Below, piece after piece: positions 1 to 64,000 of a DNA stretch of 64,000 bases. Source of the DNA: an uncultured Chloroflexia bacterium (GTDB lineage: Bacteria; Chloroflexota; Limnocylindria; Limnocylindrales; CSP1-4); assembly GCA_963707215.1 (NCBI GenBank), contig CAVPPB010000001.1, forward strand, positions 96,001 to 160,000, in the 5' to 3' direction. Below the pieces are notes generated by a model. It was not told where the DNA came from, searched no databases, and was given only the letters and a program-made list of their open reading frames with translations. Each line of letters starts with the position of its first letter. Position 1 is the first letter of the stretch. Both the position numbers and the translations under genes were made by a program.

Positions 1-238
1 CGTCCGGGGTGGCCCGGAGTGCCTCGGGCAGCGCGGCCAGGATGTCGTCGACCGACGGCGGGTCGGCCAGGTCGAAGGGGACGAGCGCCCAGCGCCGCTG
101 CTGCGTCCCGGCGTAGGCGGCGAGCTCCGGGGCATCGTGTCGCCCGAGGGCGACGACATCGAAGGCGGATTCGAGGAGGGCCCGACCGATGGCCCCGCCC
201 CACGCCCCGGTCGCGCCGGTGATCCAGGCGACGCTCAT
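1..238 (-). CDS. SDR-family oxidoreductase, N-terminal part (runs off window)
   Basis: Manual translation from ATG at 238 (ATGA overlap with upstream stop): MSVAWITGATGAWGGAIGRALL..., a Rossmann TGxxGxxG motif; not in ORF track. Confidence 0.75.
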   Translation of the reverse strand, partial: MSVAWITGATGAWGGAIGRALLESAFDVVALGRHDAPELAAYAGTQQRRWALVPFDLADPPSVDDILAALPEALRATPD

Positions 239-1017
239 GACGCCGCTCCGCCGACCCGCTCGAGGGTCAGGACCCCGAAGAGCCCGAGGGGCTCCCGCTC
301 GACGGTCAGGGCTCGCCAGCCCAGCGGCTCGGCCGCCGCGACGACCGCCTCGGCGCTCCGGGTGACCGCCGTCCACGGCTTCCGGTCCCAGTCGACCAGG
401 ACGTCGTGGAGGAGCCGCAGGTCCGGGTGCCCCTCCATGACCGAGAGGACCCAGCAGGCTCCGGGCGCCGTGCCCCGGGCACCAGCGGCGAGGAGCCTTC
501 GGACGTCGACGTCGTCGACGAGCAGGTCGAAGAACCCCGAAGCGACCAGGATGTCGAAGGTCGGGTGCGGCCAGCTGGCCGGGTCGAAGGCGTCGGCCGG
601 GACGAACCTGATGTCCGCCCGGCCCTCGGCCTCGGCCCTGGCCGTGCCCCGCGCGCGCTCGTCGGCGTCGATGTCGCCGGCGTAGTACTCGGCACCATCC
701 CTCGGCAGCTCGAAGAGGTACGAGCCGGGACCCGCGGCCACGTCGAGGAGTCGCTGGCCCGGCCGGCGGCGGATCGCCGTCTCCAGCTGGCCGATCAGCA
801 GCCGGCGCCGACCGCGCACGCCCCGCCAGACGGGATGGTCGAGCATGACCCGGTCGACGAGCGTCCCGATCGGCGTGATGCCGTGGGCCCGGTCGGCGTA
901 CACGTAGTCGACCATCGTCCCCGAGTTGAAGCCCTCGCGGTAGCCGAGGCGGATGCCGTCCGACAGCTGCCCTCCGGTCCGCATGAGGAACCGCATCAGC
1001 GGGTAGTAGAGCTCCAT
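235..1017 (-). CDS. Class I SAM-dependent methyltransferase (YnbC C-terminal-like)
   Basis: LLDVAAGPG motif I; G.REGFNSG..VDYVY N-terminus resembles YnbC methyltransferase domain; operon context. Confidence 0.75.
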   Translation of the reverse strand: MELYYPLMRFLMRTGGQLSDGIRLGYREGFNSGTMVDYVYADRAHGITPIGTLVDRVMLDHPVWRGVRGRRRLLIGQLETAIRRRPGQRLLDVAAGPGSYLFELPRDGAEYYAGDIDADERARGTARAEAEGRADIRFVPADAFDPASWPHPTFDILVASGFFDLLVDDVDVRRLLAAGARGTAPGACWVLSVMEGHPDLRLLHDVLVDWDRKPWTAVTRSAEAVVAAAEPLGWRALTVEREPLGLFGVLTLERVGGAAS

Positions 1018-1033
1018 CGGTCTCCCCTCCTGC

Positions 1034-1615
1034 TCAGGCGCGCCCGAGCTCGCGGACGGTCCGCGAGATGCGCAGGACGAGGGTCGGGATCGACAGGACG
1101 ACGATCAGGACGCAGACCCAGGTCAGGTCGAAGGTGACGAAGGTCCGGATGCCCGCGGCGACGAGGACGATGGCGATCCGGTCGGGCTGCCCGGCCGGGC
1201 CCACCGGCTGCGGCGACCCCCCGGCGATCGCCGGCAGCACGGCGCAGACGTTGACCAGCCAGGCCGAGCCCAGGAGCAGGACCAGCCAGGCCGGATCGAC
1301 CCACGGCCACAGTCCCAGGAACAGGGCGATGTCCCCGATCTCCTGGGGCAGCCGGTTGAGGTAGGGTCCGATCCGGGTCTTCTTCCCGTAGGCCTCGGCG
1401 AGCAACCCGTCCATGACCGTGAGGGCCATCCGGCCGAGGATCCCCATGATGACGAGCGGCCACCAGCCGAACCACAGGCTCACGGCCGCCAGGCCCGATG
1501 GGACGAGCGAGGCCAGGGAGACCGCGTTGGGGCTCAGCCGCTCGACCCCGGGGATCCGGTCGAGCCAGCGACGGAGCGCGTACTTGGTCTGGTACAGCCC
1601 GATGTCGGGGCTCAT
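1034..1615 (-). CDS. CDP-alcohol phosphatidyltransferase family (YnbA-like)
   Basis: SPNAVS and MDGLLAEAYGKKTRIGPYLN motifs; hydrophobic. Confidence 0.8.
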   Translation of the reverse strand: MSPDIGLYQTKYALRRWLDRIPGVERLSPNAVSLASLVPSGLAAVSLWFGWWPLVIMGILGRMALTVMDGLLAEAYGKKTRIGPYLNRLPQEIGDIALFLGLWPWVDPAWLVLLLGSAWLVNVCAVLPAIAGGSPQPVGPAGQPDRIAIVLVAAGIRTFVTFDLTWVCVLIVVLSIPTLVLRISRTVRELGRA

Positions 1616-2325
1616 CGGTCACCTCCCTCCTGCGACACGTCGAGTCGACCGTGGCGGTCCCAGAACGCGAGCAGGTCTGCCGAGAGCGCGCGTCCGTCGA
1701 CGGTGTCGATCGGATCGCCGAACGTGACCCGGATCGTCCGGAACGGCCGCCAGTACGCGCGGCCCACGGGCCAGGCCTCGGCGGTCCCGGCCAGGCCGAC
1801 CGGCAGGACCGTCCAGCCCGCATGGGCGAGCACGCCGGCCAGCCCGATGTGCGGCTCGAGACGCTTCCGGCTCCCGCTCGGGTAGATGAGGAACCAGCCG
1901 GCCTCGATCGTGGGCAGCAGGCGGGCCCAGCGGCGGAGCTCGGCCAGCTCGGCGCCCCGGTCGAAGGCCGCCGCCTGCCCGAAGAGGCTGGCGGCGATCG
2001 CGGCAGCCCGTCGCTCGAAGAAGTAGTCGCGGGCCGCCAGCACCGTGATCCGCCGTCGGTAGCGCTCCGGCAGGACCGCCAGGATGGCCATCGTGTCGAG
2101 GTGGCTCTGGTGGTTCGGCATCAGGGCGAGGCGAGGCACGTCGGGTACCGACCCGACGACCTCCAGGCGGAACTGGGCCCGGAAGAAGGCGGCCGCGGCG
2201 CGCCGACCCAGCGCCCGGGCTGTGTCGTACAGCAGGTCCGGCTGGCGCGGGTACTGCCCCAGGCGTGCCGCAAGTGGCAGCTCGAGGTCCGGGAACGGTT
2301 CGTACTCGAACCTGGCACCGCTCAT
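1612..2325 (-). CDS. Lysophospholipid acyltransferase (PlsC-like)
   Basis: NHQSHLD (HX4D) and YPSGSR motifs; start at ATGA overlap 2322-2325. Confidence 0.8.
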   Translation of the reverse strand: MSGARFEYEPFPDLELPLAARLGQYPRQPDLLYDTARALGRRAAAAFFRAQFRLEVVGSVPDVPRLALMPNHQSHLDTMAILAVLPERYRRRITVLAARDYFFERRAAAIAASLFGQAAAFDRGAELAELRRWARLLPTIEAGWFLIYPSGSRKRLEPHIGLAGVLAHAGWTVLPVGLAGTAEAWPVGRAYWRPFRTIRVTFGDPIDTVDGRALSADLLAFWDRHGRLDVSQEGGDR

Positions 2326-3278
2326 TCCGGGAACCCGCCGAAGAGATAGCCCATGAAGTGGGCGAACGCCGGCGCCGTGACCATGAGCGAGTTGAGGCGA
2401 TCGGTCAGACCGCCGTGGCCCGGCAGGATCGCCCCGAAGTCCTTGACCCCGGCATTGCGCTTGACGTTGGCCATCGTGAGGTCGCCGACCTGTCCGCCGA
2501 TCGTGATGATCAGCCCGGCCGCCAGGACGCCGAGCGGCGGCACCCAGGGGAAGGCGATCGGGGCCTGGAGGAACGTCAGGACGACGATCGTCACGCCGGC
2601 CAGGAGCGAGCCCTCCAGCGTCTTGTTCGGGCTGATCGGAGTCCAGCGACGCCGCCCGACGGCCTTGCCGTAGATGAACTGGAGGGCGTCGTTCAGCTGC
2701 GTCATCAGCAGCACGAACAGGAGGTAGCCGAGCCCGAGCGATGACGCGTAGAGATAGCTCAGGTGGGCCAGGAAGTAAGCGAAGAAGATGACCCCGACGA
2801 CCGAGAGGGCGAACCACTGGAGCATCCCGTCGGTCCGGCGGAGGACGATCGGGACCAGGGCCAGGGCGAGCACGGCCCACGTCGGGATCGCCATGAACAC
2901 GTCGTAGCGCCCCACGAAGGCGAAGACGTTCTCGGCGATGACGGCGCCGTAGACGAGGACGACGAAGAGCCGCTGCCGGTAGAGCCCGGTGACCCGGGCG
3001 TACTCCTTGAACGCCAGGATCGACACCACGGCGACCAGGACCGTCCAGGCGCCCTGCCCCAGCCACATCGCCCCCAGGGCGATCGGCAGGATGAGGAACC
3101 AGGTCCGCAGCGGGATCCAGGCACCTGGGATGCGAAGGACCGCCAGGAGGACGCTCGTGACGGCGACCGTGGCGATGGCGGCCACCGTGTAGAAGCGGAG
3201 GGGGTCGCCCGTCAGCTCGTCGAGTCCCACGCGGTCCTCCGGCACGTCGTCCGGGCGCCCGGGCCGGCGGTCAGCCAC
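2322..3278 (-). CDS. Phosphatidate cytidylyltransferase (CdsA/YnbB-like)
   Basis: ISPNKTLEG and KRNAGVKDFGAILPGHGGLTDR signatures. Confidence 0.9.
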   Translation of the reverse strand: MADRRPGRPDDVPEDRVGLDELTGDPLRFYTVAAIATVAVTSVLLAVLRIPGAWIPLRTWFLILPIALGAMWLGQGAWTVLVAVVSILAFKEYARVTGLYRQRLFVVLVYGAVIAENVFAFVGRYDVFMAIPTWAVLALALVPIVLRRTDGMLQWFALSVVGVIFFAYFLAHLSYLYASSLGLGYLLFVLLMTQLNDALQFIYGKAVGRRRWTPISPNKTLEGSLLAGVTIVVLTFLQAPIAFPWVPPLGVLAAGLIITIGGQVGDLTMANVKRNAGVKDFGAILPGHGGLTDRLNSLMVTAPAFAHFMGYLFGGFPE

Positions 3279-3423
3279 CGACGGCCGGCCGGACGCTCGT
3301 CATGGCGACGCACGTGCCCGCGTCGTGTTGCACGGACCGATCACTGGGCCACAGCCGACGGCCCCGGCCCGAGCGGATGCCGGAGGCGACCCGAGGGGCG
3401 CCGTGGGTCAGGCGCGCTGGAGG

Positions 3424-4143
3424 TCAGGCGCGCTCGCCGGCTCGACGCAGGAGGACCAGGGCCACGCCACCGCCGATCAGGGCGACCGAGCCGATCGGGA
3501 TCCACGGCATCCCGGGGCCATCGCTTTGCTGGCCGGCGGCGTCCACGCCGTTGGGGCGGACCTCAGCGGGACCCTCGTCCGTACCGCCGCCGCCCATAGG
3601 AGCAGGCGGCGGGGTAGCGGCCGTGTCGACCTCCGGGGCCGCCGGCTCACCGCCGAACTCGCCCTGCGTGTCCCGCTCCGAGCCCGCGCCGGCACCGTCA
3701 CCGACAGGCGCTCCGACGGTGGACAGGATGACCTGCGGGTCCGGGACGACGGCCGTGAGCATGAGGCCCGCGAGCCCGACCGTCGCCAGCCCGACGCCCA
3801 GGGGCCGGGCGAAGGCGAGGCGAGGAGCCCCGAAGCCCGCGACGATGCGTCGCCAGCCGCCGGGCCGGAGCCGCACGGCCTGCTCCTCGGTCAGCCGGAA
3901 GTCACGGGGTCGTACCGGCGACGGCAGGGCGCGGGTCGCCGAGGCGATCGCGACGAGATCCACGTAGACCTCCCCGCAGGCCGGACAGGCGGCCACCAGG
4001 GATCGAGCGTCGTCGAGCTCCGGGCCGGTCAGGTCGTCGGCCGAAAGCGCGGCCACCAGGGTGAGGTCGTGGTCGGTGTGGAGGGTCGTGGTCACGTTCG
4101 TCTGACGCCCCATCTCCGGTCCCGGTTCCCGCCGCCCGCTCAT
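3424..4143 (-). CDS. Putative membrane anti-sigma factor
   Basis: Coupled to ECF sigma stop; CPAC zinc-knuckle-like motif, PRDFRLT, two hydrophobic segments. Confidence 0.65.
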   Translation of the reverse strand: MSGRREPGPEMGRQTNVTTTLHTDHDLTLVAALSADDLTGPELDDARSLVAACPACGEVYVDLVAIASATRALPSPVRPRDFRLTEEQAVRLRPGGWRRIVAGFGAPRLAFARPLGVGLATVGLAGLMLTAVVPDPQVILSTVGAPVGDGAGAGSERDTQGEFGGEPAAPEVDTAATPPPAPMGGGGTDEGPAEVRPNGVDAAGQQSDGPGMPWIPIGSVALIGGGVALVLLRRAGERA

Positions 4144-4805
4144 CGGTCGCCCCGGAAGAGATCGAGCCGCGGCTCGAGGACGGCGCGCAGGGCCAGCCGT
4201 CCCCGGTGGATCCGTGACTTCACGGTCCCCAGCGAGACGCCGGTGAGCTCGGCGATCTCGGCATAGTCGTAGCCCTCGACGTCGAAGAGGACGATCGCCG
4301 TTCGCTGGTCGGCCCCGATCCTGGCCAGGGCATCGGCCAGGGCGCGGGATCGCTCGGCCGCGACCACGACCCGCTCCGGATCCTCCGACGCGTCGGCCGG
4401 TGGCTGCCAGCTCTCGTCCTCCAGCTCCGGGTACGGCTGAGCGGGCCGCCGCTTGCGGTAGCGCTGGGTGTCCATGGCCGCGTTGATGGCGATCCGCCCC
4501 AGCCATGACCGGACGCTGCCGCCGCGGAAGGACCGCAGGTTCCGGTAGGCGCTGAAGAACGCCTCCTGGACGGCGTCGGCGGCCTGGTCCCGGTCCGGAA
4601 CGAGCCGGGCGACCAGCCCGTAGAGGTGGTCCTGGTGGAGCTCGACGAGGTCGTTGAAGGCGTCGAGGTCGCCGTCCCTGGCACGCTCGACGAGCCACAG
4701 GTCGCGACGCCGGGCCACGTCGTCGCCGGGCGAGGGCACGCGACGATCGTCAGCCAGCGGCGGGTCCCTCCGGACGGGGATGGCAAGGCGGGCCGAGTCT
4801 AGCAT
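4140..4805 (-). CDS. ECF RNA polymerase sigma factor
   Basis: DAVQEAF, SWLGRIAIN, YAEIAELTGVSLGTVKSRIHRGR region 2 and 4 motifs. Confidence 0.92.
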   Translation of the reverse strand: MLDSARLAIPVRRDPPLADDRRVPSPGDDVARRRDLWLVERARDGDLDAFNDLVELHQDHLYGLVARLVPDRDQAADAVQEAFFSAYRNLRSFRGGSVRSWLGRIAINAAMDTQRYRKRRPAQPYPELEDESWQPPADASEDPERVVVAAERSRALADALARIGADQRTAIVLFDVEGYDYAEIAELTGVSLGTVKSRIHRGRLALRAVLEPRLDLFRGDR

Positions 4806-4920
4806 CGGGTCTGCGCTACTCGACGCGCCTCGGCGCGCCTCGGTTCCCTGGCTCGTCCTCGACGCGGCCCGGAGCCCCCGGCCGCGGGCACGGGCAGACG
4901 GGCGCTACGATGAGCGTCCG

Positions 4921-5007
4921 GCCGGAGTGGCGGAACTGGCAGACGCGTCGGTCTCAAACACCGATGAGGGCAACCTCGTGCGGGTTCAAATCCCGCCTCC
5001 GGCACCA
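4921..5007 (+). tRNA. tRNA-Leu (anticodon CAA)
   Basis: GCCGGAG/CTCCGGC acceptor stem, anticodon loop CTCAAAC, long variable arm, GGTTCAAATCC T-loop, encoded CCA. Confidence 0.95.
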
Positions 5008-5025
5008 GCGTTTCGTGCGTGAAGA

Positions 5026-5056
5026 GTGAGGGCCCGGCCGTTGGCCGGGCCCTCAC
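5026..5056 (+). terminator. Perfect 14-bp hairpin after tRNA
   Basis: GTGAGGGCCCGGCC-gtt-GGCCGGGCCCTCAC; no U-tract. Confidence 0.6.
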
Positions 5057-5154
5057 GACTGGCCGAGGTGTAGCCAAACTGAGTCTTGCTGACCACCACG
5101 GCCCTCGCTCCGGGCCGGCTGGCGCGATCTCGCTGACCCAGGGGGGAAGGCGAC

Positions 5155-5239
5155 CAGCCCACGGCCGGGCGACGGGGGCCGTCTACGGGCGCGCTGCCTC
5201 TTGCAGGACGCGTTACACGACGTCACCGTGCCCCCATGC
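5155..5239 (+). promoter_or_regulatory. Repeated leader R1 with putative sigma70 promoter (copy 1)
   Basis: TTGCAG-17nt-CACCGT; aligns with 6904-, 8257- and 12158- copies. Confidence 0.5.
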
Positions 5240-5314
5240 GCGGGGGGCAGTGACGCGCGGCCAATCGCCTACGGCCGCCGGGACCGCGCCGAGCCACTGG
5301 CGAGACCGACCCGC
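5240..5314 (+). ncRNA. c-di-GMP-II-like riboswitch variant, copy 1
   Basis: P1 GCGG/CCGC, UGA..GAG kink-turn, P3 stem, CGCC/GGCG pseudoknot, 3' GAGCCACTGGCGAGACCGACCCG. Confidence 0.75.
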
Positions 5315-5396
5315 TGGAAACCGGATCCGCAAGAGGACCGGCCAAGTTCGATCAGGCTGAGATGGGCCTTCGGCATCAGGCGGTGAGAGGACTGCG

Positions 5397-5765
5397 ATGA
5401 CGACTGAGCGATCTCGTCTGACCGCCGCACTGTCTCTGGCGGTCGCGGTCGTCGTGATCGTCGTCAGCCCGATGCTGCTCGACGCCCCGAACCCGCTGTC
5501 GACGCCCGCTGCGGTGATCGTCGCGGTCGGCTGTGGCGGTGCGTTGCTCGGTGGGCGTGGCGCTGAGTGGGTCGCGTTGGCCGTCAGCGTGGCCGGGCTC
5601 GTGTTGTCCGTCCTGTGGCTCTGGCTCGCGAGCGATGGCTTCGGGCAGGGCACGCCCTGGTGGGACGACATCGTCGAGGCCGCGATCCTCGCTGCGGCAT
5701 TCCTCGTCGCGCTCGCCTTCCTGCTGCTTGCACGTCGGCAACGAGCACGGTCGCGAGCGACCTGA
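5397..5765 (+). CDS. Small 4-TM membrane protein
   Basis: GAGGA RBS, four hydrophobic segments, basic tail. Confidence 0.7.
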   Translation: MTTERSRLTAALSLAVAVVVIVVSPMLLDAPNPLSTPAAVIVAVGCGGALLGGRGAEWVALAVSVAGLVLSVLWLWLASDGFGQGTPWWDDIVEAAILAAAFLVALAFLLLARRQRARSRAT

Positions 5766-5971
5766 CCGCGCACAGCACCACCGCCGTCAAGGTCGCCTGG
5801 CAGCGTCTTCGGGTAGCCCGCGACGAGCGCGGCACTAACCCTCGCCCCAGCCCCGGCTCCACGTGTCGCCCTCGATCACGGCCTCGCCGTCCAGAGGAGC
5901 GGCAGCGTCCGGGGTCAGTTCGGGACCGCCGCCTCTAGGCAGTAGGTAGGCGTCACGCATCCTCCTGGCCT

Positions 5972-6050
5972 GGGCGAGAGGCCCTGACGCGCGGCCAATC
6001 GCCTCTGCCCGCCGGGACCGCGCCGAGCCACTGGCGAGACCGACCCGCCC
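5972..6050 (+). ncRNA. c-di-GMP-II-like riboswitch variant, copy 2 (no clear downstream gene)
   Basis: Near-identical to copy 1 core; P1 GGGCG/CGCCC. Confidence 0.7.
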
Positions 6051-6221
6051 TAGGTTTAGGGGAGGGCGCCCCGATGGGCAGATCCTCGTGGGCGGCCGTG
6101 CCAGCCGCCCTCACACCTCCGGTGGCCGCCGGTCTCCTGCTCGCGACGGTAGTGGTGGGCGCCGAGTACCGACCCCCCGGGTCCTGACCAGCCCGCGGCC
6201 GGGCGACGGGAGCCGCTCGGC

Positions 6222-6824
6222 CTACCGAGCGCGACGATGTCGCTGGGAGCGTCGGTTGGCCGTCAACCCGAGCCCGGCCATCAGCGCCAGGAGACCAAGC
6301 CCGGCCGGTCCCCGCGGCGGTGATGGCTGACGGGCCGCGGCGGCGGTATCGGTCTCTGGCAGGACGGCGAAGCGATGGGTGACCGTGACCGAGTAGTCGC
6401 TCGAGCCCATGACGACGACATCGCTCCAGATGACCCGCTGCCCGTAGGTCTCGCCGCCATCGGCATCGGCATAGAAGCCGATCGACCAGCGGTACTCGAC
6501 CCGCGCCCCAGGCGGGACGGGGAACGACACCACATAGATCCGGCCGTTCTCGCAGGGCGGTGGCAGGTAGGGACCTCCCGGGTAGTCGGCCTGGACCGAC
6601 TTTGGCTCGCAGATGGTGGTGCCGGACGTTCCCTCCTCGTGCATGAAGAAGACGTTCGCCGGGACGGGGCCTCTGAGGGCCAGGCGCAGCGTCAAGGTGG
6701 GCCAGTCCGACTCGGCGGTCGCGACCGCGACGGTCTGGGCCGCGGCTGACGGCACCTGGCTCAACAGCAGGGCGACGCCGCACGCAAGTAGGGCCAACCG
6801 CGCCGTCCATCGATGAGCGCGCAT
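6222..6824 (-). CDS. Secreted protein with LPETD-TM-basic C-terminal sorting-like signal
   Basis: GGAGG RBS, signal peptide ending AAA-Q, C-terminal LPETD...GLGLLALMAGLGL...RRSQRHRRAR. Confidence 0.75.
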   Translation of the reverse strand: MRAHRWTARLALLACGVALLLSQVPSAAAQTVAVATAESDWPTLTLRLALRGPVPANVFFMHEEGTSGTTICEPKSVQADYPGGPYLPPPCENGRIYVVSFPVPPGARVEYRWSIGFYADADGGETYGQRVIWSDVVVMGSSDYSVTVTHRFAVLPETDTAAAARQPSPPRGPAGLGLLALMAGLGLTANRRSQRHRRAR

Positions 6825-6903
6825 CGCTCGTCATCCCTCCGGATGAGTTGAAGCCATGGCTTGAAGCTCGTGGATGAGACGCGCACAGCCGGCCAGCGTG
6901 AGC

Positions 6904-7003
6904 ACAAGCCCACAGCCACCCCCGCCGGCCGCTCAGGCCCTCGGTCTCTTGCCCGGTACGTTCCACGACCGGCACCCTCGACGCCATAGCGCGGGGGGTG
7001 CTG
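6904..7003 (+). repeat. Repeated leader R1 with truncated aptamer
   Basis: TCAGGCCCTCGG..TTGCCC..GTACGTTCCACGACCGGCACCCT..CCATAGCGCGGGGGG matches 8285-8352. Confidence 0.8.
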
Positions 7004-7057
7004 CGCTCTCTCCTGCCAGCCCGCCTCGCGACGAGGCGTCCCGGGAGGCAGCGACAG

Positions 7058-7596
7058 TGCGCGGCATCCTGCGAACGATTGCCGTCACGCTTGCGACCGC
7101 GACGCTCACCGGGGTCGCTCTTCTCGGCGATGCTCCGCCCGCCTAGGGCGAGGAGCTTGGGCTGGGCGGGCCGAGCCGCGTCGTCGGCGTGACATACGTG
7201 CAGCCACAGTGCGGCGATGCCATCTTCGCCGGCGACTCGGTCGGCTCGGTTCGCATCCAGAGGCCCTTCTCGGAGGCCCACCAGAACTACGACGGGATCT
7301 ACATCACATATAGGTTCAAGGGGCCGTGGTGCCTGATCCAGCCCGACCTGTTCTGGTCGATCTACCTGACGACCGATACGCACCCGAGAACCAGGCTCCA
7401 GAACTTCAACATGCCCTGCAGCGGCTCTCGGGATCGCGAGTACGAGTCGACCATCTATCTCCGATACCTTGGCATCGACTACACAGAGGCTGAGCTCTTC
7501 GCCGAGACCGTGACATTCGAGGTCCACCTCGAGGGCGACGACGGCTTCTCGGGGATCTGGGCGCCCTTCATGGTTGGATCGAGTCCGAGCGAGTAG
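7058..7596 (+). pseudogene. Secreted protein interrupted by in-frame TAG at 7144-7146
   Basis: GGAGG RBS, GTG start, signal peptide MRGILRTIAVTLATATLTGVALLGDAPPA*, same frame continues into ORF 7189-7596. Confidence 0.6.
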
Positions 7597-7599
7597 CCC

Positions 7600-7722
7600 G
7601 CCGCTCCACCGCCCGCGCCTCCAGCCCGTCCCAGAACGCCGAGGTGGCGCGCTGGCGGCCCTCGGCCCCGGCCTGCGCCTCCCAAGGCCGCCACGGCCGC
7701 CTCGGCCGCCTCCGGGGGCGTA
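7600..7722 (-). repeat. Repeat R2 copy A (frameshifted remnant of small ORF)
   Basis: CCAGAACGCCGAGGTG..CGGCCCTCGGC..CTCCCA shared with 9632, 10810, 13992. Confidence 0.75.
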
Positions 7723-7733
7723 TCCGGCTGGAC

Positions 7734-7783
7734 GAGATCGCTATCCGGCCACGGAGCCGGGGGCGAGCGACACCCTAGGTGGT
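7734..7783 (+). repeat. Repeat R3 copy A
   Basis: GAGATCGCTA.{3}GGCCACGGAGCCGGGG..AGCGACACCC matches reverse complement of 13042-13089. Confidence 0.75.
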
Positions 7784-8215
7784 TCACCTGGTCGAGAGCC
7801 ACCATCCGGCGGCGCACCCGGCGGAATAGGCGAGCACCCCGGCTGTGCCCGCGATGAGCCAGTAGGGGTAGAGGTCGGGGTCGACCCGGCCGACGACGAG
7901 GGTCCACAGGTGGGGAAAGACGGTAAAGGCAAGCCAGCCGCCGAGGGCACCCGCGATCGCGGCCCAGATCGTCCGGCCACCCCACCGGGCAGTGGCTGCC
8001 CCGACCATGACGGCCAGCAGGGGCGGAAGGGCGAAGAGCACCAGCGCGCCGAAGCTGAGCATGAGGGCCGGAAGCTCGAAGAGCGCCGCCCAGCCGGCCA
8101 CGGCGACCGCCGTTCCGATCGAGCCGATCACAAAGGCCCGGCCGGTGCCGATCGCCATGGCCCAACGGTCGCCGTCACCGCTGCCTGCGAGCGGGCTGAC
8201 CCCTTGTGACTTCAT
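7784..8215 (-). CDS. Small 4-TM membrane protein (start uncertain, 8215 or 8158)
   Basis: Hydrophobic C-terminal half of ORF 7784-8524. Confidence 0.6.
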   Translation of the reverse strand: MKSQGVSPLAGSGDGDRWAMAIGTGRAFVIGSIGTAVAVAGWAALFELPALMLSFGALVLFALPPLLAVMVGAATARWGGRTIWAAIAGALGGWLAFTVFPHLWTLVVGRVDPDLYPYWLIAGTAGVLAYSAGCAAGWWLSTR

Positions 8216-8256
8216 CTCGGAAGGGTTGACGCCGCAGGCGACGAACCGTTGCACGA

Positions 8257-8344
8257 GCCAGCCCGCGGCCAGGCGACGGCGTCCGTTCAGGCCCTCGGCC
8301 TCTAGACCCGTACGTTCCGCGACCGGCACCCTGACCGCCATAGC
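8257..8344 (+). promoter_or_regulatory. Repeated leader R1 with putative promoter
   Basis: Near-identical to 12158-12246; TAGACC-18nt-CACCCT. Confidence 0.6.
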
Positions 8345-8423
8345 GCGGGGGGCGCTGACGCACGGTCGATGAGCCACGGCCGCCCAAGACGACCCTGCTG
8401 AGCCACTGGCGAGACCGACCCGC
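8345..8423 (+). ncRNA. c-di-GMP-II-like riboswitch variant, copy 3
   Basis: GCGGGGGGCGCTGACGCACGGTCG...CGGCCGCC...CGACCCTGCTGAGCCACTGGCGAGACCGACCCGC. Confidence 0.75.
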
Positions 8424-8448
8424 CTGCCCGAGAGATGGAGTCTTGCGC

Positions 8449-9603
8449 ATGCACAGGCGACTGTTCGCCGGCGCCATCGCGGTCTTGGCAACGCTGGCAA
8501 TCGCTTCGCCGGCGGTCGCTGCACCGCCGGCCAACGACACCTACTCCGGCCGGGAGTTGCTCCTCGACCCGCTGCCGATCATGGTCATGGCGGATACCAC
8601 CGAGGCAACCACTGACGCAGACGACGCCGAGCTGGATGTCCAGTGCGGTGCGTCGGCGGTCGATGCTAGCGTGTGGTACGAGTACACGCCCACGCTGGCC
8701 GGCGACTACGAGATCAACACCCTCGCCTCGGACTACAGCGTCGGCGCGATCGTGGCCATCGGCGGCCCGGGCGGCTGGACCCTGTTGAGTTGCGGTCCCG
8801 GGACCATCCCCTTCACTGCGATCGCCGGGGAGACGTACGCGATCCTGATCTTCGACGACCAGACCGACGGAGGCGGCAACGGCGGCTATCTGGAGTTCTC
8901 GATTGCGCCGGTGGTGCCGAACGAGCCGCCGGTGGCCGACCCGAACGGGCCGTACCTGGGCGCGGTTGGTGCCGCGATCTCGTTTGACGGCACTCGATCG
9001 TCGGACCCCGAAGGCGACACGCTCACCTACGACTGGGACTGGGGCGACGGCACGTCCTCTACTGACGTTGGGTCCACGCCGACCCACACCTACGATGCCG
9101 CCGGCATCTACGACGTGTGTCTGACGGTGACCGACCCATCCGGCGCATCGGGTAGGGCCTGCACGTCGGCCGTCGTCTACGACCCGTCGGCTGGGTTCGT
9201 TACCGGCGGCGGCTGGATCGACTCGGTGGCCGGCGCATACGTGCCCGACCCGACGCTGACAGGCAAGGCGACCTTCGGGTTCGTGTCCAAGTACACGAAG
9301 GGCGCCGCTACCCCGACCGGCAACACCGAATTCGTGTTCCAGACCGCCGACCTCAACTTCCATGCGACGAGCTACGACTGGCTGGTCGTGACCGGCAGCG
9401 ACTACGCCCGCTACAAGGGCATCGGCACGATCAACGGCACGGGCGACTACAAGTTCCTGCTGTGGGCCGGCGACAACGACCCGGACACGTTCCGGATCAA
9501 GATCTGGACCGAAGACGCGGCCGGCGTCGAGGCCGTCGTCTATGACAACGGGATGGATCAGCCCATCTCGGGCGGCAGCATCGTCGTCCACACCAAGAGG
9601 TAG
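8449..9603 (+). CDS. Secreted PKD-domain protein
   Basis: Signal peptide; PKD motifs FDGTRSSDPEGD..YDWDWGDG..HTYDAAGIYDVCLTVTD; C-terminal GFVTGGGWI domain. Confidence 0.88.
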   Translation: MHRRLFAGAIAVLATLAIASPAVAAPPANDTYSGRELLLDPLPIMVMADTTEATTDADDAELDVQCGASAVDASVWYEYTPTLAGDYEINTLASDYSVGAIVAIGGPGGWTLLSCGPGTIPFTAIAGETYAILIFDDQTDGGGNGGYLEFSIAPVVPNEPPVADPNGPYLGAVGAAISFDGTRSSDPEGDTLTYDWDWGDGTSSTDVGSTPTHTYDAAGIYDVCLTVTDPSGASGRACTSAVVYDPSAGFVTGGGWIDSVAGAYVPDPTLTGKATFGFVSKYTKGAATPTGNTEFVFQTADLNFHATSYDWLVVTGSDYARYKGIGTINGTGDYKFLLWAGDNDPDTFRIKIWTEDAAGVEAVVYDNGMDQPISGGSIVVHTKR

Positions 9604-9725
9604 GAGCGACCGCCCACGCGTCCAGATCCGCCCAGAACGCCGAGGTGCCGCGCTCACGGCCCTCGGCGTCCCCTCGCACCTCCCAGGCCATCATCGCCGC
9701 CACGGCCTCCCCGGCAGCCTCCTGG
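9604..9725 (-). repeat. Repeat R2 copy B
   Basis: Minus strand reads AWEVRGDAEGRERGTSAFWADLDAW, homologous to copies A and C. Confidence 0.75.
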
Positions 9726-10000
9726 GTGCATGCGCGGTCGCGTGGACGGGGCGACCCTGGAAGACCGCGCTCTACTCCGGGCGCTCTCCTGGCTCCTCAG
9801 CCCGGAGGCCTCGGGCCTGCTCGCCTCCCACGGGTCCGGTGGTCGCATCCCGAGCCCAGTTGGTCGGATCCATCAGGCGAGAGAACCGCGCACCCAGCGC
9901 AGCCAGGCCGCCAGCACTCAGCGCGGCTAGCTCCTCATCGGCTTGGGCGCGATCCGCCTGCTGCTGCAGTGCTTCGTCGACGGCGATGAGCGCTTCGGAC

Positions 10001-10225
10001 ATGGCCTCGGCCGACCAGCCGTTCACGATCCGCTTCGCCAACAACGACGCTGGGGTCCCCCACAACGCCGAGATCAAGGACGGATCCGGAGCGACGGTCT
10101 TCCTGGGCGAGATCTTCAACGGCGTCGACACCCGCGACTATGCCGTGCCGGCGCTGCCGGCCGGGACCTACACCTTCGTCTGCACGGTCCACCCGAACAT
10201 GACCGGCACCCTGACGATCGGATAG
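10001..10225 (+). pseudogene. Cupredoxin-domain C-terminal fragment
   Basis: PHN and YTFVCTVHPNMTGTL type-1 copper ligands; no signal peptide or N-terminus. Confidence 0.7.
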
Positions 10226-10280
10226 GCGACCAGCCCGTCCCCTGGGTTGCCCTCGACGTGACACTTGGATACGAATCCAC

Positions 10281-10703
10281 GTGCACGGGAGGATCGCCTT
10301 GGAGATCGCGCTCGCCGGCTTGCTCACCCTGGCGGTGCTGACGCCGGTCGCCATGTACGTGCTTCGGCGTCTCGATGAGCCAGGGCCGTCGGCGTACGCC
10401 GATCCGATGGATTCCGTCTACAGAGCGAACGCGACGGTCGATGAGCTGCTACCGACGTATGCGGCCCTCGGGTACGCGGTAGTCTCCCGCTCCGAGTTCC
10501 AGGCTCACCTCTTCCGGACCGAACCAAGCCACAAGAGGGACTCGAGCCGGAACCGACCACGAGAGATTCGACTCCACACTGACTTCACCGACAATGTCTG
10601 GGCCGACGGTCGGGGCGCCGTCTGCCCTGTATGCGGCCATCCGCGCCGTGGCGAATTCCGCTGCGCGAGGTGCAAGTCGAGCGAGACGGGACTTCCAGCG
10701 TGA
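10281..10703 (+). CDS. Hypothetical membrane-anchored protein with C-terminal zinc ribbon
   Basis: N-terminal TM; CPVC...CARC. Confidence 0.55.
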   Translation: MHGRIALEIALAGLLTLAVLTPVAMYVLRRLDEPGPSAYADPMDSVYRANATVDELLPTYAALGYAVVSRSEFQAHLFRTEPSHKRDSSRNRPREIRLHTDFTDNVWADGRGAVCPVCGHPRRGEFRCARCKSSETGLPA

Positions 10704-10784
10704 TGGACCTTCGCTGGAGGGTGACTGGCGGTTCACCAAGCGGGAGTCGCGACCGGCCAAGGCGGCTGCCAAGGGCTTCCACCT

Positions 10785-10856
10785 AGCCTCCCGCCACGGC
10801 CCCCGCTTCCCAGTACGCCCCATCGCCGCGCTGGCGGCCCTCGGCCTCGGCCAGAG
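10785..10856 (-). repeat. Repeat R2 copy D (short, degenerate)
   Basis: CCAGTACGCC..GCGCTGGCGGCCCTCGGCC matches copy A. Confidence 0.55.
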
Positions 10857-10934
10857 CGGATCCGTCGTTTCGTCGTTCATCAGGGGCATCGTAGTCTGGC
10901 GCGGGCTCGGCCAGCCGGAGACGGGGGCGGCCGA

Positions 10935-11528
10935 CTAGACCTTCCCGACCGCGGCCGTGCCCACCGAGATGGTCGGTTCGCGGAACGGGCTGCGGTCCGC
11001 GAGCCGGGTGAACGTCACCGTGACGAGCACGGAGCCCTTCAGGAAGTACCCACGCTCCAGATCGTCGACCCAGAGGGCGCCATCGCCGATGTCGAGCGCC
11101 TCCGCTCGGTCAGCCAGCGCCTGCTTGGTGTCGGCGAACGTGTTGGCCCCGTTGCCGGGCTCGACCATCACCGACAAGCCACCCCAGTCCTCGACCCAGC
11201 GACATTCGGTCACATTCGGATCCTGGTCGGATCCGAGCCGGTTGAGGTCACCGTCAGTGGCGCTGGCGGCGTCCAGGCCCAGGGCCGCGGCGACGTCAGC
11301 GGCGGTGACCAGCTGACACGCGGTCAGGTCGGTGCCCGGGGCCGCCGGGGCACCCCCACTCTCGTTCTCGCCGGTGCCCTCGCTCGCCTCGGCCTCGGGC
11401 GATGACGTGGCCGAGGCCCCACTCGGGGCGCTGGTGGTCGCCGCACCGCCGCAGCCCGCGGTCGCGAGCAGCACGCTCAGGACGATCGTGGCGGTCGTAC
11501 GACCGCCGATTACGTGGACGCTCAACAT
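10935..11528 (-). CDS. Putative lipoprotein (DUF3558-like)
   Basis: Lipobox TAGC, Ser/Ala linker, ACQLVTAADV and paired Cys. Confidence 0.7.
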   Translation of the reverse strand: MLSVHVIGGRTTATIVLSVLLATAGCGGAATTSAPSGASATSSPEAEASEGTGENESGGAPAAPGTDLTACQLVTAADVAAALGLDAASATDGDLNRLGSDQDPNVTECRWVEDWGGLSVMVEPGNGANTFADTKQALADRAEALDIGDGALWVDDLERGYFLKGSVLVTVTFTRLADRSPFREPTISVGTAAVGKV

Positions 11529-11750
11529 CGCGCCACCCCCTTCTCCTGCATCGTGGGCGGCACCAGTCGAAGCGCCGCCGGCCGGGACCTACGGAGAGCT
11601 GCCTCGACCTCGCAGGCGTCCCTCGAATCGTACGACCAAGCACCAGCCCCTCCAGGGCCTAACACCCGGTGGCGAGGTGACCGACAGGCCGTTCCGGGCG
11701 CAACACTCGAGCCCGATGGGCGTCATCCCGCTGATCGAAGGAAGGTGCCG

Positions 11751-12158
11751 ATGTCCCTTGGCTGTTCCGGGCGGGCGGCGATCTTCGCGCTCGTCCTCCT
11801 CGTCGGCGCGCTGCCCGCTGGGGTGATCGCGGGAGCCGTGCCAGGCCGGATCGTTGGGCTGCTACAGCGGCGTGGGGCCGTTCCTCCTCCTCGTGGTGGT
11901 CGTGGTTGCCGCGGCTCTGATCGCGGCCTCACTCCCCTGGGCGAGAGGACGAGCCCGGATGGACGCTGGCCGCTGCATCGCCCGCGACCGCAACGGCTTC
12001 GAGGGCATCCTCGAGGCCGGCCACGTCGGTCCCCATGCGGCCTCCAGGGTGATCCGGAGCTGGGTCGACGAGCCCACGCCGCCCACCGAGAAGGAGTCGG
12101 CAGGCGTACTGGCCGAGGAAGCCACGACGGCAACCCCGGACCAACCCCACGGTCCTGA
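11751..12158 (+). pseudogene. Frameshifted or degraded small membrane protein
   Basis: RBS and ATG 11751 with hydrophobic N-terminus, continuing in another frame (GPFLLLVVVVVAAALIAA). Confidence 0.35.
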
Positions 12159-12246
12159 CAAGCCCACGACCGGGCGACGCCGTCCGTTCAGGCCCTCGGC
12201 CTCTAGACCCGTACGTTCCACGACCGGCACCCTGACCGCCATGGCA
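12158..12246 (+). promoter_or_regulatory. Repeated leader R1 with putative promoter
   Basis: CGTCCGTTCAGGCCCTCGGCCTCTAGACCCGTACGTTCC identical to 8280-8318. Confidence 0.6.
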
Positions 12247-12323
12247 CGGGGGGCGCTGACGCACGGTCCCAGAGCTACGGCCGCCTGAGCGGACCGTGCC
12301 GAGCCACTGGCGAGACCGACCCG
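12247..12323 (+). ncRNA. c-di-GMP-II-like riboswitch variant, copy 4
   Basis: Perfect 9-bp P3 GCACGGTCC/GGACCGTGC, pseudoknot, conserved 3' 23-mer. Confidence 0.8.
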
Positions 12324-12368
12324 CTGGACCCATCCGCAACGACGCGGAAGCTCGGGAGGAACACGGTC

Positions 12369-13022
12369 ATGGGTTCGGTCTCGCACTTGCGGCGCTGGCG
12401 CCTCGTCGTCGGCATCATGATCCTGAGCCTATTCGCGATCCCGGCAGCGGGCATCGTGGTCGGCGCCACGACGCCCTTCCAGCAGGTCATCGTGACCAAC
12501 CCCGAGGAGAGTCCAATCCCCGTGTCGCTGACGGGCAGCAACGCGATCTCGGGCACCGTCACTGTCGGCAACCTGCCCGCGACCCAGCCCGTCTCGGGGA
12601 CGGTAAACGTGGGGAACAGCCCGACGGTGCAACTCGCCTCCGACTCGATAGTGGCCGTCGTCAACCCGACAGACGACCAGCCGCTTCTGGTTCAGGAGGT
12701 TGCTTCGGCGACGCCGTCACCCGCGGAGATCCTGCCACCGACTGGCAACACCATCATCGGCCCTGCCCGGCTCCAGATGGACTCCGTTGGCACATATCCA
12801 ATCCTGAGGGGCACGGTGTCGCTCGACTTCTGCATCACGGTCGTTCTCCTCGATGCCAACGGCTACGCGGAATTCCAAGCGAACCCGACCAGTGATTCCA
12901 CCTGGTACGGCATCTGGCCCGATGGCCCATTGGCAAGGTGTGAGGCGAGCAAGCAGAACGCCAACATCGACAATCATGTGGCCGGGACAGCTCTGGTCTA
13001 TCGCATCGACAGAATCCCCTAA
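12369..13022 (+). CDS. Secreted or membrane-anchored hypothetical protein
   Basis: GGAGGA RBS, N-terminal hydrophobic segment, repeated SGTV(T/N)VGN; visibly lower GC. Confidence 0.75.
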   Translation: MGSVSHLRRWRLVVGIMILSLFAIPAAGIVVGATTPFQQVIVTNPEESPIPVSLTGSNAISGTVTVGNLPATQPVSGTVNVGNSPTVQLASDSIVAVVNPTDDQPLLVQEVASATPSPAEILPPTGNTIIGPARLQMDSVGTYPILRGTVSLDFCITVVLLDANGYAEFQANPTSDSTWYGIWPDGPLARCEASKQNANIDNHVAGTALVYRIDRIP

Positions 13023-13041
13023 CGATTGGGGCCGAGCCGTC

Positions 13042-13089
13042 ACCTCCCAGGGGTGTCGCTCCCCGGCTCCGTGGCCCGCTAGCGATCTC
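13042..13089 (-). repeat. Repeat R3 copy B
   Basis: Reverse complement aligns to 7734-7783. Confidence 0.75.
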
Positions 13090-13322
13090 CCACCGAGTAG
13101 CACCGCGACGACAACGTCCTGCCTGCGCCACGGTTCGGACATAGCCCGACGCTAGCCCTTGCTCAGAGGCACGCCGATGCGGATGTCCCGCAACCAGGGC
13201 GACCGGCCCAGGGAAGGGACGCGGGCCGTTGCGTCGACGCACCGGGTTCGCAGGCCCTCAGGCCGGCTGGTCGAGGATCGCGGGCTGCGTCTGGAGCACC
13301 GGTGGCCTACGCTCGGGGCATC

Positions 13323-13402
13323 GGCGGGAGGCACTGACGCAAGATCCGAGCCCACGGCCGCCGCACCGGACCGCGCCGAGCCACTGGCGAGACCGACCCG
13401 CC
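13323..13402 (+). ncRNA. c-di-GMP-II-like riboswitch variant, copy 5
   Basis: GGCGGGAGGCACTGACGC...CGGCCGCC...GAGCCACTGGCGAGACCGACCCGCC; P3 partly degraded. Confidence 0.7.
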
Positions 13403-13425
13403 CGTCTTACCCTGGAGGTGGCGGT

Positions 13426-13977
13426 ATCCGCAGGATCGGTCTCGTCGCGCTGGTGGTGCTCGCCTTGATGGCGTCCGCGACGATCGTCTCGGCCGACAAC
13501 GGCAAGGCGGTCCCCGGCTGGAACTCGAACTCCAGCAAGTACACGGCCATCTCGGTCGCCAACCCCAACGACCCGAGCGAGGTGTCGGCCACCCTGGTCC
13601 GCGAGCGAACCTCCGACGCGGTCCTCGACCAGCACATCACGGCCCTCAACAACTGTGACTGGGCCGGGCTGATGCAGCAGTACCCCGATCAGTACGAGCT
13701 GCGACTCCCCGGCGGGGTACTCGTCTCCGGTCGGGAGGAAGCGGCCGAGACGTTCGCCGGCTTCGTCAAGCCATACACCGAGGGCGGGCTCTGCGGGATC
13801 ATCTTCAGCGAGGTCTCCCGCGATGTCGTCGCCGGCACCCTGGCGGTGAGCTGGGTCGCCGATGCCCCCTTCCTGGCTGAGCCGTACTACGGCGCGGACG
13901 CCTACATCACCGACGACGGCCTGATGGTCTCGATGGTCAGCACCTTCGACGGCGCGGAGCTGGTCTTCGCTCCCTAG
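13426..13977 (+). CDS. Secreted SnoaL/NTF2-like protein (start uncertain)
   Basis: Signal peptide RRIGLVALVVLALMASATIVSA; VLDQHITALN..D...LM..Y NTF2-like pattern. Confidence 0.7.
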   Translation: MRRIGLVALVVLALMASATIVSADNGKAVPGWNSNSSKYTAISVANPNDPSEVSATLVRERTSDAVLDQHITALNNCDWAGLMQQYPDQYELRLPGGVLVSGREEAAETFAGFVKPYTEGGLCGIIFSEVSRDVVAGTLAVSWVADAPFLAEPYYGADAYITDDGLMVSMVSTFDGAELVFAP

Positions 13978-14159
13978 GCCGTCCTGGACGCGAAGAACGC
14001 CGGGGTGCCGCGCCCTCGGCCCTCGGCCTCAGCCAGCCCCTCCCAGGCCGCTACGGCCTCCTCGGCCGCCTCCGGGGGCATCCGGGCGACATCGCGCAAC
14101 CGGGCGACTTGGGCGGCCCGGGGGGCCTGGTGGATGCGCTCGGGATCGCGACGTCGCAT
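13974..14159 (-). CDS. 61-aa small hypothetical protein, the most complete copy (C) of repeat R2
   Basis: MRRRDPERIHQAPRAAQVARLRDVARMPPEAAEEAVAAWEGLAEAEGRGRGTPAFFASRTA; stop overlaps convergent gene at CTAG. Confidence 0.5.
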   Translation of the reverse strand: MRRRDPERIHQAPRAAQVARLRDVARMPPEAAEEAVAAWEGLAEAEGRGRGTPAFFASRTA

Positions 14160-14264
14160 GGCGGCGCGGTCGGGCCCGGGGGTTGACCTGCCGCTTGACG
14201 CGAGGCGGACGATCCCATCAGCGGCGACCTGCCCCGGGCATCGACGATCGACGAGGACCCTTCG

Positions 14265-14660
14265 ATGGACGTGCGACGGATCGGCTTCGTGGGGACGCGG
14301 ACCGACCACTTCTCCGAGACCACCCGGTTCTTTCGCGACGTCCTCGGGCTGGCCACGTACTACGAGCGGCCCGACTTCGTGATGCTCGCGCTGCCCGGCG
14401 CCGAACACGATTTCGTGGAGATCATCGGTCCCGACGCAGAGGGCTCGGAGTTCCAGGCCGCCACCTACACGACGGGCCCGGTGGTCTCGTTCGAGGTCAG
14501 CGACCTGGTCGCCGCCCGGGACGAGCTCGAGGCGGCGGGCGTCGAGTTGCTCGACGACATCACCTGGTCGCGCAGCATCGCCGGCTTCGGCTGGTTCCAC
14601 TTCCGGGGACCGGACGGCAACGTCTACGGGATGCAGGGCTCCCGGGCCAGCGGCGGCTGA
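14265..14660 (+). CDS. VOC/glyoxalase family protein
   Basis: FFRDVLGL, FEVSDL, FRGPDGNVY motifs. Confidence 0.85.
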   Translation: MDVRRIGFVGTRTDHFSETTRFFRDVLGLATYYERPDFVMLALPGAEHDFVEIIGPDAEGSEFQAATYTTGPVVSFEVSDLVAARDELEAAGVELLDDITWSRSIAGFGWFHFRGPDGNVYGMQGSRASGG

Positions 14661-14786
14661 GGCCCGCTTGTACCTGGGCGAGCAGGGACTGGGTCGGGGG
14701 CGACCGGCCGCTTCGCCGGGGCGGGGCGCTGATCCGCCCGCCTGATCCACGGTCCGCAGCCGGCCAGCCCGGACATCAGCGCGCGA

Positions 14787-15263
14787 CTAGCGAGCCAGGC
14801 GGACCCTCGGACCGTCGGTCCCGGCTCGCCAGGACTCGACGACGTGGGCGTCCCGGGTCTCGTTGAGGCGCACCAGCGAGGCGTCCTCGAGCTCGATCCG
14901 GAAGAGTGCGAGGCCGCCCGGACCCAGGTCATGCGGGATCCGTGCCACGAATTCGTCGAGCGCAGGGCCCCCGGTGACCTCGACGGCCCGACCGTGCAGC
15001 TTCGCCTCCCCGTCGGTCGCGGCGGCCTCCGCCCCGGCGCTGTGGAGTGACATCCGGGGATCCCGCCGAAGGTCCGCAGCCTTCATCGACTCCGGCATCC
15101 CCAGCCAGAGCTCGCCGTCGGCGAACGTCGGGACCACGCCGCTGATCCGCGGGAACCCGTCGGCCCGAAGCGAACCCAGCAGCGCATGGCTGCCCGACTC
15201 CAGGCGCGCCCTCACAGCCGCCGCCAGGTCCGGAGCGGAACGTTCGAAGCCTGCCCACGACAT
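14787..15263 (-). CDS. Pyridoxamine 5'-phosphate oxidase-like protein
   Basis: LGSLRADGFPRISGV and KAADLRRDPR motifs. Confidence 0.8.
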   Translation of the reverse strand: MSWAGFERSAPDLAAAVRARLESGSHALLGSLRADGFPRISGVVPTFADGELWLGMPESMKAADLRRDPRMSLHSAGAEAAATDGEAKLHGRAVEVTGGPALDEFVARIPHDLGPGGLALFRIELEDASLVRLNETRDAHVVESWRAGTDGPRVRLAR

Positions 15264-15435
15264 CACGACCGAGTCTACCGCCCGGCCGGAGCGTCAGCTC
15301 CAGATGGCATGTCCCACGCGGCCGCCTCGCTCCGGCGTCGGTCGCTCGTGGAGCGACGGGCCTTTGTGACAGAAGTCCCTAGGCGACCCTCCCTGCGACC
15401 CGGAGCATCGCGACAACCGTAGCCGGAGGGACTTG

Positions 15436-16869
15436 ATGACCGAGACCGTGATCGGACCTGTGGGCGGGGGAATCGACTCGGAGGCCGCCCTGGTGGACGG
15501 ATCACGGATCGCGGTGATCGGCGGTGGGCCGGCGGGATCGCTGTTCACCTACTTCCTGCTCGACATGGCCGAGCGGGTCGACACCCGCCTCGACGTCGAC
15601 ATCTACGAGCCGCGCGTCTTCTCCAAGGCCGGAGCGGTCGGCTGCAACATGTGCGGCGGGATCATCTCCGAGTCGCTCGTCCAGAACCTCGCGGTCGACG
15701 GTGTCTGGCTCTCCACCGACGTGGTCCAGCGCGGCATCGACTCCTACGTGCTCCACACGGACGTCGGCAGCGTCCGGATCGCGACCCCCAACGACGAGAT
15801 GCGGATCGGGGCCGTCCATCGCGGCGGCGGACCGCGGGACGTCACCGAGACCAAGTGGGAGTCGTTCGACCAGCACCTGATCGACAGCGCGATCGAGCGC
15901 GGCGCGAAGTTCATCAACGCCCGCGTCGAGGACGTCGGCCGCGCCGACGGTCGGCCGACGATCCAGGTCAAGGGAGGCGAGCCCGTCCCGTACGACCTCG
16001 TCGTCGTCGCGACCGGCGTCAACACCTCGATCCTCAAGATGTTCGAGAGCATCGGGATCGGCTACGAGCGGCCCAAGCTCACCAAGACGCTCATCCGCGA
16101 GTACTACCTGGGCACCGACGTGATCAACGAGGCGATCGGCACCTCGATGCACGTGTTCCTGCTCAACATCCCGCGCCTCGAGTTCGCCGCCCTGATCCCG
16201 AAGGGCGACTACGTGACCATGTGCCTGCTGGGCGAGGACATCGACAACGATCTCGCGGACGCCTTCGCGGCAGCGCCCGAGGTCCGGGCGGTCATGCCCG
16301 AGGGCTGGGACTCGGAGGCCAAGAGCTGTCAGTGCCTGCCGCACATCAACATCCACGGGGTGGAGAAGCCGTACGCCGACCGGGTGGTCTTCATCGGCGA
16401 CAGCGGCATCACCCGCCTGTACAAGGACGGCATCGGCGCGGCCTACCGGACCGCCAAGGCAGCCGCCCGGACGGCCCTCTTCGAGGGCGTCTCGGAGCGG
16501 GCGTTCCGGGAGCACTACATGCCGGTCTGCCAGTCCATCCGCGGCGACAACCGGATCGGTGAGTACGCCTTCGTCCTGACCCGCGTGGCCCAGCGCCTCC
16601 GGATCATGCGTCGCGCGATCATCGCCATCGCCCGCGACGAGCAGACGACCGGCCGTCGGCCGCGGCTCAGCGGGATCCTTTGGGACATCTTCTCCGGCAG
16701 CGCGCCGTACAGCGACATCTTCCGGCGGATGTTCGACCCGATGCTCGCCGTTCGTGGCGTCGTCGCGATGCCGGGGGTCCTCGTGTCGACCGTGCGCGGC
16801 TCGAGCGCGGCGCCCCCGGCGACCGCGCCGCCACCAGCAGGACCTGGATCCCAGGAGGTGGGCTCATGA
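15436..16869 (+). CDS. FAD-dependent oxidoreductase (geranylgeranyl-reductase-like)
   Basis: VIGGGPAG, CNMCGG, FIGDSG...DGIGAA motifs. Confidence 0.8.
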   Translation: MTETVIGPVGGGIDSEAALVDGSRIAVIGGGPAGSLFTYFLLDMAERVDTRLDVDIYEPRVFSKAGAVGCNMCGGIISESLVQNLAVDGVWLSTDVVQRGIDSYVLHTDVGSVRIATPNDEMRIGAVHRGGGPRDVTETKWESFDQHLIDSAIERGAKFINARVEDVGRADGRPTIQVKGGEPVPYDLVVVATGVNTSILKMFESIGIGYERPKLTKTLIREYYLGTDVINEAIGTSMHVFLLNIPRLEFAALIPKGDYVTMCLLGEDIDNDLADAFAAAPEVRAVMPEGWDSEAKSCQCLPHINIHGVEKPYADRVVFIGDSGITRLYKDGIGAAYRTAKAAARTALFEGVSERAFREHYMPVCQSIRGDNRIGEYAFVLTRVAQRLRIMRRAIIAIARDEQTTGRRPRLSGILWDIFSGSAPYSDIFRRMFDPMLAVRGVVAMPGVLVSTVRGSSAAPPATAPPPAGPGSQEVGS

Positions 16870-17273
16870 GCGAGGCGGCCCTCGGACGCTTCTACGAGGA
16901 CGGCGAGGTCATCGTCCGGCAGGGCGATGTGGGCGAGTGCATGTTCGTCATCCAGGACGGCGAGGTCGAGATCGTCCGCGAGGAGGACGGGCACGAGATC
17001 CACGTCGGATCGGCCGGCCGCAACGAGGTCCTCGGCGAGATGGCGATCTTCGACCGCCAGCCCAGGTCGGCGACGATCAAGGCCAAGGGCCGTGCCCGGG
17101 TGCTCACCCTCGACAAGCGGAACTTCCTGCGGCGGATCAACGAGGATCCGTCCCTCGCCTTCCGGATGGTCGAGACGATGTCGCACCGCGTCCGGGAGCT
17201 GAACGACCAGGTCGTCGCGCTGCAGGCCCAGCTCGACCAGGGCGACGGGCAACGTGGGCCGGGCGAGGCCTGA
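16866..17273 (+). CDS. Standalone cyclic-nucleotide-binding domain protein
   Basis: IVRQGD, LGEMAIFDRQPRSAT phosphate-binding cassette; ATGA overlap; no HTH. Confidence 0.88.
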   Translation: MSEAALGRFYEDGEVIVRQGDVGECMFVIQDGEVEIVREEDGHEIHVGSAGRNEVLGEMAIFDRQPRSATIKAKGRARVLTLDKRNFLRRINEDPSLAFRMVETMSHRVRELNDQVVALQAQLDQGDGQRGPGEA

Positions 17274-17303
17274 CCGGCGGAGCGCGCCGACGAGCCTGGC
17301 TGC

Positions 17304-18176
17304 CTAGTAGGTGCCGTAGCCCGAGATCGCCAGCGAGCGCGGTGGCTCGACGCTGTCCGACAGGAGCAGCAGGCCCGGCGGAGCGGTCAGCCGCAGCCCC
17401 GAGTCGATCGCCACCCGGACGAGCGACCGGGAGGACCCCGGGATCATGAGTGTCGCCGATGGCCCGCGGCCGAGCTCGGCCCGGAGCGCTGCCGCGGCAC
17501 CGACCTCGTCGAGCCCGCCGAGCGGCCCGATCTTGCCGCTCGGCCAGCGGTACGAGTAGGCGACGGGTTCGCCGTCGCGTCGCCACAGCGTGGGGGCCGC
17601 CTGGGTCGCCCAGTACTCGTGGTCGACCGCGCGGTCGAAGCCGTAGACAGCTTGGTCGAGTCGTGCGAGCGCCGCCGAGTCCGGCTCCCCCGCAACCAGC
17701 CTCGGCGGCCCGTCGACCGCCGCCGTTCCCCCGAAGCCCAGGATCGGCGTGATCGGTAGCATCCCGTGCTTCGTGTACAGGGCATTCGATATCGGCTGGA
17801 TCGCGTCGCTGATCGTCATCCGCTGGCGCGGCGCCCCGGCCATCGCGAGCCCGATCAGCCGACGACCGACGCCCTGCCCCTGGAAGGCGGGGTCGATGAA
17901 CAGCCCGGCCAGGAACCAGGCATCGCCGCGGACCCAGGCCGCCGAGTAGCCCACGACCCGACCCTCGGACTCGGCCACGAAGCAGCGGTCAGCGTCGTTC
18001 CGCAGGAAGTGACGGAAGCCCGGCGCCAGTGCGTCGACCGGGGGCGGCGTCGCCCATCCGAAGCCGTGCCGGTCGAGCAGCTCGCCCTCCGCGGCGAGGA
18101 AGGCAGCGTGCTGGCCGCCGATGTCGCCGTCGGTGGCTGCCCGGTACGAGACACCTGATGCGGTCGAAGCGCTCAT
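17304..18176 (-). CDS. GNAT-family N-acetyltransferase
   Basis: LFIDPAFQGQGVGRRL acetyl-CoA motif. Confidence 0.85.
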   Translation of the reverse strand: MSASTASGVSYRAATDGDIGGQHAAFLAAEGELLDRHGFGWATPPPVDALAPGFRHFLRNDADRCFVAESEGRVVGYSAAWVRGDAWFLAGLFIDPAFQGQGVGRRLIGLAMAGAPRQRMTISDAIQPISNALYTKHGMLPITPILGFGGTAAVDGPPRLVAGEPDSAALARLDQAVYGFDRAVDHEYWATQAAPTLWRRDGEPVAYSYRWPSGKIGPLGGLDEVGAAAALRAELGRGPSATLMIPGSSRSLVRVAIDSGLRLTAPPGLLLLSDSVEPPRSLAISGYGTY

Positions 18177-18363
18177 CGGGAACCCCTCCATCGATCCGGC
18201 GAGGTGAAGCGTACGGCAGCCACCCACCGGCAGGCGGCCGCCGACCGCCGAGACCGGCGTCCCGGGGGAGGCGCGGAGGTCGACCCGTCCGTGCGTGGAC
18301 GGGTCGACGTGTCGTCTCGGACGGTGCCAGGGCCTCGGCGAGCGACGCCTCGGCTTGCCGGCC

Positions 18364-18885
18364 CTAGAAGCCGAGCGACGGCTTCATGACCATGAGCAGG
18401 ACCATGGCGACCGACAAGGCCATGAGGACCAGGCCGTTGCGGCGACTCCGACCGATGTCGGCCAGGAGCTCGGGCGGCGGGCCGCCGGCCGCACCGGGCC
18501 CGGGCGAGGCCAGAGCCGGGATCGGGGCGCCACTTGGAACCTCGCTCAGCCGGATGATGCGAAGGGTCGTCGGCCTCTGGACGAGCCAGGCGATCGCGGT
18601 GGCACCGACATAGAGGACGATCGACAGCAGCAGCCAGCGGTAGGCGGGCTCGAAGACCGGCACGTTCCGCGACCAGATGAGGAGCACGCCGGTCACGCCG
18701 ACGACGACGATCGACGGCTCGACCATGCGGTCGCTGATGGCGTGGGTCAGCCGGGTGGCGAAGTTCGCGAAGCGCGGCTCGCGGCCGCCCATCATCCCGA
18801 TGAGCGGGAAGGCGAATGCGGGCCCCAGCGCCACGATGGAGAACATCGTGTGCAGGAAGAGCAGGAACGGGAACAGCTCGGACAT
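18364..18885 (-). CDS. DUF2269-like membrane protein
   Basis: LLFLH start, four TMs, LMVMKP end. Confidence 0.75.
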   Translation of the reverse strand: MSELFPFLLFLHTMFSIVALGPAFAFPLIGMMGGREPRFANFATRLTHAISDRMVEPSIVVVGVTGVLLIWSRNVPVFEPAYRWLLLSIVLYVGATAIAWLVQRPTTLRIIRLSEVPSGAPIPALASPGPGAAGGPPPELLADIGRSRRNGLVLMALSVAMVLLMVMKPSLGF

Positions 18886-19159
18886 CCTTGACCCTCCGTG
18901 TTTGGTGGTGGGACCCACGGTGTGCCGGGTCGCGTCGCGGGACCATCGCTTCGGGACGAGGACCGGGCGGGACGGATGACGTAGCCGATCGAGGCAAGCA
19001 CGTTCCTGACCTCGGGCCCTAGACCCGCCCCGGACCAGGGAGGCACCCTGAGCCGGACGGGGCCCGGTCGCGCCGCTTCCTCTGTGGCTCCCGTCGCGTC
19101 GAGCCGAGCCGCCGGCGGCCCGCGACGCGCCGGCGTCGCGTCCCGGGAAGGACCGTGCC

Positions 19160-19864
19160 GTGCTCCGCATCATCGTCGTCCTCGCGGGCCTGCTGCTGCT
19201 GGGGGCGACCGTCGCCGGCGCCGTGCTCGCCGCCTCCAAGCCCACCCGGAAGCGTCTCTTCTTCTCGATCGCCGTGCCCCGCGGGCGGGTCGGGCGCCTC
19301 GTCGCCAGGACCATCCCGAACTTCCATCGACCCGTCTACCCGCTGGTGGCCGACGTGCTGGAGCTCGAGCCCGAGGACGACCTCCTCGAGGTCGCCTGTG
19401 GATCCGGTGAGTTCCTTGCCGAGCACGCCGAGCACGTCGGCCGGATCACCGGCCTCGACCTGTCGCCCGTCGAGGTCAGCCTGGCTCGCGAGCTGCACGC
19501 GGCCCGGATCGAGGCCGGGACGGCCGAGATCCTCGAGGGGGATGCGGCCGCGCTGCCGTGGGAGGATGGCCGCTTCAGCGCCGTCACCTGCATGGGCAGC
19601 CTCGAATTCTTCGAGCAGCCCCAGGGGGCGATCCGCGAGATGCTGCGGGTCCTCCGGCCCGGCGGCCGGGCCGTCCTGACGATCGGTTGGCGGAGCGACG
19701 ATCAGAAGGAGTCGGGCGCGACGGACGCCCTTGGGCTCTGGAGCTGGACCGAGGCTGACGTGCGCCGGATGATGGCCGAGGCGGGGTTCAGCGACGTCAG
19801 CGTGACCTACGGGCCGTGGGGCGGCCAGGAGGCGCGGTTGGTCCGCGGCGTCAAGGCAGTCTAG
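19160..19864 (+). CDS. Class I SAM-dependent methyltransferase
   Basis: LLEVACGSG, GDAAALPW, EMLRVLRPGG. Confidence 0.88.
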   Translation: MLRIIVVLAGLLLLGATVAGAVLAASKPTRKRLFFSIAVPRGRVGRLVARTIPNFHRPVYPLVADVLELEPEDDLLEVACGSGEFLAEHAEHVGRITGLDLSPVEVSLARELHAARIEAGTAEILEGDAAALPWEDGRFSAVTCMGSLEFFEQPQGAIREMLRVLRPGGRAVLTIGWRSDDQKESGATDALGLWSWTEADVRRMMAEAGFSDVSVTYGPWGGQEARLVRGVKAV

Positions 19865-19942
19865 GGAGAGTCGGTCGCTCGCGGCAGACATGCGACGGCC
19901 CGCCGCTCGCGCGACGGGCCGTCGTTCCGGGGGCGGAGGTGG

Positions 19943-22063
19943 CTAGCCGGTGACCCTCCGCGCGCTGGCTGACATCGGCGTCATCTCCGGTGGCTGGCCC
20001 GGCTGCACGGGACCGATCCGGAACGGCCGCATCATCTCGTTGTCCTCGTGCTCGACGATGTGGCAGTGCCAGACGTACTGGCCGGGCACCATGAACCGGG
20101 CCCGCACCCGGGTGACCTGTCCGGGATACGCGATGACCGTGTCCTTGAAGCCGGTCTCCCATGGCTCGGGCGGGGTGACCAGGCCATCGAGCTGGATCGG
20201 CTCCACCACCTCGTCGTCCTCGTCGAGGACGAGGCCCTCCCGATCCACGACTTCGAAGACGACCTCGTGGACGTGCATCGGGTGGGCATCGCCGGTCGTG
20301 TTGTAGAACTCCCAGACCTCGGTGGCACCGACAGCCGGGTTCTCGGTGACGGGCTCCATCCACAGGCGCTCCGTGGCCTCGCCGGAGTCGACGGTCCCGA
20401 GGAGCGCTTCGACCGGGCCCTCGAGCTCGTTGCCGTTGGCGTCGTATCCCATCCCCATCTTCTCGATGAGGGCGAGGGGGCGCGTGACGGTCTCCGGGGG
20501 CAGCGGCACGATGGCCGGCAGCTGGAGGAACTGCGGCGGGGTCGAGTCATCCACGAGATCGAGCGAGGGGACGACCCGGAACTGCATGACCTGCCCGCTC
20601 GACCCCGGATCTGCTGGATCGAAGTCGACACCGGGGACGCCGCCGCCGAACGGCTCGTCGGGTCCCACGTTGCCGAGCACGTAGTTCCCGAGCGGGACGT
20701 TCGTGAAGTCGACGATGACGTCGGCCCGCTCGGCCAGTCCCATGAGGAGCCGATTGCCGTGATCGGCCGTGATGTTGACCGGGGCGGCGAGGAAGCCGCC
20801 CTCGTTCCCGATCTGCCAGACCTCGACGCCGGGGACCTGGTTGAAGTCGAGGATCAGGAAGCGTGACTGGCATCCGTTGAGGAAGCGGAACCGGTAGCGG
20901 CGCTGCTCGACCGTCTGGTACGGCCAGGTGTTGCCGTTGGCGATGATCATGTTGCCGAAGAACTCGGGGTTCCAGATCGGCGAGAACTCCCCGTCCGGGA
21001 TGTACGGGCTGGCGATCCCGTCGAAGAACTCGCGGGTGTCCGGGTAGAAGAGCGAGCCGTCCGCGTTGAACGAGCGGTCCTGGATGGCGATCGCGATCTC
21101 TCGGTACGGCTTGTTGGATGGGAACTTGTCATTCGCGCTCGGCGCCGGGCCCGGCAGGCTCGCCGGCTTCCCGGTCCGGCTGTCGAGGCAGACATCGTCA
21201 GGCCCGCCGCGGATGAGGTAGAAGCCGGCCGGACCGGCGTAGACGTTGAGCCGGGTCATCCCGAGGGTGTGGTCGTGGTACCAGATCGTAGACGCACGGT
21301 TGTCGTTCGGGTACATGAAGGTGGCGGAGCCGGGACCCCAGGCCTCGCCGTAGCTCGCCAGTGCCTTGTCCCTGAAGAAGTCGTACCAGGTGCCCTCGGT
21401 CGCGTAGCCGCCCGGGATGTCGTCGGCATCGGGCAGGTACCACGCCTCGGCGTAGCCGTCGCTTTCGTCGCCCACGCCGACGGCGCCGTGGACATGGGTG
21501 ACCATCGGGACCGGCCCCATGTAGGCGCCCGGTGTCGGCATGCCTGTGTAGTCGGGGCGCGTATCGCGGCCGGCCGTGCCGCCCGGCGGGTTCGCCCAAT
21601 GGAGCGTCGGATCGACCGGCAGCAGGTGCGAGCGGTACGTCCCGTCGGTGTTCTTGAGATCGTTGATCCACTTGACGACGACCGGGCGCTGCCACATCGC
21701 CTCGATCGTCAAGGACGGCGCATTGTGGATGAGCAGGCCGCGCTTGCTCCTCGATGCCACCGCTCCGTATCCCCAGACCGGCGTCGGAGCGAAGCCGAGC
21801 GGCAGGATCTGCTGCGGGAACTGCCTGACCGAGATCTCGTAGTAGTCGGCGTTCTTGCCGCCGGGCATCTTCTTCGTCCCCGCCGTCGGCATGACCGGCG
21901 GGATAAGCATCGGCGTCTGGTACTTGGGGACGGAGTTCGGGTCGAGCGTCCCGCCGGGGATCTGGGCGAGCGCGACCTTCACGCCCCCGACGTACTGGTA
22001 CAGGATCAGGCCGGTGCCCGCCGCGGCGGAGCCTACGAGGAACTGGCGCCTGGAAAGTGGCAT
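19943..22063 (-). CDS. Tat-exported multicopper oxidase (CotA/bilirubin oxidase-like)
   Basis: SRRQFL Tat motif; HVHG, WYHDH, HPMHVH, WHCHIVEHEDNEMM copper ligands. Confidence 0.93.
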   Translation of the reverse strand: MPLSRRQFLVGSAAAGTGLILYQYVGGVKVALAQIPGGTLDPNSVPKYQTPMLIPPVMPTAGTKKMPGGKNADYYEISVRQFPQQILPLGFAPTPVWGYGAVASRSKRGLLIHNAPSLTIEAMWQRPVVVKWINDLKNTDGTYRSHLLPVDPTLHWANPPGGTAGRDTRPDYTGMPTPGAYMGPVPMVTHVHGAVGVGDESDGYAEAWYLPDADDIPGGYATEGTWYDFFRDKALASYGEAWGPGSATFMYPNDNRASTIWYHDHTLGMTRLNVYAGPAGFYLIRGGPDDVCLDSRTGKPASLPGPAPSANDKFPSNKPYREIAIAIQDRSFNADGSLFYPDTREFFDGIASPYIPDGEFSPIWNPEFFGNMIIANGNTWPYQTVEQRRYRFRFLNGCQSRFLILDFNQVPGVEVWQIGNEGGFLAAPVNITADHGNRLLMGLAERADVIVDFTNVPLGNYVLGNVGPDEPFGGGVPGVDFDPADPGSSGQVMQFRVVPSLDLVDDSTPPQFLQLPAIVPLPPETVTRPLALIEKMGMGYDANGNELEGPVEALLGTVDSGEATERLWMEPVTENPAVGATEVWEFYNTTGDAHPMHVHEVVFEVVDREGLVLDEDDEVVEPIQLDGLVTPPEPWETGFKDTVIAYPGQVTRVRARFMVPGQYVWHCHIVEHEDNEMMRPFRIGPVQPGQPPEMTPMSASARRVTG

Positions 22064-22389
22064 CTGGGGGGCCTCCCTCCCCTATCGACCCCGGTCTCGG
22101 CACTGGGGCGCTGCGAGACGGGTCGGGGGCCGGAGGCGCGCGAGACGCTGGGGGCGTCGGGCAGGCCGTGGGCACGACCGGTCTCTGGACTCGACCACCC
22201 TCCCCCGGGCGGGCTTCCCGCGACGGTAGGCCGGACGTTGTGGCGAGGCACCGTCTATGGGTCCCGACCGCGGGGGCCGGAAGTCATGCCCGGCTGGGGA
22301 TGTGCGCATCCATGCGGCCATCGGGTGGGACGATGTCCGCCGGGCGACCGGGGTAGCATGAGGGGCCCGAACACCCGATAGGAGATCCC

Positions 22390-22983
22390 ATGTTCCGACG
22401 GCTCTTCGGCGACGACCCGACCGCATCGGGATCCTCGGCGCCGTCCGGCGGCGACGCCGCCGCGCCCGCCGGCTCGGCCGCCGAGACCGCCACGGTCCGC
22501 CAGATCGTCGGCCGACTCGAATCCCTGCCGCCCGACCGGGCCCGCTACATCGCCTGTGCCGCCTACGTCGTGACCCGGGCGGCCAACGCGGACATGCTCA
22601 TCGCACCCGAAGAGACCGCGTTCCTGGAGAAGGCCCTCCAGGACTATGCCGGGCTCGACGAGGCCCAGTCGGTCCTGGTGATCGAGATGGCGAAGCTCCA
22701 GGCGATGACCGTCGGCGGGACCGAGGACTACCTGGTGACCCGCGAGTTCCGCAAGGTCTCGACGCTCGAGCAGCGCCGCAACGTCCTGCGGGCCTGCCTG
22801 GTGGTTGCCGCGGCCGACGACACGATCACGGCGGAGGAGAGCGCGGTCGTCAACCAGATCGCCAGCGAGCTCGACATCGACCAGCCGGAGCTGTCGGCCA
22901 TGCGGGCCGAGTTCACCGACAAGTTCGCTGCCATCCAGGCCGCCCATCGGGCCGTCAAGGAGCATCGGCTGCCCGAGGGCTGA
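22390..22983 (+). CDS. TerB-family protein
   Basis: VAAADDTITAEE...IASEL repeats typical of TerB-like fold. Confidence 0.7.
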   Translation: MFRRLFGDDPTASGSSAPSGGDAAAPAGSAAETATVRQIVGRLESLPPDRARYIACAAYVVTRAANADMLIAPEETAFLEKALQDYAGLDEAQSVLVIEMAKLQAMTVGGTEDYLVTREFRKVSTLEQRRNVLRACLVVAAADDTITAEESAVVNQIASELDIDQPELSAMRAEFTDKFAAIQAAHRAVKEHRLPEG

Positions 22984-23043
22984 TCCCACCCCGGCCGACC
23001 GGCGAGGGCCGCAACGCAGCCGCCCGTCCGGCGTCTCCTTGCC

Positions 23044-24111
23044 ATGACCGGGTCGAACGGCCAGACGACACCTCGGCCACCGACCGCCCGGGCGTCGGGT
23101 CGGCGCCGCGGTCGACTCGTGGGCGTCGGGCTGGCGGTCGTCGGGCTGGTCGGGCTGGCGGTCCTCGTCGGCTACCTCGGCATCGGCGCCATCGCCTACG
23201 ACCACCTGTCCAGCCTGGAGCCACAGGCCGCCGGACGCTGGCCGGGCCAGGATCCGTCCAACTTCGAGGCCCGTCGCGACCCCGTGAGCGGCGAGATCCG
23301 GCTCGACGCGACGGCATACCGCTTCACCGACTTCACCGACGTTGACTTCCCGAGTCGCGACGACATCGGCCTGACGATCCGGGCCTGGTTCGCCCCCACC
23401 GCCGCTGGCACCGACGCACCGGTCGTCATCGTCGTCCACGGCAAGGGCTCGAGCCGCCGCGACCCCGTCGTGCTGCTGCCGGCCGGCATGCTCCACCGGG
23501 CGGGCTTCGCGGTGCTTGTGCCCGACCTCCGAGACCACGGCGATTCGGACGTGGAGGACATGCGCTGGGCCGGTGGCGTCGAGGAGTACCTCGACGTCCT
23601 TGGAGCCTTCGACTGGCTCGTGGCCCACGGCTACGACCCCGACCGGATCGGCCTCATGGGCTCGTCGCTTGGGGCCGCGACGATCACGATCGCGATGGGC
23701 CAGGAAGCGGCCGTCGCCGCGACCTGGGCCGACAGCTCGTACTCGGAGTTCGACGTGGCCGCCCGGGAGTACACGGTCAACGGCGGCTACCCCGAGTGGG
23801 TCTTCGGGGCCGGGGTGCTCATGGGGCGGATCCTCAGCGGCGATGAGCTCGGAGCGCTGGATCCGGCCGATGCGCTCACCCGGCTGGCGGGTCGGCCCTA
23901 CGCCATCACCCACTGCGACGCGGACCGGACCGTCTACGTCCACCACGCCGGCGAGAACGCAGCCATCGCAGCCGCGGCCGGCACCGCGGTCACCCCGTGG
24001 ATCCTGCCGGGGTGCGGACACGTGGAGGGGATGTTCGTCGAGCCGGTCGAGTACGAGGCCCGCCTGCTTCGCTTCTTCCACGACGCGCTGGCCGGCCCCG
24101 ACACCGGGTAG
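23044..24111 (+). CDS. Membrane-anchored alpha/beta hydrolase
   Basis: VVHG, DLRDHGDS, GSSLG nucleophile elbow, GH near C-terminus. Confidence 0.85.
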   Translation: MTGSNGQTTPRPPTARASGRRRGRLVGVGLAVVGLVGLAVLVGYLGIGAIAYDHLSSLEPQAAGRWPGQDPSNFEARRDPVSGEIRLDATAYRFTDFTDVDFPSRDDIGLTIRAWFAPTAAGTDAPVVIVVHGKGSSRRDPVVLLPAGMLHRAGFAVLVPDLRDHGDSDVEDMRWAGGVEEYLDVLGAFDWLVAHGYDPDRIGLMGSSLGAATITIAMGQEAAVAATWADSSYSEFDVAAREYTVNGGYPEWVFGAGVLMGRILSGDELGALDPADALTRLAGRPYAITHCDADRTVYVHHAGENAAIAAAAGTAVTPWILPGCGHVEGMFVEPVEYEARLLRFFHDALAGPDTG

Positions 24112-24164
24112 CCGACCCGGAAGCCGTGCGGGCGCAGCGGCGGCGACCCGCCCCGCCCTGCGGC

Positions 24165-27100
24165 TCAGCCGAGCTGCAACTCCACCAGGCCCTCGCCCAG
24201 CCGCCGCCGGACCTCGGCGAGCAGCTCCGCGTCGTAGGCGACGCCCCGGCGGAGCTCCATCGGCAGCGGATCGCCGCTGCCGGAAGGTACGTGGAGGACG
24301 ACCCTCGTCGGCCCGGGCCGCCCCCGAAGCACCGTCCGGAACGCCTCCATCGCGGAGACGAGTCGGTCCGGGCCGGCGTGGGCCGAGAAGTGCACGTGGA
24401 GGACGTTGGCCGGCCCCGCATCGAGCGCCGGCGTCGGTCCCGCCGCCGAGGCGGCGGCGGACGCGCGAACCTCATCGGGAAGGGCCGGCTCGTCGTCGCG
24501 GTCGGGGGCGGCGATCCGGGCACCCTCGGGCTCGCTGTACGTCGGGATCGGGTCGCCCGGGGCGATCGCCGGGAGGACCCCGAGCGCATCGGCGCTCGGG
24601 GGACGGGCCTCCGGCCGAAGGGGCGACACGTACGGGACGCCGGGTCGCGGCATCGGGCGGGCCGGCGCGGTCGTCTCGGCCACGGGAGCGGTAGGGGGGA
24701 CGGGCCGTCCGGCGGCCGCCTCCGGCACGACCCGCGCGACGCGGCCGGTACCGGACGCCCCTGGGGAGGCGGGCGCCGCTGCCACGACCGGAGCCGCTCG
24801 CTCCCCGCCGTTCCCGACCCGGCCGGCCGGACCCGGACCGTTGCCGCCGGGACCGCCGCCGCCCCGACGTCGGGGAGCGCCCCGGTCACCTGCCGAGACC
24901 TCACGGGCGAAGGCCTCGGGCCCGCGGGCCTGGGCACTCTCCCACTCGGTCACCAGGTCGGCGAGGAGGGACACGTCCTCGCCGCGATGATCGATCCGGC
25001 CCGCGACCAGGAGGATCGCGCCTTCCTGCCAGACCGGTCCGGTAGCCTCCCAGGTCCGCGGGAAGACGACGACCTCGATGGAGCCCTGGACGTCCTCGAG
25101 GGTCGCCACGGCCATCGTCTGGCGGGCCTTGGTGACGACCGTTCGGAGCCCGGTCACGATGCCCGCCACGACGACCCGCTGACCGTCGAGCGACTCGTCG
25201 CCGAGGTCCGTGCTGTAGGCCGTCACGAACGGTCCGACGTGCTCGGCGATCTCGCCCATCGGGTGCTCGGACAGATAGAGCCCCAGGAGCTCCTTCTCCC
25301 AGCGGAGCCGCTCCCGGACCGGCAACTCCGGAGTCGAGGGAAGGGGGCGCTCCAGGCCGGTCGCCTCGTCGGCCGCCAGCTCGAAGAGCGAGGCCTGTCC
25401 GGTGGCCCGGTCGCGCTGGGCGGCCTGACCGGCGGCCAGCGCATCGTCGAGCCCGGCGATCACCTGGGCGGGATGGCCCAGCGCGTTGAGGGCCCCCACC
25501 CGGGCCAGCGACTCGACGACCTTGCGGTTGGCCAGCCGGAGGTCGATCCGGCCGCAGAAGTCGGTCAGGGAGCTGAACGGGCCGTCGGCCTCGCGAGCCG
25601 CGATGATCGACTCGATCGCACCCTCGCCGACGTTCTTCACGGCCAGGAGGCCGAAGCGGATGGCGTCCCCCTCGACGGTGAACTCGAGGTGGCTGGCGTG
25701 GATGTCGGGCGGGCGGACCTCGATGCCCAGGCGGCGGCACTCGGCGATCGCCGCGGCGACCTTCTCGGCGTTGTCCCGGAAGGCCGTCAGGACGGCCGTC
25801 ATGTACTCGACCGTGAAGTTCGCCTTGAGGTAGGCAGTCTCGTAGGCGACCAGGCCGTAGCAGGTGGCGTGGGCCTTGTTGAAGCCGTAGCGCTCGAACG
25901 GCTGGAAGGCCTGGAAGACCGCGTCGATGGTCTGGGCCGGGACGCCCCGCTCGGCCGCCTGGGAGACGAACTTGTCCTTCGAGCGACCGCAGGACCGACG
26001 ACTTCTTCTTGCGGATCGCGTAGCCCAGGGTGTCGGCCTCGGGACCGGTGAAGCCGCCAAGGGCCATGGCCGCGGCCATGATGTCCTCCTGGTAGACGAA
26101 GATCCCGTAGGTCCGCTCCAGGAACGGCTCGAGCAGCGGGTGGAGGTACGTCACCGGCTCCTGGCCGTGCTTGCGCCGGATGTAGGCCGGGATGTTGTCC
26201 ATCGGTCCGGGCCGGTAGAGGGCGACCATGGCCGCCAGGTCGTACACGGACGTCGGTCGCAGCTCGCGGATGTAGCGCCGCATCCCCGCCGACTCCAGCT
26301 GGAAGATGCCGGTCGTCTCGCCCGAGGCGAGCAGCTCGAAGGTCTTCGGGTCGTCGAGGGGGATCCGCTCGATGTCGATCTCGACGCCCTCGTGCTCGCG
26401 GATCAGGTCGATGGCGTGGCGGAGGATGGTCAGGTTCGAGAGGCCCAGGAAGTCGAACTTGAGCAGGCCGAGCGCCTCGACGGCGTGCATCTCGTACTGC
26501 GTCATCAGGGCTTCCGAGTTGGTCGCCTTCTGGAGCGGCATGATCTCGGTCAGCGGCTCGCGGCTGATGACGACCCCGGCGGCGTGGGTCGAGGCGTTCC
26601 GCGCGACGCCCTCGAGCTGCCGGGCCAGGTCGACGAGGCGGCCGACCTGGGGATCGGCATCGACCTGCTCGCGGAGGGCCGGCGCGATCTCGAGGGCCTC
26701 CTCGAGCTTGATCCCGAGCTGGTTGGGCACCGCCTTGGCGATCCGGTCGACCTCGCCGTAGCCGAAGCCGAGGACCCGGCCGACGTCGCGGATGGCGGCC
26801 CGGGCCAGCATCGTGCCGAAGGTGATGATCTGGGCGACGTGGTCCTGCCCGTACTTCCGGGTGACGTAGGCGATGACCTCGTCGCGCCGGCCGTCCTCGA
26901 AGTCGACGTCGATGTCCGGCATCGTCACCCGGTCGGGGTTCAGGAAGCGCTCGAAGGGCAGCCCGTAGCCGATCGGGTCGACCGGCGTGATGCCGAGCGT
27001 GTAGGTCACGATCGAGCCGGGCGCGGAACCCCGGCAGGTGGTGTAGATGCCCGACTCACGGGCGAAGCGGACGAAGTCGGCCACGATCAGGAAGTAGCCG

Positions 27101-28120
27101 GCGTAGCCCATCGAGGTGATGACGCCGAGCTCGTAGTCGAGCCGCTGGCGGAGCTCCGGGGTCACCTCGCCGTAGCGCCAGGCCAGGCCCGCGCTCGCAC
27201 TCGCTTGCGGAGCCAGCTCTCGACGGTCTCGCCGTCGGGCACCGGGAAGTGCGGGATCCGCGAGACGTCGAGCGGTAGCGTCGACGTCGCACATCTCGGC
27301 GATCCGCGCGGGTGTTGAGGATGGCCTCGCGCTGGTCCGGGAAGAGGGCCGCCATCTCGGCCGCGCTCTTGAGGTAGAACTCCTGCGTCTCGAAGCGGAG
27401 GCGGCCCGGCGTGTCGAGGTTGCTGCCCGTCCCGACGCAGAGGAGGACGTCGTGCGCCTCCGCCTGGGCCTGGCGGACGTAGTGGAGGTCGTTCGTCACG
27501 ACGAGGGGCAGGCCGATCTCCGGGGCGAGCTCGCAGGAGCTGCCCGTTGAGGCGGCGCTGCTCGGGCAGGCCGTGGTCCTGGAGCTCGAGGTAGAAGCCG
27601 TCCGGCCCGAAGATGTCCGAGTACTCGCCGGCAACCGTTGCGGGCCAGCTCCCGGTCCTCGACCTCGAGCGCCTTGGGCGATCTCGCCGCCGAGGCAGGC
27701 GGACAGGCCGATCAGACCCGCGCTGTGGCGGGCCAGGTGCTCCCGGTCGATCCGCGGCTTGTAGTAGTAGCCGTCGACGTGGGCGTCGGTGATGAGCCGG
27801 CAGAGGTTCTGATAGCCGGTCCAGTCGCGGGCCAGGAGGACCAGGTGGTGGGGCTGGGCGTCGGCCTTGCCCTCCTTGTCGGTCATCGACCGCCGGGCGA
27901 CGTAGGTCTCGACCCCGAGGATGGGTCGGATGCCCTTGGCGGTCGCGGCCTGGTAGAAGGCGACCGCGCCGTAGAGCGCCCCGTGGTCGGTCAGGGCCAG
28001 GCTGTCGAAGCCCTGCGCCGCCGCCGCGTCGACGAGATCGGGGATCCGCCCGAGGCCGTCGAGGAGGCTGAACTCCGAGTGGACGTGGAGGTGGGTGAAG
28101 TCGTTGGGGGCCAGGGTCAC
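24165..28120 (-). CDS. dnaE: DNA polymerase III alpha subunit (several apparent frameshifts)
   Basis: HLHVHSEFSLLDG PHP domain, RGSAPGS, MPDIDVDF, YGFNKAHA, OB fold, spread over three ORFs. Confidence 0.93.
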
Positions 28121-28173
28121 GGGAGCCTTATGGTAGCCGAGCCCGATCGCCCGGGATGGGTCATCATCGGGTC

Positions 28174-28587
28174 GTGGATCCGCGAGCCCATCCCCCCGGC
28201 ACCGACGACGAGGTCGACTTCGAGGCGCTCGTCGTCCGGGCCCTCGACGAGCTGCCCGAGGAGTTCCGCCAGCGCCTCGGGACGGTCGCCGTGGTGGTCC
28301 AGGACGAGCCGACGGCCGCCCAGCTGGCCCGCACCCGGGCCGGTGGGCTGCTGGGGCTCTACGAGGGCGTGCCGCGGACCGTCTTCGGGGCCACGCTCGC
28401 CCCGGTCGCCAGCAAGATCACGATCTTCCGGGGGCCGCACGTGCGGCGATTCCGCACTCGAGCCGCGCTCGAGGACGCCGTCGGCGAGACCGTTCGGCAC
28501 GAGGTCGCCCACCACTTCGGGATCTCGGACGCCCGGCTCGGGGAGCTCGCGTCCGAGCGTCGGCGCCAGCGCGGCGGCTACCGCTAG
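28174..28587 (+). CDS. Zincin-like metallopeptidase family protein
   Basis: LLGLYEGVP and HEVAHHFGISD. Confidence 0.85.
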   Translation: MDPRAHPPGTDDEVDFEALVVRALDELPEEFRQRLGTVAVVVQDEPTAAQLARTRAGGLLGLYEGVPRTVFGATLAPVASKITIFRGPHVRRFRTRAALEDAVGETVRHEVAHHFGISDARLGELASERRRQRGGYR

Positions 28588-29246
28588 GCGCCCTGGCGAC
28601 CGACACCGCGCCCCGGGGCGCTGGACCTGTCCCGAAGGAGGCGGTCGGCGACGGGCAGGATCCGCTCGTCGACCCAGCGGGCATACTGCCGACCGCTGGG
28701 GTGCAGACCGTCCGCGGCGACCGACAGCGGGTCGCGTCCGGCCTCCAGCGAGAGGTCGTGGATATCGGCGAGGGCGATCCCCCACTCGGCCGCGAGACGC
28801 GCCAGCGCGGCGTTGACGGCCCGGATGCCTGCCGATCGCTCGATCGGGTCGCCATAGTCGGAGCCGGCCGGGGTCACCGTGTAGTCGGGGGTCGTGACGA
28901 GCAGCACTCCGGCCCTCCCGACGAGCCCGGCGAGCGCCTCGAGGATCGCGCTCACGGTGGCCCGGTAGGTCGCCGGCGGCACGCCCTGGACCACGTCGTT
29001 GACCCCGACGAGCAGCGACACCAGATCCGGCTCGAGCGACGCCAGCTTGGGCACCTGGCCGTCGAGGACGTCGCGCGAGGTCGAGCCGTCGACGGCAAGG
29101 TTGGCCACGAGCTCCAGACGGCCGGGCGCCTGGCCCAGCGCGACGACGAGGCGGTCCGGCCAGCGCTCGGATGGTGCGACGGCCGTCCCGATGGTGTAAG
29201 AGTCGCCGAGCGCGACGTAGCGGACCGCGCCGAGCGGGTCCGCCAT
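28584..29246 (-). CDS. SGNH/GDSL hydrolase
   Basis: ALGDSYT, GVND, DGLHP. Confidence 0.9.
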   Translation of the reverse strand: MADPLGAVRYVALGDSYTIGTAVAPSERWPDRLVVALGQAPGRLELVANLAVDGSTSRDVLDGQVPKLASLEPDLVSLLVGVNDVVQGVPPATYRATVSAILEALAGLVGRAGVLLVTTPDYTVTPAGSDYGDPIERSAGIRAVNAALARLAAEWGIALADIHDLSLEAGRDPLSVAADGLHPSGRQYARWVDERILPVADRLLRDRSSAPGRGVGRQGA

Positions 29247-30214
29247 CAGCCTGCCCGGTCGCGGGATGGGACCGGCTCGCCGCCGACGGTCGCGACCCCC
29301 TCGATGAGCAAGTCGACGAAGCGCTGGCGGTCGATGGCAACGGCGACGTCGGCATTCGGGGGCGGGCCGGGCACGCCCCGGTCGTCGACCACGGTGCGAC
29401 CCCGGGTGAGCTCGCCGGCCGTCTCCACGTCGACCCGGTACGGGATCGTCTCGACGAGAGCCGGCACGGCCAGGTGGGCGACGGCGACGGCATCGTGGAT
29501 CGGCGAGCCGTCCCAGCCGTACCGGTCGGCGTGGAAGCGGGCGAAGAACCGCAGCAGGTCGGCGAATACGGCGCTCACTGGCGTCCCGAGGGCCTCGAGG
29601 CGAGCGACGTCGGCTTCACCGAAGACCGCCCGGTGGGTCACGTCGAGCCCGATCATCGTGATCGGCGATCCGCTGCGGAAGACGATCCGGGCGGCCTCCG
29701 GGTCGACCCAGATGTTGAACTCGGCGGCCGGCGTCCAGTTCCCCTCGTGGATCGCCCCACCCATCAGGCAGATCCGGTCGATCCGATCGGCGAGCTCCGG
29801 GTGGGCGAGGAGGAGTGTGGCGATGTTCGTCAGCGGGCCGGTCGGCACGAGCGTCACCGGCTCTTCCGTGGCCGCGAGGGTCGCCGCCATGAAGGCGAGG
29901 GCACCCTCGGGTCGTGGGTCCGCGAGCGGGTCGGGCAGCTCGGCGCCCTCGAGCCCGCTCACCCCATGGACGTTGTCGGCGACCTCGAGCGGCCGGACCA
30001 GCGGACGGTCGGCGCCGGCCGCGACCGGGATGTCCGTGCGCCCGAGGAGGGCCAGGACCCGCAGTGCATTGCGGGTCGTCGCCTCGAGCGGCGCGTTGCC
30101 GGCGACGGTGGTGATCCCCAGCAGGTCGATCTCGGGTCTGGCCATCGCCAGCACGATGGCGAGGGCGTCGTCGTGGCCCGGGTCACAGTCGAGGATGATG
30201 GGGCGGGTCGGCAC
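29246..30214 (-). CDS. Nucleoside hydrolase (IUNH family)
   Basis: DCDPGHDD, TGPLTN, AEFNIWVDPEAA, IHDA. Confidence 0.93.
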   Translation of the reverse strand: MPTRPIILDCDPGHDDALAIVLAMARPEIDLLGITTVAGNAPLEATTRNALRVLALLGRTDIPVAAGADRPLVRPLEVADNVHGVSGLEGAELPDPLADPRPEGALAFMAATLAATEEPVTLVPTGPLTNIATLLLAHPELADRIDRICLMGGAIHEGNWTPAAEFNIWVDPEAARIVFRSGSPITMIGLDVTHRAVFGEADVARLEALGTPVSAVFADLLRFFARFHADRYGWDGSPIHDAVAVAHLAVPALVETIPYRVDVETAGELTRGRTVVDDRGVPGPPPNADVAVAIDRQRFVDLLIEGVATVGGEPVPSRDRAG

Positions 30215-30367
30215 GGTCGGAGGATGCCACATGGTGACGGGACGGGGCCCATCCCGGTGCGGTAGGATGCGCCCCGAACCAGCCGTTCCGGAAGAGGGAC
30301 GGTGGAGGTGCCGTGTCGACCGGTCGAGCCAAGCGCCGACGTCGACCACGCTCCTGGAGGAGGAAGC

Positions 30368-31499
30368 ATGCACAAGCGCTCCCTGATGCTCAGCCTGTTC
30401 GCGGGCGCGGCGATCGTCGTCGCGGCCTGCTCGGGCGGAGCCACCCCGAGCCCGGAGCCGACGGAGGCGCCGTCGGAGGCGCCGTCGGAGGCGCCGTCGG
30501 CCGGCGCCGTCGCCGTCGCCCGAGGGCCTGACCTGCGAGGTCGCGCTCAAGGTCGGCCTGGTGACCGACGTCGGCCGGGTCAACGACAAGGGCTTCAACC
30601 AGGCGGCCTTCGAGGGCATGGGCCAGGCGGAAGAAGAGGCCCCGACCTGCTTCGAGACCGACTACATCGAGACGACCAACCAGGCTGACTACGCCAAGAA
30701 CATCGGCGAGTTCGCCGACAACGGGTACGACGTCATCATCGGCGTCGGCTTCCTCATGGGCGACGCCATGGGCGATGCCTCGAAGGAGTACCCGGACGCC
30801 AAGTTCATCAGCGTCGACGGCGCCCCGAACCCGGGCCACGACGAGAACTGGATGGTCAACGGCGAGAGCCTCTTCTACGCCGAGGACCAGGCCGGCTACC
30901 TGGCCGGCGTCCTGGCGGCTTCGGTGACCGAGTCGAGCACCATCGGCGTGGTCGGTGGTCTGCTCGTCGTCCCGCCGGTCGAGCGGTTCGTCGAGGGCTA
31001 CATCAACGGCGCCCAGGCGACCAACCCCGACATCAACGTGCTGTTCACCTACACCAGCTCGTTCGTGGAGCCGGAGCAGGGCAAGGCAGCCGCCCAGCAG
31101 ATGATCGATCAGGATGCCGACGTGATCTTCGCGGCCGGCGGCCTGACCGGCAACGGCGCCCTCCTGGCGGCCTGTGACGCAGGCATCCTCGCCATCGGCG
31201 TCGACGTCGACCAGTACGAGACCCTCCCCGAGGCCCAGGCGTGCCTCGTCTCGAGTGCGACCAAGGGCCTGCGCGAGTCCGTCAAGCTCTCGCTCGAGCG
31301 GATCGCCAAGGGCGAGTTCACGCCCGGCTTCACGACCAACGACGCGGCGTCGAACGGCGTCGGACTGGCCCCGTTCCACGACAACGCCGACAAGGTCTCG
31401 GCCGAGACCGTCAAGCTCCTCGCGGAAACGTTCGCGGGCCTGGCCGACGGCTCGATCGACCCCGGCGTGGTCGTCGACGGACAGACGACCGTCGAGTGA
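30368..31499 (+). CDS. BMP-family ABC substrate-binding lipoprotein (frameshift near 30520)
   Basis: Lipobox VAAC, EAPS tandem linker, DVGRVNDKGFNQ, AIGVDVDQ. Confidence 0.88.
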
Positions 31500-31524
31500 C
31501 CTCGTATCGCTGACCCAGCGCTGA

Positions 31525-31557
31525 ATGACGGCGAGGCTCACCGAGCCTCGCCGTCAT
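31525..31557 (+). terminator. Intercistronic perfect 15-bp hairpin
   Basis: ATGACGGCGAGGCTC-acc-GAGCCTCGCCGTCAT after substrate-binding gene. Confidence 0.6.
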
Positions 31558-31590
31558 CGTTCATCCGGAGTGACCGAGGGAGGATCGCCG

Positions 31591-33222
31591 GTGACCGAGG
31601 GACCGACCCCGACGCCCGCCCAGGGGCCGCCGCCGACCGCGGTGCCGGCCCGGGCGCCGAGCCCACCCCAAGGGGAGAACGTCGCGCCGAGCCTGACGAT
31701 GCGCGGCATCACCAAGCAGTTCCCCGGCGTCCTCGCCAACGACCACATCGATCTCGACGTCAAGCCCGGCGAGATCCACGCTCTTCTCGGAGAGAACGGC
31801 GCCGGCAAGAGCACGCTGATGAACATCCTCTACGGGCTCATCCAGCCCGACTCTGGGGAGGTCCTCATCAACGGCCAGGCGGTCCGGATCAGCGGGCCAT
31901 CCGACGCCATCGCCCGGGGTATCGGGATGGTCCACCAGCACTTCATGCTGGTCCCGGTCTTCAACGTGACCGAGAACATCATCCTGGGCGACGAGACGAT
32001 GGCCAACCCGGTCGTCCTCGACGAGCGTGCGGCCGAGGGTCGGATCAAGGACCTGGCCGCCCAGTTCGGCTTCGAGATCGACCCGCGGGCGATCGTCGGC
32101 GAGCTGTCGGTCGGGATGCAGCAGCGGGTCGAGATCCTCAAGGCCCTCTACCGCGACGCCAGGATCCTCATCCTCGACGAGCCGACGGCGGTCCTGACGC
32201 CCCAGGAGACCGTCGAGATCTTCGCGGTCCTGCGACGGCTGGCGGCCGAGGGCACCAGCATCATCTTCATCAGCCACAAGCTCTACGAGGTCCTCGAGAT
32301 CGCCGACCGGATCACCGTCATCCGGCGCGGCAAGGTCGTCGGCCAGGCCGACCCGAAGACGGCGACCGAGGAGCAGCTCGCCGAGATGATGGTCGGCCGG
32401 GAGGTCTCGCTGACCGTCACCAAGGGACCCGCGAAGGTCGGCGAGACCGTCCTCGCGGTGGACGACCTCCACGCGGCCGACGACCGCGGCAGCGAGGTGG
32501 TCCGGGGCTGCTCGTTCGAGGTCCGGTCAGGCGAGATCCTCGGCATCGCCGGGGTCGCCGGTAACGGCCAGGCCGAGCTCGTCGAGGCGCTCGTCGGGCT
32601 CCGCAAGACGCGGTCGGGATCGATCACCCTGGGCGGTGACGTCGTTACCCAGGCCTCCGTCCGTGACCTGACCGCGCGGGGGGTGGCCTACATCCCGGCC
32701 GACCGCCAGCGGTTCGGGCTCGTCCTCTCGTATCCGGTCGACGACAACCTCGTCCTGACCGACTACCACCGGGCACCGTACTCGAGGTTCGGCGTCCTCA
32801 ACCAACGTGCCATCAGCGAACGGGCGAGCGAGCTCATCCCGGCCTTCGACATCCGTACCCCGTCGGCCGTGGTGCCGGCGGCGACCCTGTCCGGCGGGAA
32901 CCAGCAGAAGGTCATCGTGGCCCGCGAGTTCAGCCGGGAGATCAGCCTCCTCGTGGCCGACCAGCCGACCCGGGGGCTCGACGTCGGCTCGATCGAGTTC
33001 ATCCACAAGCAGATCATCGCCAAGCGCGATGCCGGCGTCGCTGTGCTCCTCGTCTCGGCTGAGCTCGACGAGATCCTCGAGCTCAGCGATCGCATCGCGG
33101 TCATGTACCGGGGTCAGCTCGTGGCCACGGTCGACGCCGCCGGCGCGGAGAAGGAGCGGATCGGGCTGATGATGGCCACCGGCCAGGCCGGTGGGTCCGA
33201 CGGCGCGGAGGTCCAGCCATGA
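31591..33222 (+). CDS. Sugar/nucleoside ABC transporter ATP-binding protein (CUT2)
   Basis: GENGAGKST, LDEPT, LSGGNQQK. Confidence 0.93.
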   Translation: MTEGPTPTPAQGPPPTAVPARAPSPPQGENVAPSLTMRGITKQFPGVLANDHIDLDVKPGEIHALLGENGAGKSTLMNILYGLIQPDSGEVLINGQAVRISGPSDAIARGIGMVHQHFMLVPVFNVTENIILGDETMANPVVLDERAAEGRIKDLAAQFGFEIDPRAIVGELSVGMQQRVEILKALYRDARILILDEPTAVLTPQETVEIFAVLRRLAAEGTSIIFISHKLYEVLEIADRITVIRRGKVVGQADPKTATEEQLAEMMVGREVSLTVTKGPAKVGETVLAVDDLHAADDRGSEVVRGCSFEVRSGEILGIAGVAGNGQAELVEALVGLRKTRSGSITLGGDVVTQASVRDLTARGVAYIPADRQRFGLVLSYPVDDNLVLTDYHRAPYSRFGVLNQRAISERASELIPAFDIRTPSAVVPAATLSGGNQQKVIVAREFSREISLLVADQPTRGLDVGSIEFIHKQIIAKRDAGVAVLLVSAELDEILELSDRIAVMYRGQLVATVDAAGAEKERIGLMMATGQAGGSDGAEVQP

Positions 33223-34379
33223 CCGAGCAGAGCGGTGGGGGCGGCACCGGCGGGATGAGCCTGAACCCGACCGCCCTCCTCGGGGCGGGCGCTGGGCTCC
33301 GTCAGCAGCTCATCGGCACGACGATCGCGGTCCTCCTGGGACTGCTCGTCGGGGCGGCCCTGATCCTCCTCTCGAGCGCCCTGTCCGACGAGGGTTTCGA
33401 CCCGTTCCTGCCGATCACGGCCTATTGGGCGCTGCTGGAAGGATCGCTCGGGAGTCTTCGAGGCATCGGGAACGTGGCCAACGTCATGACGCCGCTCATC
33501 CTGGTCGGCCTGTCGGTGGCGTTCGCGTTCCGGGCTGGTCTCTTCAACATCGGCGCCCAGGGTCAGTTCTTCGTCGGCGCCTTCGTGGCATCCCTCGCCG
33601 GCGCGTCGATCGGCCTCCCCTTCCCCCTGGCGGTCCTCGCCGCCCTGTTCATCGGGTTCCTGGGCGGCGCGTTCTGGGGCTTCATCCCGGGCTTCCTCAA
33701 GGCCTGGCGCGGCGCCCACGAGGTCGTCGTCACGATCATGCTGAACTCGATCGCCGCGCTCGGCCTGAACCTGCTGGCCAGCACGCTGTTCAAGGACCCG
33801 GTCGCGACCTTCCCGCGGACCCCGGATATCCGGCCGGAGGCGGTCCTGCCCATCCTCCTCGACGACACCAGGATGCACGCCGGGATCATCGTCGCCCTGG
33901 TCACCGCGGTCGTCGTCTGGTTCCTGCTCTTCAAGTCGACCCTGGGGATGGATATCCGGACGACCGGCTCCAACCCCAACGCCGCCCGCTACGCGGGTAT
34001 CCGGCCGGCCGCGATCATCGTCCTGACGATGAGCATCGCAGGCGGCCTCGCCGGGCTGGGCGGGGCCGTGGAGACGCTCGGCATCACCAAGAACTACCCG
34101 GCCGAGTACAACACCACCTACGGCTTCGACGGCATCGCCGTCGCCCTGCTGGGCCGGGCCCACCCGTTCGGCGTCGTCGGGGCGGCGCTGTTGTTCGGGA
34201 TCCTCCGGGCGGGAGCCGGGTCGATGCAGCGGGCCACCGACATCCCGGTCGACATCATCGTCATCGTGCAGGGCGCGATCATCCTGTTCGTGGCCGCGGA
34301 ACCGTTCCTGAGGCGGGTCTGGACCAGGCGCCGCAAGGCCGCCCCCGTCGGGGCGGCCCCGGCCGGGAGCCCGGCATGA
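33219..34379 (+). CDS. ABC transporter permease
   Basis: GLFNIGAQGQ, HEVVVTIMLN. Confidence 0.92.
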   Translation: MTEQSGGGGTGGMSLNPTALLGAGAGLRQQLIGTTIAVLLGLLVGAALILLSSALSDEGFDPFLPITAYWALLEGSLGSLRGIGNVANVMTPLILVGLSVAFAFRAGLFNIGAQGQFFVGAFVASLAGASIGLPFPLAVLAALFIGFLGGAFWGFIPGFLKAWRGAHEVVVTIMLNSIAALGLNLLASTLFKDPVATFPRTPDIRPEAVLPILLDDTRMHAGIIVALVTAVVVWFLLFKSTLGMDIRTTGSNPNAARYAGIRPAAIIVLTMSIAGGLAGLGGAVETLGITKNYPAEYNTTYGFDGIAVALLGRAHPFGVVGAALLFGILRAGAGSMQRATDIPVDIIVIVQGAIILFVAAEPFLRRVWTRRRKAAPVGAAPAGSPA

Positions 34380-35506
34380 GCGCCGCGACCGCCGCCATCG
34401 GCCGGGCCCGCCCGGCGGTCGGCCGGGGCTGGCTCATCACGATCGGCGTCACCGTCGGGTTCCTCGTCCTGCTGATCGCCCTGGGTTACGGCCCGGCGCT
34501 CTGGGACCTCCTCATCTGGTTCATCGACTTCCTGCTGACCCGCCCGTACATCATCCTGGGCTTCGCCGTGCCGATCGGCTACGGCGCCCTCTGCGGCGTC
34601 ATGAACGAGCGCTCGGCCGTCGTCAACATCGGCATCGAGGGGATGATCCTCTCGTCGGCCTTCACCGGCTTCCTCACCGGCGCCTACCTTCACCCGGTGA
34701 TCGGCGACGTCCCGGCGGCGCTGCTGGGAATCGTCGTGGCGATCATCACCTCGATGCTCCTGTCGGCGCTCCACGCCTGGCTCTCGGTCACGGTCATGGC
34801 CGACCAGATCATCAGCGGCACCGTGATCAACATCCTGGCCCTCGGCGGGACGGCCTACTTCAACCAGCTGCTCATCTCGACCGCCGGTGTCTCGGGCGCC
34901 TCGACCCTGAAGGGCCTGACCCTCCCTTCGGAGATCCTCGCGATCCCGATCCTGGGACCGCTGGTCAACGCCGTCTTCGGCCAGGGGCCGATCCAGGCAA
35001 GCCTGATCTTCGCGGTGATCTTCCTGCAGTTCATGCTCTTCCGGTCCCGATGGGGCCTTCGCACGCGGGCGGTCGGCGAGCATCCTCAGGCAGCCGACAC
35101 GGTCGGCATCAACGTGTTCTTCACCCGCTACCGGAACGTCATCCTGGGCGGGGTCTTCGCCGGCCTCGCCGGGGCCTACCTGACGCTGGAGTCGGTCGGC
35201 TCGTTCCAGGACGGGATGACGGCCGGGGTCGGGTTCATCGCCCTGGCGGCGATGATCTTCGGCCGCTGGACACCGATCGGGGCCTTCGTGGCGGCGCTCA
35301 TCTTCGGCGGGGCGCGCACGCTGGGCCAGGCGGTCCAGATCTCGGCACCGCCGGGTGAGATCGGGGCCTGGATCGCGACCTGGCCGGCCCAGATCTTCGG
35401 GATGTTCCCCTACATCCTGACGATCATCATCCTGGCCGGCGTCGTCGGTCGGGCGATCCCGCCCGCCGCCGACGGGATCCCGTACGACAAGGAGTCGCGC
35501 GGCTGA
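34376..35506 (+). CDS. ABC transporter permease
   Basis: ERSAVVNIGIEG, AVGEHPQAADTVG, GFIALAAMIFGRW. Confidence 0.92.
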   Translation: MSAATAAIGRARPAVGRGWLITIGVTVGFLVLLIALGYGPALWDLLIWFIDFLLTRPYIILGFAVPIGYGALCGVMNERSAVVNIGIEGMILSSAFTGFLTGAYLHPVIGDVPAALLGIVVAIITSMLLSALHAWLSVTVMADQIISGTVINILALGGTAYFNQLLISTAGVSGASTLKGLTLPSEILAIPILGPLVNAVFGQGPIQASLIFAVIFLQFMLFRSRWGLRTRAVGEHPQAADTVGINVFFTRYRNVILGGVFAGLAGAYLTLESVGSFQDGMTAGVGFIALAAMIFGRWTPIGAFVAALIFGGARTLGQAVQISAPPGEIGAWIATWPAQIFGMFPYILTIIILAGVVGRAIPPAADGIPYDKESRG

Positions 35507-35574
35507 CCGACGAGCGGCGCGCCGAGCTGGAGCGGGCCCGAGCCTTCCTGGACCTCCAGGAGGGACGCGGGCCC

Positions 35575-35994
35575 GTGCCGCTCCTCGACGATGACGGCAT
35601 CGTGGCCCTGCTCGGGGCTGCCCGCCGGATCGCCATCGTGGGCGCCTCGGCCGACCCGAGTCGCCCGTCGCACGGCGTCATGGCGACCCTGCTCCGGGCC
35701 GGCTACGAGTGCGTACCGGTCAACCCGCGGGAGCGGGAGATCCTGGGCGCGGCCGCCTACCCCACCCTGGCCGACGCGGTCGAGGCCGGCGGACCGTTCG
35801 ACATCGTCGACGTCTTCCGGCGGGCCGAGCTCTGCCCGCCCCACGCCGAGGAAGCCGTTGCGGTCGGTGCCGGCTGCCTGTGGCTCCAGCTGGGCATCGT
35901 CAGCTGGGAGGCAGCCCGGATCGCCTATGACGGCGGCCTGGCCGTCGTCATGGACCGCTGCACCGCGATCGAGATCCGTCGGATCGGCCGCTGA
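35575..35994 (+). CDS. CoA-binding protein (YccU-like)
   Basis: IAIVGAS, PVNP, DIVDVFR, LWLQLG, VMDRC. Confidence 0.9.
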   Translation: MPLLDDDGIVALLGAARRIAIVGASADPSRPSHGVMATLLRAGYECVPVNPREREILGAAAYPTLADAVEAGGPFDIVDVFRRAELCPPHAEEAVAVGAGCLWLQLGIVSWEAARIAYDGGLAVVMDRCTAIEIRRIGR

Positions 35995-36072
35995 AGGCCC
36001 CTGGACCCGGTCCGCAGGATCGCGCGGCGGGCCCAGGCCGCCGAGGCCGACGACGACCGCCGGCCGCCCCGG

Positions 36073-36345
36073 TCAGCGGACCAGGAAGCCGACGAACACC
36101 AGGACGAAGCCGACGACGGCGATGGCCGCACCGGTCCGGGCCTGGCGCCGAAGCAGCTCCATGGCCACCGAAGCCCCGGTCTTCTCGTCGCTGCGGGGCC
36201 CACCCCGCCAGGCCTCGTAGCGGGCGACGTTCTCGTCCTGGGCCTTGAGCGCCTGATAGCGGCGCCAGGGCTCGCGGGCCCGCAGATAGCCGACCACGAT
36301 GAGGACGATCCCGACCCCCCACAGGACGAGGTTCAGCGGCCCCAT
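36073..36345 (-). CDS. Small 2-TM membrane protein
   Basis: Two hydrophobic helices; directly follows gatB. Confidence 0.7.
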   Translation of the reverse strand: MGPLNLVLWGVGIVLIVVGYLRAREPWRRYQALKAQDENVARYEAWRGGPRSDEKTGASVAMELLRRQARTGAAIAVVGFVLVFVGFLVR

Positions 36346-36346
36346 G

Positions 36347-37855
36347 TCAGCCCTCCTCTCCGGTCCCGAGGCGGTCGCGAAGCGTCGCCTGGACGAGCGC
36401 GGCGTTGGCCTGGCCCCGGGTCGCCTTCATGACCTGGCCCACGAGGAACCCGACGGCCTGGGCCTTGCCCGCCCGGTAGTCGGCGATCGCCGCCGGGTTC
36501 GCGGCCAGGACCTGATCGACGACGGCACCCAGGGCATCGACGTCGGAGATCTGGCGCAGCCCTCGCGCATCGATGATGGCCCCGACGGGAGACCCGTCGG
36601 CGACATGCTCGTCGAAGACCTCGCGGGCGTTGGGCCGCGAGAGCTCCCCGGCGACGACGCGCCGGAGCAGATCGGCCAGCTCGCCGGCCCTGGCCCGGCC
36701 CACCAGGCCATCGGGCCCGCGCGCTGCGCTCGCCTTGGTCACCCGCCCGTAGTCGCCCGTCACCAGGTTCGCGACCTCCTTGGCCGGCAGCGCTCCATCG
36801 GCCGCCAGGATCGCGTCGAAGGCGAGCGAGTAGGTCGGATCGGCGACGAGGACCGCGGCGTCGTACGCCGACAGACCGAGCTCATCGCGGTAGCGGGCCC
36901 GGCGGGCACTCGGCAGCTCGGGCAACCGCCCCAGGATCGTCGAAAGCCAGGCCGCATCCACCACCAGGGGTGGCAGGTCAGGCTCGGGGAAGTAGCGGTA
37001 GTCGTCCGAGGTCTCCTTCACCCGCATCCGGTAGGTCGCCTGGCGGCCGTCATCCCAGCCCCGGGTCTCCTGGACGAGCAACTCTCCGGCGTCGAGGGCG
37101 GCCGCCTGGCGCTCGATCTCGAAGCCGATCGCCCGCTCGACGGCCCGGAAGGAGTTCATGTTCTTGACCTCGACCCGGGTCCCGAACGCCTCCGTGCCGC
37201 GGGATCGGATCGAGATGTTCGCCTCGACCCGCATCTGGCCGCGCTCCATGTCGGCGTCCGATGCCCCGATGGCCCGGAGCAGCAGCTGGAGCTCCTCGGC
37301 GTAGCGGCGGGCCTGCTCGGCGGTCCGCAGGTCCGGCTCGGTGACGATCTCCATGAGCGGGGCGCCCGACCGGTTGAAGTCGACGAGCGAGACTCGTCGC
37401 CCGCCAGCCTCGGCATGGATGAGCTTGGCCGTGTCCTCCTCGAGATGGGCTCGCCGGATCCGGATCTCGCAGGGTCCGTCGGAAGTGTCGACGACGAGCC
37501 GACCATCGGCCGCAAGAGGGATCTCGTACTGGCTGATCTGGTAGCCCTTGGGGAGATCCGGGTAGAAGTAGTTCTTGCGCTCCCAGCGGGTGGTGCCCGG
37601 GATCGTGGCCTCGATCGCCTCGCCGGTCGCGATGACGTGCTCGACGGCGCGGCGGTTGATCGTCGGCAGGGCCCCCGGGAGACCCAGGCAGACCGGGCAG
37701 ACGCGGGTGTTCGGCGGGGCGCCGTCATAGTCGGTCGCGCAGCCGCAGAACATCTTGCTGACGGTCCGCAGCTGGCAGTGGACCTCGATGCCGATGACCG
37801 CCTCGTAGCGATCGAGGACGCTCGGGGCAGGAGTCGTGGTGGTCGGGCCGGTCAT
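36347..37855 (-). CDS. gatB: Asp/Glu-tRNA amidotransferase subunit B
   Basis: IGIEVHCQL, RKNYFYPDLPKGYQISQ, YRYFPEPDL. Confidence 0.96.
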   Translation of the reverse strand: MTGPTTTTPAPSVLDRYEAVIGIEVHCQLRTVSKMFCGCATDYDGAPPNTRVCPVCLGLPGALPTINRRAVEHVIATGEAIEATIPGTTRWERKNYFYPDLPKGYQISQYEIPLAADGRLVVDTSDGPCEIRIRRAHLEEDTAKLIHAEAGGRRVSLVDFNRSGAPLMEIVTEPDLRTAEQARRYAEELQLLLRAIGASDADMERGQMRVEANISIRSRGTEAFGTRVEVKNMNSFRAVERAIGFEIERQAAALDAGELLVQETRGWDDGRQATYRMRVKETSDDYRYFPEPDLPPLVVDAAWLSTILGRLPELPSARRARYRDELGLSAYDAAVLVADPTYSLAFDAILAADGALPAKEVANLVTGDYGRVTKASAARGPDGLVGRARAGELADLLRRVVAGELSRPNAREVFDEHVADGSPVGAIIDARGLRQISDVDALGAVVDQVLAANPAAIADYRAGKAQAVGFLVGQVMKATRGQANAALVQATLRDRLGTGEEG

Positions 37856-39081
37856 ACCGTGCTGCTCGCCTCGATCGCCGCTGCCTCCTCGCGAGCTCGT
37901 TCGACGAAGCGGCCGATCCGCCGCAGCGCCTCCTCGAGCTGTTCGTACGACGTGGCGTAGCACATCCGGACGTGCCCCTCGCCCGACGGCCCGAAGGCGC
38001 TGCCGGGCACGACGGCGACCCGCTCCTCCGTGAGCAGCCGCTCCGTGAACGTCTCGCTGTCGAGACCGGTCTCGGCGATCCGCGGGAAGGCATAGAACGC
38101 CCCCCTCGGCTCGAACGTCTCAAGGCCCACCGAGTTGAGCCCGTCGACGAGGAGCCGTCGCCTCGTGTCGTACTCGGCCACCATCGCCTCGACCGCCGGC
38201 TCGCCGTCGCGGAGGGCGATCAGGGCTGCGTCCTGGGCGGTCGTCGGGGCGGACATGATCCCGTACTGGTGGACCTTCACGATGCCCTCGAGGATGGGGG
38301 CCGGGGCACAGAGCCAGCCGACCCGCCAGCCGGTCATCGCGTAGGCCTTGCTGAAGCCGCCCATGAGGATCGTCCGCTCCCGCATCCCCGGCAGCGAGCT
38401 GAAGGCGCGGTGGGTGTACGTCCCGTAGGCCAGGCGATCGTAGATCTCATCGCTGTAGACGAGGAGGTCGTGGCGCTCGGCGATGGCGGCCAGCTCGTCC
38501 TGGACGTCCGGCGGCAGAACGGCCCCGGTCGGATTGCAGGGATAGCCCAGGAAGAGGGCCTTGGTCCGCGGCGTGACAGCCGCCTCGACGGCCGCCGGGT
38601 CGAGGGCGAAGTCGTCCTCGAAACGGGTCGGCACGGCCCTGACGACCCCGCCGGCGAAGACGACGGCCGGCACGTAGGCCACGTACGAGGGCTCGTGGAG
38701 GATGACCTCGTCCCCCGGGTCACAGGTCGCCCGGAGGGCCAGGTCAACGGCCTCGGATGCGCCGACGGTGACCAGGATCTCGGTCGCCGGGTCGTAGCGG
38801 ACACCGTAGCGACGCTCCAGGTGCCCGGCCAGGGCGCGGCGGAGCTCGAGGGTCCCGTAGTTGCTGGTGTAGTGGGTCCGACCCTCGCGGAGGCTCTCGA
38901 CGCCGGCCTCGACGATCTCCCGGGGCGTGTCGAAGTCAGGCTCCCCCACCCCCAGGCTGATGACGTCGTCCATCGTCGCCAGGATGTCGAAGAAGCGGCG
39001 GATACCGGACGGGGGCACGGCCCGGACGCGCTCGGCAAGCGCTCGCTCGGCGAGCGGCGGACGAGGCTCGTGGGTCGACAT
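37852..39081 (-). CDS. PLP-dependent aminotransferase class I/II
   Basis: LGVGEPDF, NPTG, SDEIY, FSKAYAMTGWRVG. Confidence 0.93.
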   Translation of the reverse strand: MSTHEPRPPLAERALAERVRAVPPSGIRRFFDILATMDDVISLGVGEPDFDTPREIVEAGVESLREGRTHYTSNYGTLELRRALAGHLERRYGVRYDPATEILVTVGASEAVDLALRATCDPGDEVILHEPSYVAYVPAVVFAGGVVRAVPTRFEDDFALDPAAVEAAVTPRTKALFLGYPCNPTGAVLPPDVQDELAAIAERHDLLVYSDEIYDRLAYGTYTHRAFSSLPGMRERTILMGGFSKAYAMTGWRVGWLCAPAPILEGIVKVHQYGIMSAPTTAQDAALIALRDGEPAVEAMVAEYDTRRRLLVDGLNSVGLETFEPRGAFYAFPRIAETGLDSETFTERLLTEERVAVVPGSAFGPSGEGHVRMCYATSYEQLEEALRRIGRFVERAREEAAAIEASSTV

Positions 39082-39092
39082 CGACGGCTCCT

Positions 39093-40694
39093 TCAGTGGG
39101 CCCCGGCAAGCGTCGCGGCTCGCTCGGCAGGCGTCGGTGCGGAGGGGTCGGCGGCCCGGGCCAGCCCGGCCGGCTCGAGGCGTCGCCAGTCGGCGTCGGC
39201 GGTGATGGCTTCGTATCCGCGGGCGACCCGGAGGAGCTCGAGCTCGCGCCAGGGTCCGCCGATGAACTGGAGGCCCACCGGCAGGCCGTCCGACAGCCCC
39301 GCCGGGACCGAGACGCCGGGCAGGCCGGCCATGTTGACCGGCAGGGTGCAGGCATCGGACAGGTACATCGAGACGGGATCCGCCATCCGCGCCCCGAAGC
39401 GGAAGGCGACCGTGGCGCTGGTCGGGGCAATGAGCGCATCGACGCCGCTGGCCCATGCCGCGTCGAAGTCGCCCCGGATGAGCGTCCGGACCTTCTGGGC
39501 CTTGAGGTAGTAGGCGTCGTAGTAGCCGGCCGACAGAGCGTACGTCCCGAGCATGACCCGGCGCTTGACCTCGGCCCCGAAGCCCTGGCCGCGGGTGGCC
39601 AGGTAGCCGGCCAGGACGTCCCCGTCGCCGCCCAGGCGGGGCCCGTAGCGGATGCCGTCGTAGCGGGCGAGGTTGGCCGAGGCCTCGGCCGGCGCCACGA
39701 TGTAGTAGGTCGCCAGGCCGTACTCCGTGTGGGGCAGGCTGACCTCCTCGACGGTGGCCCCGGCCGCCTCCAGGGCGGCCACGGCCGCGTGGACCGCCGC
39801 CTCCACGCCGGGCTCCATCCCCGGCACGAAGTACTCGCGCGGGAGCCCGAGCCGCAGGCCACGCAGGACGGAGGCGGCTTCGTCGTCCGAGGCCGGCAGG
39901 GCAAGGAGCTCGTCGGGCACCGGCTCGGGCGACGACGTCGAGTCGCGGTCGTCGCGTCCGGCGACCGCGTGGAGCAGCGCCGCGGCGTCCCGGACGTCCC
40001 GGGCGAACGGCCCGATCTGGTCGAGCGACGAGGCGAAGGCGACGATCCCGTAGCGGCTGACGCGCCCATAGGTCGGCTTCATGCCGACGATCCCGGTCAG
40101 TGCCGCGGGCTGGCGGATCGAGCCACCCGTGTCAGTCCCGATCGCCAGCGGCGCCTGGAAGGCCGCCACGGCCGCCGCGGAGCCGCCGCTGCTTCCGCCG
40201 GGCACCCGGTCGAGGGCCCAGGGGTTGGCCGTCGGGCCGAAGGCGCTGTGCTCGGTCGACGAGCCCATGGCGAACTCGTCCATGTTCGTCTTGCCCAGGA
40301 TGACGGCGCCGACGGCCCGGAGCCGCTCGACGATGTGGGCGTCGTAGGGAGCCCGGTAGCCGTCAAGGATCCGCGAGCCGGCCGTGCACTGGCCCCCGGC
40401 GACCGAGACGAGGTCCTTGAGCCCGACCGGGATCCCATGCAGCAGGTGCAGGGACGCAAGGGCGGCCGGTCCGCTGCGGCGGGCCTCGGCGAGCAGGCCG
40501 TCGGCCGCATCGGCGGCGGCCAGGGCGCCCTGGTGGTCGAGGACGAGCCAGGCGTGGATCGCCCGGTCGGTCCGCTCGATCTCGGCCAGGTGGGCCTCGA
40601 CGAGCTCGCGCGAGCTGGTCGAGCCGTCGCGCAGCCGATCGGCCATCTCGTGGGCCGTCAGCCGCGTCGGTGCGGACGCCACCTCGGAGCTCAC
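39093..40694 (-). CDS. gatA: Asp/Glu-tRNA amidotransferase subunit A
   Basis: GKTNMDEFAMGSS, PGGSSGGS, GTDTGGSIRQP. Confidence 0.96.
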   Translation of the reverse strand: MSSEVASAPTRLTAHEMADRLRDGSTSSRELVEAHLAEIERTDRAIHAWLVLDHQGALAAADAADGLLAEARRSGPAALASLHLLHGIPVGLKDLVSVAGGQCTAGSRILDGYRAPYDAHIVERLRAVGAVILGKTNMDEFAMGSSTEHSAFGPTANPWALDRVPGGSSGGSAAAVAAFQAPLAIGTDTGGSIRQPAALTGIVGMKPTYGRVSRYGIVAFASSLDQIGPFARDVRDAAALLHAVAGRDDRDSTSSPEPVPDELLALPASDDEAASVLRGLRLGLPREYFVPGMEPGVEAAVHAAVAALEAAGATVEEVSLPHTEYGLATYYIVAPAEASANLARYDGIRYGPRLGGDGDVLAGYLATRGQGFGAEVKRRVMLGTYALSAGYYDAYYLKAQKVRTLIRGDFDAAWASGVDALIAPTSATVAFRFGARMADPVSMYLSDACTLPVNMAGLPGVSVPAGLSDGLPVGLQFIGGPWRELELLRVARGYEAITADADWRRLEPAGLARAADPSAPTPAERAATLAGAH

Positions 40695-40987
40695 TCCCCG
40701 CCCAGGATGGCCGGGACGACGATGAAGCTGTCGTCGGACTCGGCAGCGTTGCCGATGACGACGTCCTGGGGCAGCGAGGCGCCGGCGACGTCGTCGCGGA
40801 GGATGTTCTCGAGCTCGATCACCTGGGCCGTCGGCGGGATCGCCGTCGTGTCGAGTCGCGACAGGATCTCGTACTGGTCCAGGATGTGGTTCAGCTGGCC
40901 CTCGAGCCGGGAGAGCTCTTCCTCGGTCAGGCCCAGGCGAGCCAGGTGGGCGACGTGCTCGACGTCGCCGCGGGACAGGGTGGCCAT
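40691..40987 (-). CDS. gatC: Asp/Glu-tRNA amidotransferase subunit C
   Basis: VEHVAHLARL...VPAIL; upstream of gatA. Confidence 0.93.
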   Translation of the reverse strand: MATLSRGDVEHVAHLARLGLTEEELSRLEGQLNHILDQYEILSRLDTTAIPPTAQVIELENILRDDVAGASLPQDVVIGNAAESDDSFIVVPAILGGE

Positions 40988-41073
40988 GGCGGCGATGATA
41001 GCCGACCGACCGAGGCGGACCTGGAGGAGGCGCCCGTTTCGAGCGACTCGCATCGACCCGCTACCCTCCGCGG

Positions 41074-41931
41074 ATGACCGTGCGTATCCGACCGATGACG
41101 ACCGCCGACGTCGACGGGGCGACCGAGGCTCTGGTCCGCGGCGACTGGGGCGATCGCGGCGAGTGGTGGCGGTTCGTCGTCCGCCACCCAGGCTGCATCC
41201 CCTTCGTCGCCGTCGAGGTGGATGAGGTCATCGGGACGGGCGTCGGGACGGTCCACGGCACGGTCGGCTGGGTCGGCACGATCTACGTCGTCCCGGAGGT
41301 CCGCCGCCGAGGCATCGGACTCGAGCTGAGCCGGCTGGTCTGCGAGGGGCTCGAGGGGGCGGGCTGTCGGACGCTCGTCCTGGCGGCCACGCCCGAGGGA
41401 CGCGGAGCCTACGAGCGCCTCGGCTTCGAGGAGGTGAGCTGGTACCGGATGTTCGGCCGGGATGGGGTCGGGGCTACCGGGTCCGGCAAGTCAGCCGGGT
41501 CGCTCGCGGACCCGCGGATCCGGGCCGTGCGGACCGAGGACCTGCCGGCGATCGCGGCCCTCGACGCCGCCGTCACCGGGGAGGACCGGTCCGCGACGCT
41601 CCGCGCCTGCATCGGGACCCCCGGGAACCTCGTCCTCGAGGGCGCCGCGGGCGTGCTTGGGGGCTTCCTCCTTCGAGCTCCCTGGCACGGAGCCGCGCTC
41701 ATCGCGCCCGAGCCGGATGATGCGCTCGCCCTGCTCGACGCCCGGCTCCGGGACGCCGGTCCCGGTCATCCCGTCCGGGCCGGCATCCTCGAGGAGAACG
41801 AGGACGGCCGCCGCCGCCTGTCGGAGGCCGGGTTCGCGGAGCAGCGACGGATCGTCCGGATGCACCGCGGCGAGCCCCTCCGCTGGCGGCCCAAGGCGAT
41901 CTGGGGCCAGCTCGGCTTCGCCCTGGGCTGA
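41074..41931 (+). CDS. GNAT-family N-acetyltransferase
   Basis: VVPEVRRRGIG, YERLGF. Confidence 0.85.
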   Translation: MTVRIRPMTTADVDGATEALVRGDWGDRGEWWRFVVRHPGCIPFVAVEVDEVIGTGVGTVHGTVGWVGTIYVVPEVRRRGIGLELSRLVCEGLEGAGCRTLVLAATPEGRGAYERLGFEEVSWYRMFGRDGVGATGSGKSAGSLADPRIRAVRTEDLPAIAALDAAVTGEDRSATLRACIGTPGNLVLEGAAGVLGGFLLRAPWHGAALIAPEPDDALALLDARLRDAGPGHPVRAGILEENEDGRRRLSEAGFAEQRRIVRMHRGEPLRWRPKAIWGQLGFALG

Positions 41932-41952
41932 CCGGCGGCCGCCGGCAGGAGG

Positions 41953-42429
41953 CTAGGCTCCGGCGAACAGGTTGAGGCCGACGAGGTACCACGCGAGGCT
42001 GGCGACCCCGAGGCCGAATGCGAGCGCGCGGATCCCAAGATGCCTCTCGACCCGGCGCGGAGCCCGGTCAAGGAGCACGAAGACCGCGGCGATCGCCAGG
42101 AAGGGGATCCGGACGTCGCCCGCGAGCGTGCCCGCGACCGTCTCAAGGACACCGGAGAGGACCAGGAACCAGAGCGCGGTGCTCGCCACCGGGCGTCGCC
42201 AGGGCTCCCTGTTGAAGAGGCCGAACAGGGCGAGCACCGGCAGGGCGGCCGAGAGGAGGACCGCGATGAGGGCGACCGCGAGCCGGTCCGGAGCATCCTG
42301 GGCCATCGCCGGGAGCACGAACGCCGCCACCAGGGCGACGAGCAGGAGATCGAGCACGAGGATGACCTTCGCCAGCTGCTCGAAGCGACTGGCCAAGGGG
42401 GCCGCGACACCCTGCGTCTCGTCGTCCAT
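41953..42429 (-). CDS. Hypothetical membrane protein
   Basis: GGAGG upstream, multiple TMs. Confidence 0.6.
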   Translation of the reverse strand: MDDETQGVAAPLASRFEQLAKVILVLDLLLVALVAAFVLPAMAQDAPDRLAVALIAVLLSAALPVLALFGLFNREPWRRPVASTALWFLVLSGVLETVAGTLAGDVRIPFLAIAAVFVLLDRAPRRVERHLGIRALAFGLGVASLAWYLVGLNLFAGA

Positions 42430-42496
42430 GCCCTGTCTTGATCCCTCCGCGGTCCGGTCTGCCTCGATGTCGAGCTGACGCTGATGCGTTGGCCCG

Positions 42497-45700
<3,204 letters not shown>

Positions 45701-45703
45701 ACC

Positions 45704-46771
45704 TCACCCAGGCGCTGCCGGGTCACCTCGCTGAGGCTGGCTGCACCGAGGATCGGCAGGGCCAGCTCGAGCTCCTCTCGGAGGATGGCGAAGGCCCGCT
45801 CGACGCCGGACTGGCCGCCGGCGGCCAGCGCCCAGAGCAGAGGCCGACCGAGCAGCGACGCCCTCGGCGCCGAGGGCCCGGGCGACGAGGACGTCGAGCC
45901 CGCGACGGACGCCGCCGTCGACCCAGACCGGGATGCGGCCCTCGACCGCGTCGACGATCTCCTCGAGCACATCGACGGCGGCCGGCGAACGGTCGAGCTG
46001 GCGTCCACCGTGGTTGCGAGACGACGATCGCGTCGGCGCCATGGACGACGGCCAGGCGGGCGTCTTCGGCGGTCAGGATGCCCTTGAGCACGAGGGGCAT
46101 CGAGGACCAGCCGCGGATCGTCGCCAGGTCGGCCCAGGTCAATCCCATCGAGCCCTGGCCCTCGATCTCGCCGTAGCGGCCACGCGGGGCGGCCGGAGCG
46201 TCGACGAGGTTGCCCATCGGCGGCATGACGAAACCGGTCCGCCGGTCGCGCTCCCGGTAGCCGAGGACGGGCAGATCGACGGTCAGGACGAGGACCGAGT
46301 AGCCGGCGGCCGCGGCCCGCTCGACGAGCCCGCGCGAGTAGTCGAGGTCGTGGACGAGGTAGAGCTGGAACCAGCGCTCGGCGTCGGGTGCGGCCGCGGC
46401 GATCTCCTCGATCGTCCGCGAGGACGAGGTCGAGAGGCAGAACGGGACGCCGGCCGCGGCCGCGGCTTCGTGCCGTGGCCAGCTCGCCGTCGGGGTGAGC
46501 CAGGCCGTGGAGGGCCATCGGGGCGACCGCGACGGGCAGCGGCCGACGGCCGGCCCAGGAAGGTGCCGGAGACGTCGATCGCCCGCAGGTCGGTGAGGAC
46601 CCGCGGTCGGAAGCGACGGCGCTGCCAGGCATCGACGTTGTCGCGAAGGGTGATCTCGTCCCACGACCCGCCGGCGAGGTAGCCGTAGGCGGCCGGGTCC
46701 ATCCGCTCGCGGGCCAGCGGCTCGAACCCGTCGAGGGAGACGATCGCGTCCAGGTCGACGTCGCTGCTCAC
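45704..46771 (-). CDS. FMN-dependent alpha-hydroxy-acid oxidase (frameshifted)
   Basis: [31 protein letters not shown] across frames. Confidence 0.88.
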
Positions 46772-47020
46772 CGGGTGATGGTACGGCGCGCCCGGACCGT
46801 CGGGCGACGCAGCGCCACCGATCGGATATCGGCGTGACCGATCGGATCGGGGGTCAGCACGATCGATCGAGCCGAGAGGACGCCGTAGCGCGAAGCGGCC
46901 ACGCACGGTGCGCTCGGATGGCATCGGTCCGCCCGATATCGCGGGGGGACGGGTCCGGGTCCGGGTCCGGGACCGGTGGGCGGGGGCGCCTTCGCTGGCG
47001 GTCGTCGTTCCCGTTCAGCG

Positions 47021-49700
47021 CTAGCCGGTGATCTCGAGGTTCGCCAGCGACGCAAGCATCGTCTTGCGCCCGACCGACGGGTCCTTGAACGCGATCGTGA
47101 CCTCCTCGTCGCTGCGAGTCAGCTTGGAGGAGACGACGATGCCGTCGCCGAAGCGCTCGTGGCGGACGCGGTCGCCGTCGCGGTAGCGGCGCTCACCGGG
47201 GACGATCGGCCGCGGCGGCACGGCTGGGTCGGGCCGGCTCGACCGCCCCTGCTCCGGCCGCTCCCCCGCCGACCTCCGGCAGCTCGAGCGAGCCCGACCT
47301 GGCGCCCGCGGCGAAGGCGTCCCGCTTGGCCGCGAGATCGCGGGACGGCCGGAACGCCTCGCCCGGCAGCCGGTGCGCCGGGCCGGCCGCTGCCCGACCG
47401 GTAGGCCCCACCGCCGGTCCGGATCGGGGTCCCGAAGCGGGTCGCCCGGCGCCCGAAGACCATCCCCAGGTCGAGGTCGTCGCCCTCGTCGACGGCGCCG
47501 CCGTCGAGCCGTGGGCCGACCATCAGGCCCTCGGGGATCTCGAGCAGGAACCGCGAGGGCACCGAGGCCTGGCCCATGCCCCAGGTCGCCCGGCGCCAGG
47601 CATGGGAGAGATACAGCCGACGCTTGGCCCGGGTGATCCCGACGTACGCGAGGCGCCGCTCCTCCTCGAGCTCCTGCTCGTCGTCGAGGGACCGACTGTG
47701 GGGGAAGACGCCCTCCTCGAGGCCGGCGATGAAGACGACCCCGAACTCCAGGCCCTTGGCGGCATGGAGGGTGATCATCGTGACCGCATCCGAGCCGCCC
47801 TCGTAGGCGTCCTGGTCGGCCACCAGGGCCGTCTCCTCGAGGAAGCGGTCGAGGGCGTCCTCGGGCGACAGGTCGTCGTAGCGGGTCGTCACCGAGCGCA
47901 GCTCGAGCAGGTTGGCCCAGCGCTCCTCGCCCTCCTCGGAGCCGTCGGCGAGCATCGCCCGGTAGCCCGAGGCCTCGAGGGCCTCGTCGAGCAGCTCGGG
48001 CAGCGGCAGGACGCCGACCCGGGTCCGCAGGCGCCGGACGAGGGCGACGAAGCCGGCCAGGGCGTTCCGAGGACCGCGAGACCAGGGTCGGTCCTCCCCG
48101 CCCGCGGCGGCCTGGGCCGCGTCCAGCCAGCCCTCGCCCCGGCGGTCCGCCAGCCCGCGGACCGACTCGAGGGTCCGCTCGCCGATCCCCCGGCTCGGCA
48201 CGTTGGCGATGCGCTCGTAGCTGACGACGTCGGTGTCGGAGCGCAGCGTTCGCAGGTAGGCCAGGGCGTCCTTGACCTCGCGGCGCTGGTAGAACCGCGT
48301 GCCGCCGACGAGCTGGTAGCGGATGCCGTAGCGAAGGAATGCCTCCTCGATGGCCCGGGACTGGGCGTTCATCCGGTACATGACGGCGATGTCCTGGGCC
48401 CGGAACGGGCCGTCGTCGTCGTCCGCCCTCCGGGTCAGGAGGGTCCCTTGCCGCCGACGAGCCGCTCGACCTGGCGGGCGATCCACTCGGCCTCCTCGTC
48501 CTCGTCGTAGGCCTCGAAGCGCTGGATCGGCCGGCCGCCGGCCTCCTCGGTCCAGAGCTTCTTGTCGGTCCGCCCGACGTTGCGGGAGACGACCGAATGG
48601 GCGGCGTCGAGGATGAGCTGGGTCGAGCGGTAGTTGCGCTCGAGCTTGACGACGGTGGTGTCGGGCCAGTCGCGCTCGAAGTCGAGGATGTTGCGGATGT
48701 TCGCCGCCGCGCCAGCCGTAGATCGACTGGTCGTCGTCGCCGACGACGCAGAGGTTGCGGTGCGCCTCGGCGAGCGAGCGGACCCAGAGGTACTGCGGCC
48801 GGTTCGTGTCCTGGTACTCGTCGACGTGGAGATAGCGCCAGCGATCCTGGTAGCGCGCCAGGACGTCCGGAGCCTCCTGGAACAGCCGGACGGCCTCCAG
48901 GAGCAGGTCGTCGAAGTCGAGGGCGCCGGCCTCGCGGAGCCGACGGGCGTAGGTCGAGGCGAGCCGGGCGATCGTCCGCTCGCGGTGGTTCGTCGCGTTC
49001 TCGCGCAGGAACGTCGCGTCGAGCATCTCGTTCTTGGCCCGGCTGATCGCGCCGAGGACCGCGGACGGACGGTACTCGCCGGTCGTCGGCAGGTCCTCGT
49101 CCTTGAGGATCCGCTTCATCAGCTGGGCCTGGTCGTCGGCGTCGTAGATGACGAAGCGCGGGTCGATGCCGATGGCCGTCCCGTCGCGCCGCAGGACCCG
49201 GGCGCAGATCGAGTGGAAGGTGCCGGCCTGGACCTCCCGGCCGGCGTCGCCGACGAGGGCGACGATCCGCTCGCGGAGCTCGGCCGCTGCCCGGTTCGTG
49301 AAGGTCACCGCGAGGATCCGCCAGGGCCGGACGCCCTTGGCCCCCATCAGGTAGGCGACCCGATGGGCCAGGACCCGGGTCTTGCCCGATCCGGCGCCGG
49401 CAAGGATCAGGAGCGGGCCCTCGATCGCCTCCACGGCCCGGGCCTGCTCGGGGTTGAGGTTCCGGGTGATCCGCTCGGCCAAGGCTGCCGTGGCCGCCGC
49501 GCGCTCGGCCGGAGTGGGCGGCGGGCCCTCGACGGGTGCCTCGCCGGGCGGAGGGCCGTCGGCCACGAAGGACGGCTCGACCGGGACCCCGCCGGCCTCG
49601 ACGACGTGCGAGGCGGCGAACCAGTGCCCGTCCTCGACGGGCGCGAGATCCTCGGGGGAGGGCTCCGGGGGGAGCGGGTCCGTGCCACGGACCGATTCTT
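47021..49700 (-). CDS. pcrA: UvrD/PcrA DNA helicase (frameshifted; start uncertain)
   Basis: AGAGSGKT, VDEYQDTN, VGDDDQSIY, HAAKGLEF, EEERRLAYVGITRA, C-terminal Tudor-like VRHERFGDG. Confidence 0.92.
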
Positions 49701-49769
49701 GGGGCGCGGACGCACCGCCGCCTGCGCCGAGCCCGGCGCCCCGACGGCAGCGCCCGATATGCTCCCGCC

Positions 49770-50565
49770 ATGGCCGAGACCGACGCCGAGCTGAAGCGAC
49801 GCCTGGCCGCCGCCTGGGACGCCGGGGCCGCGACCTACGACCGCACTCCGCGACACGGCCTGGTCCACGACGACGAGTGGGTGGCCTGGCGGCGGCTCGT
49901 CGCTGCCATCCTGGGCGACCCCACCCACGCCGAGGTCCGCCCCCTCCGGGTCCTCGACGTCGGGACGGGCACCGGGGTCCTGGCGCTCGTCGCCGCGGAG
50001 CTCGGCCACGAGGTCATCGGGATCGACCTCTCCGAAGGGATGCTGGCCGAGGCCCGCCGCAAGGCGATGGCGGCCGGACGCTCGGTGGAGCTGCTCCTCG
50101 GCGACGCGGAGGCCCTGCCGGCCGGGCTCGTGGGGTTCGACGTCGTCCTGGCCCGGCACCTGCTGTGGACGCTGCCTCGGCCGGATCGAGCGATCGCCTC
50201 GTGGCGCGATGCGACCCGCCCCGGCGGCCTCATCGCCGTCATCGACGGCATCTCGTCGCCGCAGCCGTGGCCGCTAGCCTGGGCAAGCCGGGCCGCCGGG
50301 GTCGTCGTCGAGCGGCGTCGACGGCAGGATGACCCGGGCCACGCCTACCCCGCCGACGCGGTCGCGCGACTGCCGCTGGCCCACCAACGGGACACCCGAG
50401 CCGTGATCGCCGTCCTGCGTTCGGCTGCGGCTCGAGCACGTGCGGACGCGCTGGCTGCCGGAGGTCGACCGGGTCGAGCGCGAGCATCTCTCGCGGCTCG
50501 AGCGGCTCGGCGACACCTGGCGGCGCTACCTCGCGACGGGCCGGACGCCGATCGTCACGACCTGA
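49770..50565 (+). CDS. Class I SAM-dependent methyltransferase (frameshift near 50430)
   Basis: VLDVGTGTG, IDLSEGML, GDAEALP. Confidence 0.82.
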
Positions 50566-50592
50566 CCGCGAACGCGGCCGCCCGAGCGCGGC

Positions 50593-51447
50593 TCAAGCTT
50601 CCGGGGCGAGCTCCTCGAGGCCGCCGCCCGGGATCGGTAGCTCGTCGGCGTCGCGGACCTGGTCGGCCGGCGGCGCGACGATCTCGAAAGTCCCACCCCA
50701 GTCGGCGAACGTCATCGTGACCTGGAAGTCCGTGCCGTCGCCGGCCGCGGTCAGGACCACCTGCGAGGGCAGCCGGTCGCTCTTGCGGATCCAGACGTCG
50801 GCCGTCCCGGTGCCCTCCCAGTCGGGGGCGATCGTGGCGAGCTCGTCATCCACGCCGGGCTCCATGACCAGGCGGACGTGGTAGCAGTCGTCGTCACCGC
50901 AGCGCTCGTCGGCGAGGCGCTCCGGCGGGGTCGGTAGCTCGGCCAGGGCCTCCCGCAGCGCCGCTTCGGGATCCTCGGGCGAGGCCGACGGCTTGGCGTC
51001 CCCGTCGCCGTGACCCTCCATGTCCGACTCGTCGAAGCGGTACCAGACGTCGCCGAAGAGGCTGGTCTTAAGGTAGGCCGTCTCGTCGACCACGATGAGC
51101 TCGCCGGTCGCCGAGAGGAACGACGGCAAGGTGAAGGCCACCCGGGCCGCCTCGGCCTCGCGGTCGAGGTCGGCGCCGATGGTCGAACCGGTCAGGTCGA
51201 TCGTCCCGCCGGCGCCGTCGAGCGGGCCGGGCTCCGAGCCCTGGAGCGCGTCGGCAAGGTCGAGGGGGACCTCGCCCTCGAGGGTGGTATCGACGTGGAC
51301 CGATCCGGCCGCCTCGGCGGCGGTCATCCCGGCAACGAGGATGTCGACGGGGTCGTCGAGCTCGGCGCCGGACTGGGCGGTGCAGGCGCCGGCCACCAGC
51401 ACGACGGCGGCGGCGACGGCGAGGAGTGAGGAGTGGCGCGCGAACAT
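50593..51447 (-). CDS. Lipoprotein, LppX/LprAFG/LolA-like fold
   Basis: Lipobox VAGAC; LIVVDETAYLK, DVWIRKSD pattern. Confidence 0.65.
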   Translation of the reverse strand: MFARHSSLLAVAAAVVLVAGACTAQSGAELDDPVDILVAGMTAAEAAGSVHVDTTLEGEVPLDLADALQGSEPGPLDGAGGTIDLTGSTIGADLDREAEAARVAFTLPSFLSATGELIVVDETAYLKTSLFGDVWYRFDESDMEGHGDGDAKPSASPEDPEAALREALAELPTPPERLADERCGDDDCYHVRLVMEPGVDDELATIAPDWEGTGTADVWIRKSDRLPSQVVLTAAGDGTDFQVTMTFADWGGTFEIVAPPADQVRDADELPIPGGGLEELAPEA

Positions 51448-51596
51448 GTCGACCTCCGATGGTCAGGTGTCGGCCTGAGCGTACTCCGGATGGGCTGGTT
51501 CGTCAGGAGGACGCCCGTACCGACCCATCCGTGGCTGAGGTCATGACTGCGCCAGGATGACCGGATCCGCAGCCGGGCCCGGGCCCCGTGGACATG

Positions 51597-51630
51597 CCGA
51601 GGCCCCGGCCGTTCCCGGCCGGGGCCTCGG
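51597..51630 (-). terminator. Hairpin after groL
   Basis: CCGAGGCCCCGGCCG-ttcc-CGGCCGGGGCCTCGG. Confidence 0.7.
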
Positions 51631-51651
51631 TGTCGCGCGATCGAGGGGACC

Positions 51652-53665
<2,014 letters not shown>

Positions 53666-53840
53666 GGTGCGAACCCTCCTGGGGGCGGCCGGATGACCGC
53701 CGAGCTGGATGGCGCGGGAGCTCATACGTCGCGCACGCGACGAACTCCCGTCGGTGACCGGATACGCGTCGCGAGGGTGGTGGGCGCCGGGCGGGCGGGC
53801 CGGTGTCATGGGCCGCTGCCCGGCGGCGATCCGCCGCTCG

Positions 53841-53867
53841 CTAGCACTCTCATGTCGAGAGTGCTAA
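53841..53867 (-). promoter_or_regulatory. CIRCE element (HrcA operator)
   Basis: TTAGCACTC-N9-GAGTGCTAG on minus strand upstream of groES. Confidence 0.95.
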
Positions 53868-53868
53868 T

Positions 53869-53898
53869 ACGCTAGCCGAGGGAGGGCTGTCGTGTCAA
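53869..53898 (-). promoter_or_regulatory. Sigma70-type promoter of groESL
   Basis: TTGACA-18nt-TAGCGT immediately upstream of CIRCE. Confidence 0.75.
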
Positions 53899-53989
53899 GC
53901 GGCAGGTCAGTGTTCGACCGAGAGGACGACCTCCCCATCGTCGGCGACCGTCCAGGCGGTCACGCAGCCAGGACCGACGATGCGCGGAG

Positions 53990-54817
53990 CTATGGACCTG
54001 GTCGTGGGCCGAACGTGCGATCGTAGGCCGCCACGAGGCGCCCGCCGAGGTCCCCGGGGTCCTCGGCCCGGCGCTCGGCCACCCAGGCCGCGGTGACCCG
54101 GACCCAGGCCGGCTCGTTGCGACCCCGTGGCCCTCCCGGCGGCGAGAGGAACGGCGAGTCCGTCTCGACGAGGAGTCGGTCCGAGGGGACGATCCGGACG
54201 ACGTCCGCGGACCCCTCCTCGCCGCGCCGGAACACGAGGCCCGAGAAGCTCACCGCGCAGCCGAGCGAGAGCATCGCCTCGGCATGGTCGACCGGGCCGG
54301 AGAAGCTGTGGAGGACGGCCGGCGGGTGCTCGCCGGCGGGCGGGGCGGCCGAGGCGGAGACGCCGAGGGCCACTTCGAGCTCGGCGCGCAGCGCATCCTG
54401 GGCATCGCGCTGCCCCGCCCGCGATCGGCAGTGGAGGATGGCCGGCCGACCCGTCTCCAGGGCAAGGGCGAGGTTGCGGCGCAGATTCGCCAGCTGGTCC
54501 TCGACCGGGCTGAACAGCCGATCGTAGTCGAGCCCGGTCTCACCGATGGCGACGACCTTCGGGTGGCGAGCCAGCTCGACGATCCTCCCCCACCCCGCCG
54601 CGTCGGTCCTGGCCGCGTCGTGGGGGTGGATGCCGACCGACGCGTCGAGCCAGTCGTGGGCCTCGGCGAGCTCGACGGCCCGCTCCGACGAACGGACGTT
54701 CCAGCCGGGGACGAGCAGCCGCTCCACCCCTGCGTCGCGGGCTGCGACCAGGACGACGTCGACGTCGTCGGCGAAGCGATCGGCGTTGAGGTGGGCGTGG
54801 GAGTCGACGAGCCGCAT
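53990..54817 (-). CDS. tatD: TatD-family hydrolase
   Basis: DSHAHL, GIHPH, IGETGLD, LVETDSP. Confidence 0.92.
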   Translation of the reverse strand: MRLVDSHAHLNADRFADDVDVVLVAARDAGVERLLVPGWNVRSSERAVELAEAHDWLDASVGIHPHDAARTDAAGWGRIVELARHPKVVAIGETGLDYDRLFSPVEDQLANLRRNLALALETGRPAILHCRSRAGQRDAQDALRAELEVALGVSASAAPPAGEHPPAVLHSFSGPVDHAEAMLSLGCAVSFSGLVFRRGEEGSADVVRIVPSDRLLVETDSPFLSPPGGPRGRNEPAWVRVTAAWVAERRAEDPGDLGGRLVAAYDRTFGPRPGP

Positions 54818-54867
54818 GGGGCGATGCTAGCCCGGCTGGATCGGCTGCACCTGCCGCCGCCCCGGGC

Positions 54868-56505
54868 TCAGTCCTCGGTCGACTCCGGATCCAGGCGCGG
54901 GAACAGGGGCTCCGGCGCCTCGAGGCGACCGGGCGTGCCCGCATGGGCGCCCCAGGCCAGCTCGTCGGCGACGGACGGGCCGCCATTGCCGTCCGGCTGG
55001 TAGGGGTACGGGTAGCCGAGCTGGGCGAGGACGCGGGGGGCGGCGCCCGGCATGAACGGCGCGACCGCCATGCCCAGCAGCCGGCAGGCCTCGACAAGGT
55101 CGCCGAGCACGAACCGCAGCCGCTCGGCCGCCGCCTCGTCCCCGGCCTTCGCCGCCTTGGCCAGCGCCCACGGCTGCTCGGCGTCGACGGTCTTGTTGAC
55201 CCCTCCCACGAACTCCCACAGCTCGGCAAGGGCATCGTGGAGCAGGCAGCCCTCGATCAGATCCCGGACGGTCGCCAGGGTGTCAGCCCAGCCCTCGGCC
55301 AGAGGTGACTCGGCCGCCGGACGCGGGTCCGGTCGCTCGCCGCCGAGATAGCGGTTCGTCATCGAGACGGTCCGGTTGACGAGGTTGCCGAAATCGTTCG
55401 CCAGGTCGGCGTTGTAGCGGCGGACGAACGCGTCCCAGGAGACCTCGGTGTCGCGGTCGAAGGCGACCTCGCGGAGGGCCACGTAGCGGGCGCCGTCGGG
55501 GCCGAAGGCCGCGACGAAGTCGTTCGGGTCGAGGAAGTTGCCCCGGCTCTTGCTCATCCGCTCCCCGCCGGCGGCCAGCAGCCAACCGTGGACCCAGACG
55601 CGGCGTGGCGCCTCGAGCCCGGCGCTCCAGAGCATCGCCGGCCAGTAGATCGTGTGGAAGCGGGCGATGTCCTTGCCGATGACGTGGAGGTCAGCCGGCC
55701 ACCAGCGGGCGAACGCCTCCGGGTCGTCGGGGAAGCCGGCCCCGGTGATGTAGTTGATCAGCGCGTCGTACCAGACGTAGATCGTCCCGGCCTCCGGATC
55801 CCAGGTCCCGTCGGGCAGCTGGGCGGACGAGCCGTCCTCGAGGATCGGGAACGGGATGCCCCAGCTGGCCCCGGCCCGGCTGATGGAGAAGTCCTCCAGC
55901 CCGCCGCGGATGAACCCGAGCATCTCGTTGCGCCGGTAGTCGGGCTGGACGAAGTCGGGGTGCTCCGCGTAGTGGCGCTCGAGCCGCTCCTGGTAGGCCG
56001 ACAGGCGGAAGAACCAGTTCCGCTCGGTCAGCCACTGGAGGGGCACGTCCGGATGGTTCGGGCAGATCGTGCCCCGGGCCGTCTCCTGGACATCGGTGGC
56101 GTTGCGGAAGCCCTCGTTCGGGCAGTACCAACCCTCGTAGGTGCCCTGGTAGATGTCGCCGTTGGCATGAGCCCGGCGGACCATCTCCTGGGCCGCCCGG
56201 ACGTGGTCCGGGTCGCTGGTCCGGATGAAGCGGTCCGGCGAGATGAGGAGCGAAGACTCGGCCTCCACGAAGCGGTCGACCTGCAGGTCGACGAAGGCCT
56301 TGGGCGAGACGCCCTCCTCGGCCGCCCGCATCGCGATGTTGACCGAGTGCTCGTCGGTGCCCGTCAGGAAGCGGGTCGGTCGACCCACCATGCGGTGCCA
56401 GCGGGCGATCGCATCGGCGGCGACCACCTCGTGGAGCGTGTGCAGGCCGGGCTTGTTGTTGGCGTAGGCGATCGCGGTCGTGACGTAGAAGCGGTCATCG
56501 GGCAT
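54868..56505 (-). CDS. metG: Methionine--tRNA ligase (short form)
   Basis: FLTGTDEH, YVWYDALINY, IGKDI, RMSKSRGN; adjacent to tatD. Confidence 0.93.
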   Translation of the reverse strand: MPDDRFYVTTAIAYANNKPGLHTLHEVVAADAIARWHRMVGRPTRFLTGTDEHSVNIAMRAAEEGVSPKAFVDLQVDRFVEAESSLLISPDRFIRTSDPDHVRAAQEMVRRAHANGDIYQGTYEGWYCPNEGFRNATDVQETARGTICPNHPDVPLQWLTERNWFFRLSAYQERLERHYAEHPDFVQPDYRRNEMLGFIRGGLEDFSISRAGASWGIPFPILEDGSSAQLPDGTWDPEAGTIYVWYDALINYITGAGFPDDPEAFARWWPADLHVIGKDIARFHTIYWPAMLWSAGLEAPRRVWVHGWLLAAGGERMSKSRGNFLDPNDFVAAFGPDGARYVALREVAFDRDTEVSWDAFVRRYNADLANDFGNLVNRTVSMTNRYLGGERPDPRPAAESPLAEGWADTLATVRDLIEGCLLHDALAELWEFVGGVNKTVDAEQPWALAKAAKAGDEAAAERLRFVLGDLVEACRLLGMAVAPFMPGAAPRVLAQLGYPYPYQPDGNGGPSVADELAWGAHAGTPGRLEAPEPLFPRLDPESTED

Positions 56506-56713
56506 GGCCGCGCGATGGTAGCAGGGGTCGCCGGCCGGACGGTCAGCCGCTGGACGTGCCGAGCACCTCGTCGAGCTGCGACTCGACGTCGTCCGCGATC
56601 GGCGCCGCGGCGGTCGTGGACTCGCTACTGTGCCTCCGGGCGGCCCGGAGCGTCACGGTCCGGCCCTAGAATCGCGCGGACGCTCGGATCCGCTCCGGAG
56701 CGAGGGAGGCTCG

Positions 56714-59464
56714 ATGTCCGTGCCGTCGGCCGCAGCGGCCACGCGACCCGATCGTCCGTGGCACGCCATGGATCCCGATGCCGTGGCGACCGCGCTCGGG
56801 GTGGAGCCGGCGCGCGGCCTCGACCCCTCGGAGGCCGCCGCCCGCCTGGATCGGTACGGCCGCAACGTGCCCCCCGAGCCGGTCCGCCCGTCCGCCGCCC
56901 GGGCCGTGCTGGGCCAGCTCGTCGCTCCGGTGCCGATCGCGCTCGGCGTGGCCCTCGTCGTGAGCCTTGTGCTCCGGGAGATCTCGGCCGCACTGCTGCT
57001 GGCCGCTGCGGTCGTCATCGACGTGATCGTCGGGGCCAACGAGACCCTGAAGGCGCGGGCGCCGGTCACGGCGATCGGGAGCCTCTGGGCGACGACCGCG
57101 ATGGTCCGTCGGGTCGGTCGGGTCATCCCGGTCAACGCGACCGAGCTGGTCCCCGGTGACGTCGTCTCGATCGGCCCGGGAGACGTCGTGCCGGCCGACG
57201 GCCGGCTGATCGACAGTGTGGCGCTCCTTGTCGACGAGGCCGATCGTGACCGGCGAGACGGCGTCCGACCGCCAAGGCGGTCCCCTTGGTCGGCGCTCCC
57301 GATGCCGCCCTGCCCGAGCGGACCAGCCTGGTCCACGCCGGCTCGCGGGTCCTCCAGGGTCGCGCGACGTTCGTCGCCACCGCCACCGGCCAGGGGACCG
57401 AGCTCGGCCGGATCGCCGGCCTGCTCGGCGCGACCGACCGGGACCCGACCCCGCTCCGGCGCCGGTTGCGCGCATCGGGGACCGCCCTGGCGCTCCTCGC
57501 CGTCGGTGCGATCGCGGTGAGCGTCGCCGTCGGCTGGTACCGGGGCGAGCCCCTGGATCGCCTGGTCCTGGTGGCGATCGGCGTGGTCGTCGCCTCGATC
57601 CCTGCGGGCCTCCCGATCTTCGTCCGGGCCACGCTGGCCGTGGGGGCCCAGCGGCTCGGCATGGCCGGGACGCCGGTCCGCTACCTTGACGCGGTCACGG
57701 CGCTCGGCCACGTCGGAGCCGTCGACGCTGGGCTGGCCGGGATCCTGACCCTGGGCCGTCCGACGGCCCGGTCCGTCTTCTACCGGGGCAGCTGGTACAC
57801 GGTCGAGGGCGATGGCGCGGCTACCTCCGGCCGGATGCTCCACGTCGCCGGGGCGACCCTGCCCGGATTCGATCGGCTTGCCTACATCTCCGCCCTGGTG
57901 ACGGACGTCGCGCTCGGCGACGACGACCCGGCCACGATCGCCTCGACCGAGGCCGCGATGGTCGTCCTGGCCGCCAAGCTCGGGATCGACGCGGATCAGA
58001 GCCGTCATGCCTACCCCCGCCTCCTGGGCCTGCCCTACGACGCCACCCTCGGGCTCGACGGCATCGGTCCATCGCCTGCCGCTCGACGGTCCCGGGTCGT
58101 CGGTCGTCACGGCCCTGGTCATCGGGACGCCGGAGGCCCTGCTCGTCCGGAGCTCTACGGCCGACTGGGGTGGTGAGGACCCGCTCGCGATCGACCCGGT
58201 CCGGCACGAGGTCGAGGCCGCCCTTGCCCGGATGCGGTCGGAGGGCATGCAGGTCGTCGCGCTCGGCGCTCGCCGGCTGACGACCACCCCCGAGGACGCC
58301 GCCGAGGAGATCGCCGCTGACCCGATGACCCTGCTCGGCGACCTGACCTTCGTCGGCCTCGTGGGGATCGTGGACCCGATCCGGCCGGACGCCCGGGCGG
58401 TGATCACGACGGCTTCCAGGGCCGGGATCGACCTCCGGGTCGTCACCGGCCGGGACCCGGTCACCGCGGCGTCGACCGCCGCCGAGCTCGGACTCGCCGG
58501 TGAGGCCATCGGTGGACCGGACCTCGCCAGCCTGTCCGACGAGACCGTGCGGAGCCGACTGACCGGTCTCCGCATCGTGGGCTGGGCGTCCGCCATCGAC
58601 CGTTTGCGGCTGACCCGCGCCCTCCAGGCCGGCGGCACGAGCGTCGCCGTCCTCTCGAACGGCGTCGTCGATGCGCCGGCGATGCGGGCCGCCGGGGTCG
58701 GTGCCGCAAGCCGGCCGGGCTCCGCCGTGACGGACCAGGCCGCCTCGGTGGTCGTCGGCGACGGCGGGCTGGCCGCCCTGCTCCGGGCGATCGCCATCGG
58801 GCGCGAGACGCGGGACCGGGTCGCCGCCTATGGCCGGCTCGCGGCGATCCAGCTCGTCGGGCTGGTGTCCCTGTTCGTGACCGCCGCACTCCTCGACGTC
58901 AACGGCGGCCTGCCGCTGGTGCCCGTCCAGGTCCTCTTCCTGGGTCTCGTCGTCACCGTCTTCCCCGTCGTCGCCATCGCCTCCGACGTGGCCGATCCCG
59001 GCGTCATGGAGCATCCGCCCGACGACCCGGATGGCGGCCCGGCCGATCGACCGACCATCCTCCGCCGGCTCGTGGCCGGGCTGGCTCTCGGGCTCGCGGC
59101 GCTGGCCGTCTACCCCGTCAGCGCTGCGATCGGCTGGGGCGAGCCGGCCTTCGACCGCGCCTCGGTGCCGATGACCCTGGCGTTCGTGACGCTGGGCTTC
59201 GGGACGATCCTGGTCGGGCTGGCCGCGCGGCGGCCCGTGGACTGGGCGTTCAAGAGCCCGTTGCCGCGGTTCCTCGGCATCCTCCTCGTACCGCTGGTGC
59301 TGCTCTTCCTCTCGACCGAGCTGGGCGTCCTGAAGGCGTTCCTCGTGACGGTCGACCTTCGCCAGGAGCAGTGGGGCGTCGCGCTCCTCCTGGGCTCGGC
59401 GGCGTTCTGGGTCATGGAGGCCGACAAGCTCCTCCAGCGACGGGTGCGCATCCGCTTCCACTAG
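56714..59464 (+). CDS. P-type ATPase (P2-like) homologue with degenerate catalytic motifs (two apparent frameshifts)
   Basis: LVPGDVV..GDVVPADGRL, TGQGTELGRIA, GLVGIVDPIRP, C-terminal TMs; DKTGT absent. Confidence 0.8.
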
Positions 59465-59527
59465 GGACCCTGTCCCGGGTCGTCGAAAGCAGGGCGACGC
59501 AACGCAGGCGCTCGTGGGACGAGGACG

Positions 59528-60247
59528 TCAGCCGTCGATCGTCCGCCGCAGCTCGGCCGCCCGATCGCGGAGGGACCGGAAGTAATCCGAGTCGGTGATC
59601 TCGGCCACCTGCCGGGCCTGGCGCGCCTCGTCGATCTCGATCCGCAGCTCGGCCACCTGCGCTCGCAGGCGCTCCTCGCGAGCCCGCACCTCGCCCGCCA
59701 TCCGCTGGAAGGTCCGGGCAAGCTGACCGAGGGCGTCGTCCCTGGCGGCCACGGCGTCGAGGGTCGCGGGATCGAAGGCATCCGCCTCCACGGCGGCGGC
59801 GGCGTCGATGACCCGCTCGACCTGTTCGAGGTACTCGCGCTCGAGGTCGCGCAACCGCTTGGCTGCCAGCCCGGCGTTGAGGCGGGCTCGCAGGATGGAC
59901 GGGTCGACGGGCTTCGGCAGGTAGTCGAGGGCGCCGAGCTCGATGCAGCGGACGACCGAATCGAGCTCGTCCACCGCGCTGATCACGATGACCGGCAGGT
60001 GGGCCAGCCGCGGATCGGCCTTCATCCGCTCGAGCGTTCCGTAGCCGTCGAGCCGGGGCATGACCAGGTCGAGCAGGACGACGTCGAACGGCGGCTCTCC
60101 GGCGCCGGCGAGGACATCGAGGGCCGCCAGGCCGTCGTCCACGGAGGTGACCGCGTGACCCTGCTCGCGCAGGAGCCGCTCGAGGAGCATCCGGTTCACC
60201 AGAGCGTCCTCGACGACCAGGACGCGGCCGCCGCCCGCCGCGGTCAT
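59528..60247 (-). CDS. Response regulator with HAMP-like/coiled-coil C-terminus
   Basis: VLVVED, LLDLVMP, YLPKP. Confidence 0.88.
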   Translation of the reverse strand: MTAAGGGRVLVVEDALVNRMLLERLLREQGHAVTSVDDGLAALDVLAGAGEPPFDVVLLDLVMPRLDGYGTLERMKADPRLAHLPVIVISAVDELDSVVRCIELGALDYLPKPVDPSILRARLNAGLAAKRLRDLEREYLEQVERVIDAAAAVEADAFDPATLDAVAARDDALGQLARTFQRMAGEVRAREERLRAQVAELRIEIDEARQARQVAEITDSDYFRSLRDRAAELRRTIDG

Positions 60248-60609
60248 GCCCTGGCCGCCACGATCTGCAGCTCCCCCGTCGCCGCCTCGAGCTCGGCGGC
60301 GATCGCCTCGACGGCATCGCCCAGCCCTTCGAGCCCACCGGATCGCGCCTGCGCCTCCAGGACCCGGCAGCGCTCGGCCAACCCCGTGGCCCCGAGGGCG
60401 GCGCTGGACGACTTGAGGGTGTGGGCCGGGCGGACGAGGTCGGCCGCGGATCCGGACTCGAGCGCGGCACGCATGGCCGCCACCTGCCCGGGGGCGTCGG
60501 CGAGGTACGCGCCGATCAGCTCGGCGAGGAACGCACGATCCCCGCCCGTCGCCTCCAGCAGCTGGTCGATGACGACTCGATCGATCGTCGCTCCAGACGA
60601 CTCAGGCAT
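60244..60609 (-). CDS. Hpt phosphotransfer protein
   Basis: AHTLKSSSAALGA. Confidence 0.9.
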   Translation of the reverse strand: MPESSGATIDRVVIDQLLEATGGDRAFLAELIGAYLADAPGQVAAMRAALESGSAADLVRPAHTLKSSSAALGATGLAERCRVLEAQARSGGLEGLGDAVEAIAAELEAATGELQIVAARA

Positions 60610-60675
60610 CCCAACCCCTCCGGCCATCGTCGATCGATCCGAGGATAGCGACCGGGTGCCGCACCCGGGATCCGC

Positions 60676-62916
60676 TCACGCCGGCCCGCCGATGCGGACC
60701 GCGTCGGCACCCTCGTGAAGGTCGAGATCCGCCGTGCCGGTCCCGTCGAGCGTCACCGGCACGGCCGGACCTGGGGTCTCGACGACCGCGGCGTCGGCCC
60801 AGGCGGACGAGTCGCCCTCTGCGTCGACCCGGTACGCCCAGACCCGAATCGCGCCTGCGACGCGTGGCTCGAGCTCGACCCGGACGTCCGCGAGCCCGCC
60901 CGCGCTCCCCAGGACCACCGTGGCGCCGTCGGCAGACCGCGCCATCGCACCGGATCTCCAGGTGACCCGGGCGGCCGCCGGCCGGCCGGTCCGGACGACC
61001 TCCAGGGCGGCGGTCCCCGCCCCCGGTCCCTCGACCCGCAGCTGGACCACGGCCCGGGGCCGGAACGCGCCACCTGACACGGCCCGAACGGCGACCACCG
61101 CGACGCCGGCGGCGGCTCCGAGGGCGGCGACTCGGGCGACCGGATCCGTCCAGATCCAGATGCCGTGCACCAGGATCGCTGCGATGAACAGGGCCGCCAC
61201 GGTCGTCACGACGAGCGGATGGCCGATGAACCCGATGACCGGTCGGGGGACGAACTCACCGCGACGCCGGGAGGCAGCCACGAGCAGCATCGGGTAGACA
61301 CCGGCCATCAGCGGCACCGCGAGGATGCCGACGACCGCGAGCGGGGCGGTGAAGTCCGCCACATCGGCCAGGATCAGGACGACGAGGATCAGGACCACCG
61401 CGACGACCGGGAGCAGCGACACGGTCGACCGGCCGCGCCGGCCGGCGATCGCGCGCTGCCACGCCGGCTGCCCGACGCCCGCCGCCCTCGAGACCGGCGG
61501 GAGCCACTCGCGGACCTGGTTGAAGAGCCCCAGGGAGCAGTAGATCGAGCCGATCCCGAGGGCCAGGACGACGTAGATCGATCCGAGGACCAGGACGACC
61601 GGGCCCGCGACCTCGGCGAGCGGCGAGATAGCGGTGCCCTCGAACCCCACGAGCGCCTCCGAGCCGACGGCCCCGTTGACCGCCAGGACGCCGAGGGAGT
61701 ACAGGCCGATCACGGCCAGCATCGCGGCGACGTTGCCGCCGAGCAGCGCCTTGCCGGTCATGTCCTCGCGCAGGAGGAGCTTCGCGGCGTTGCCGGCCGA
61801 GGTGTGCCCGAAGTAGGCCACCAGGATGACCCCGAACACGATCTGGAGCAGCCCGACCTCGAGCACGAGACCGCCCCCCGACGCGTCGATCGCAAGGTTC
61901 GCCGGATCGAGGTACGCCAGGCCGATGGCGCAGATGGCGAGGATCAGGGCGATGTTCACCGCCCCGATCACCAGGGCCGACGCGACCGTCGCGTCGAGCG
62001 CATCACGGCGCAGGAAGTACACGTTGATCGCGAACAGCAGGCCCACCCACCAGAGGAGGCCGATGCCGCTGGCGTCGGACAGCACGGAGGCGAAGCCGAG
62101 CAGGTAGGTGAGGAGCACGACCGCGTTGAAGACGAACAGCGTCACCGTGAACGCGACGGCCCCCCCGCGGCCGAGATACTCCCGGACCAGCCGGCCGAAG
62201 TAGGTCTCGCCGTAGCGCATCTGGCCGGTCCGGGTGATCGCCTCGACGAGGGCGGCCAGGGTCACGACGTTGACGAGGCCCAGGACCACCAGGAGGGCGA
62301 TCCCGGGCAGCGGGCCGATGCCCGCGACGGCGACCGGGATGGCCAGGATCCCCTCGGCGATCGTCTCGGTGAGTGCGAGCGCGAAGGCCATCCAGAACGG
62401 CGGCAGGGTCTCAAGGCGTTCGGCCGCACGCGCCCGCAGCCAGCGGAGGCGATCGCGGACGGGTTGCGGGGCCGCGAAGCTGTGATCGATGACCGCCCCG
62501 TAGGCCCGCTCGTAGGCGGATCGGACGGCGGGATCCCCGGTGCCGAGGGCCGCCGCGACCCGGGATGCCCGGCCGGCCACCAACGGGTACTTCTCCCCGA
62601 GCCGGCGAACGAGGGCGGCCCGGAGGTCCGGGTCCGGCGGGACGAGGTCGGCCCATGACGGGGCGTAGCGCTCGAGGTCCTGGACGGTCACCCGGACCGG
62701 CAGGTCACGAGCCCCGGCCAGCGCCTGGAGGAACGCCAGCTCGCGCTCCTGGACGGAGCGCTCCGTCTCGTAGGTCGCCATCGCTGCGCGCGAGCGATCG
62801 ACCAGGCGGGCGGTCCTGGCCTCGATGGCGAACAGGAGCGTCGTGACCCGCCGGGCCGGCAGCCCGGCCAGCAGCTCGCTCCTGGAGAAGAGCGGCGGGC
62901 CGGCGTCCCCGGTCAT
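60676..62916 (-). CDS. Amino-acid-permease-like membrane protein with soluble N- and C-terminal domains
   Basis: TETIAEGILAIP resembles HAAAP/APC TM1; about 12 TMs; ATGA overlap with kinase. Confidence 0.65.
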   Translation of the reverse strand: MTGDAGPPLFSRSELLAGLPARRVTTLLFAIEARTARLVDRSRAAMATYETERSVQERELAFLQALAGARDLPVRVTVQDLERYAPSWADLVPPDPDLRAALVRRLGEKYPLVAGRASRVAAALGTGDPAVRSAYERAYGAVIDHSFAAPQPVRDRLRWLRARAAERLETLPPFWMAFALALTETIAEGILAIPVAVAGIGPLPGIALLVVLGLVNVVTLAALVEAITRTGQMRYGETYFGRLVREYLGRGGAVAFTVTLFVFNAVVLLTYLLGFASVLSDASGIGLLWWVGLLFAINVYFLRRDALDATVASALVIGAVNIALILAICAIGLAYLDPANLAIDASGGGLVLEVGLLQIVFGVILVAYFGHTSAGNAAKLLLREDMTGKALLGGNVAAMLAVIGLYSLGVLAVNGAVGSEALVGFEGTAISPLAEVAGPVVLVLGSIYVVLALGIGSIYCSLGLFNQVREWLPPVSRAAGVGQPAWQRAIAGRRGRSTVSLLPVVAVVLILVVLILADVADFTAPLAVVGILAVPLMAGVYPMLLVAASRRRGEFVPRPVIGFIGHPLVVTTVAALFIAAILVHGIWIWTDPVARVAALGAAAGVAVVAVRAVSGGAFRPRAVVQLRVEGPGAGTAALEVVRTGRPAAARVTWRSGAMARSADGATVVLGSAGGLADVRVELEPRVAGAIRVWAYRVDAEGDSSAWADAAVVETPGPAVPVTLDGTGTADLDLHEGADAVRIGGPA

Positions 62917-64000
62917 GCCTCCGCCGGAGGGCCGTCGCCCCTCGGGACGCGCTCGAGCGCCTCGACGAGCGCCTCGACCCGGATCGGCTTGCTGACGTAG
63001 TCGTCCATCCCGGCGGCCAGGCAGGCGTCCCGATCCTCGTCCATGGCGTTGGCGGTCATGGCGATGATGTGCGGGCGCCCCTCCGGCCAACGGGCGCGGA
63101 TCCGCCGGGTCGCCTCCAGCCCGTCGAGCTCCGGCATCTGGACATCCATCAGAACCAGGTCGTACCTGGCCGACTCGAGGGCAGCGATCACCGCTAGCCC
63201 ATCCCCAGCGACGTCCGCCGCGTAGCCCATCCGCTCGAGCAGGCGCAGGGCGAGCTTCTGGTTCACTGGGTTGTCCTCCGCCAGGAGGATCCGGAGCGGG
63301 TGGCGGGCGGCCGTCTCCGGGTCCAGGGCCGGGCGATCGGGCGCCCGCTGCACCGGGACCGCGGACGCTCCGGCGAGCGCCGTGACCACGGCGTCGTGGA
63401 GCGCCGAGAGCTTCACGGGTTTGGCCAGGTAGGCGGCCGCCAGCGGGTTCGCCCGGTCGCGATGGCCCGCGGACGACATGACGATGATCGGCAGGTCCGG
63501 TCGGACTGCGCGAGCCGCCTCGGCCAGCGCGAGCCCATCGAGCTCCGGCATCTGGAGATCCGTGATCAGGAGGTCGAGGGGCTCATCCGACCTGACCACG
63601 TCCACGGCATCCGAGGCGGATGCCGTGTCACGGGTCAGCATCCCCCAGCGACCGACCTGCGCCGCGAGGATCCGACGATTCGTCGCGTTGTCGTCCACGA
63701 TCAGGACCCGCCGGCCCACCAGATCAAGCGGCGCGAGGTCGGTCCGCGTCTCAGCGCCATCGGTCCCCGCGGGCAGCTGGACCACGAGACGGAACGTGCT
63801 GCCCTGGCCCGCCACGCCGGTGCTCTCCGCGGTGAGATCGCCGTCCATGAGCTGGGCCAGCCGACGGCTGATGACCAGCCCCAGCCCGGTCCCCCCGAAA
63901 CGTCGCGAGATGCTGGCGTCGGCCTGGCTGAAGCTCTGGAAGAGACGGCTCATCCGGTCGGGCAGGATCCCGATGCCGGTGTCGCGGACCGTGACCTCGA
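62913..64000 (-). CDS. Hybrid sensor histidine kinase, C-terminal part (HATPase plus two receiver domains)
   Basis: DTGIGI, FSQAD, GGTGLGL, two REC domains (VDDN, AEDN). Confidence 0.93.
   Translation of the reverse strand, partial: EVTVRDTGIGILPDRMSRLFQSFSQADASISRRFGGTGLGLVISRRLAQLMDGDLTAESTGVAGQGSTFRLVVQLPAGTDGAETRTDLAPLDLVGRRVLIVDDNATNRRILAAQVGRWGMLTRDTASASDAVDVVRSDEPLDLLITDLQMPELDGLALAEAARAVRPDLPIIVMSSAGHRDRANPLAAAYLAKPVKLSALHDAVVTALAGASAVPVQRAPDRPALDPETAARHPLRILLAEDNPVNQKLALRLLERMGYAADVAGDGLAVIAALESARYDLVLMDVQMPELDGLEATRRIRARWPEGRPHIIAMTANAMDEDRDACLAAGMDDYVSKPIRVEALVEALERVPRGDGPPAEA

Follow-up and report, generated by a model that had tools for sequence, protein, structure and literature searches.

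Directly downstream of a tRNA-Leu(CAA) gene in an uncultured Chloroflexia bacterium lies a run of unrelated genes, many of which follow a copy of the same leader, the same riboswitch aptamer, or both. Is such an array exchanged by a dedicated machinery, or does its modular appearance have another origin? The window analysed is a stretch of 64,000 nucleotides (GCA_963707215.1 CAVPPB010000001.1:96001-160000), to which all coordinates refer unless a contig is named. We favour, with a probability of roughly 0.6, a flexible island beside the tRNA whose genes are each under riboswitch control of their own and which recombination among conserved leaders has rebuilt; our data do not demonstrate a dedicated cassette system. 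The genome (G000) is a metagenome-type assembly of 3,257,968 bases in 5 contigs and is 85% complete. Comparison within the genus was with a single genome, G001, which is fragmented into 330 contigs.

Setting of the island

The island is anchored on its left by tRNA-Leu(CAA) (4921..5007, plus strand), which is syntenic across the family together with an ECF sigma gene (4140-4805, minus strand), and the left flank up to the tRNA is collinear with relatives. The conserved right-hand neighbours are a TerB gene (22390-22983) and a gene for a 1348-aa protein (24171-28174). In three other genera (G011, G005, G007) these lie within 1-2 kb of the tRNA, as against ~17 kb in the present genome. The region analysed is best read as the repeat-rich half of a ~17-kb flexible island (~5008-22300) on the 3′ side of the tRNA. 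The repeat-free remainder (14265..22300) carries glyoxalase-like, PNPOx-like, FAD oxidoreductase, cNMP-binding, GNAT, DUF2269 and multicopper oxidase genes. GC content is 0.64-0.74 within the island and 0.68-0.77 outside, with no clear shift in composition. The 1348-aa gene, outside the island, carries two frame breaks, so some of the gene breaks inside the island may be assembly errors.

Three repeats recur in the array: R1, a leader; D7-long, a palindrome whose left arm is R3; and R2. The features are as follows.

5098..5182 (+), full D7-long copy, an imperfect palindrome of ~85 nt (left arm 5098-5139, right arm 5145-5182)
5234-5320 (+), aptamer 1, 63.5 bits, with its own leader and not R1
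5397..5765 (+), 122-aa membrane protein, weak sub-threshold Pfam matches only
5968-6054 (+), aptamer 2, 55.3 bits, sharing 90% identity with aptamer 1 across 78 nt
6074..6187 (+), hydrophobic mini-ORF of 37 aa, fronted by aptamer 2
6186-6215, D7 right arm, starting at the TGA of the mini-ORF
6222..6824 (-), 200-aa secreted protein, no Pfam family, 79% DNA match in G001
6923..7056 (+), R1 leader with no aptamer behind it, matching sister locus C3:154753-154878 at 90% identity over 6923-7048
7057..7596 (+), chimeric cargo gene behind the R1-only leader, interrupted in frame by a TAG at 7144-7146
7598..7728 (-), frame-broken R2 copy, starting 2 nt past the stop at 7596
7728..7782, R3, an inverted D7-long left arm, matching C3:185808-185862 at 100% identity over 55 nt
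7784..8209 (-), 141-aa membrane protein, running divergently from the leader that follows
8256..8345 (+), D7 right arm and R1 leader
8339-8428 (+), aptamer 3, 57.5 bits
8443..9603 (+), 386-aa secreted protein, PKD domain (PF18911, 2.2e-22)
9609..9734 (-), truncated R2 copy, starting 6 nt past the stop at 9603
10003..10225 (+), captured 3′ end of a cox2-cupredoxin fusion gene, then a partial D7 start
10281..10703 (+), 140-aa ORF, no Pfam family
10808..10857 (-), weak R2 remnant
10935..11528 (-), 197-aa lipoprotein-like gene, weak DUF3558 match below the curated cut-off
11751..12156 (+), frame-broken membrane protein gene
12157..12246 (+), D7 right arm and R1 leader
12240-12328 (+), aptamer 4, 62.3 bits
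12369..13022 (+), 217-aa protein whose N terminus carries a membrane segment, no Pfam family
13051..13089, R3, a D7-long left arm in direct orientation
13318-13407 (+), aptamer 5, 57 bits, behind a leader of its own that has neither R1 nor D7
13426..13977 (+), secreted protein, weak SnoaL-like match, putative start codon
13974..14159 (-), R2 copy whose 61-aa frame is open; convergent with the 13426 gene and overlapping its stop

An earlier sequence-only reading had placed R1, R2 and R3 after tRNA-Leu, with R2 behind the genes ending at 7596, 9603 and 13977 and more distantly behind 10703, and R3 at 7784 and after 13022. All of these placements are borne out; at 13977 the R2 repeat itself begins at 13994, 17 nt past the stop codon. 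The truncated or decayed genes that it described are also present, as the in-frame TAG, the cupredoxin fragment and the broken frames of two R2 copies and of 11751-12150.

Aptamers and R1 leaders

All five aptamers belong to the c-di-GMP-II-GAG family (Rfam RF03169, clan CL00127), score 55-63.5 bits against a cut-off of 40 bits, and keep the conserved core. Across the genome, RF03169 has 17 matches above the cut-off and three weaker ones. Five within 8.2 kb is far beyond chance, because only ~0.04 would be expected (Poisson ~1e-9). Of 24 other genera in the family, 19 also have this RNA, several of them in arrays.

A co-oriented ORF begins 5-85 nt, mostly 14-22 nt, downstream of 19 of the 20 genomic aptamers, and each island aptamer stands in front of a gene that runs in the same direction, which is in keeping with the c-di-GMP-II riboswitch family. 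A ribosome-binding site and start codon 14-22 nt past the aptamer are found in most units genome-wide and in two of the five in the window. Judged by eye, most of the ORFs open with a signal-peptide-like or membrane segment, and they are diverse in Pfam content. The controlled set of 17-20 genes encodes mainly secreted or membrane proteins and some enzymes. In the island the aptamers front 5397, 8443/8449, 12369 and 13426, and also the 37-aa mini-ORF, which the earlier gene list lacked. The claim that a leader and/or aptamer precedes each of the five genes then named (5397, 7058, 8449, 12369, 13426) holds for all of them, with the qualification that 7057 has R1 only and that the leaders of the aptamers at 5234 and 13318 differ from R1. 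The 12369..13022 protein has 81 database relatives without a Pfam family, the few named ones being called hypothetical protein. The 13426 protein is 50% identical to a paralog at C1:49575-51167 that lies behind another R1.

We know of no established ligand for the c-di-GMP-II-GAG variant. Canonical c-di-GMP-II riboswitches also occur in tandem and precede surface-protein genes (PMC9481103). In contrast, the units described here each hold one gene instead of tandem aptamers sharing a leader, their host is of the Chloroflexota type, and enzymes as well as secreted proteins are among the controlled genes.

The R1 copies at 6923-7003, 8277-8357 and 12178-12258 share 85% identity (repeat family D4). 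R1 is a promoter-like block of ~75 nt specific to the genus, with 13 copies in the present genome and 17 in G001, the only other genome of the genus. Outside the genus a 31-nt match in G003 was marginal (E 4e-4), and the remaining 23 genomes searched had none. The ~75 nt are uniformly conserved over 25 copies from the two species, and the 25-copy alignment shows, in order, a palindrome, a TWGMCC-18 nt-CACCCT pair and the first aptamer base. A sigma-70 consensus scan of 4900-14400 returned zero promoters, and R1 is a putative promoter region by its position and conservation.

D7-long palindromes and the R2 gene

D7-long is the first element past tRNA-Leu(CAA) in both G000 and G001. Each of the two genomes has 18 matches, and 24 other genomes searched gave only two marginal ones; exact matches in public records come only from Candidatus Limnocylindrales (Chloroflexota). 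The copies in the present island are 93-100% conserved, a 35-nt arm is 97-100% identical over a dozen copies from the two species, and the R3 arms at 7734-7762 and 13061-13089 are 93% complementary. D7-long resembles REP/REPIN elements (named in PMC3575422 and PMC8049555) as a short, palindromic, intergenic and lineage-specific repeat, but has only ~18-22 copies, is confined to islands, and no RAYT/Y1 transposase was found.

Inside each island D7 keeps one orientation. Full copies and lone right arms together point the same way in 4/4 cases in the present island and in 4/4, 5/5 and 6/6 in sister islands I2, I4 and I5. D7 sits at unit borders regardless of the direction of neighbouring genes; on our reading, a co-directional gene start follows 13 of 21 copies, and seven abut a convergent gene end. 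Plain homologous recombination does not predict this uniform orientation and border position. The distance from the D7 right arm to the aptamer start is fixed at ~52-54 nt, which would suit a component of the promoter region, and we also read within the right arm a GGCGAC direct repeat with 21 nt spacing. The near-uniform conservation of R1 over 75 nt and of the D7 arm is more than a promoter usually needs, and may reflect concerted evolution, binding by an unknown protein, or active spread.

R2 is a conserved small gene that runs on the opposite strand and whose copies are mostly broken. Homologs were found in 9 of 60 other family genomes, one of them 2.4 kb from tRNA-Leu(CAA) in G012 and another adjoining an aptamer in G021; W38 and E39 are invariant in an alignment of 14 sequences. 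The only named close homolog in public records is from Candidatus Limnocylindrales (Chloroflexota), which, with the D7 matches, makes this the likely group of the host. A role for R2 as a functional end flank is rejected, as it is an opposite-strand gene, conserved across genera, and intact or broken depending on the copy.

Mosaic structure and tRNA linkage

The R1, D7-long, R2 and aptamer families recur in about ten sister loci, and patches 90-100% identical to these end within R1, at aptamer edges or within genes. Segment 11937-12258 (gene 3′ end, D7, R1) shows 96% identity to C3:154512-154832, which stops at the R1/aptamer junction. Segment 7793-8427 (gene, D7, R1, aptamer) is 77% identical to C3:182901-182263 up to the 3′ edge of the aptamer, beyond which the cargo differs. 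Segment 7219-7728 is 96% identical to C3:399559-399052, beside the frame-broken integrase of I5, and 10003-10220 is 97% identical to C2:327380-327163, part of the core cox2-cupredoxin gene. The earlier reading of a modular array is supported, the layout being modular and mosaic and the sister-locus patches ending sharply at the leader. The proposal that genes are swapped between fixed flanks agrees with those ends, but not with R2 being a gene, with several breakpoints inside coding sequence, or with the use of both strands.

Variable cargo had been expected and was found, most of it having no DNA match in G001. Matches there are limited to the glyoxalase gene, the 6222-6824 gene, which likewise adjoins R1 and an aptamer, and the cupredoxin fragment; the G001 right flank adjoins different DNA. 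The association with tRNA genes is also genome-wide, with 5 of 19 repeat clusters lying <500 nt from a tRNA gene; random placement gave a mean of 0.6, and 5 was reached in 1 of 5000 placements. A perfect 44-nt repeat of the tRNA-Gly 3′ half flanks one sister island, two more such tRNA-Gly fragments and a tRNA-Pro 5′ fragment lie near other loci, the I5 integrase stands beside tRNA-Lys, and an integrase homolog, intact, stands at the tRNA-Leu(CAA) of G013, from another genus.

Alternative origins of the array

Like tRNA-linked genomic islands and integrative elements, the array lies directly 3′ of a tRNA gene, its contents vary among relatives, sister islands carry an integrase or a tRNA 3′-end repeat, and an integrase lies at the same tRNA in another genus. 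Tyrosine-integrase elements may have entered tRNA-Leu(CAA) repeatedly, bringing riboswitch-led genes, with D7-long and R2 as element ends and the integrases and att repeats lost later. The place of D7-long directly after the tRNA in both genomes, the I5 integrase adjoining the copy of 7219-7728, the tRNA-Gly and tRNA-Pro fragments and the G013 integrase all favour this account, and the GGCGAC repeats would, on our reading, suit arm-type binding sites. Yet this island has neither an integrase remnant (5-22 kb) nor a tRNA-Leu 3′-end copy, even though its D7 copies are so well conserved. As the sequence-only reading had stated, scanned ORFs at 5-23 kb encode no integrase, transposase or reverse transcriptase domain, and PF00589 has no match on contig C1. 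G001 is equally rich in D7 and R1 but has no match to the I5 integrase, and its contig C121 holds a D7 array without a tRNA or att-like repeat. The recent patches, moreover, stop inside leaders and genes and not at element ends. Stacked remnants are rather unlikely; in favour of the earlier suggestion of repeated integration it stands that relatives carry integrases at the same tRNA.

Integron-like exchange, in which a trans-acting recombinase would insert, remove and swap riboswitch-gene units at D7-long, is more doubtful still. Clusters of attC sites without an integrase are reportedly termed CALINs, and the island shares with these and with integron arrays small genes, mostly of unknown function, between co-oriented imperfect palindromes. 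The common D7 orientation, the border position, the near-identity of these ~85-nt palindromes between copies and between the two species, their confinement to islands with small genes of unknown function, and the 55-nt identity (100%) between two islands within a 76-77% context all fit such exchange. However, integron palindromes differ from cassette to cassette, whereas those of D7 are near-identical; no GTTRRRY/RYYYAAC boxes were seen by eye in D7 copies; D7 lies inside, not at the edge of, the block 77% identical to a sister island; its fixed distance from the aptamer fits a promoter part; and the units have their own promoter-like leaders and occupy both strands. The genome's tyrosine recombinases are XerC/D-like genes and the one frame-broken integrase, the integron model scoring far below its cut-off, and serine recombinase, Y1, rve, DDE, TnpB, IS110 and RT families gave zero matches. 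A recombinase linked to the repeats was not found, although one could lie in the missing part, as the genome is 85% complete.

A chimeric array, joined by the assembler across repeats, is very improbable. The assembly is of metagenome type, its repeats of 80-500 nt are 90-100% identical, the nearby 1348-aa gene is broken twice, and one public read run spans short pieces only, bridging no junction. Against this, the independent G001 has the same repeat families and arrays, with several leaders on single contigs, other genera have aptamer arrays, the repeats are short relative to long reads, and the left flank is collinear with relatives.

Proposed history and regulation

No described system with this layout had been recognised in the earlier reading, but riboswitch regulons, mobile promoters with riboswitches and tRNA-linked islands have all been described. 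Reused or mobile promoters carrying riboswitches, and putative mobile promoters recognised as highly similar upstream regions before unrelated genes, are reported by Matus-Garcia, Nijveen and van Passel 2012 (PMC3575422). R1 likewise stands, with or without an aptamer, before unrelated genes in two species. Compared with those promoters, the present case adds tRNA-linked clustering, D7-long, R2 and patches ending within the leader, which together point to ectopic recombination and not to self-mobility.

Under recombination among leaders, the cassette-like look would come from history and not from a machine. Many of the sister loci lie at tRNA genes, where integrase-bearing elements would have landed. 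Leaders, D7 palindromes and R2 copies would supply the homology through which the roughly ten loci undergo ectopic recombination, duplication and gene conversion, exchanging DNA up- and downstream of leaders and leaving fragments and broken genes behind. The island would then consist of separate one-gene units, most with R1, often preceded by the D7 right arm, and then an aptamer beginning at the predicted transcription start. Because each unit holds a single gene with its own leader, aptamer and start signals, each gene may be switched independently by one small ligand, probably at translation.

Aptamers and cargo of the island

The island begins at the 3′ end of tRNA-Leu(CAA), which was located with ARAGORN, and carries five aptamers of the c-di-GMP-II-GAG class (Rfam RF03169). 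With the covariance model, all five score above the gathering score of 40 bits (55.3–63.5 bits) and have an intact conserved core. In the source genome, the window occupies positions 96001–160000 of contig C1.

4921–5007, tRNA-Leu(CAA)
5234–5320, plus strand, aptamer 1
5968–6054, plus strand, aptamer 2
8339–8428, plus strand, aptamer 3
12240–12328, plus strand, aptamer 4
13318–13407, plus strand, aptamer 5

Five aptamers in 8.2 kb are far above chance, because the source genome (3.26 Mb, five contigs, 85% complete) holds just 17 above the cut-off and three weaker ones; by our own arithmetic, about 0.04 would be expected in such a stretch. A co-oriented ORF starts 5–85 nt downstream of 5/5 aptamers in the window and 19/20 genome-wide, most often at 14–22 nt, and this spacing suggests that the riboswitches would act at translation initiation. 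No ligand is known to have been proven for the GAG variant among c-di-GMP-II riboswitches, and it counts as an orphan. A literature search on the variant name returned method papers and reviews only. In Firmicutes, tandem c-di-GMP-II riboswitches upstream of surface-protein genes are described (PMC9481103). In G001, which is the sole other genome of the genus, one aptamer (contig C270, locus L063, 3526–3608) has its best score with the model of the GCG variant (RF03170), and both variants therefore occur within one genus.

The cargo proteins are mostly small and secreted or membrane-bound, including PKD and CWB2 domain proteins, together with some enzymes. The sole reading frame behind aptamer 2 is a hydrophobic 37-aa mini-ORF (6074–6187) with its stop codon at the start of an arm of repeat D7; it may encode a micro-protein under riboswitch control, or be a remnant. 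Behind aptamer 5, no ATG, GTG or TTG precedes the signal peptide of the secreted protein gene (13410–13430), whose frame is open from 13159; this gene may have a non-canonical start or contain a sequence error. The repeat-free half of the island contains, at 3 kb from the last aptamer, an ORF with a cyclic-nucleotide-binding domain (16680–17273; PF00027, 9.6e-23).

The R1 leader

The sequence-only reading had described three repeats, R1, R2 and R3, and a repeat finder recovered each of them at the positions proposed (R1 as family D4, R2 as families D5, D6 and D8, R3 as inverted pair I2). R1 is a promoter-like block of ~75–90 nt, at the end of which the aptamer model starts exactly. The suggested BLAST search against the genome and its relatives recovered 13 copies in the source genome and 17 in G001, before unrelated genes. 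Elsewhere, one marginal 31-nt match was found in G003, a genome of another genus of the family, and none in the other 23 genomes searched. When 25 copies from the two species are aligned, ~75 nt are conserved nearly uniformly, including the palindrome AGGCC-CTC-GGCCT and a TWGMCC-18 nt-CACCCT pair with CAT(A/G)G 7 nt further on. We infer that R1 is a promoter that has a binding site upstream of it; the sigma-70 consensus scan returned no promoters. A terminator scan gave a single terminator-like site, within a gene. Each unit is most likely an independent gene under its own leader.

Copies of R1 that lack the aptamer are found at 6923–7003 and at no fewer than five sister sites. In one aptamer-less copy (contig C3:396937–397048 of the source genome, locus L034), an ATG sits exactly at the would-be aptamer start and opens the frame of a membrane protein, and the transcript may be a leaderless mRNA.

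Comparison with relatives

An ECF sigma gene and tRNA-Leu(CAA) are syntenic across the family. In three genomes of other genera (G005, G007 and G011), a gene of 1348 to 1424 aa lies within 1–2 kb of the tRNA, and in G011 a TerB-family gene is located between the two. The counterparts in the source genome lie well beyond that distance:

22390–22983, TerB-family gene
24171–28174, gene of 1348 aa

The island is therefore ~17 kb long, and the region originally singled out is its repeat-rich half. No aptamer was found in the ~8–12 kb downstream of tRNA-Leu(CAA) in G005, G007, G011, G012 and G013, all genomes of other genera; G013 has an intact integrase homolog at this tRNA. The left flank in G001 is collinear up to the tRNA (82% identity), followed by the palindrome D7-long, R1 and the contig end. 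The right flank (15354–16553, 92%) is joined to different DNA, and the glyoxalase gene is found at another locus. The earlier expectation that cargo would differ at this tRNA was thus borne out: between 5008 and 15400, DNA matches in G001 are confined to the glyoxalase gene, the 6222–6824 gene and a cupredoxin fragment, and there is no match for the remaining nine cargo genes, although such absences are soft because G001, at 90% completeness, consists of 330 contigs.

The 1348-aa gene, which is conserved and lies outside the island, has two frame breaks relative to its orthologs, which mark it as a pseudogene or else point to assembly indel errors; the frame breaks within the island may therefore also be assembly errors. 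Among public reads, one sediment run contained 6% of the sampled words, and over 4000–18000 it yielded only pieces of 151–252 nt with no supported joints.

Mosaic joints

Several stretches of the island match DNA elsewhere in the source genome (contigs C2 and C3) at high identity, and these matches stop abruptly:

6923–7048, 90% identical to C3:154753–154878, spanning R1 to just upstream of the start codon
7219–7728, 96% identical to DNA adjoining a broken integrase in sister island I5
7728–7782, 100% identical to C3:185808–185862, inside a 76–77% context
7793–8427, 77% identical to C3:182901–182263, stopping at the 3′ edge of the aptamer, with unrelated cargo beyond
10003–10220, 97% identical to the 3′ end of a cox2-cupredoxin gene on C2
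11937–12258, 96% identical to C3:154512–154832, stopping at the aptamer start

The 7219–7728 patch begins within coding sequence. Since patches end inside coding sequence, the gene at 7057–7596 is a chimera; it also has an in-frame TAG. The cupredoxin patch (10003–10225; C2:327163–327380) copies the final ~220 nt of a cox2-cupredoxin fusion gene, and a similar piece in G001 (contig C161:148–583) is followed by D7 and R1. Joints of this kind, at leaders and inside genes, are best read from the sequence as traces of ectopic homologous and illegitimate recombination, and they are unlike fixed site-specific joints.

The D7-long palindrome and the R2 gene

The imperfect palindrome D7-long spans ~85 nt; the 30-nt repeat D7 forms its right arm and R3 its left arm. 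Seven full copies and ~15 lone right arms were counted, exclusively within islands and in uniform orientation inside each. D7-long is genus-specific, with 18 matches in each of the two genomes of the genus and two marginal ones among the 24 other genomes searched. The exact D7 pattern was found on only two contigs of one Candidatus Limnocylindrales MAG record in the genome collection, and on only one 1-kb contig in the metagenomes. Folded as RNA and compared with shuffles, the window copy clearly does better (z −2.3), while five other folds (its opposite strand and four sister copies) range from −0.94 to +0.03, partly because the fold windows cut the copies differently. Reading ~20 aligned copies by eye for the R″ and R′ boxes of attC sites (RYYYAAC ... 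GTTRRRY), we found that many end in GCCGTT, that a left-side AAC is not conserved, and that GTTRRRY is absent. On G001 contig C191 (locus L067, 809–1191), a D7 arm comes after tRNA-Leu(TAA), and behind this arm lies a 54-nt fragment similar to the tRNA-Leu(CAA) 3′ half. Sister island I4 contains a 455-aa ORF without a Pfam family (C3:184324–185691; locus L033, 5324–6691) between D7-long and R1, on the strand opposite to the units.

On the minus strand, R2 reads as a small gene encoding ~62–84 aa:

C3:185859–186113, intact copy
13974–14159, minus strand, copy with an open 61-aa frame
7598–7728 and 9609–9734, minus strand, frame-broken or truncated copies

Homologs with 33–54% identity were detected in 9/60 other genomes of the family. 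In G012, one is 2.4 kb away from tRNA-Leu(CAA), and another adjoins an aptamer in G021, also of another genus. W38 and E39 are invariant in an alignment of 14 sequences. The protein matches no Pfam or NCBIfam family and has no relative by sequence in the PDB (best E 0.1); a tblastn search with the peptide at a loose E-value returned just low-complexity noise, and among close homologs just one is named, a hypothetical protein from a Candidatus Limnocylindrales MAG. Its AlphaFold model is a small bundle of four helices (pLDDT 78), for which Foldseek gave no match better than E 8.

tRNA genes and recombinases

All four elements (aptamer, R1, D7-long and R2) are present at ~10 other loci of the source genome. 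Repeat clusters lie within 500 nt of a tRNA gene in 5/19 cases against a random mean of 0.6 (five or more in 1/5000 placements), and within 2.5 kb in 7/19. One sister island, at tRNA-Gly(CCC), is bordered by a direct repeat, perfect over 44 nt, of this tRNA's 3′ half. This 4.7-kb island (C1:717584–722424; locus L037) is without an integrase and carries lipoprotein genes and a gene led by an aptamer. Near other loci there are two more 3′ fragments of tRNA-Gly and a single 5′ fragment of tRNA-Pro. No tRNA-Leu fragment was found anywhere in the tRNA-Leu island, its far border included.

That the island has no visible integrase was confirmed over 5–22 kb. The source genome has three PF00589 genes, of which two are XerC/D-like; the third is a frame-broken phage-type tyrosine integrase in I5, beside tRNA-Lys(CTT), in three frames with two breaks (C3:399873–401097; locus L034, 7873–9097). 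It adjoins the DNA that matches 7219–7728. The serine recombinase, Y1, rve, DDE, TnpB, IS110 and RT families gave no matches in this genome.

Relation to known systems and origin of the island

An integron requires an integrase, and the integron models reach 111–113 bits on the two XerC/D-like genes against a cut-off of 265. Integron cassettes are promoterless and co-oriented, whereas the units here have their own conserved leader, and the genes at 6222–6824, 7784–8209 and 10935–11528 are on the other strand. The locus resembles a tRNA-linked integrative island in adjoining a tRNA 3′ end and in differing in content among relatives, but differs from one in the absence of an internal integrase and of a tRNA-Leu repeat at the far border. 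Unlike REP/REPIN elements, D7-long is restricted to islands instead of being genome-wide, and no RAYT (Y1) transposase (PF01797) was matched in the 85%-complete genome. R1 fits the picture of a reused or putative mobile promoter, a highly similar upstream region before non-homologous genes. Reused promoters, and the idea that riboswitches could travel on them, are described by Nijveen et al. (2012; PMC3575422); R1 with its aptamer is a clear case of a riboswitch on a reused promoter.

The proposal of a cassette system or stacked elements stands in so far as the island is modular, tRNA-linked and mosaic, with cargo that differs in G001; the joints at leaders and inside genes speak against it. 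A site-specific process in place of homologous recombination is improbable as the origin of the island, even though D7 is strictly co-oriented within islands and sits at unit borders regardless of the direction of neighbouring genes, and the extent of R1 and D7 conservation over two species also leaves room for it. We give little credence to D7-long as the recombination site of a cassette-exchange system in Chloroflexota, with a recombinase encoded elsewhere or of a new family. Such a system, hardly to be expected on present data, would shift units that each bring their own promoter, riboswitch and gene from one tRNA-linked array to another, and the small conserved R2 protein could serve it as an accessory factor.

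If the D7 palindromes were recombination sites after all, they would represent a new kind of cassette array outside integrons. Under the preferred reading of ectopic homologous and illegitimate recombination, the locus is a concrete, datable example of a promoter block and riboswitch module reaching unrelated genes, in which the patches that end inside the leader expose the joints. In this genus, the GAG variant precedes 17–20 genes per genome, five of them here within 8 kb, and this gene list could help to find its ligand and its biology.

Follow-up and report, generated by a model that had tools for sequence, protein, structure and literature searches.

Five RNA elements in the 64,000-nt window, the whole stretch of DNA that was analysed, are genuine members of the c-di-GMP-II-GAG family (RF03169), a variant of the class II c-di-GMP riboswitch with an altered ligand pocket. 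Judging from their sequence and position, they almost certainly act as cis-regulators belonging to this class. The joint explanation that best accounts for the observations, and that we consider probable, is one of GAG-class leaders that would control translation of the downstream gene within a 16-leader regulon. The family is already catalogued in Rfam, where the five elements are new members, and is said to have been described by Weinberg et al. in PNAS in 2017. The elements share with RF03169 the P1/P2/P3/pseudoknot layout, the G-A-G signature and the 5'-UTR position, and no structural difference from this family was found. What is new beyond RF03169 is the host clade, the copy number (16, and up to 25 in relatives), the five-copy cluster, the content of the regulon and the split of roles between canonical and GAG copies.

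Family assignment and fold

The first-pass annotation had called the elements c-di-GMP-II-GAG-like, and this is borne out by covariance-model matches above the RF03169 gathering score (40 bits) at all five sites. Copies 1 to 5 score 63.5, 55.3, 57.5, 62.3 and 57.0 bits, respectively, each site aligns over model positions 1-86 of 86, and RF03169 was retained at 5/5 sites in the competition within clan CL00127. With the canonical c-di-GMP-II model RF01786, which has a gathering score of 53.5 bits, copies 4, 1 and 2 obtain 33.2, 32.6 and 29.5 bits, all under the cut-off, and copies 3 and 5 are absent from the 12 RF01786 matches in the genome. The sole genome site that passes this cut-off is C2:20184-20267 (59.6 bits). 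In the 3.26 Mb genome, the GAG type is represented by 16 copies and canonical c-di-GMP-II by one, and a further three relatives score below threshold.

The other sequence features reported in the annotation were likewise found. The invariant 23-mer GAGCCACTGGCGAGACCGACCCG has five exact occurrences in the window, all on the + strand, at positions 5291, 6025, 8400, 12301 and 13378, and no further site was detected in the window with up to three mismatches allowed. The number of sites expected by chance is 0.01, and none of 100 shuffled sequences contained five. Each 23-mer is preceded by the described R-GGC motif, which reads R-GGC-NN-TGACGC in all five copies, and by the described loop, which is GCCGCC in copies 1, 3, 4 and 5 and CCCGCC in copy 2. 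The claimed stem covariation is seen in P3, where copies 1 and 2 read GCGC/GCGC and copies 3 and 4 GCAC/GTGC; P3 of copy 5, as read by eye, pairs only if the register is shifted, which leaves an AA bulge and a single A.C mismatch, and cmscan marks three non-standard pairs in it. Since 16 GAG-type copies per 3,257,968 bases correspond to ~0.04 copies expected per 8.2 kb, the clustering of five copies in 8.2 kb is real.

The aptamer is predicted to fold into P1 and P2/P3 joined by a kink-turn-like loop, with a pseudoknot that would be formed by the P3 loop YGG-N-CGCC with the 3' segment GGCG-AGA-CCG. For the class II kink-turn and pseudoknot layout proposed earlier, the sequence pattern is present in 5/5 copies and the pseudoknot helices are supported in homologues. 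The P2/P3 loop, with a 3 nt bulge and tandem G.A, reads GGC-NNN-GA ... GA-GCC in every window copy, and the strict pattern was found in 34 of 47 sequences from a set picked without the motif. The structure was tested on 110 homologues from 100 loci, with slid partners as a control and 500 shuffles. Paired cells amount to 88.4% versus 22-43% with slid partners, both sides change in 20 of the 25 pairs, and none of the 500 shuffles reached any of the five measures. The two pseudoknot helices are paired in 92.4% and 99.1% of cases. The alignment behind all these figures was fitted to the model, with the 3' segment set by the search pattern in 71 of the 100 loci, and it takes in canonical copies, the source of several pseudoknot double changes.

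Window loci and the regulon

The aptamer is located upstream of a same-strand ORF in all five window copies and in all 16 GAG copies of the genome, and each would form the 5' end of a separate mRNA as its leader. Aptamer 1 (5234..5320, + strand; E 2.6e-10; AGA at 5303-5305) is separated by the longest of the five linkers (76 nt) from ORF 1 (5397..5765, +; Shine-Dalgarno sequence, SD, GAGAGGA at 5385-5391), which encodes a hydrophobic membrane protein of 122 aa, has a frame plot that is coding over 5460-5730, and gives only Pfam matches under cut-off. Aptamer 2 (5968..6054, +; AGA at 6037-6039) matches aptamer 1 at 90% identity across 78 nt (repeat family D1). It is followed by ORF 2 (6074..6187, +; SD GGGGAGGG at 6059-6066), a signal peptide- or TM-like product of 37 aa, which may be what is left of a longer gene, given that an orphan copy of the upstream-leader 30-mer starts at 6186.

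Aptamer 3 (8339..8428, +; AGA at 8412-8414) precedes ORF 3 (8449..9603, +; SD GGAG at 8437-8440, ATG at 8449), a secreted protein of 384 aa with a PKD domain (PKD_4, E 2.2e-22). Aptamer 4 (12240..12328, +; AGA at 12313-12315), together with its 79 nt upstream leader, shares 90% identity with copy 3 along 164 nt (repeat D3). The product of ORF 4 (12369..13022, +; SD GGGAGG at 12354-12359) has 217 aa and an N-terminal TM or signal segment; no Pfam family was found for it, and Protein Atlas gave only hypothetical clusters with low recognition. Aptamer 5 (13318..13407, +; AGA at 13390-13392) is followed by ORF 5 (13426..13977, +; SD GGAGG at 13414-13418), whose secreted product gives a weak match of SnoaL type (SnoaL_2, 22 bits, under the cut-off of 27). 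No ATG, GTG or TTG was found at the start of ORF 5, the sole codon at SD distance being ATC at 13426; ATG occupies the matching place in a related locus (L034).

The conserved leader upstream of copy 3 (8256..8338, +; repeats D3, D4 and D7) is repeated at 12157-12239, with the initial 30 nt found again at 5152-5181 and 6186-6215, so that the upstream-leader pattern has 4 occurrences versus 0.15 expected. This leader presumably holds a promoter; a sigma-70 promoter scan returned no consensus sites. An internally deleted sixth module (6923..7056, +; repeat D4), to which RF03169 gives no match, still carries the leader and, up to about 7003, the initial ~20 nt of the aptamer. In place of the aptamer core it has ~16 nt, and after these come CCCGC, left over from the 3' side of P1, and GCGTCCCGGGAGG at 7036-7048. 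The ORF behind it (7057..7596, +; GTG start) opens with a signal-like segment of 29 aa and contains an in-frame TAG at 7144-7146, after which the frame is open to 7596; its frame plot is coding over 7140-7620. A second case of the same deletion form is located at C3:154823 of the genome. A second repeat of ~85 nt has about five true copies by eye, and the matches of a loose search for it are mostly due to chance.

A dispersed or recombination-spread leader, in which the RNA structure is incidental and any regulation proceeds via a promoter or a protein, would account for the duplication of leaders with their flanks (164 nt in copies 3 and 4, and the 30-mer at four sites), for the persistence of two internally deleted copies in the genome and for the location of the ~85 nt repeat 3' of several of these genes. 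We regard this explanation as very improbable, given that the stems change in a compensatory manner while the pocket stays fixed, the orientation toward the same-strand ORF is constant in 16/16 copies with a short start-codon spacing in 14 of them, the element spans many genera and a few other phyla, and the match to a curated riboswitch model is end to end.

As riboswitches, the five leaders would be part of a 16-leader regulon of unrelated genes that encode small secreted, membrane or NTF2-like/SRPBCC proteins; within the window, the five proteins are not paralogous to one another. An N-terminal hydrophobic stretch is present in 59 of 82 downstream proteins from relatives, among which SnoaL_2 (8), Polyketide_cyc2 (5) and DUF4440 (5) are the recurrent families. 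Matches of the GAG model, which also picks up the canonical type, number up to 25 in related genomes, and the records that share the motif are mostly Chloroflexota or Limnocylindria by title. Judging from such related records, the host seems to be a Chloroflexota of the class Limnocylindria that lives in soil. Canonical c-di-GMP-II is present as one copy per genome, above cut-off in 14 of 37 genomes, and in 10 of 11 loci a gene for an HD...GYP protein comes after it, whereas the GAG copies precede genes of secreted and membrane proteins. The canonical copy of this genome reads GTGC-AA-CCG.

Control of the downstream genes

The aptamer is predicted to govern translation initiation of the gene immediately downstream. 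The short aptamer-to-RBS distances pointed out in the annotation proved correct: the start codon lies at most 41 nt from the aptamer end in 14 of the 16 GAG copies (copy 5 read by eye), and the SD starts at a median of 18 nt after the pseudoknot (IQR 16-22) in 94 homologues. No terminator-like sites were found between aptamer and ORF at the five window loci, which makes control at translation, and not at termination, probable. As for its direction, we lean toward ligand binding that switches expression ON rather than OFF.

Transcriptional or Rho-dependent control, by which the ligand would alter elongation or transcript stability and not ribosome access, appears unlikely. It would agree with the linker of copy 1, where a hairpin lies directly 3' of the aptamer (by eye), with a linker of 118 nt at C1:740186, and with the SD-sequestration test described below, which gave no specific signal. 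However, none of the five aptamer-ORF intervals has an intrinsic-terminator-like site, and an SD located 16-22 nt after the pseudoknot in most homologues leaves no space for a terminator.

For the translational route, the predicted unpaired probability of the SD went up in 26/94, down in 1/94 and stayed the same in 67/94 leaders when the aptamer was enforced in folding. The P1 3' strand is the chief SD partner in free-ensemble folds, with 0.236 per nt versus at most 0.09 for other segments. Sequestration of the SD by this strand is a weak lead. It was rejected as specific pairing, with duplex energies of -8.12 for cognate, -8.14 for non-cognate and -7.86 for shuffled pairs, and 1113 of 2000 permutations were at least as low as the cognate pairs. 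As cognate pairs are no better than non-cognate ones, the complementarity is only that of C-rich meeting G-rich sequence. A CGTCC is located between aptamer and SD in 23 of the 94 leaders. The arrangement GCGTCCC-SD-start occurs at 34 sites genome-wide, six of which adjoin aptamers and two deleted aptamers. We rejected GCGTCC(C) as an aptamer-specific motif, as at least five other genome sites look like ordinary RBS contexts; no covariation of it with the aptamer GACGC or GGGAGGC was seen by eye.

Ligand pocket and candidate signals

All five window copies carry GGCG-AGA-CCG, which puts G, A and G at the equivalents of A69, A70 and G73, and we take the name 'GAG' to refer to these three nucleotides. 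The annotated change of CAA to AGA is correct, and it falls on ligand-contacting positions of the solved structure. AGA is found in 32 of 47 sequences that were not picked by motif, and the canonical CAA or CAC in 4 of 47. Pocket positions were assigned by count, starting at the conserved A that follows P2, and the contacts were taken from PMC13715770. In the class II structure 3Q3Z, A69 is the reader of the upper ligand base and makes three hydrogen bonds to the upper guanine, A70 intercalates, and G73 reads the lower base (PMC13715770). Of these, A70 and G73 are retained in the window copies, and the A69 equivalent is G in 5/5. RF01786/3Q3Z and the GAG copies have in common the fold, kink-turn-like loop, pseudoknot, ceiling adenine, A70 and G73, whereas the GAG copies differ by G at A69, by A in place of the preceding C, and by a first P2 pair that is G-C and not A-U (A14-U60 in the canonical class).

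Two known systems are comparable in part. The A9G/U55C mutant of the engineered aptamer c-di-GMP-II-Bh has G-C at the first P2 position, like the natural GAG copies, and these substitutions shifted its affinity for cGAMP linkage isomers; unlike the GAG copies, c-di-GMP-II-Bh keeps A at the upper-base reader and has a single-nucleotide deletion (PMC13715770). GEMM-Ib, the c-di-GMP-I variants for 3',3'-cGAMP, provides a precedent for retargeting to another dinucleotide by one pocket substitution (PMC9295807); it differs in its class I fold and in having a known cognate synthase. No cGAMP synthase signature was found in this genome.

Our literature search found no ligand report for c-di-GMP-II-GAG, and the papers met only list the family name. 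An altered ligand has reportedly been proposed in print for this Rfam family and is hence not a new inference. We see an even chance that some nucleotide second messenger other than c-di-GMP, for example an adenine-containing or linear dinucleotide, is the ligand. That the class reads a non-c-di-GMP signal such as c-di-AMP or the linear product pGpG is a tentative but serious possibility, and a ligand that is neither c-di-GMP nor another nucleotide second messenger seems improbable. The genome encodes one DAC cyclase, and no match to the known c-di-AMP riboswitch RF00379 was found in it at 84.8% completeness.

It is also conceivable, although we rather doubt it, that the GAG variants still sense c-di-GMP and that the substitution of A69 by G and the G-C pair do no more than tune affinity or kinetics, with the effector genes and the HD-GYP feedback gene responding at different c-di-GMP levels. 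The genome is rich in c-di-GMP enzymes (11 GGDEF matches, 3 EAL and an HD-GYP). All 8 intact GGDEF domains have Asp at the position that we take to be the determinant of Hypr, cGAMP-making GGDEFs; none shows the presumed Hypr signature, and no SMODS cyclase was matched in this 84.8% complete genome. GAG-model matches are confined to a family in which 36/36 searched genomes carry GGDEF, and in the sister family both GAG-model matches and GGDEF were found in 0/24 genomes. Secreted and surface proteins, here including PKD, Kelch, beta-helix and collagen-repeat proteins, are typical targets of c-di-GMP control. The pocket itself keeps A70, G73 and the ceiling A, and in an engineered class II aptamer the upper site of one and the same pocket accepts A as well as G (PMC13715770). 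Against retained c-di-GMP sensing, the altered nucleotide is the very one with three hydrogen bonds to the upper guanine, AGA is conserved while the canonical copy is kept apart and singly, no GAG copy of the genome scores above 40.9 bits with the canonical model, whose cut-off is 53.5, and the literature search returned no ligand for the family.

If the GAG class reads another signal, soil Limnocylindria would run two class II circuits in parallel. The first would be the lone canonical switch in feedback on an HD-GYP phosphodiesterase, and the second a second-signal regulon with 10-25 leaders per genome in some relatives, commanding a secretome of NTF2-like, SRPBCC and surface-repeat proteins. 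Since the regulon consists mostly of small secreted proteins of unknown function, the signal may control the cell surface or exoproteome of this abundant, largely uncultured lineage from soil. This genome can serve as a test bed in which one cell combines 16 variant leaders with a single canonical one, on cleanly separate target genes, and its short list of nucleotide cyclases (canonical-looking GGDEFs, one DAC, no SMODS found) aids the ligand search. The ligand would reveal either a new RNA-sensed second messenger or a pocket substitution that retunes a c-di-GMP sensor.

Family assignment and structure of the window aptamers

The five elements of the window are genuine, correctly assigned members of c-di-GMP-II-GAG (Rfam RF03169), a catalogued orphan variant class. 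An Rfam scan of the whole window yielded six matches at or above the gathering score, five of which belong to RF03169 (cut-off 40 bits), all on the + strand: aptamer 1 at 5234-5320 (63.5 bits), aptamer 2 at 5968-6054 (55.3 bits), aptamer 3 at 8339-8428 (57.5 bits), aptamer 4 at 12240-12328 (62.3 bits) and aptamer 5 at 13318-13407 (57.0 bits). Each of them covers model positions 1-86. The remaining match, at 4921-5004, is a tRNA, identified by ARAGORN as tRNA-Leu(CAA). The covariance model thus accepts all five sites for which the first-pass annotation had guessed this family. The invariant 23-mer on which it had relied was likewise recovered by exact search at exactly five sites of the window (5291, 6025, 8400, 12301 and 13378, all on the + strand; 0.01 expected by chance), with no sixth site at up to three mismatches. 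The canonical c-di-GMP-II model RF01786 gave copies 4, 1 and 2 just 33.2, 32.6 and 29.5 bits, and copies 3 and 5 are absent from its 12 matches in the genome.

A covariance model built from the 16 GAG-type copies of the source genome was used to search 100 loci from relatives and a motif scan, resulting in 110 matches. The pairs counted were those of P1, P2, P3 and the two pseudoknot helices (loop YGG/CGCC with 3' CCG/GGCG). Standard pairs occupy 88.4% of cells vs 22-43% with slid partners, figures that describe an alignment fitted to the model, with the 3' segment set by the search pattern in 71 of the 100 loci. None of 500 shuffles reached any of five pairing measures in this fitted alignment. 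Both sides have changed in 20 of the 25 pairs, several of the pseudoknot double changes being supplied by canonical copies in the alignment. One pseudoknot double change, loop CGTC with 3' GACG, comes from a locus that was not chosen by motif (L036).

Expression platform and downstream genes

An ORF lies downstream on the same strand of all 16 GAG-type copies in the genome. Counted from the aptamer end, 13 of them are separated from the start codon by 14-41 nt, window copy 1 by 76 nt and the copy at C1:740186 by 118 nt. The first-pass annotation had remarked on the short spacing between aptamer and ribosome-binding site in copies 3-5. In 94 homologues, the median distance from the pseudoknot is 18 nt for the first base of the Shine-Dalgarno (SD) sequence (IQR 16-22) and 31 nt for the start codon (IQR 27-35). 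For copy 5, no ATG, GTG or TTG is present at SD distance; its SD region (13414-13428) has ATC at 13426, 7 nt past GGAGG, and the related locus L034 carries ATG at the matching place. The ATC of ORF 5 may represent a non-canonical start, or else result from a start-codon mutation or a sequencing error.

A consensus scan of 4900-14200 found one terminator-like site, inside ORF 3, and none between any window aptamer and its ORF, which makes translation the likeliest level of control. No sigma-70-like promoter was found by consensus scan. The direction of control was approached through the predicted probability that the SD is unpaired, compared between the free ensemble and one with the aptamer pairs enforced. 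Over 94 leaders the mean is 0.44 free vs 0.56 enforced; the value increases by more than 0.2 in 26 leaders, decreases in one and is unchanged in 67. This predicted rise in accessibility leans toward an ON switch, a direction we favor with modest confidence. The obvious candidate mechanism, an additional role of the P1 3' strand as anti-SD, failed its control. Many leaders have GCGTCC(C) directly 5' of the SD (e.g. L075, L100, L099 and, in the source genome, C3:1265553); CGTCC is present in 23 of the 94, GCGTCC(C) also occurs at a few aptamer-less ribosome sites, and no pairing partner could be assigned to it.

The genes behind these leaders are diverse. Among 17 downstream proteins of the source genome submitted to Pfam, six belong to families above cut-off (ATC_hydrolase, DUF6326, alpha/beta hydrolase, Polyketide_cyc2, SAM methyltransferase and, for window ORF 3, PKD), three have sub-cut-off hits only, including SnoaL_2 for window ORF 5, and eight have no Pfam hit of any kind. 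No similarity is detectable among the five window proteins, and only two related pairs exist among all downstream proteins. It is the leader that has spread rather than the gene. In related genomes, 59 of 82 predicted downstream proteins have 12 or more consecutive uncharged residues within the first 45. The commonest families there are SnoaL_2 (8), Polyketide_cyc2 (5) and DUF4440 (5), followed by SnoaL_3 (4), Kelch_4 and Abhydrolase_1 (3 each), and beta-helix, collagen and DUF642 (2 each); GGDEF, EAL and HD families are not among the 25 most frequent. Neighbors of the window modules include an exported protein with a cupredoxin-like domain (9542-10225, + strand, E 6.6e-07) and an exported lipoprotein with a sub-cut-off DUF3558 match (10935-11528, - strand).

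Amplification, decay and distribution of the modules

The source assembly (3.26 Mb in five contigs, 84.8% complete) contains 20 matches to RF03169, 17 of them above cut-off. One of these, at 42 bits, is also the only one of the RF01786 matches to pass the 53.5-bit cut-off of the canonical model (C2:20184-20267, 59.6 bits), so that the genome total is 16 GAG-type copies, one canonical copy and three sub-threshold relatives. At a density of 16 per 3,257,968 bases, approximately 0.04 copies are expected by chance per 8.2 kb, and the window has five within a stretch of that length. Further clusters of three copies each occur at C3:1265462-1273631 and C1:718504-747288. Two of the sub-threshold relatives, C2:194150-194239 (35.4 bits) and C2:199994-200081 (35.6 bits), keep GGCGAGACCGACC with a different 5' half and may constitute a further sub-variant; the genes behind them encode paralogous small secreted proteins (67% identical).

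Within the window, copies 3 and 4 are 90% identical over 164 nt, of which 79 nt are upstream leader, and copies 1 and 2 are 90% identical over 78 nt. A sixth leader, in the module at 6923-7596, still has its upstream leader, ~20 nt from the 5' end of the aptamer and the ribosome site GCGTCCCGGGAGG, with ~16 nt replacing the aptamer core; the ORF behind it has an in-frame TAG at 7144-7146. This deleted form has one further copy in the genome, at C3:154783-154890. A conserved 30-mer beginning GACCAGCCCRCGGCCGGGCGACG is found at 5152-5181, 6186-6215, 8256-8285 and 12157-12186, that is, ~82 nt 5' of aptamers 1, 3 and 4 and once, aptamer-less, right behind the 37 aa ORF 2. The 30-mer, which does not match the sigma-70 consensus, may act as promoter or operator. 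Another repeat, of ~85 nt, occupies 7628-7717, 9629-9726, 10808-10857 and 13989-14077 in the window, 10-110 nt behind the stop codons of genes on the + strand, among them the riboswitch-controlled ORFs 3 and 5. It has a conserved GC-rich hairpin, CGCCGAGG...CCTCGGCG, without a U tail, and fold z-scores of -2.3, -2.2 and +0.3; two more copies were seen by eye on C3 near other aptamer modules.

Of 36 genomes from the same family, 28 have RF03169 matches, a count that overstates the number of GAG carriers because the model also captures canonical copies; the 24 genomes searched from the sister family (1.0-1.4 Mb) have none. The sole match coincides in coordinates with a canonical match in three relatives (G010, G012 and G019), and in a fourth (G011), where the locus is centered on the canonical match, we infer the same; the sole match of G031 reads GTGCAACC. 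Several relatives are rich in matches, with counts of 25, 19, 18, 18 and 14. A degenerate 3'-motif scan covering one genome per species returned at least 119 stretches. Among the 80 matches listed, 69 are titled Chloroflexi, Chloroflexota, Chloroflexia, Limnocylindrales, Limnocylindria or Anaerolineaceae, and the other 11 come from Actinomycetes/Actinomycetota (including Cellulomonas, Nakamurella and Mycobacteriales), Myxococcales, Acidoferrum and Isosphaeraceae. Of 14 control genomes, only that of Deinococcus radiodurans gave matches to RF03169 and to RF01786, both above cut-off.

Ligand pocket, candidate signals and division of targets

In the canonical structure 3Q3Z, the sugar edge of A69 reads the upper guanine via three hydrogen bonds, G73 reads the lower guanine, A70 is intercalated between both ligand bases, the adenine after P2 forms the ceiling, and the P2 pair A14-U60 carries the stacked ligand backbone (PMC13715770). 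By our own mapping, counted from the conserved A after P2, the window copies would have G, A and G at the positions of A69, A70 and G73, respectively, with A14-U60 changed to G-C; in our reading, the three residues G, A and G give the "GAG" variant its name. When the equivalent A-U pair of an engineered aptamer was replaced by G-C, its affinities for two cGAMP isomers shifted (PMC13715770), so the two differences affect positions of known importance. In the source genome, the sequence of the canonical copy is GTGC-AA-CCG. Outside the motif-selected set, 47 distinct sequences have the following triplets between the pseudoknot helices: AGA (32), GGA (3), AAC (2), GAC, AAA and AGC (1 each) and the canonical CAA (3) and CAC (1), with three unassignable.

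The genome, at 84.8% completeness, has 11 GGDEF, three EAL and one DAC matches, and none to SMODS or to the known c-di-AMP riboswitch. Among ten GGDEF segments, two of them degenerate, Asp occupies the candidate Hypr position in all eight with intact GG[DE]EF, a position we take to be the determinant of cGAMP-making Hypr enzymes. No source of cGAMP is visible in this cell. GGDEF is present in 36 of 36 family genomes vs 0 of 24 in the sister family, and GAG-model matches are nested within the GGDEF-bearing genomes, which mildly favors c-di-GMP or one of its products as ligand; c-di-AMP is a possible alternative. The suggestion of the first-pass annotation that the ligand may differ from c-di-GMP is reasonable for the GAG class and already in print: the abstract of Weinberg et al. 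2017 reportedly states that c-di-GMP-I/-II variants "might recognize different bacterial signaling molecules". Another paper describes the pipeline that searches known riboswitch classes for pocket mutations, crediting it to Weinberg et al. 2017 (PMC9295807). The literature searched contained no ligand report for c-di-GMP-II-GAG, the papers found only listing Rfam model names. As far as that literature goes, what is new is the lineage, how large the regulon is and what it contains, the conserved division of roles with the canonical copy and the decayed sixth module.

Canonical matches above cut-off occur in 14 of the 37 genomes searched, all from the large-genome family and one per genome. In the source genome, the product of the gene behind this aptamer (C2:20184-20267, L017) is a membrane protein that has both an HD_5 domain (E 1.7e-37) and a GYP motif. 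Ten of 11 canonical loci have an HD...GYP motif on the strand of the aptamer and 1.1-1.2 kb downstream of it, and the eleventh locus ends after 1200 nt. The L017 gene is split over three overlapping frames, which suggests assembly indel errors or overlapping spurious ORFs. The canonical type thus precedes a probable c-di-GMP-degrading enzyme, whereas the GAG type precedes exported proteins, a division of targets compatible both with different ligands and with different thresholds.
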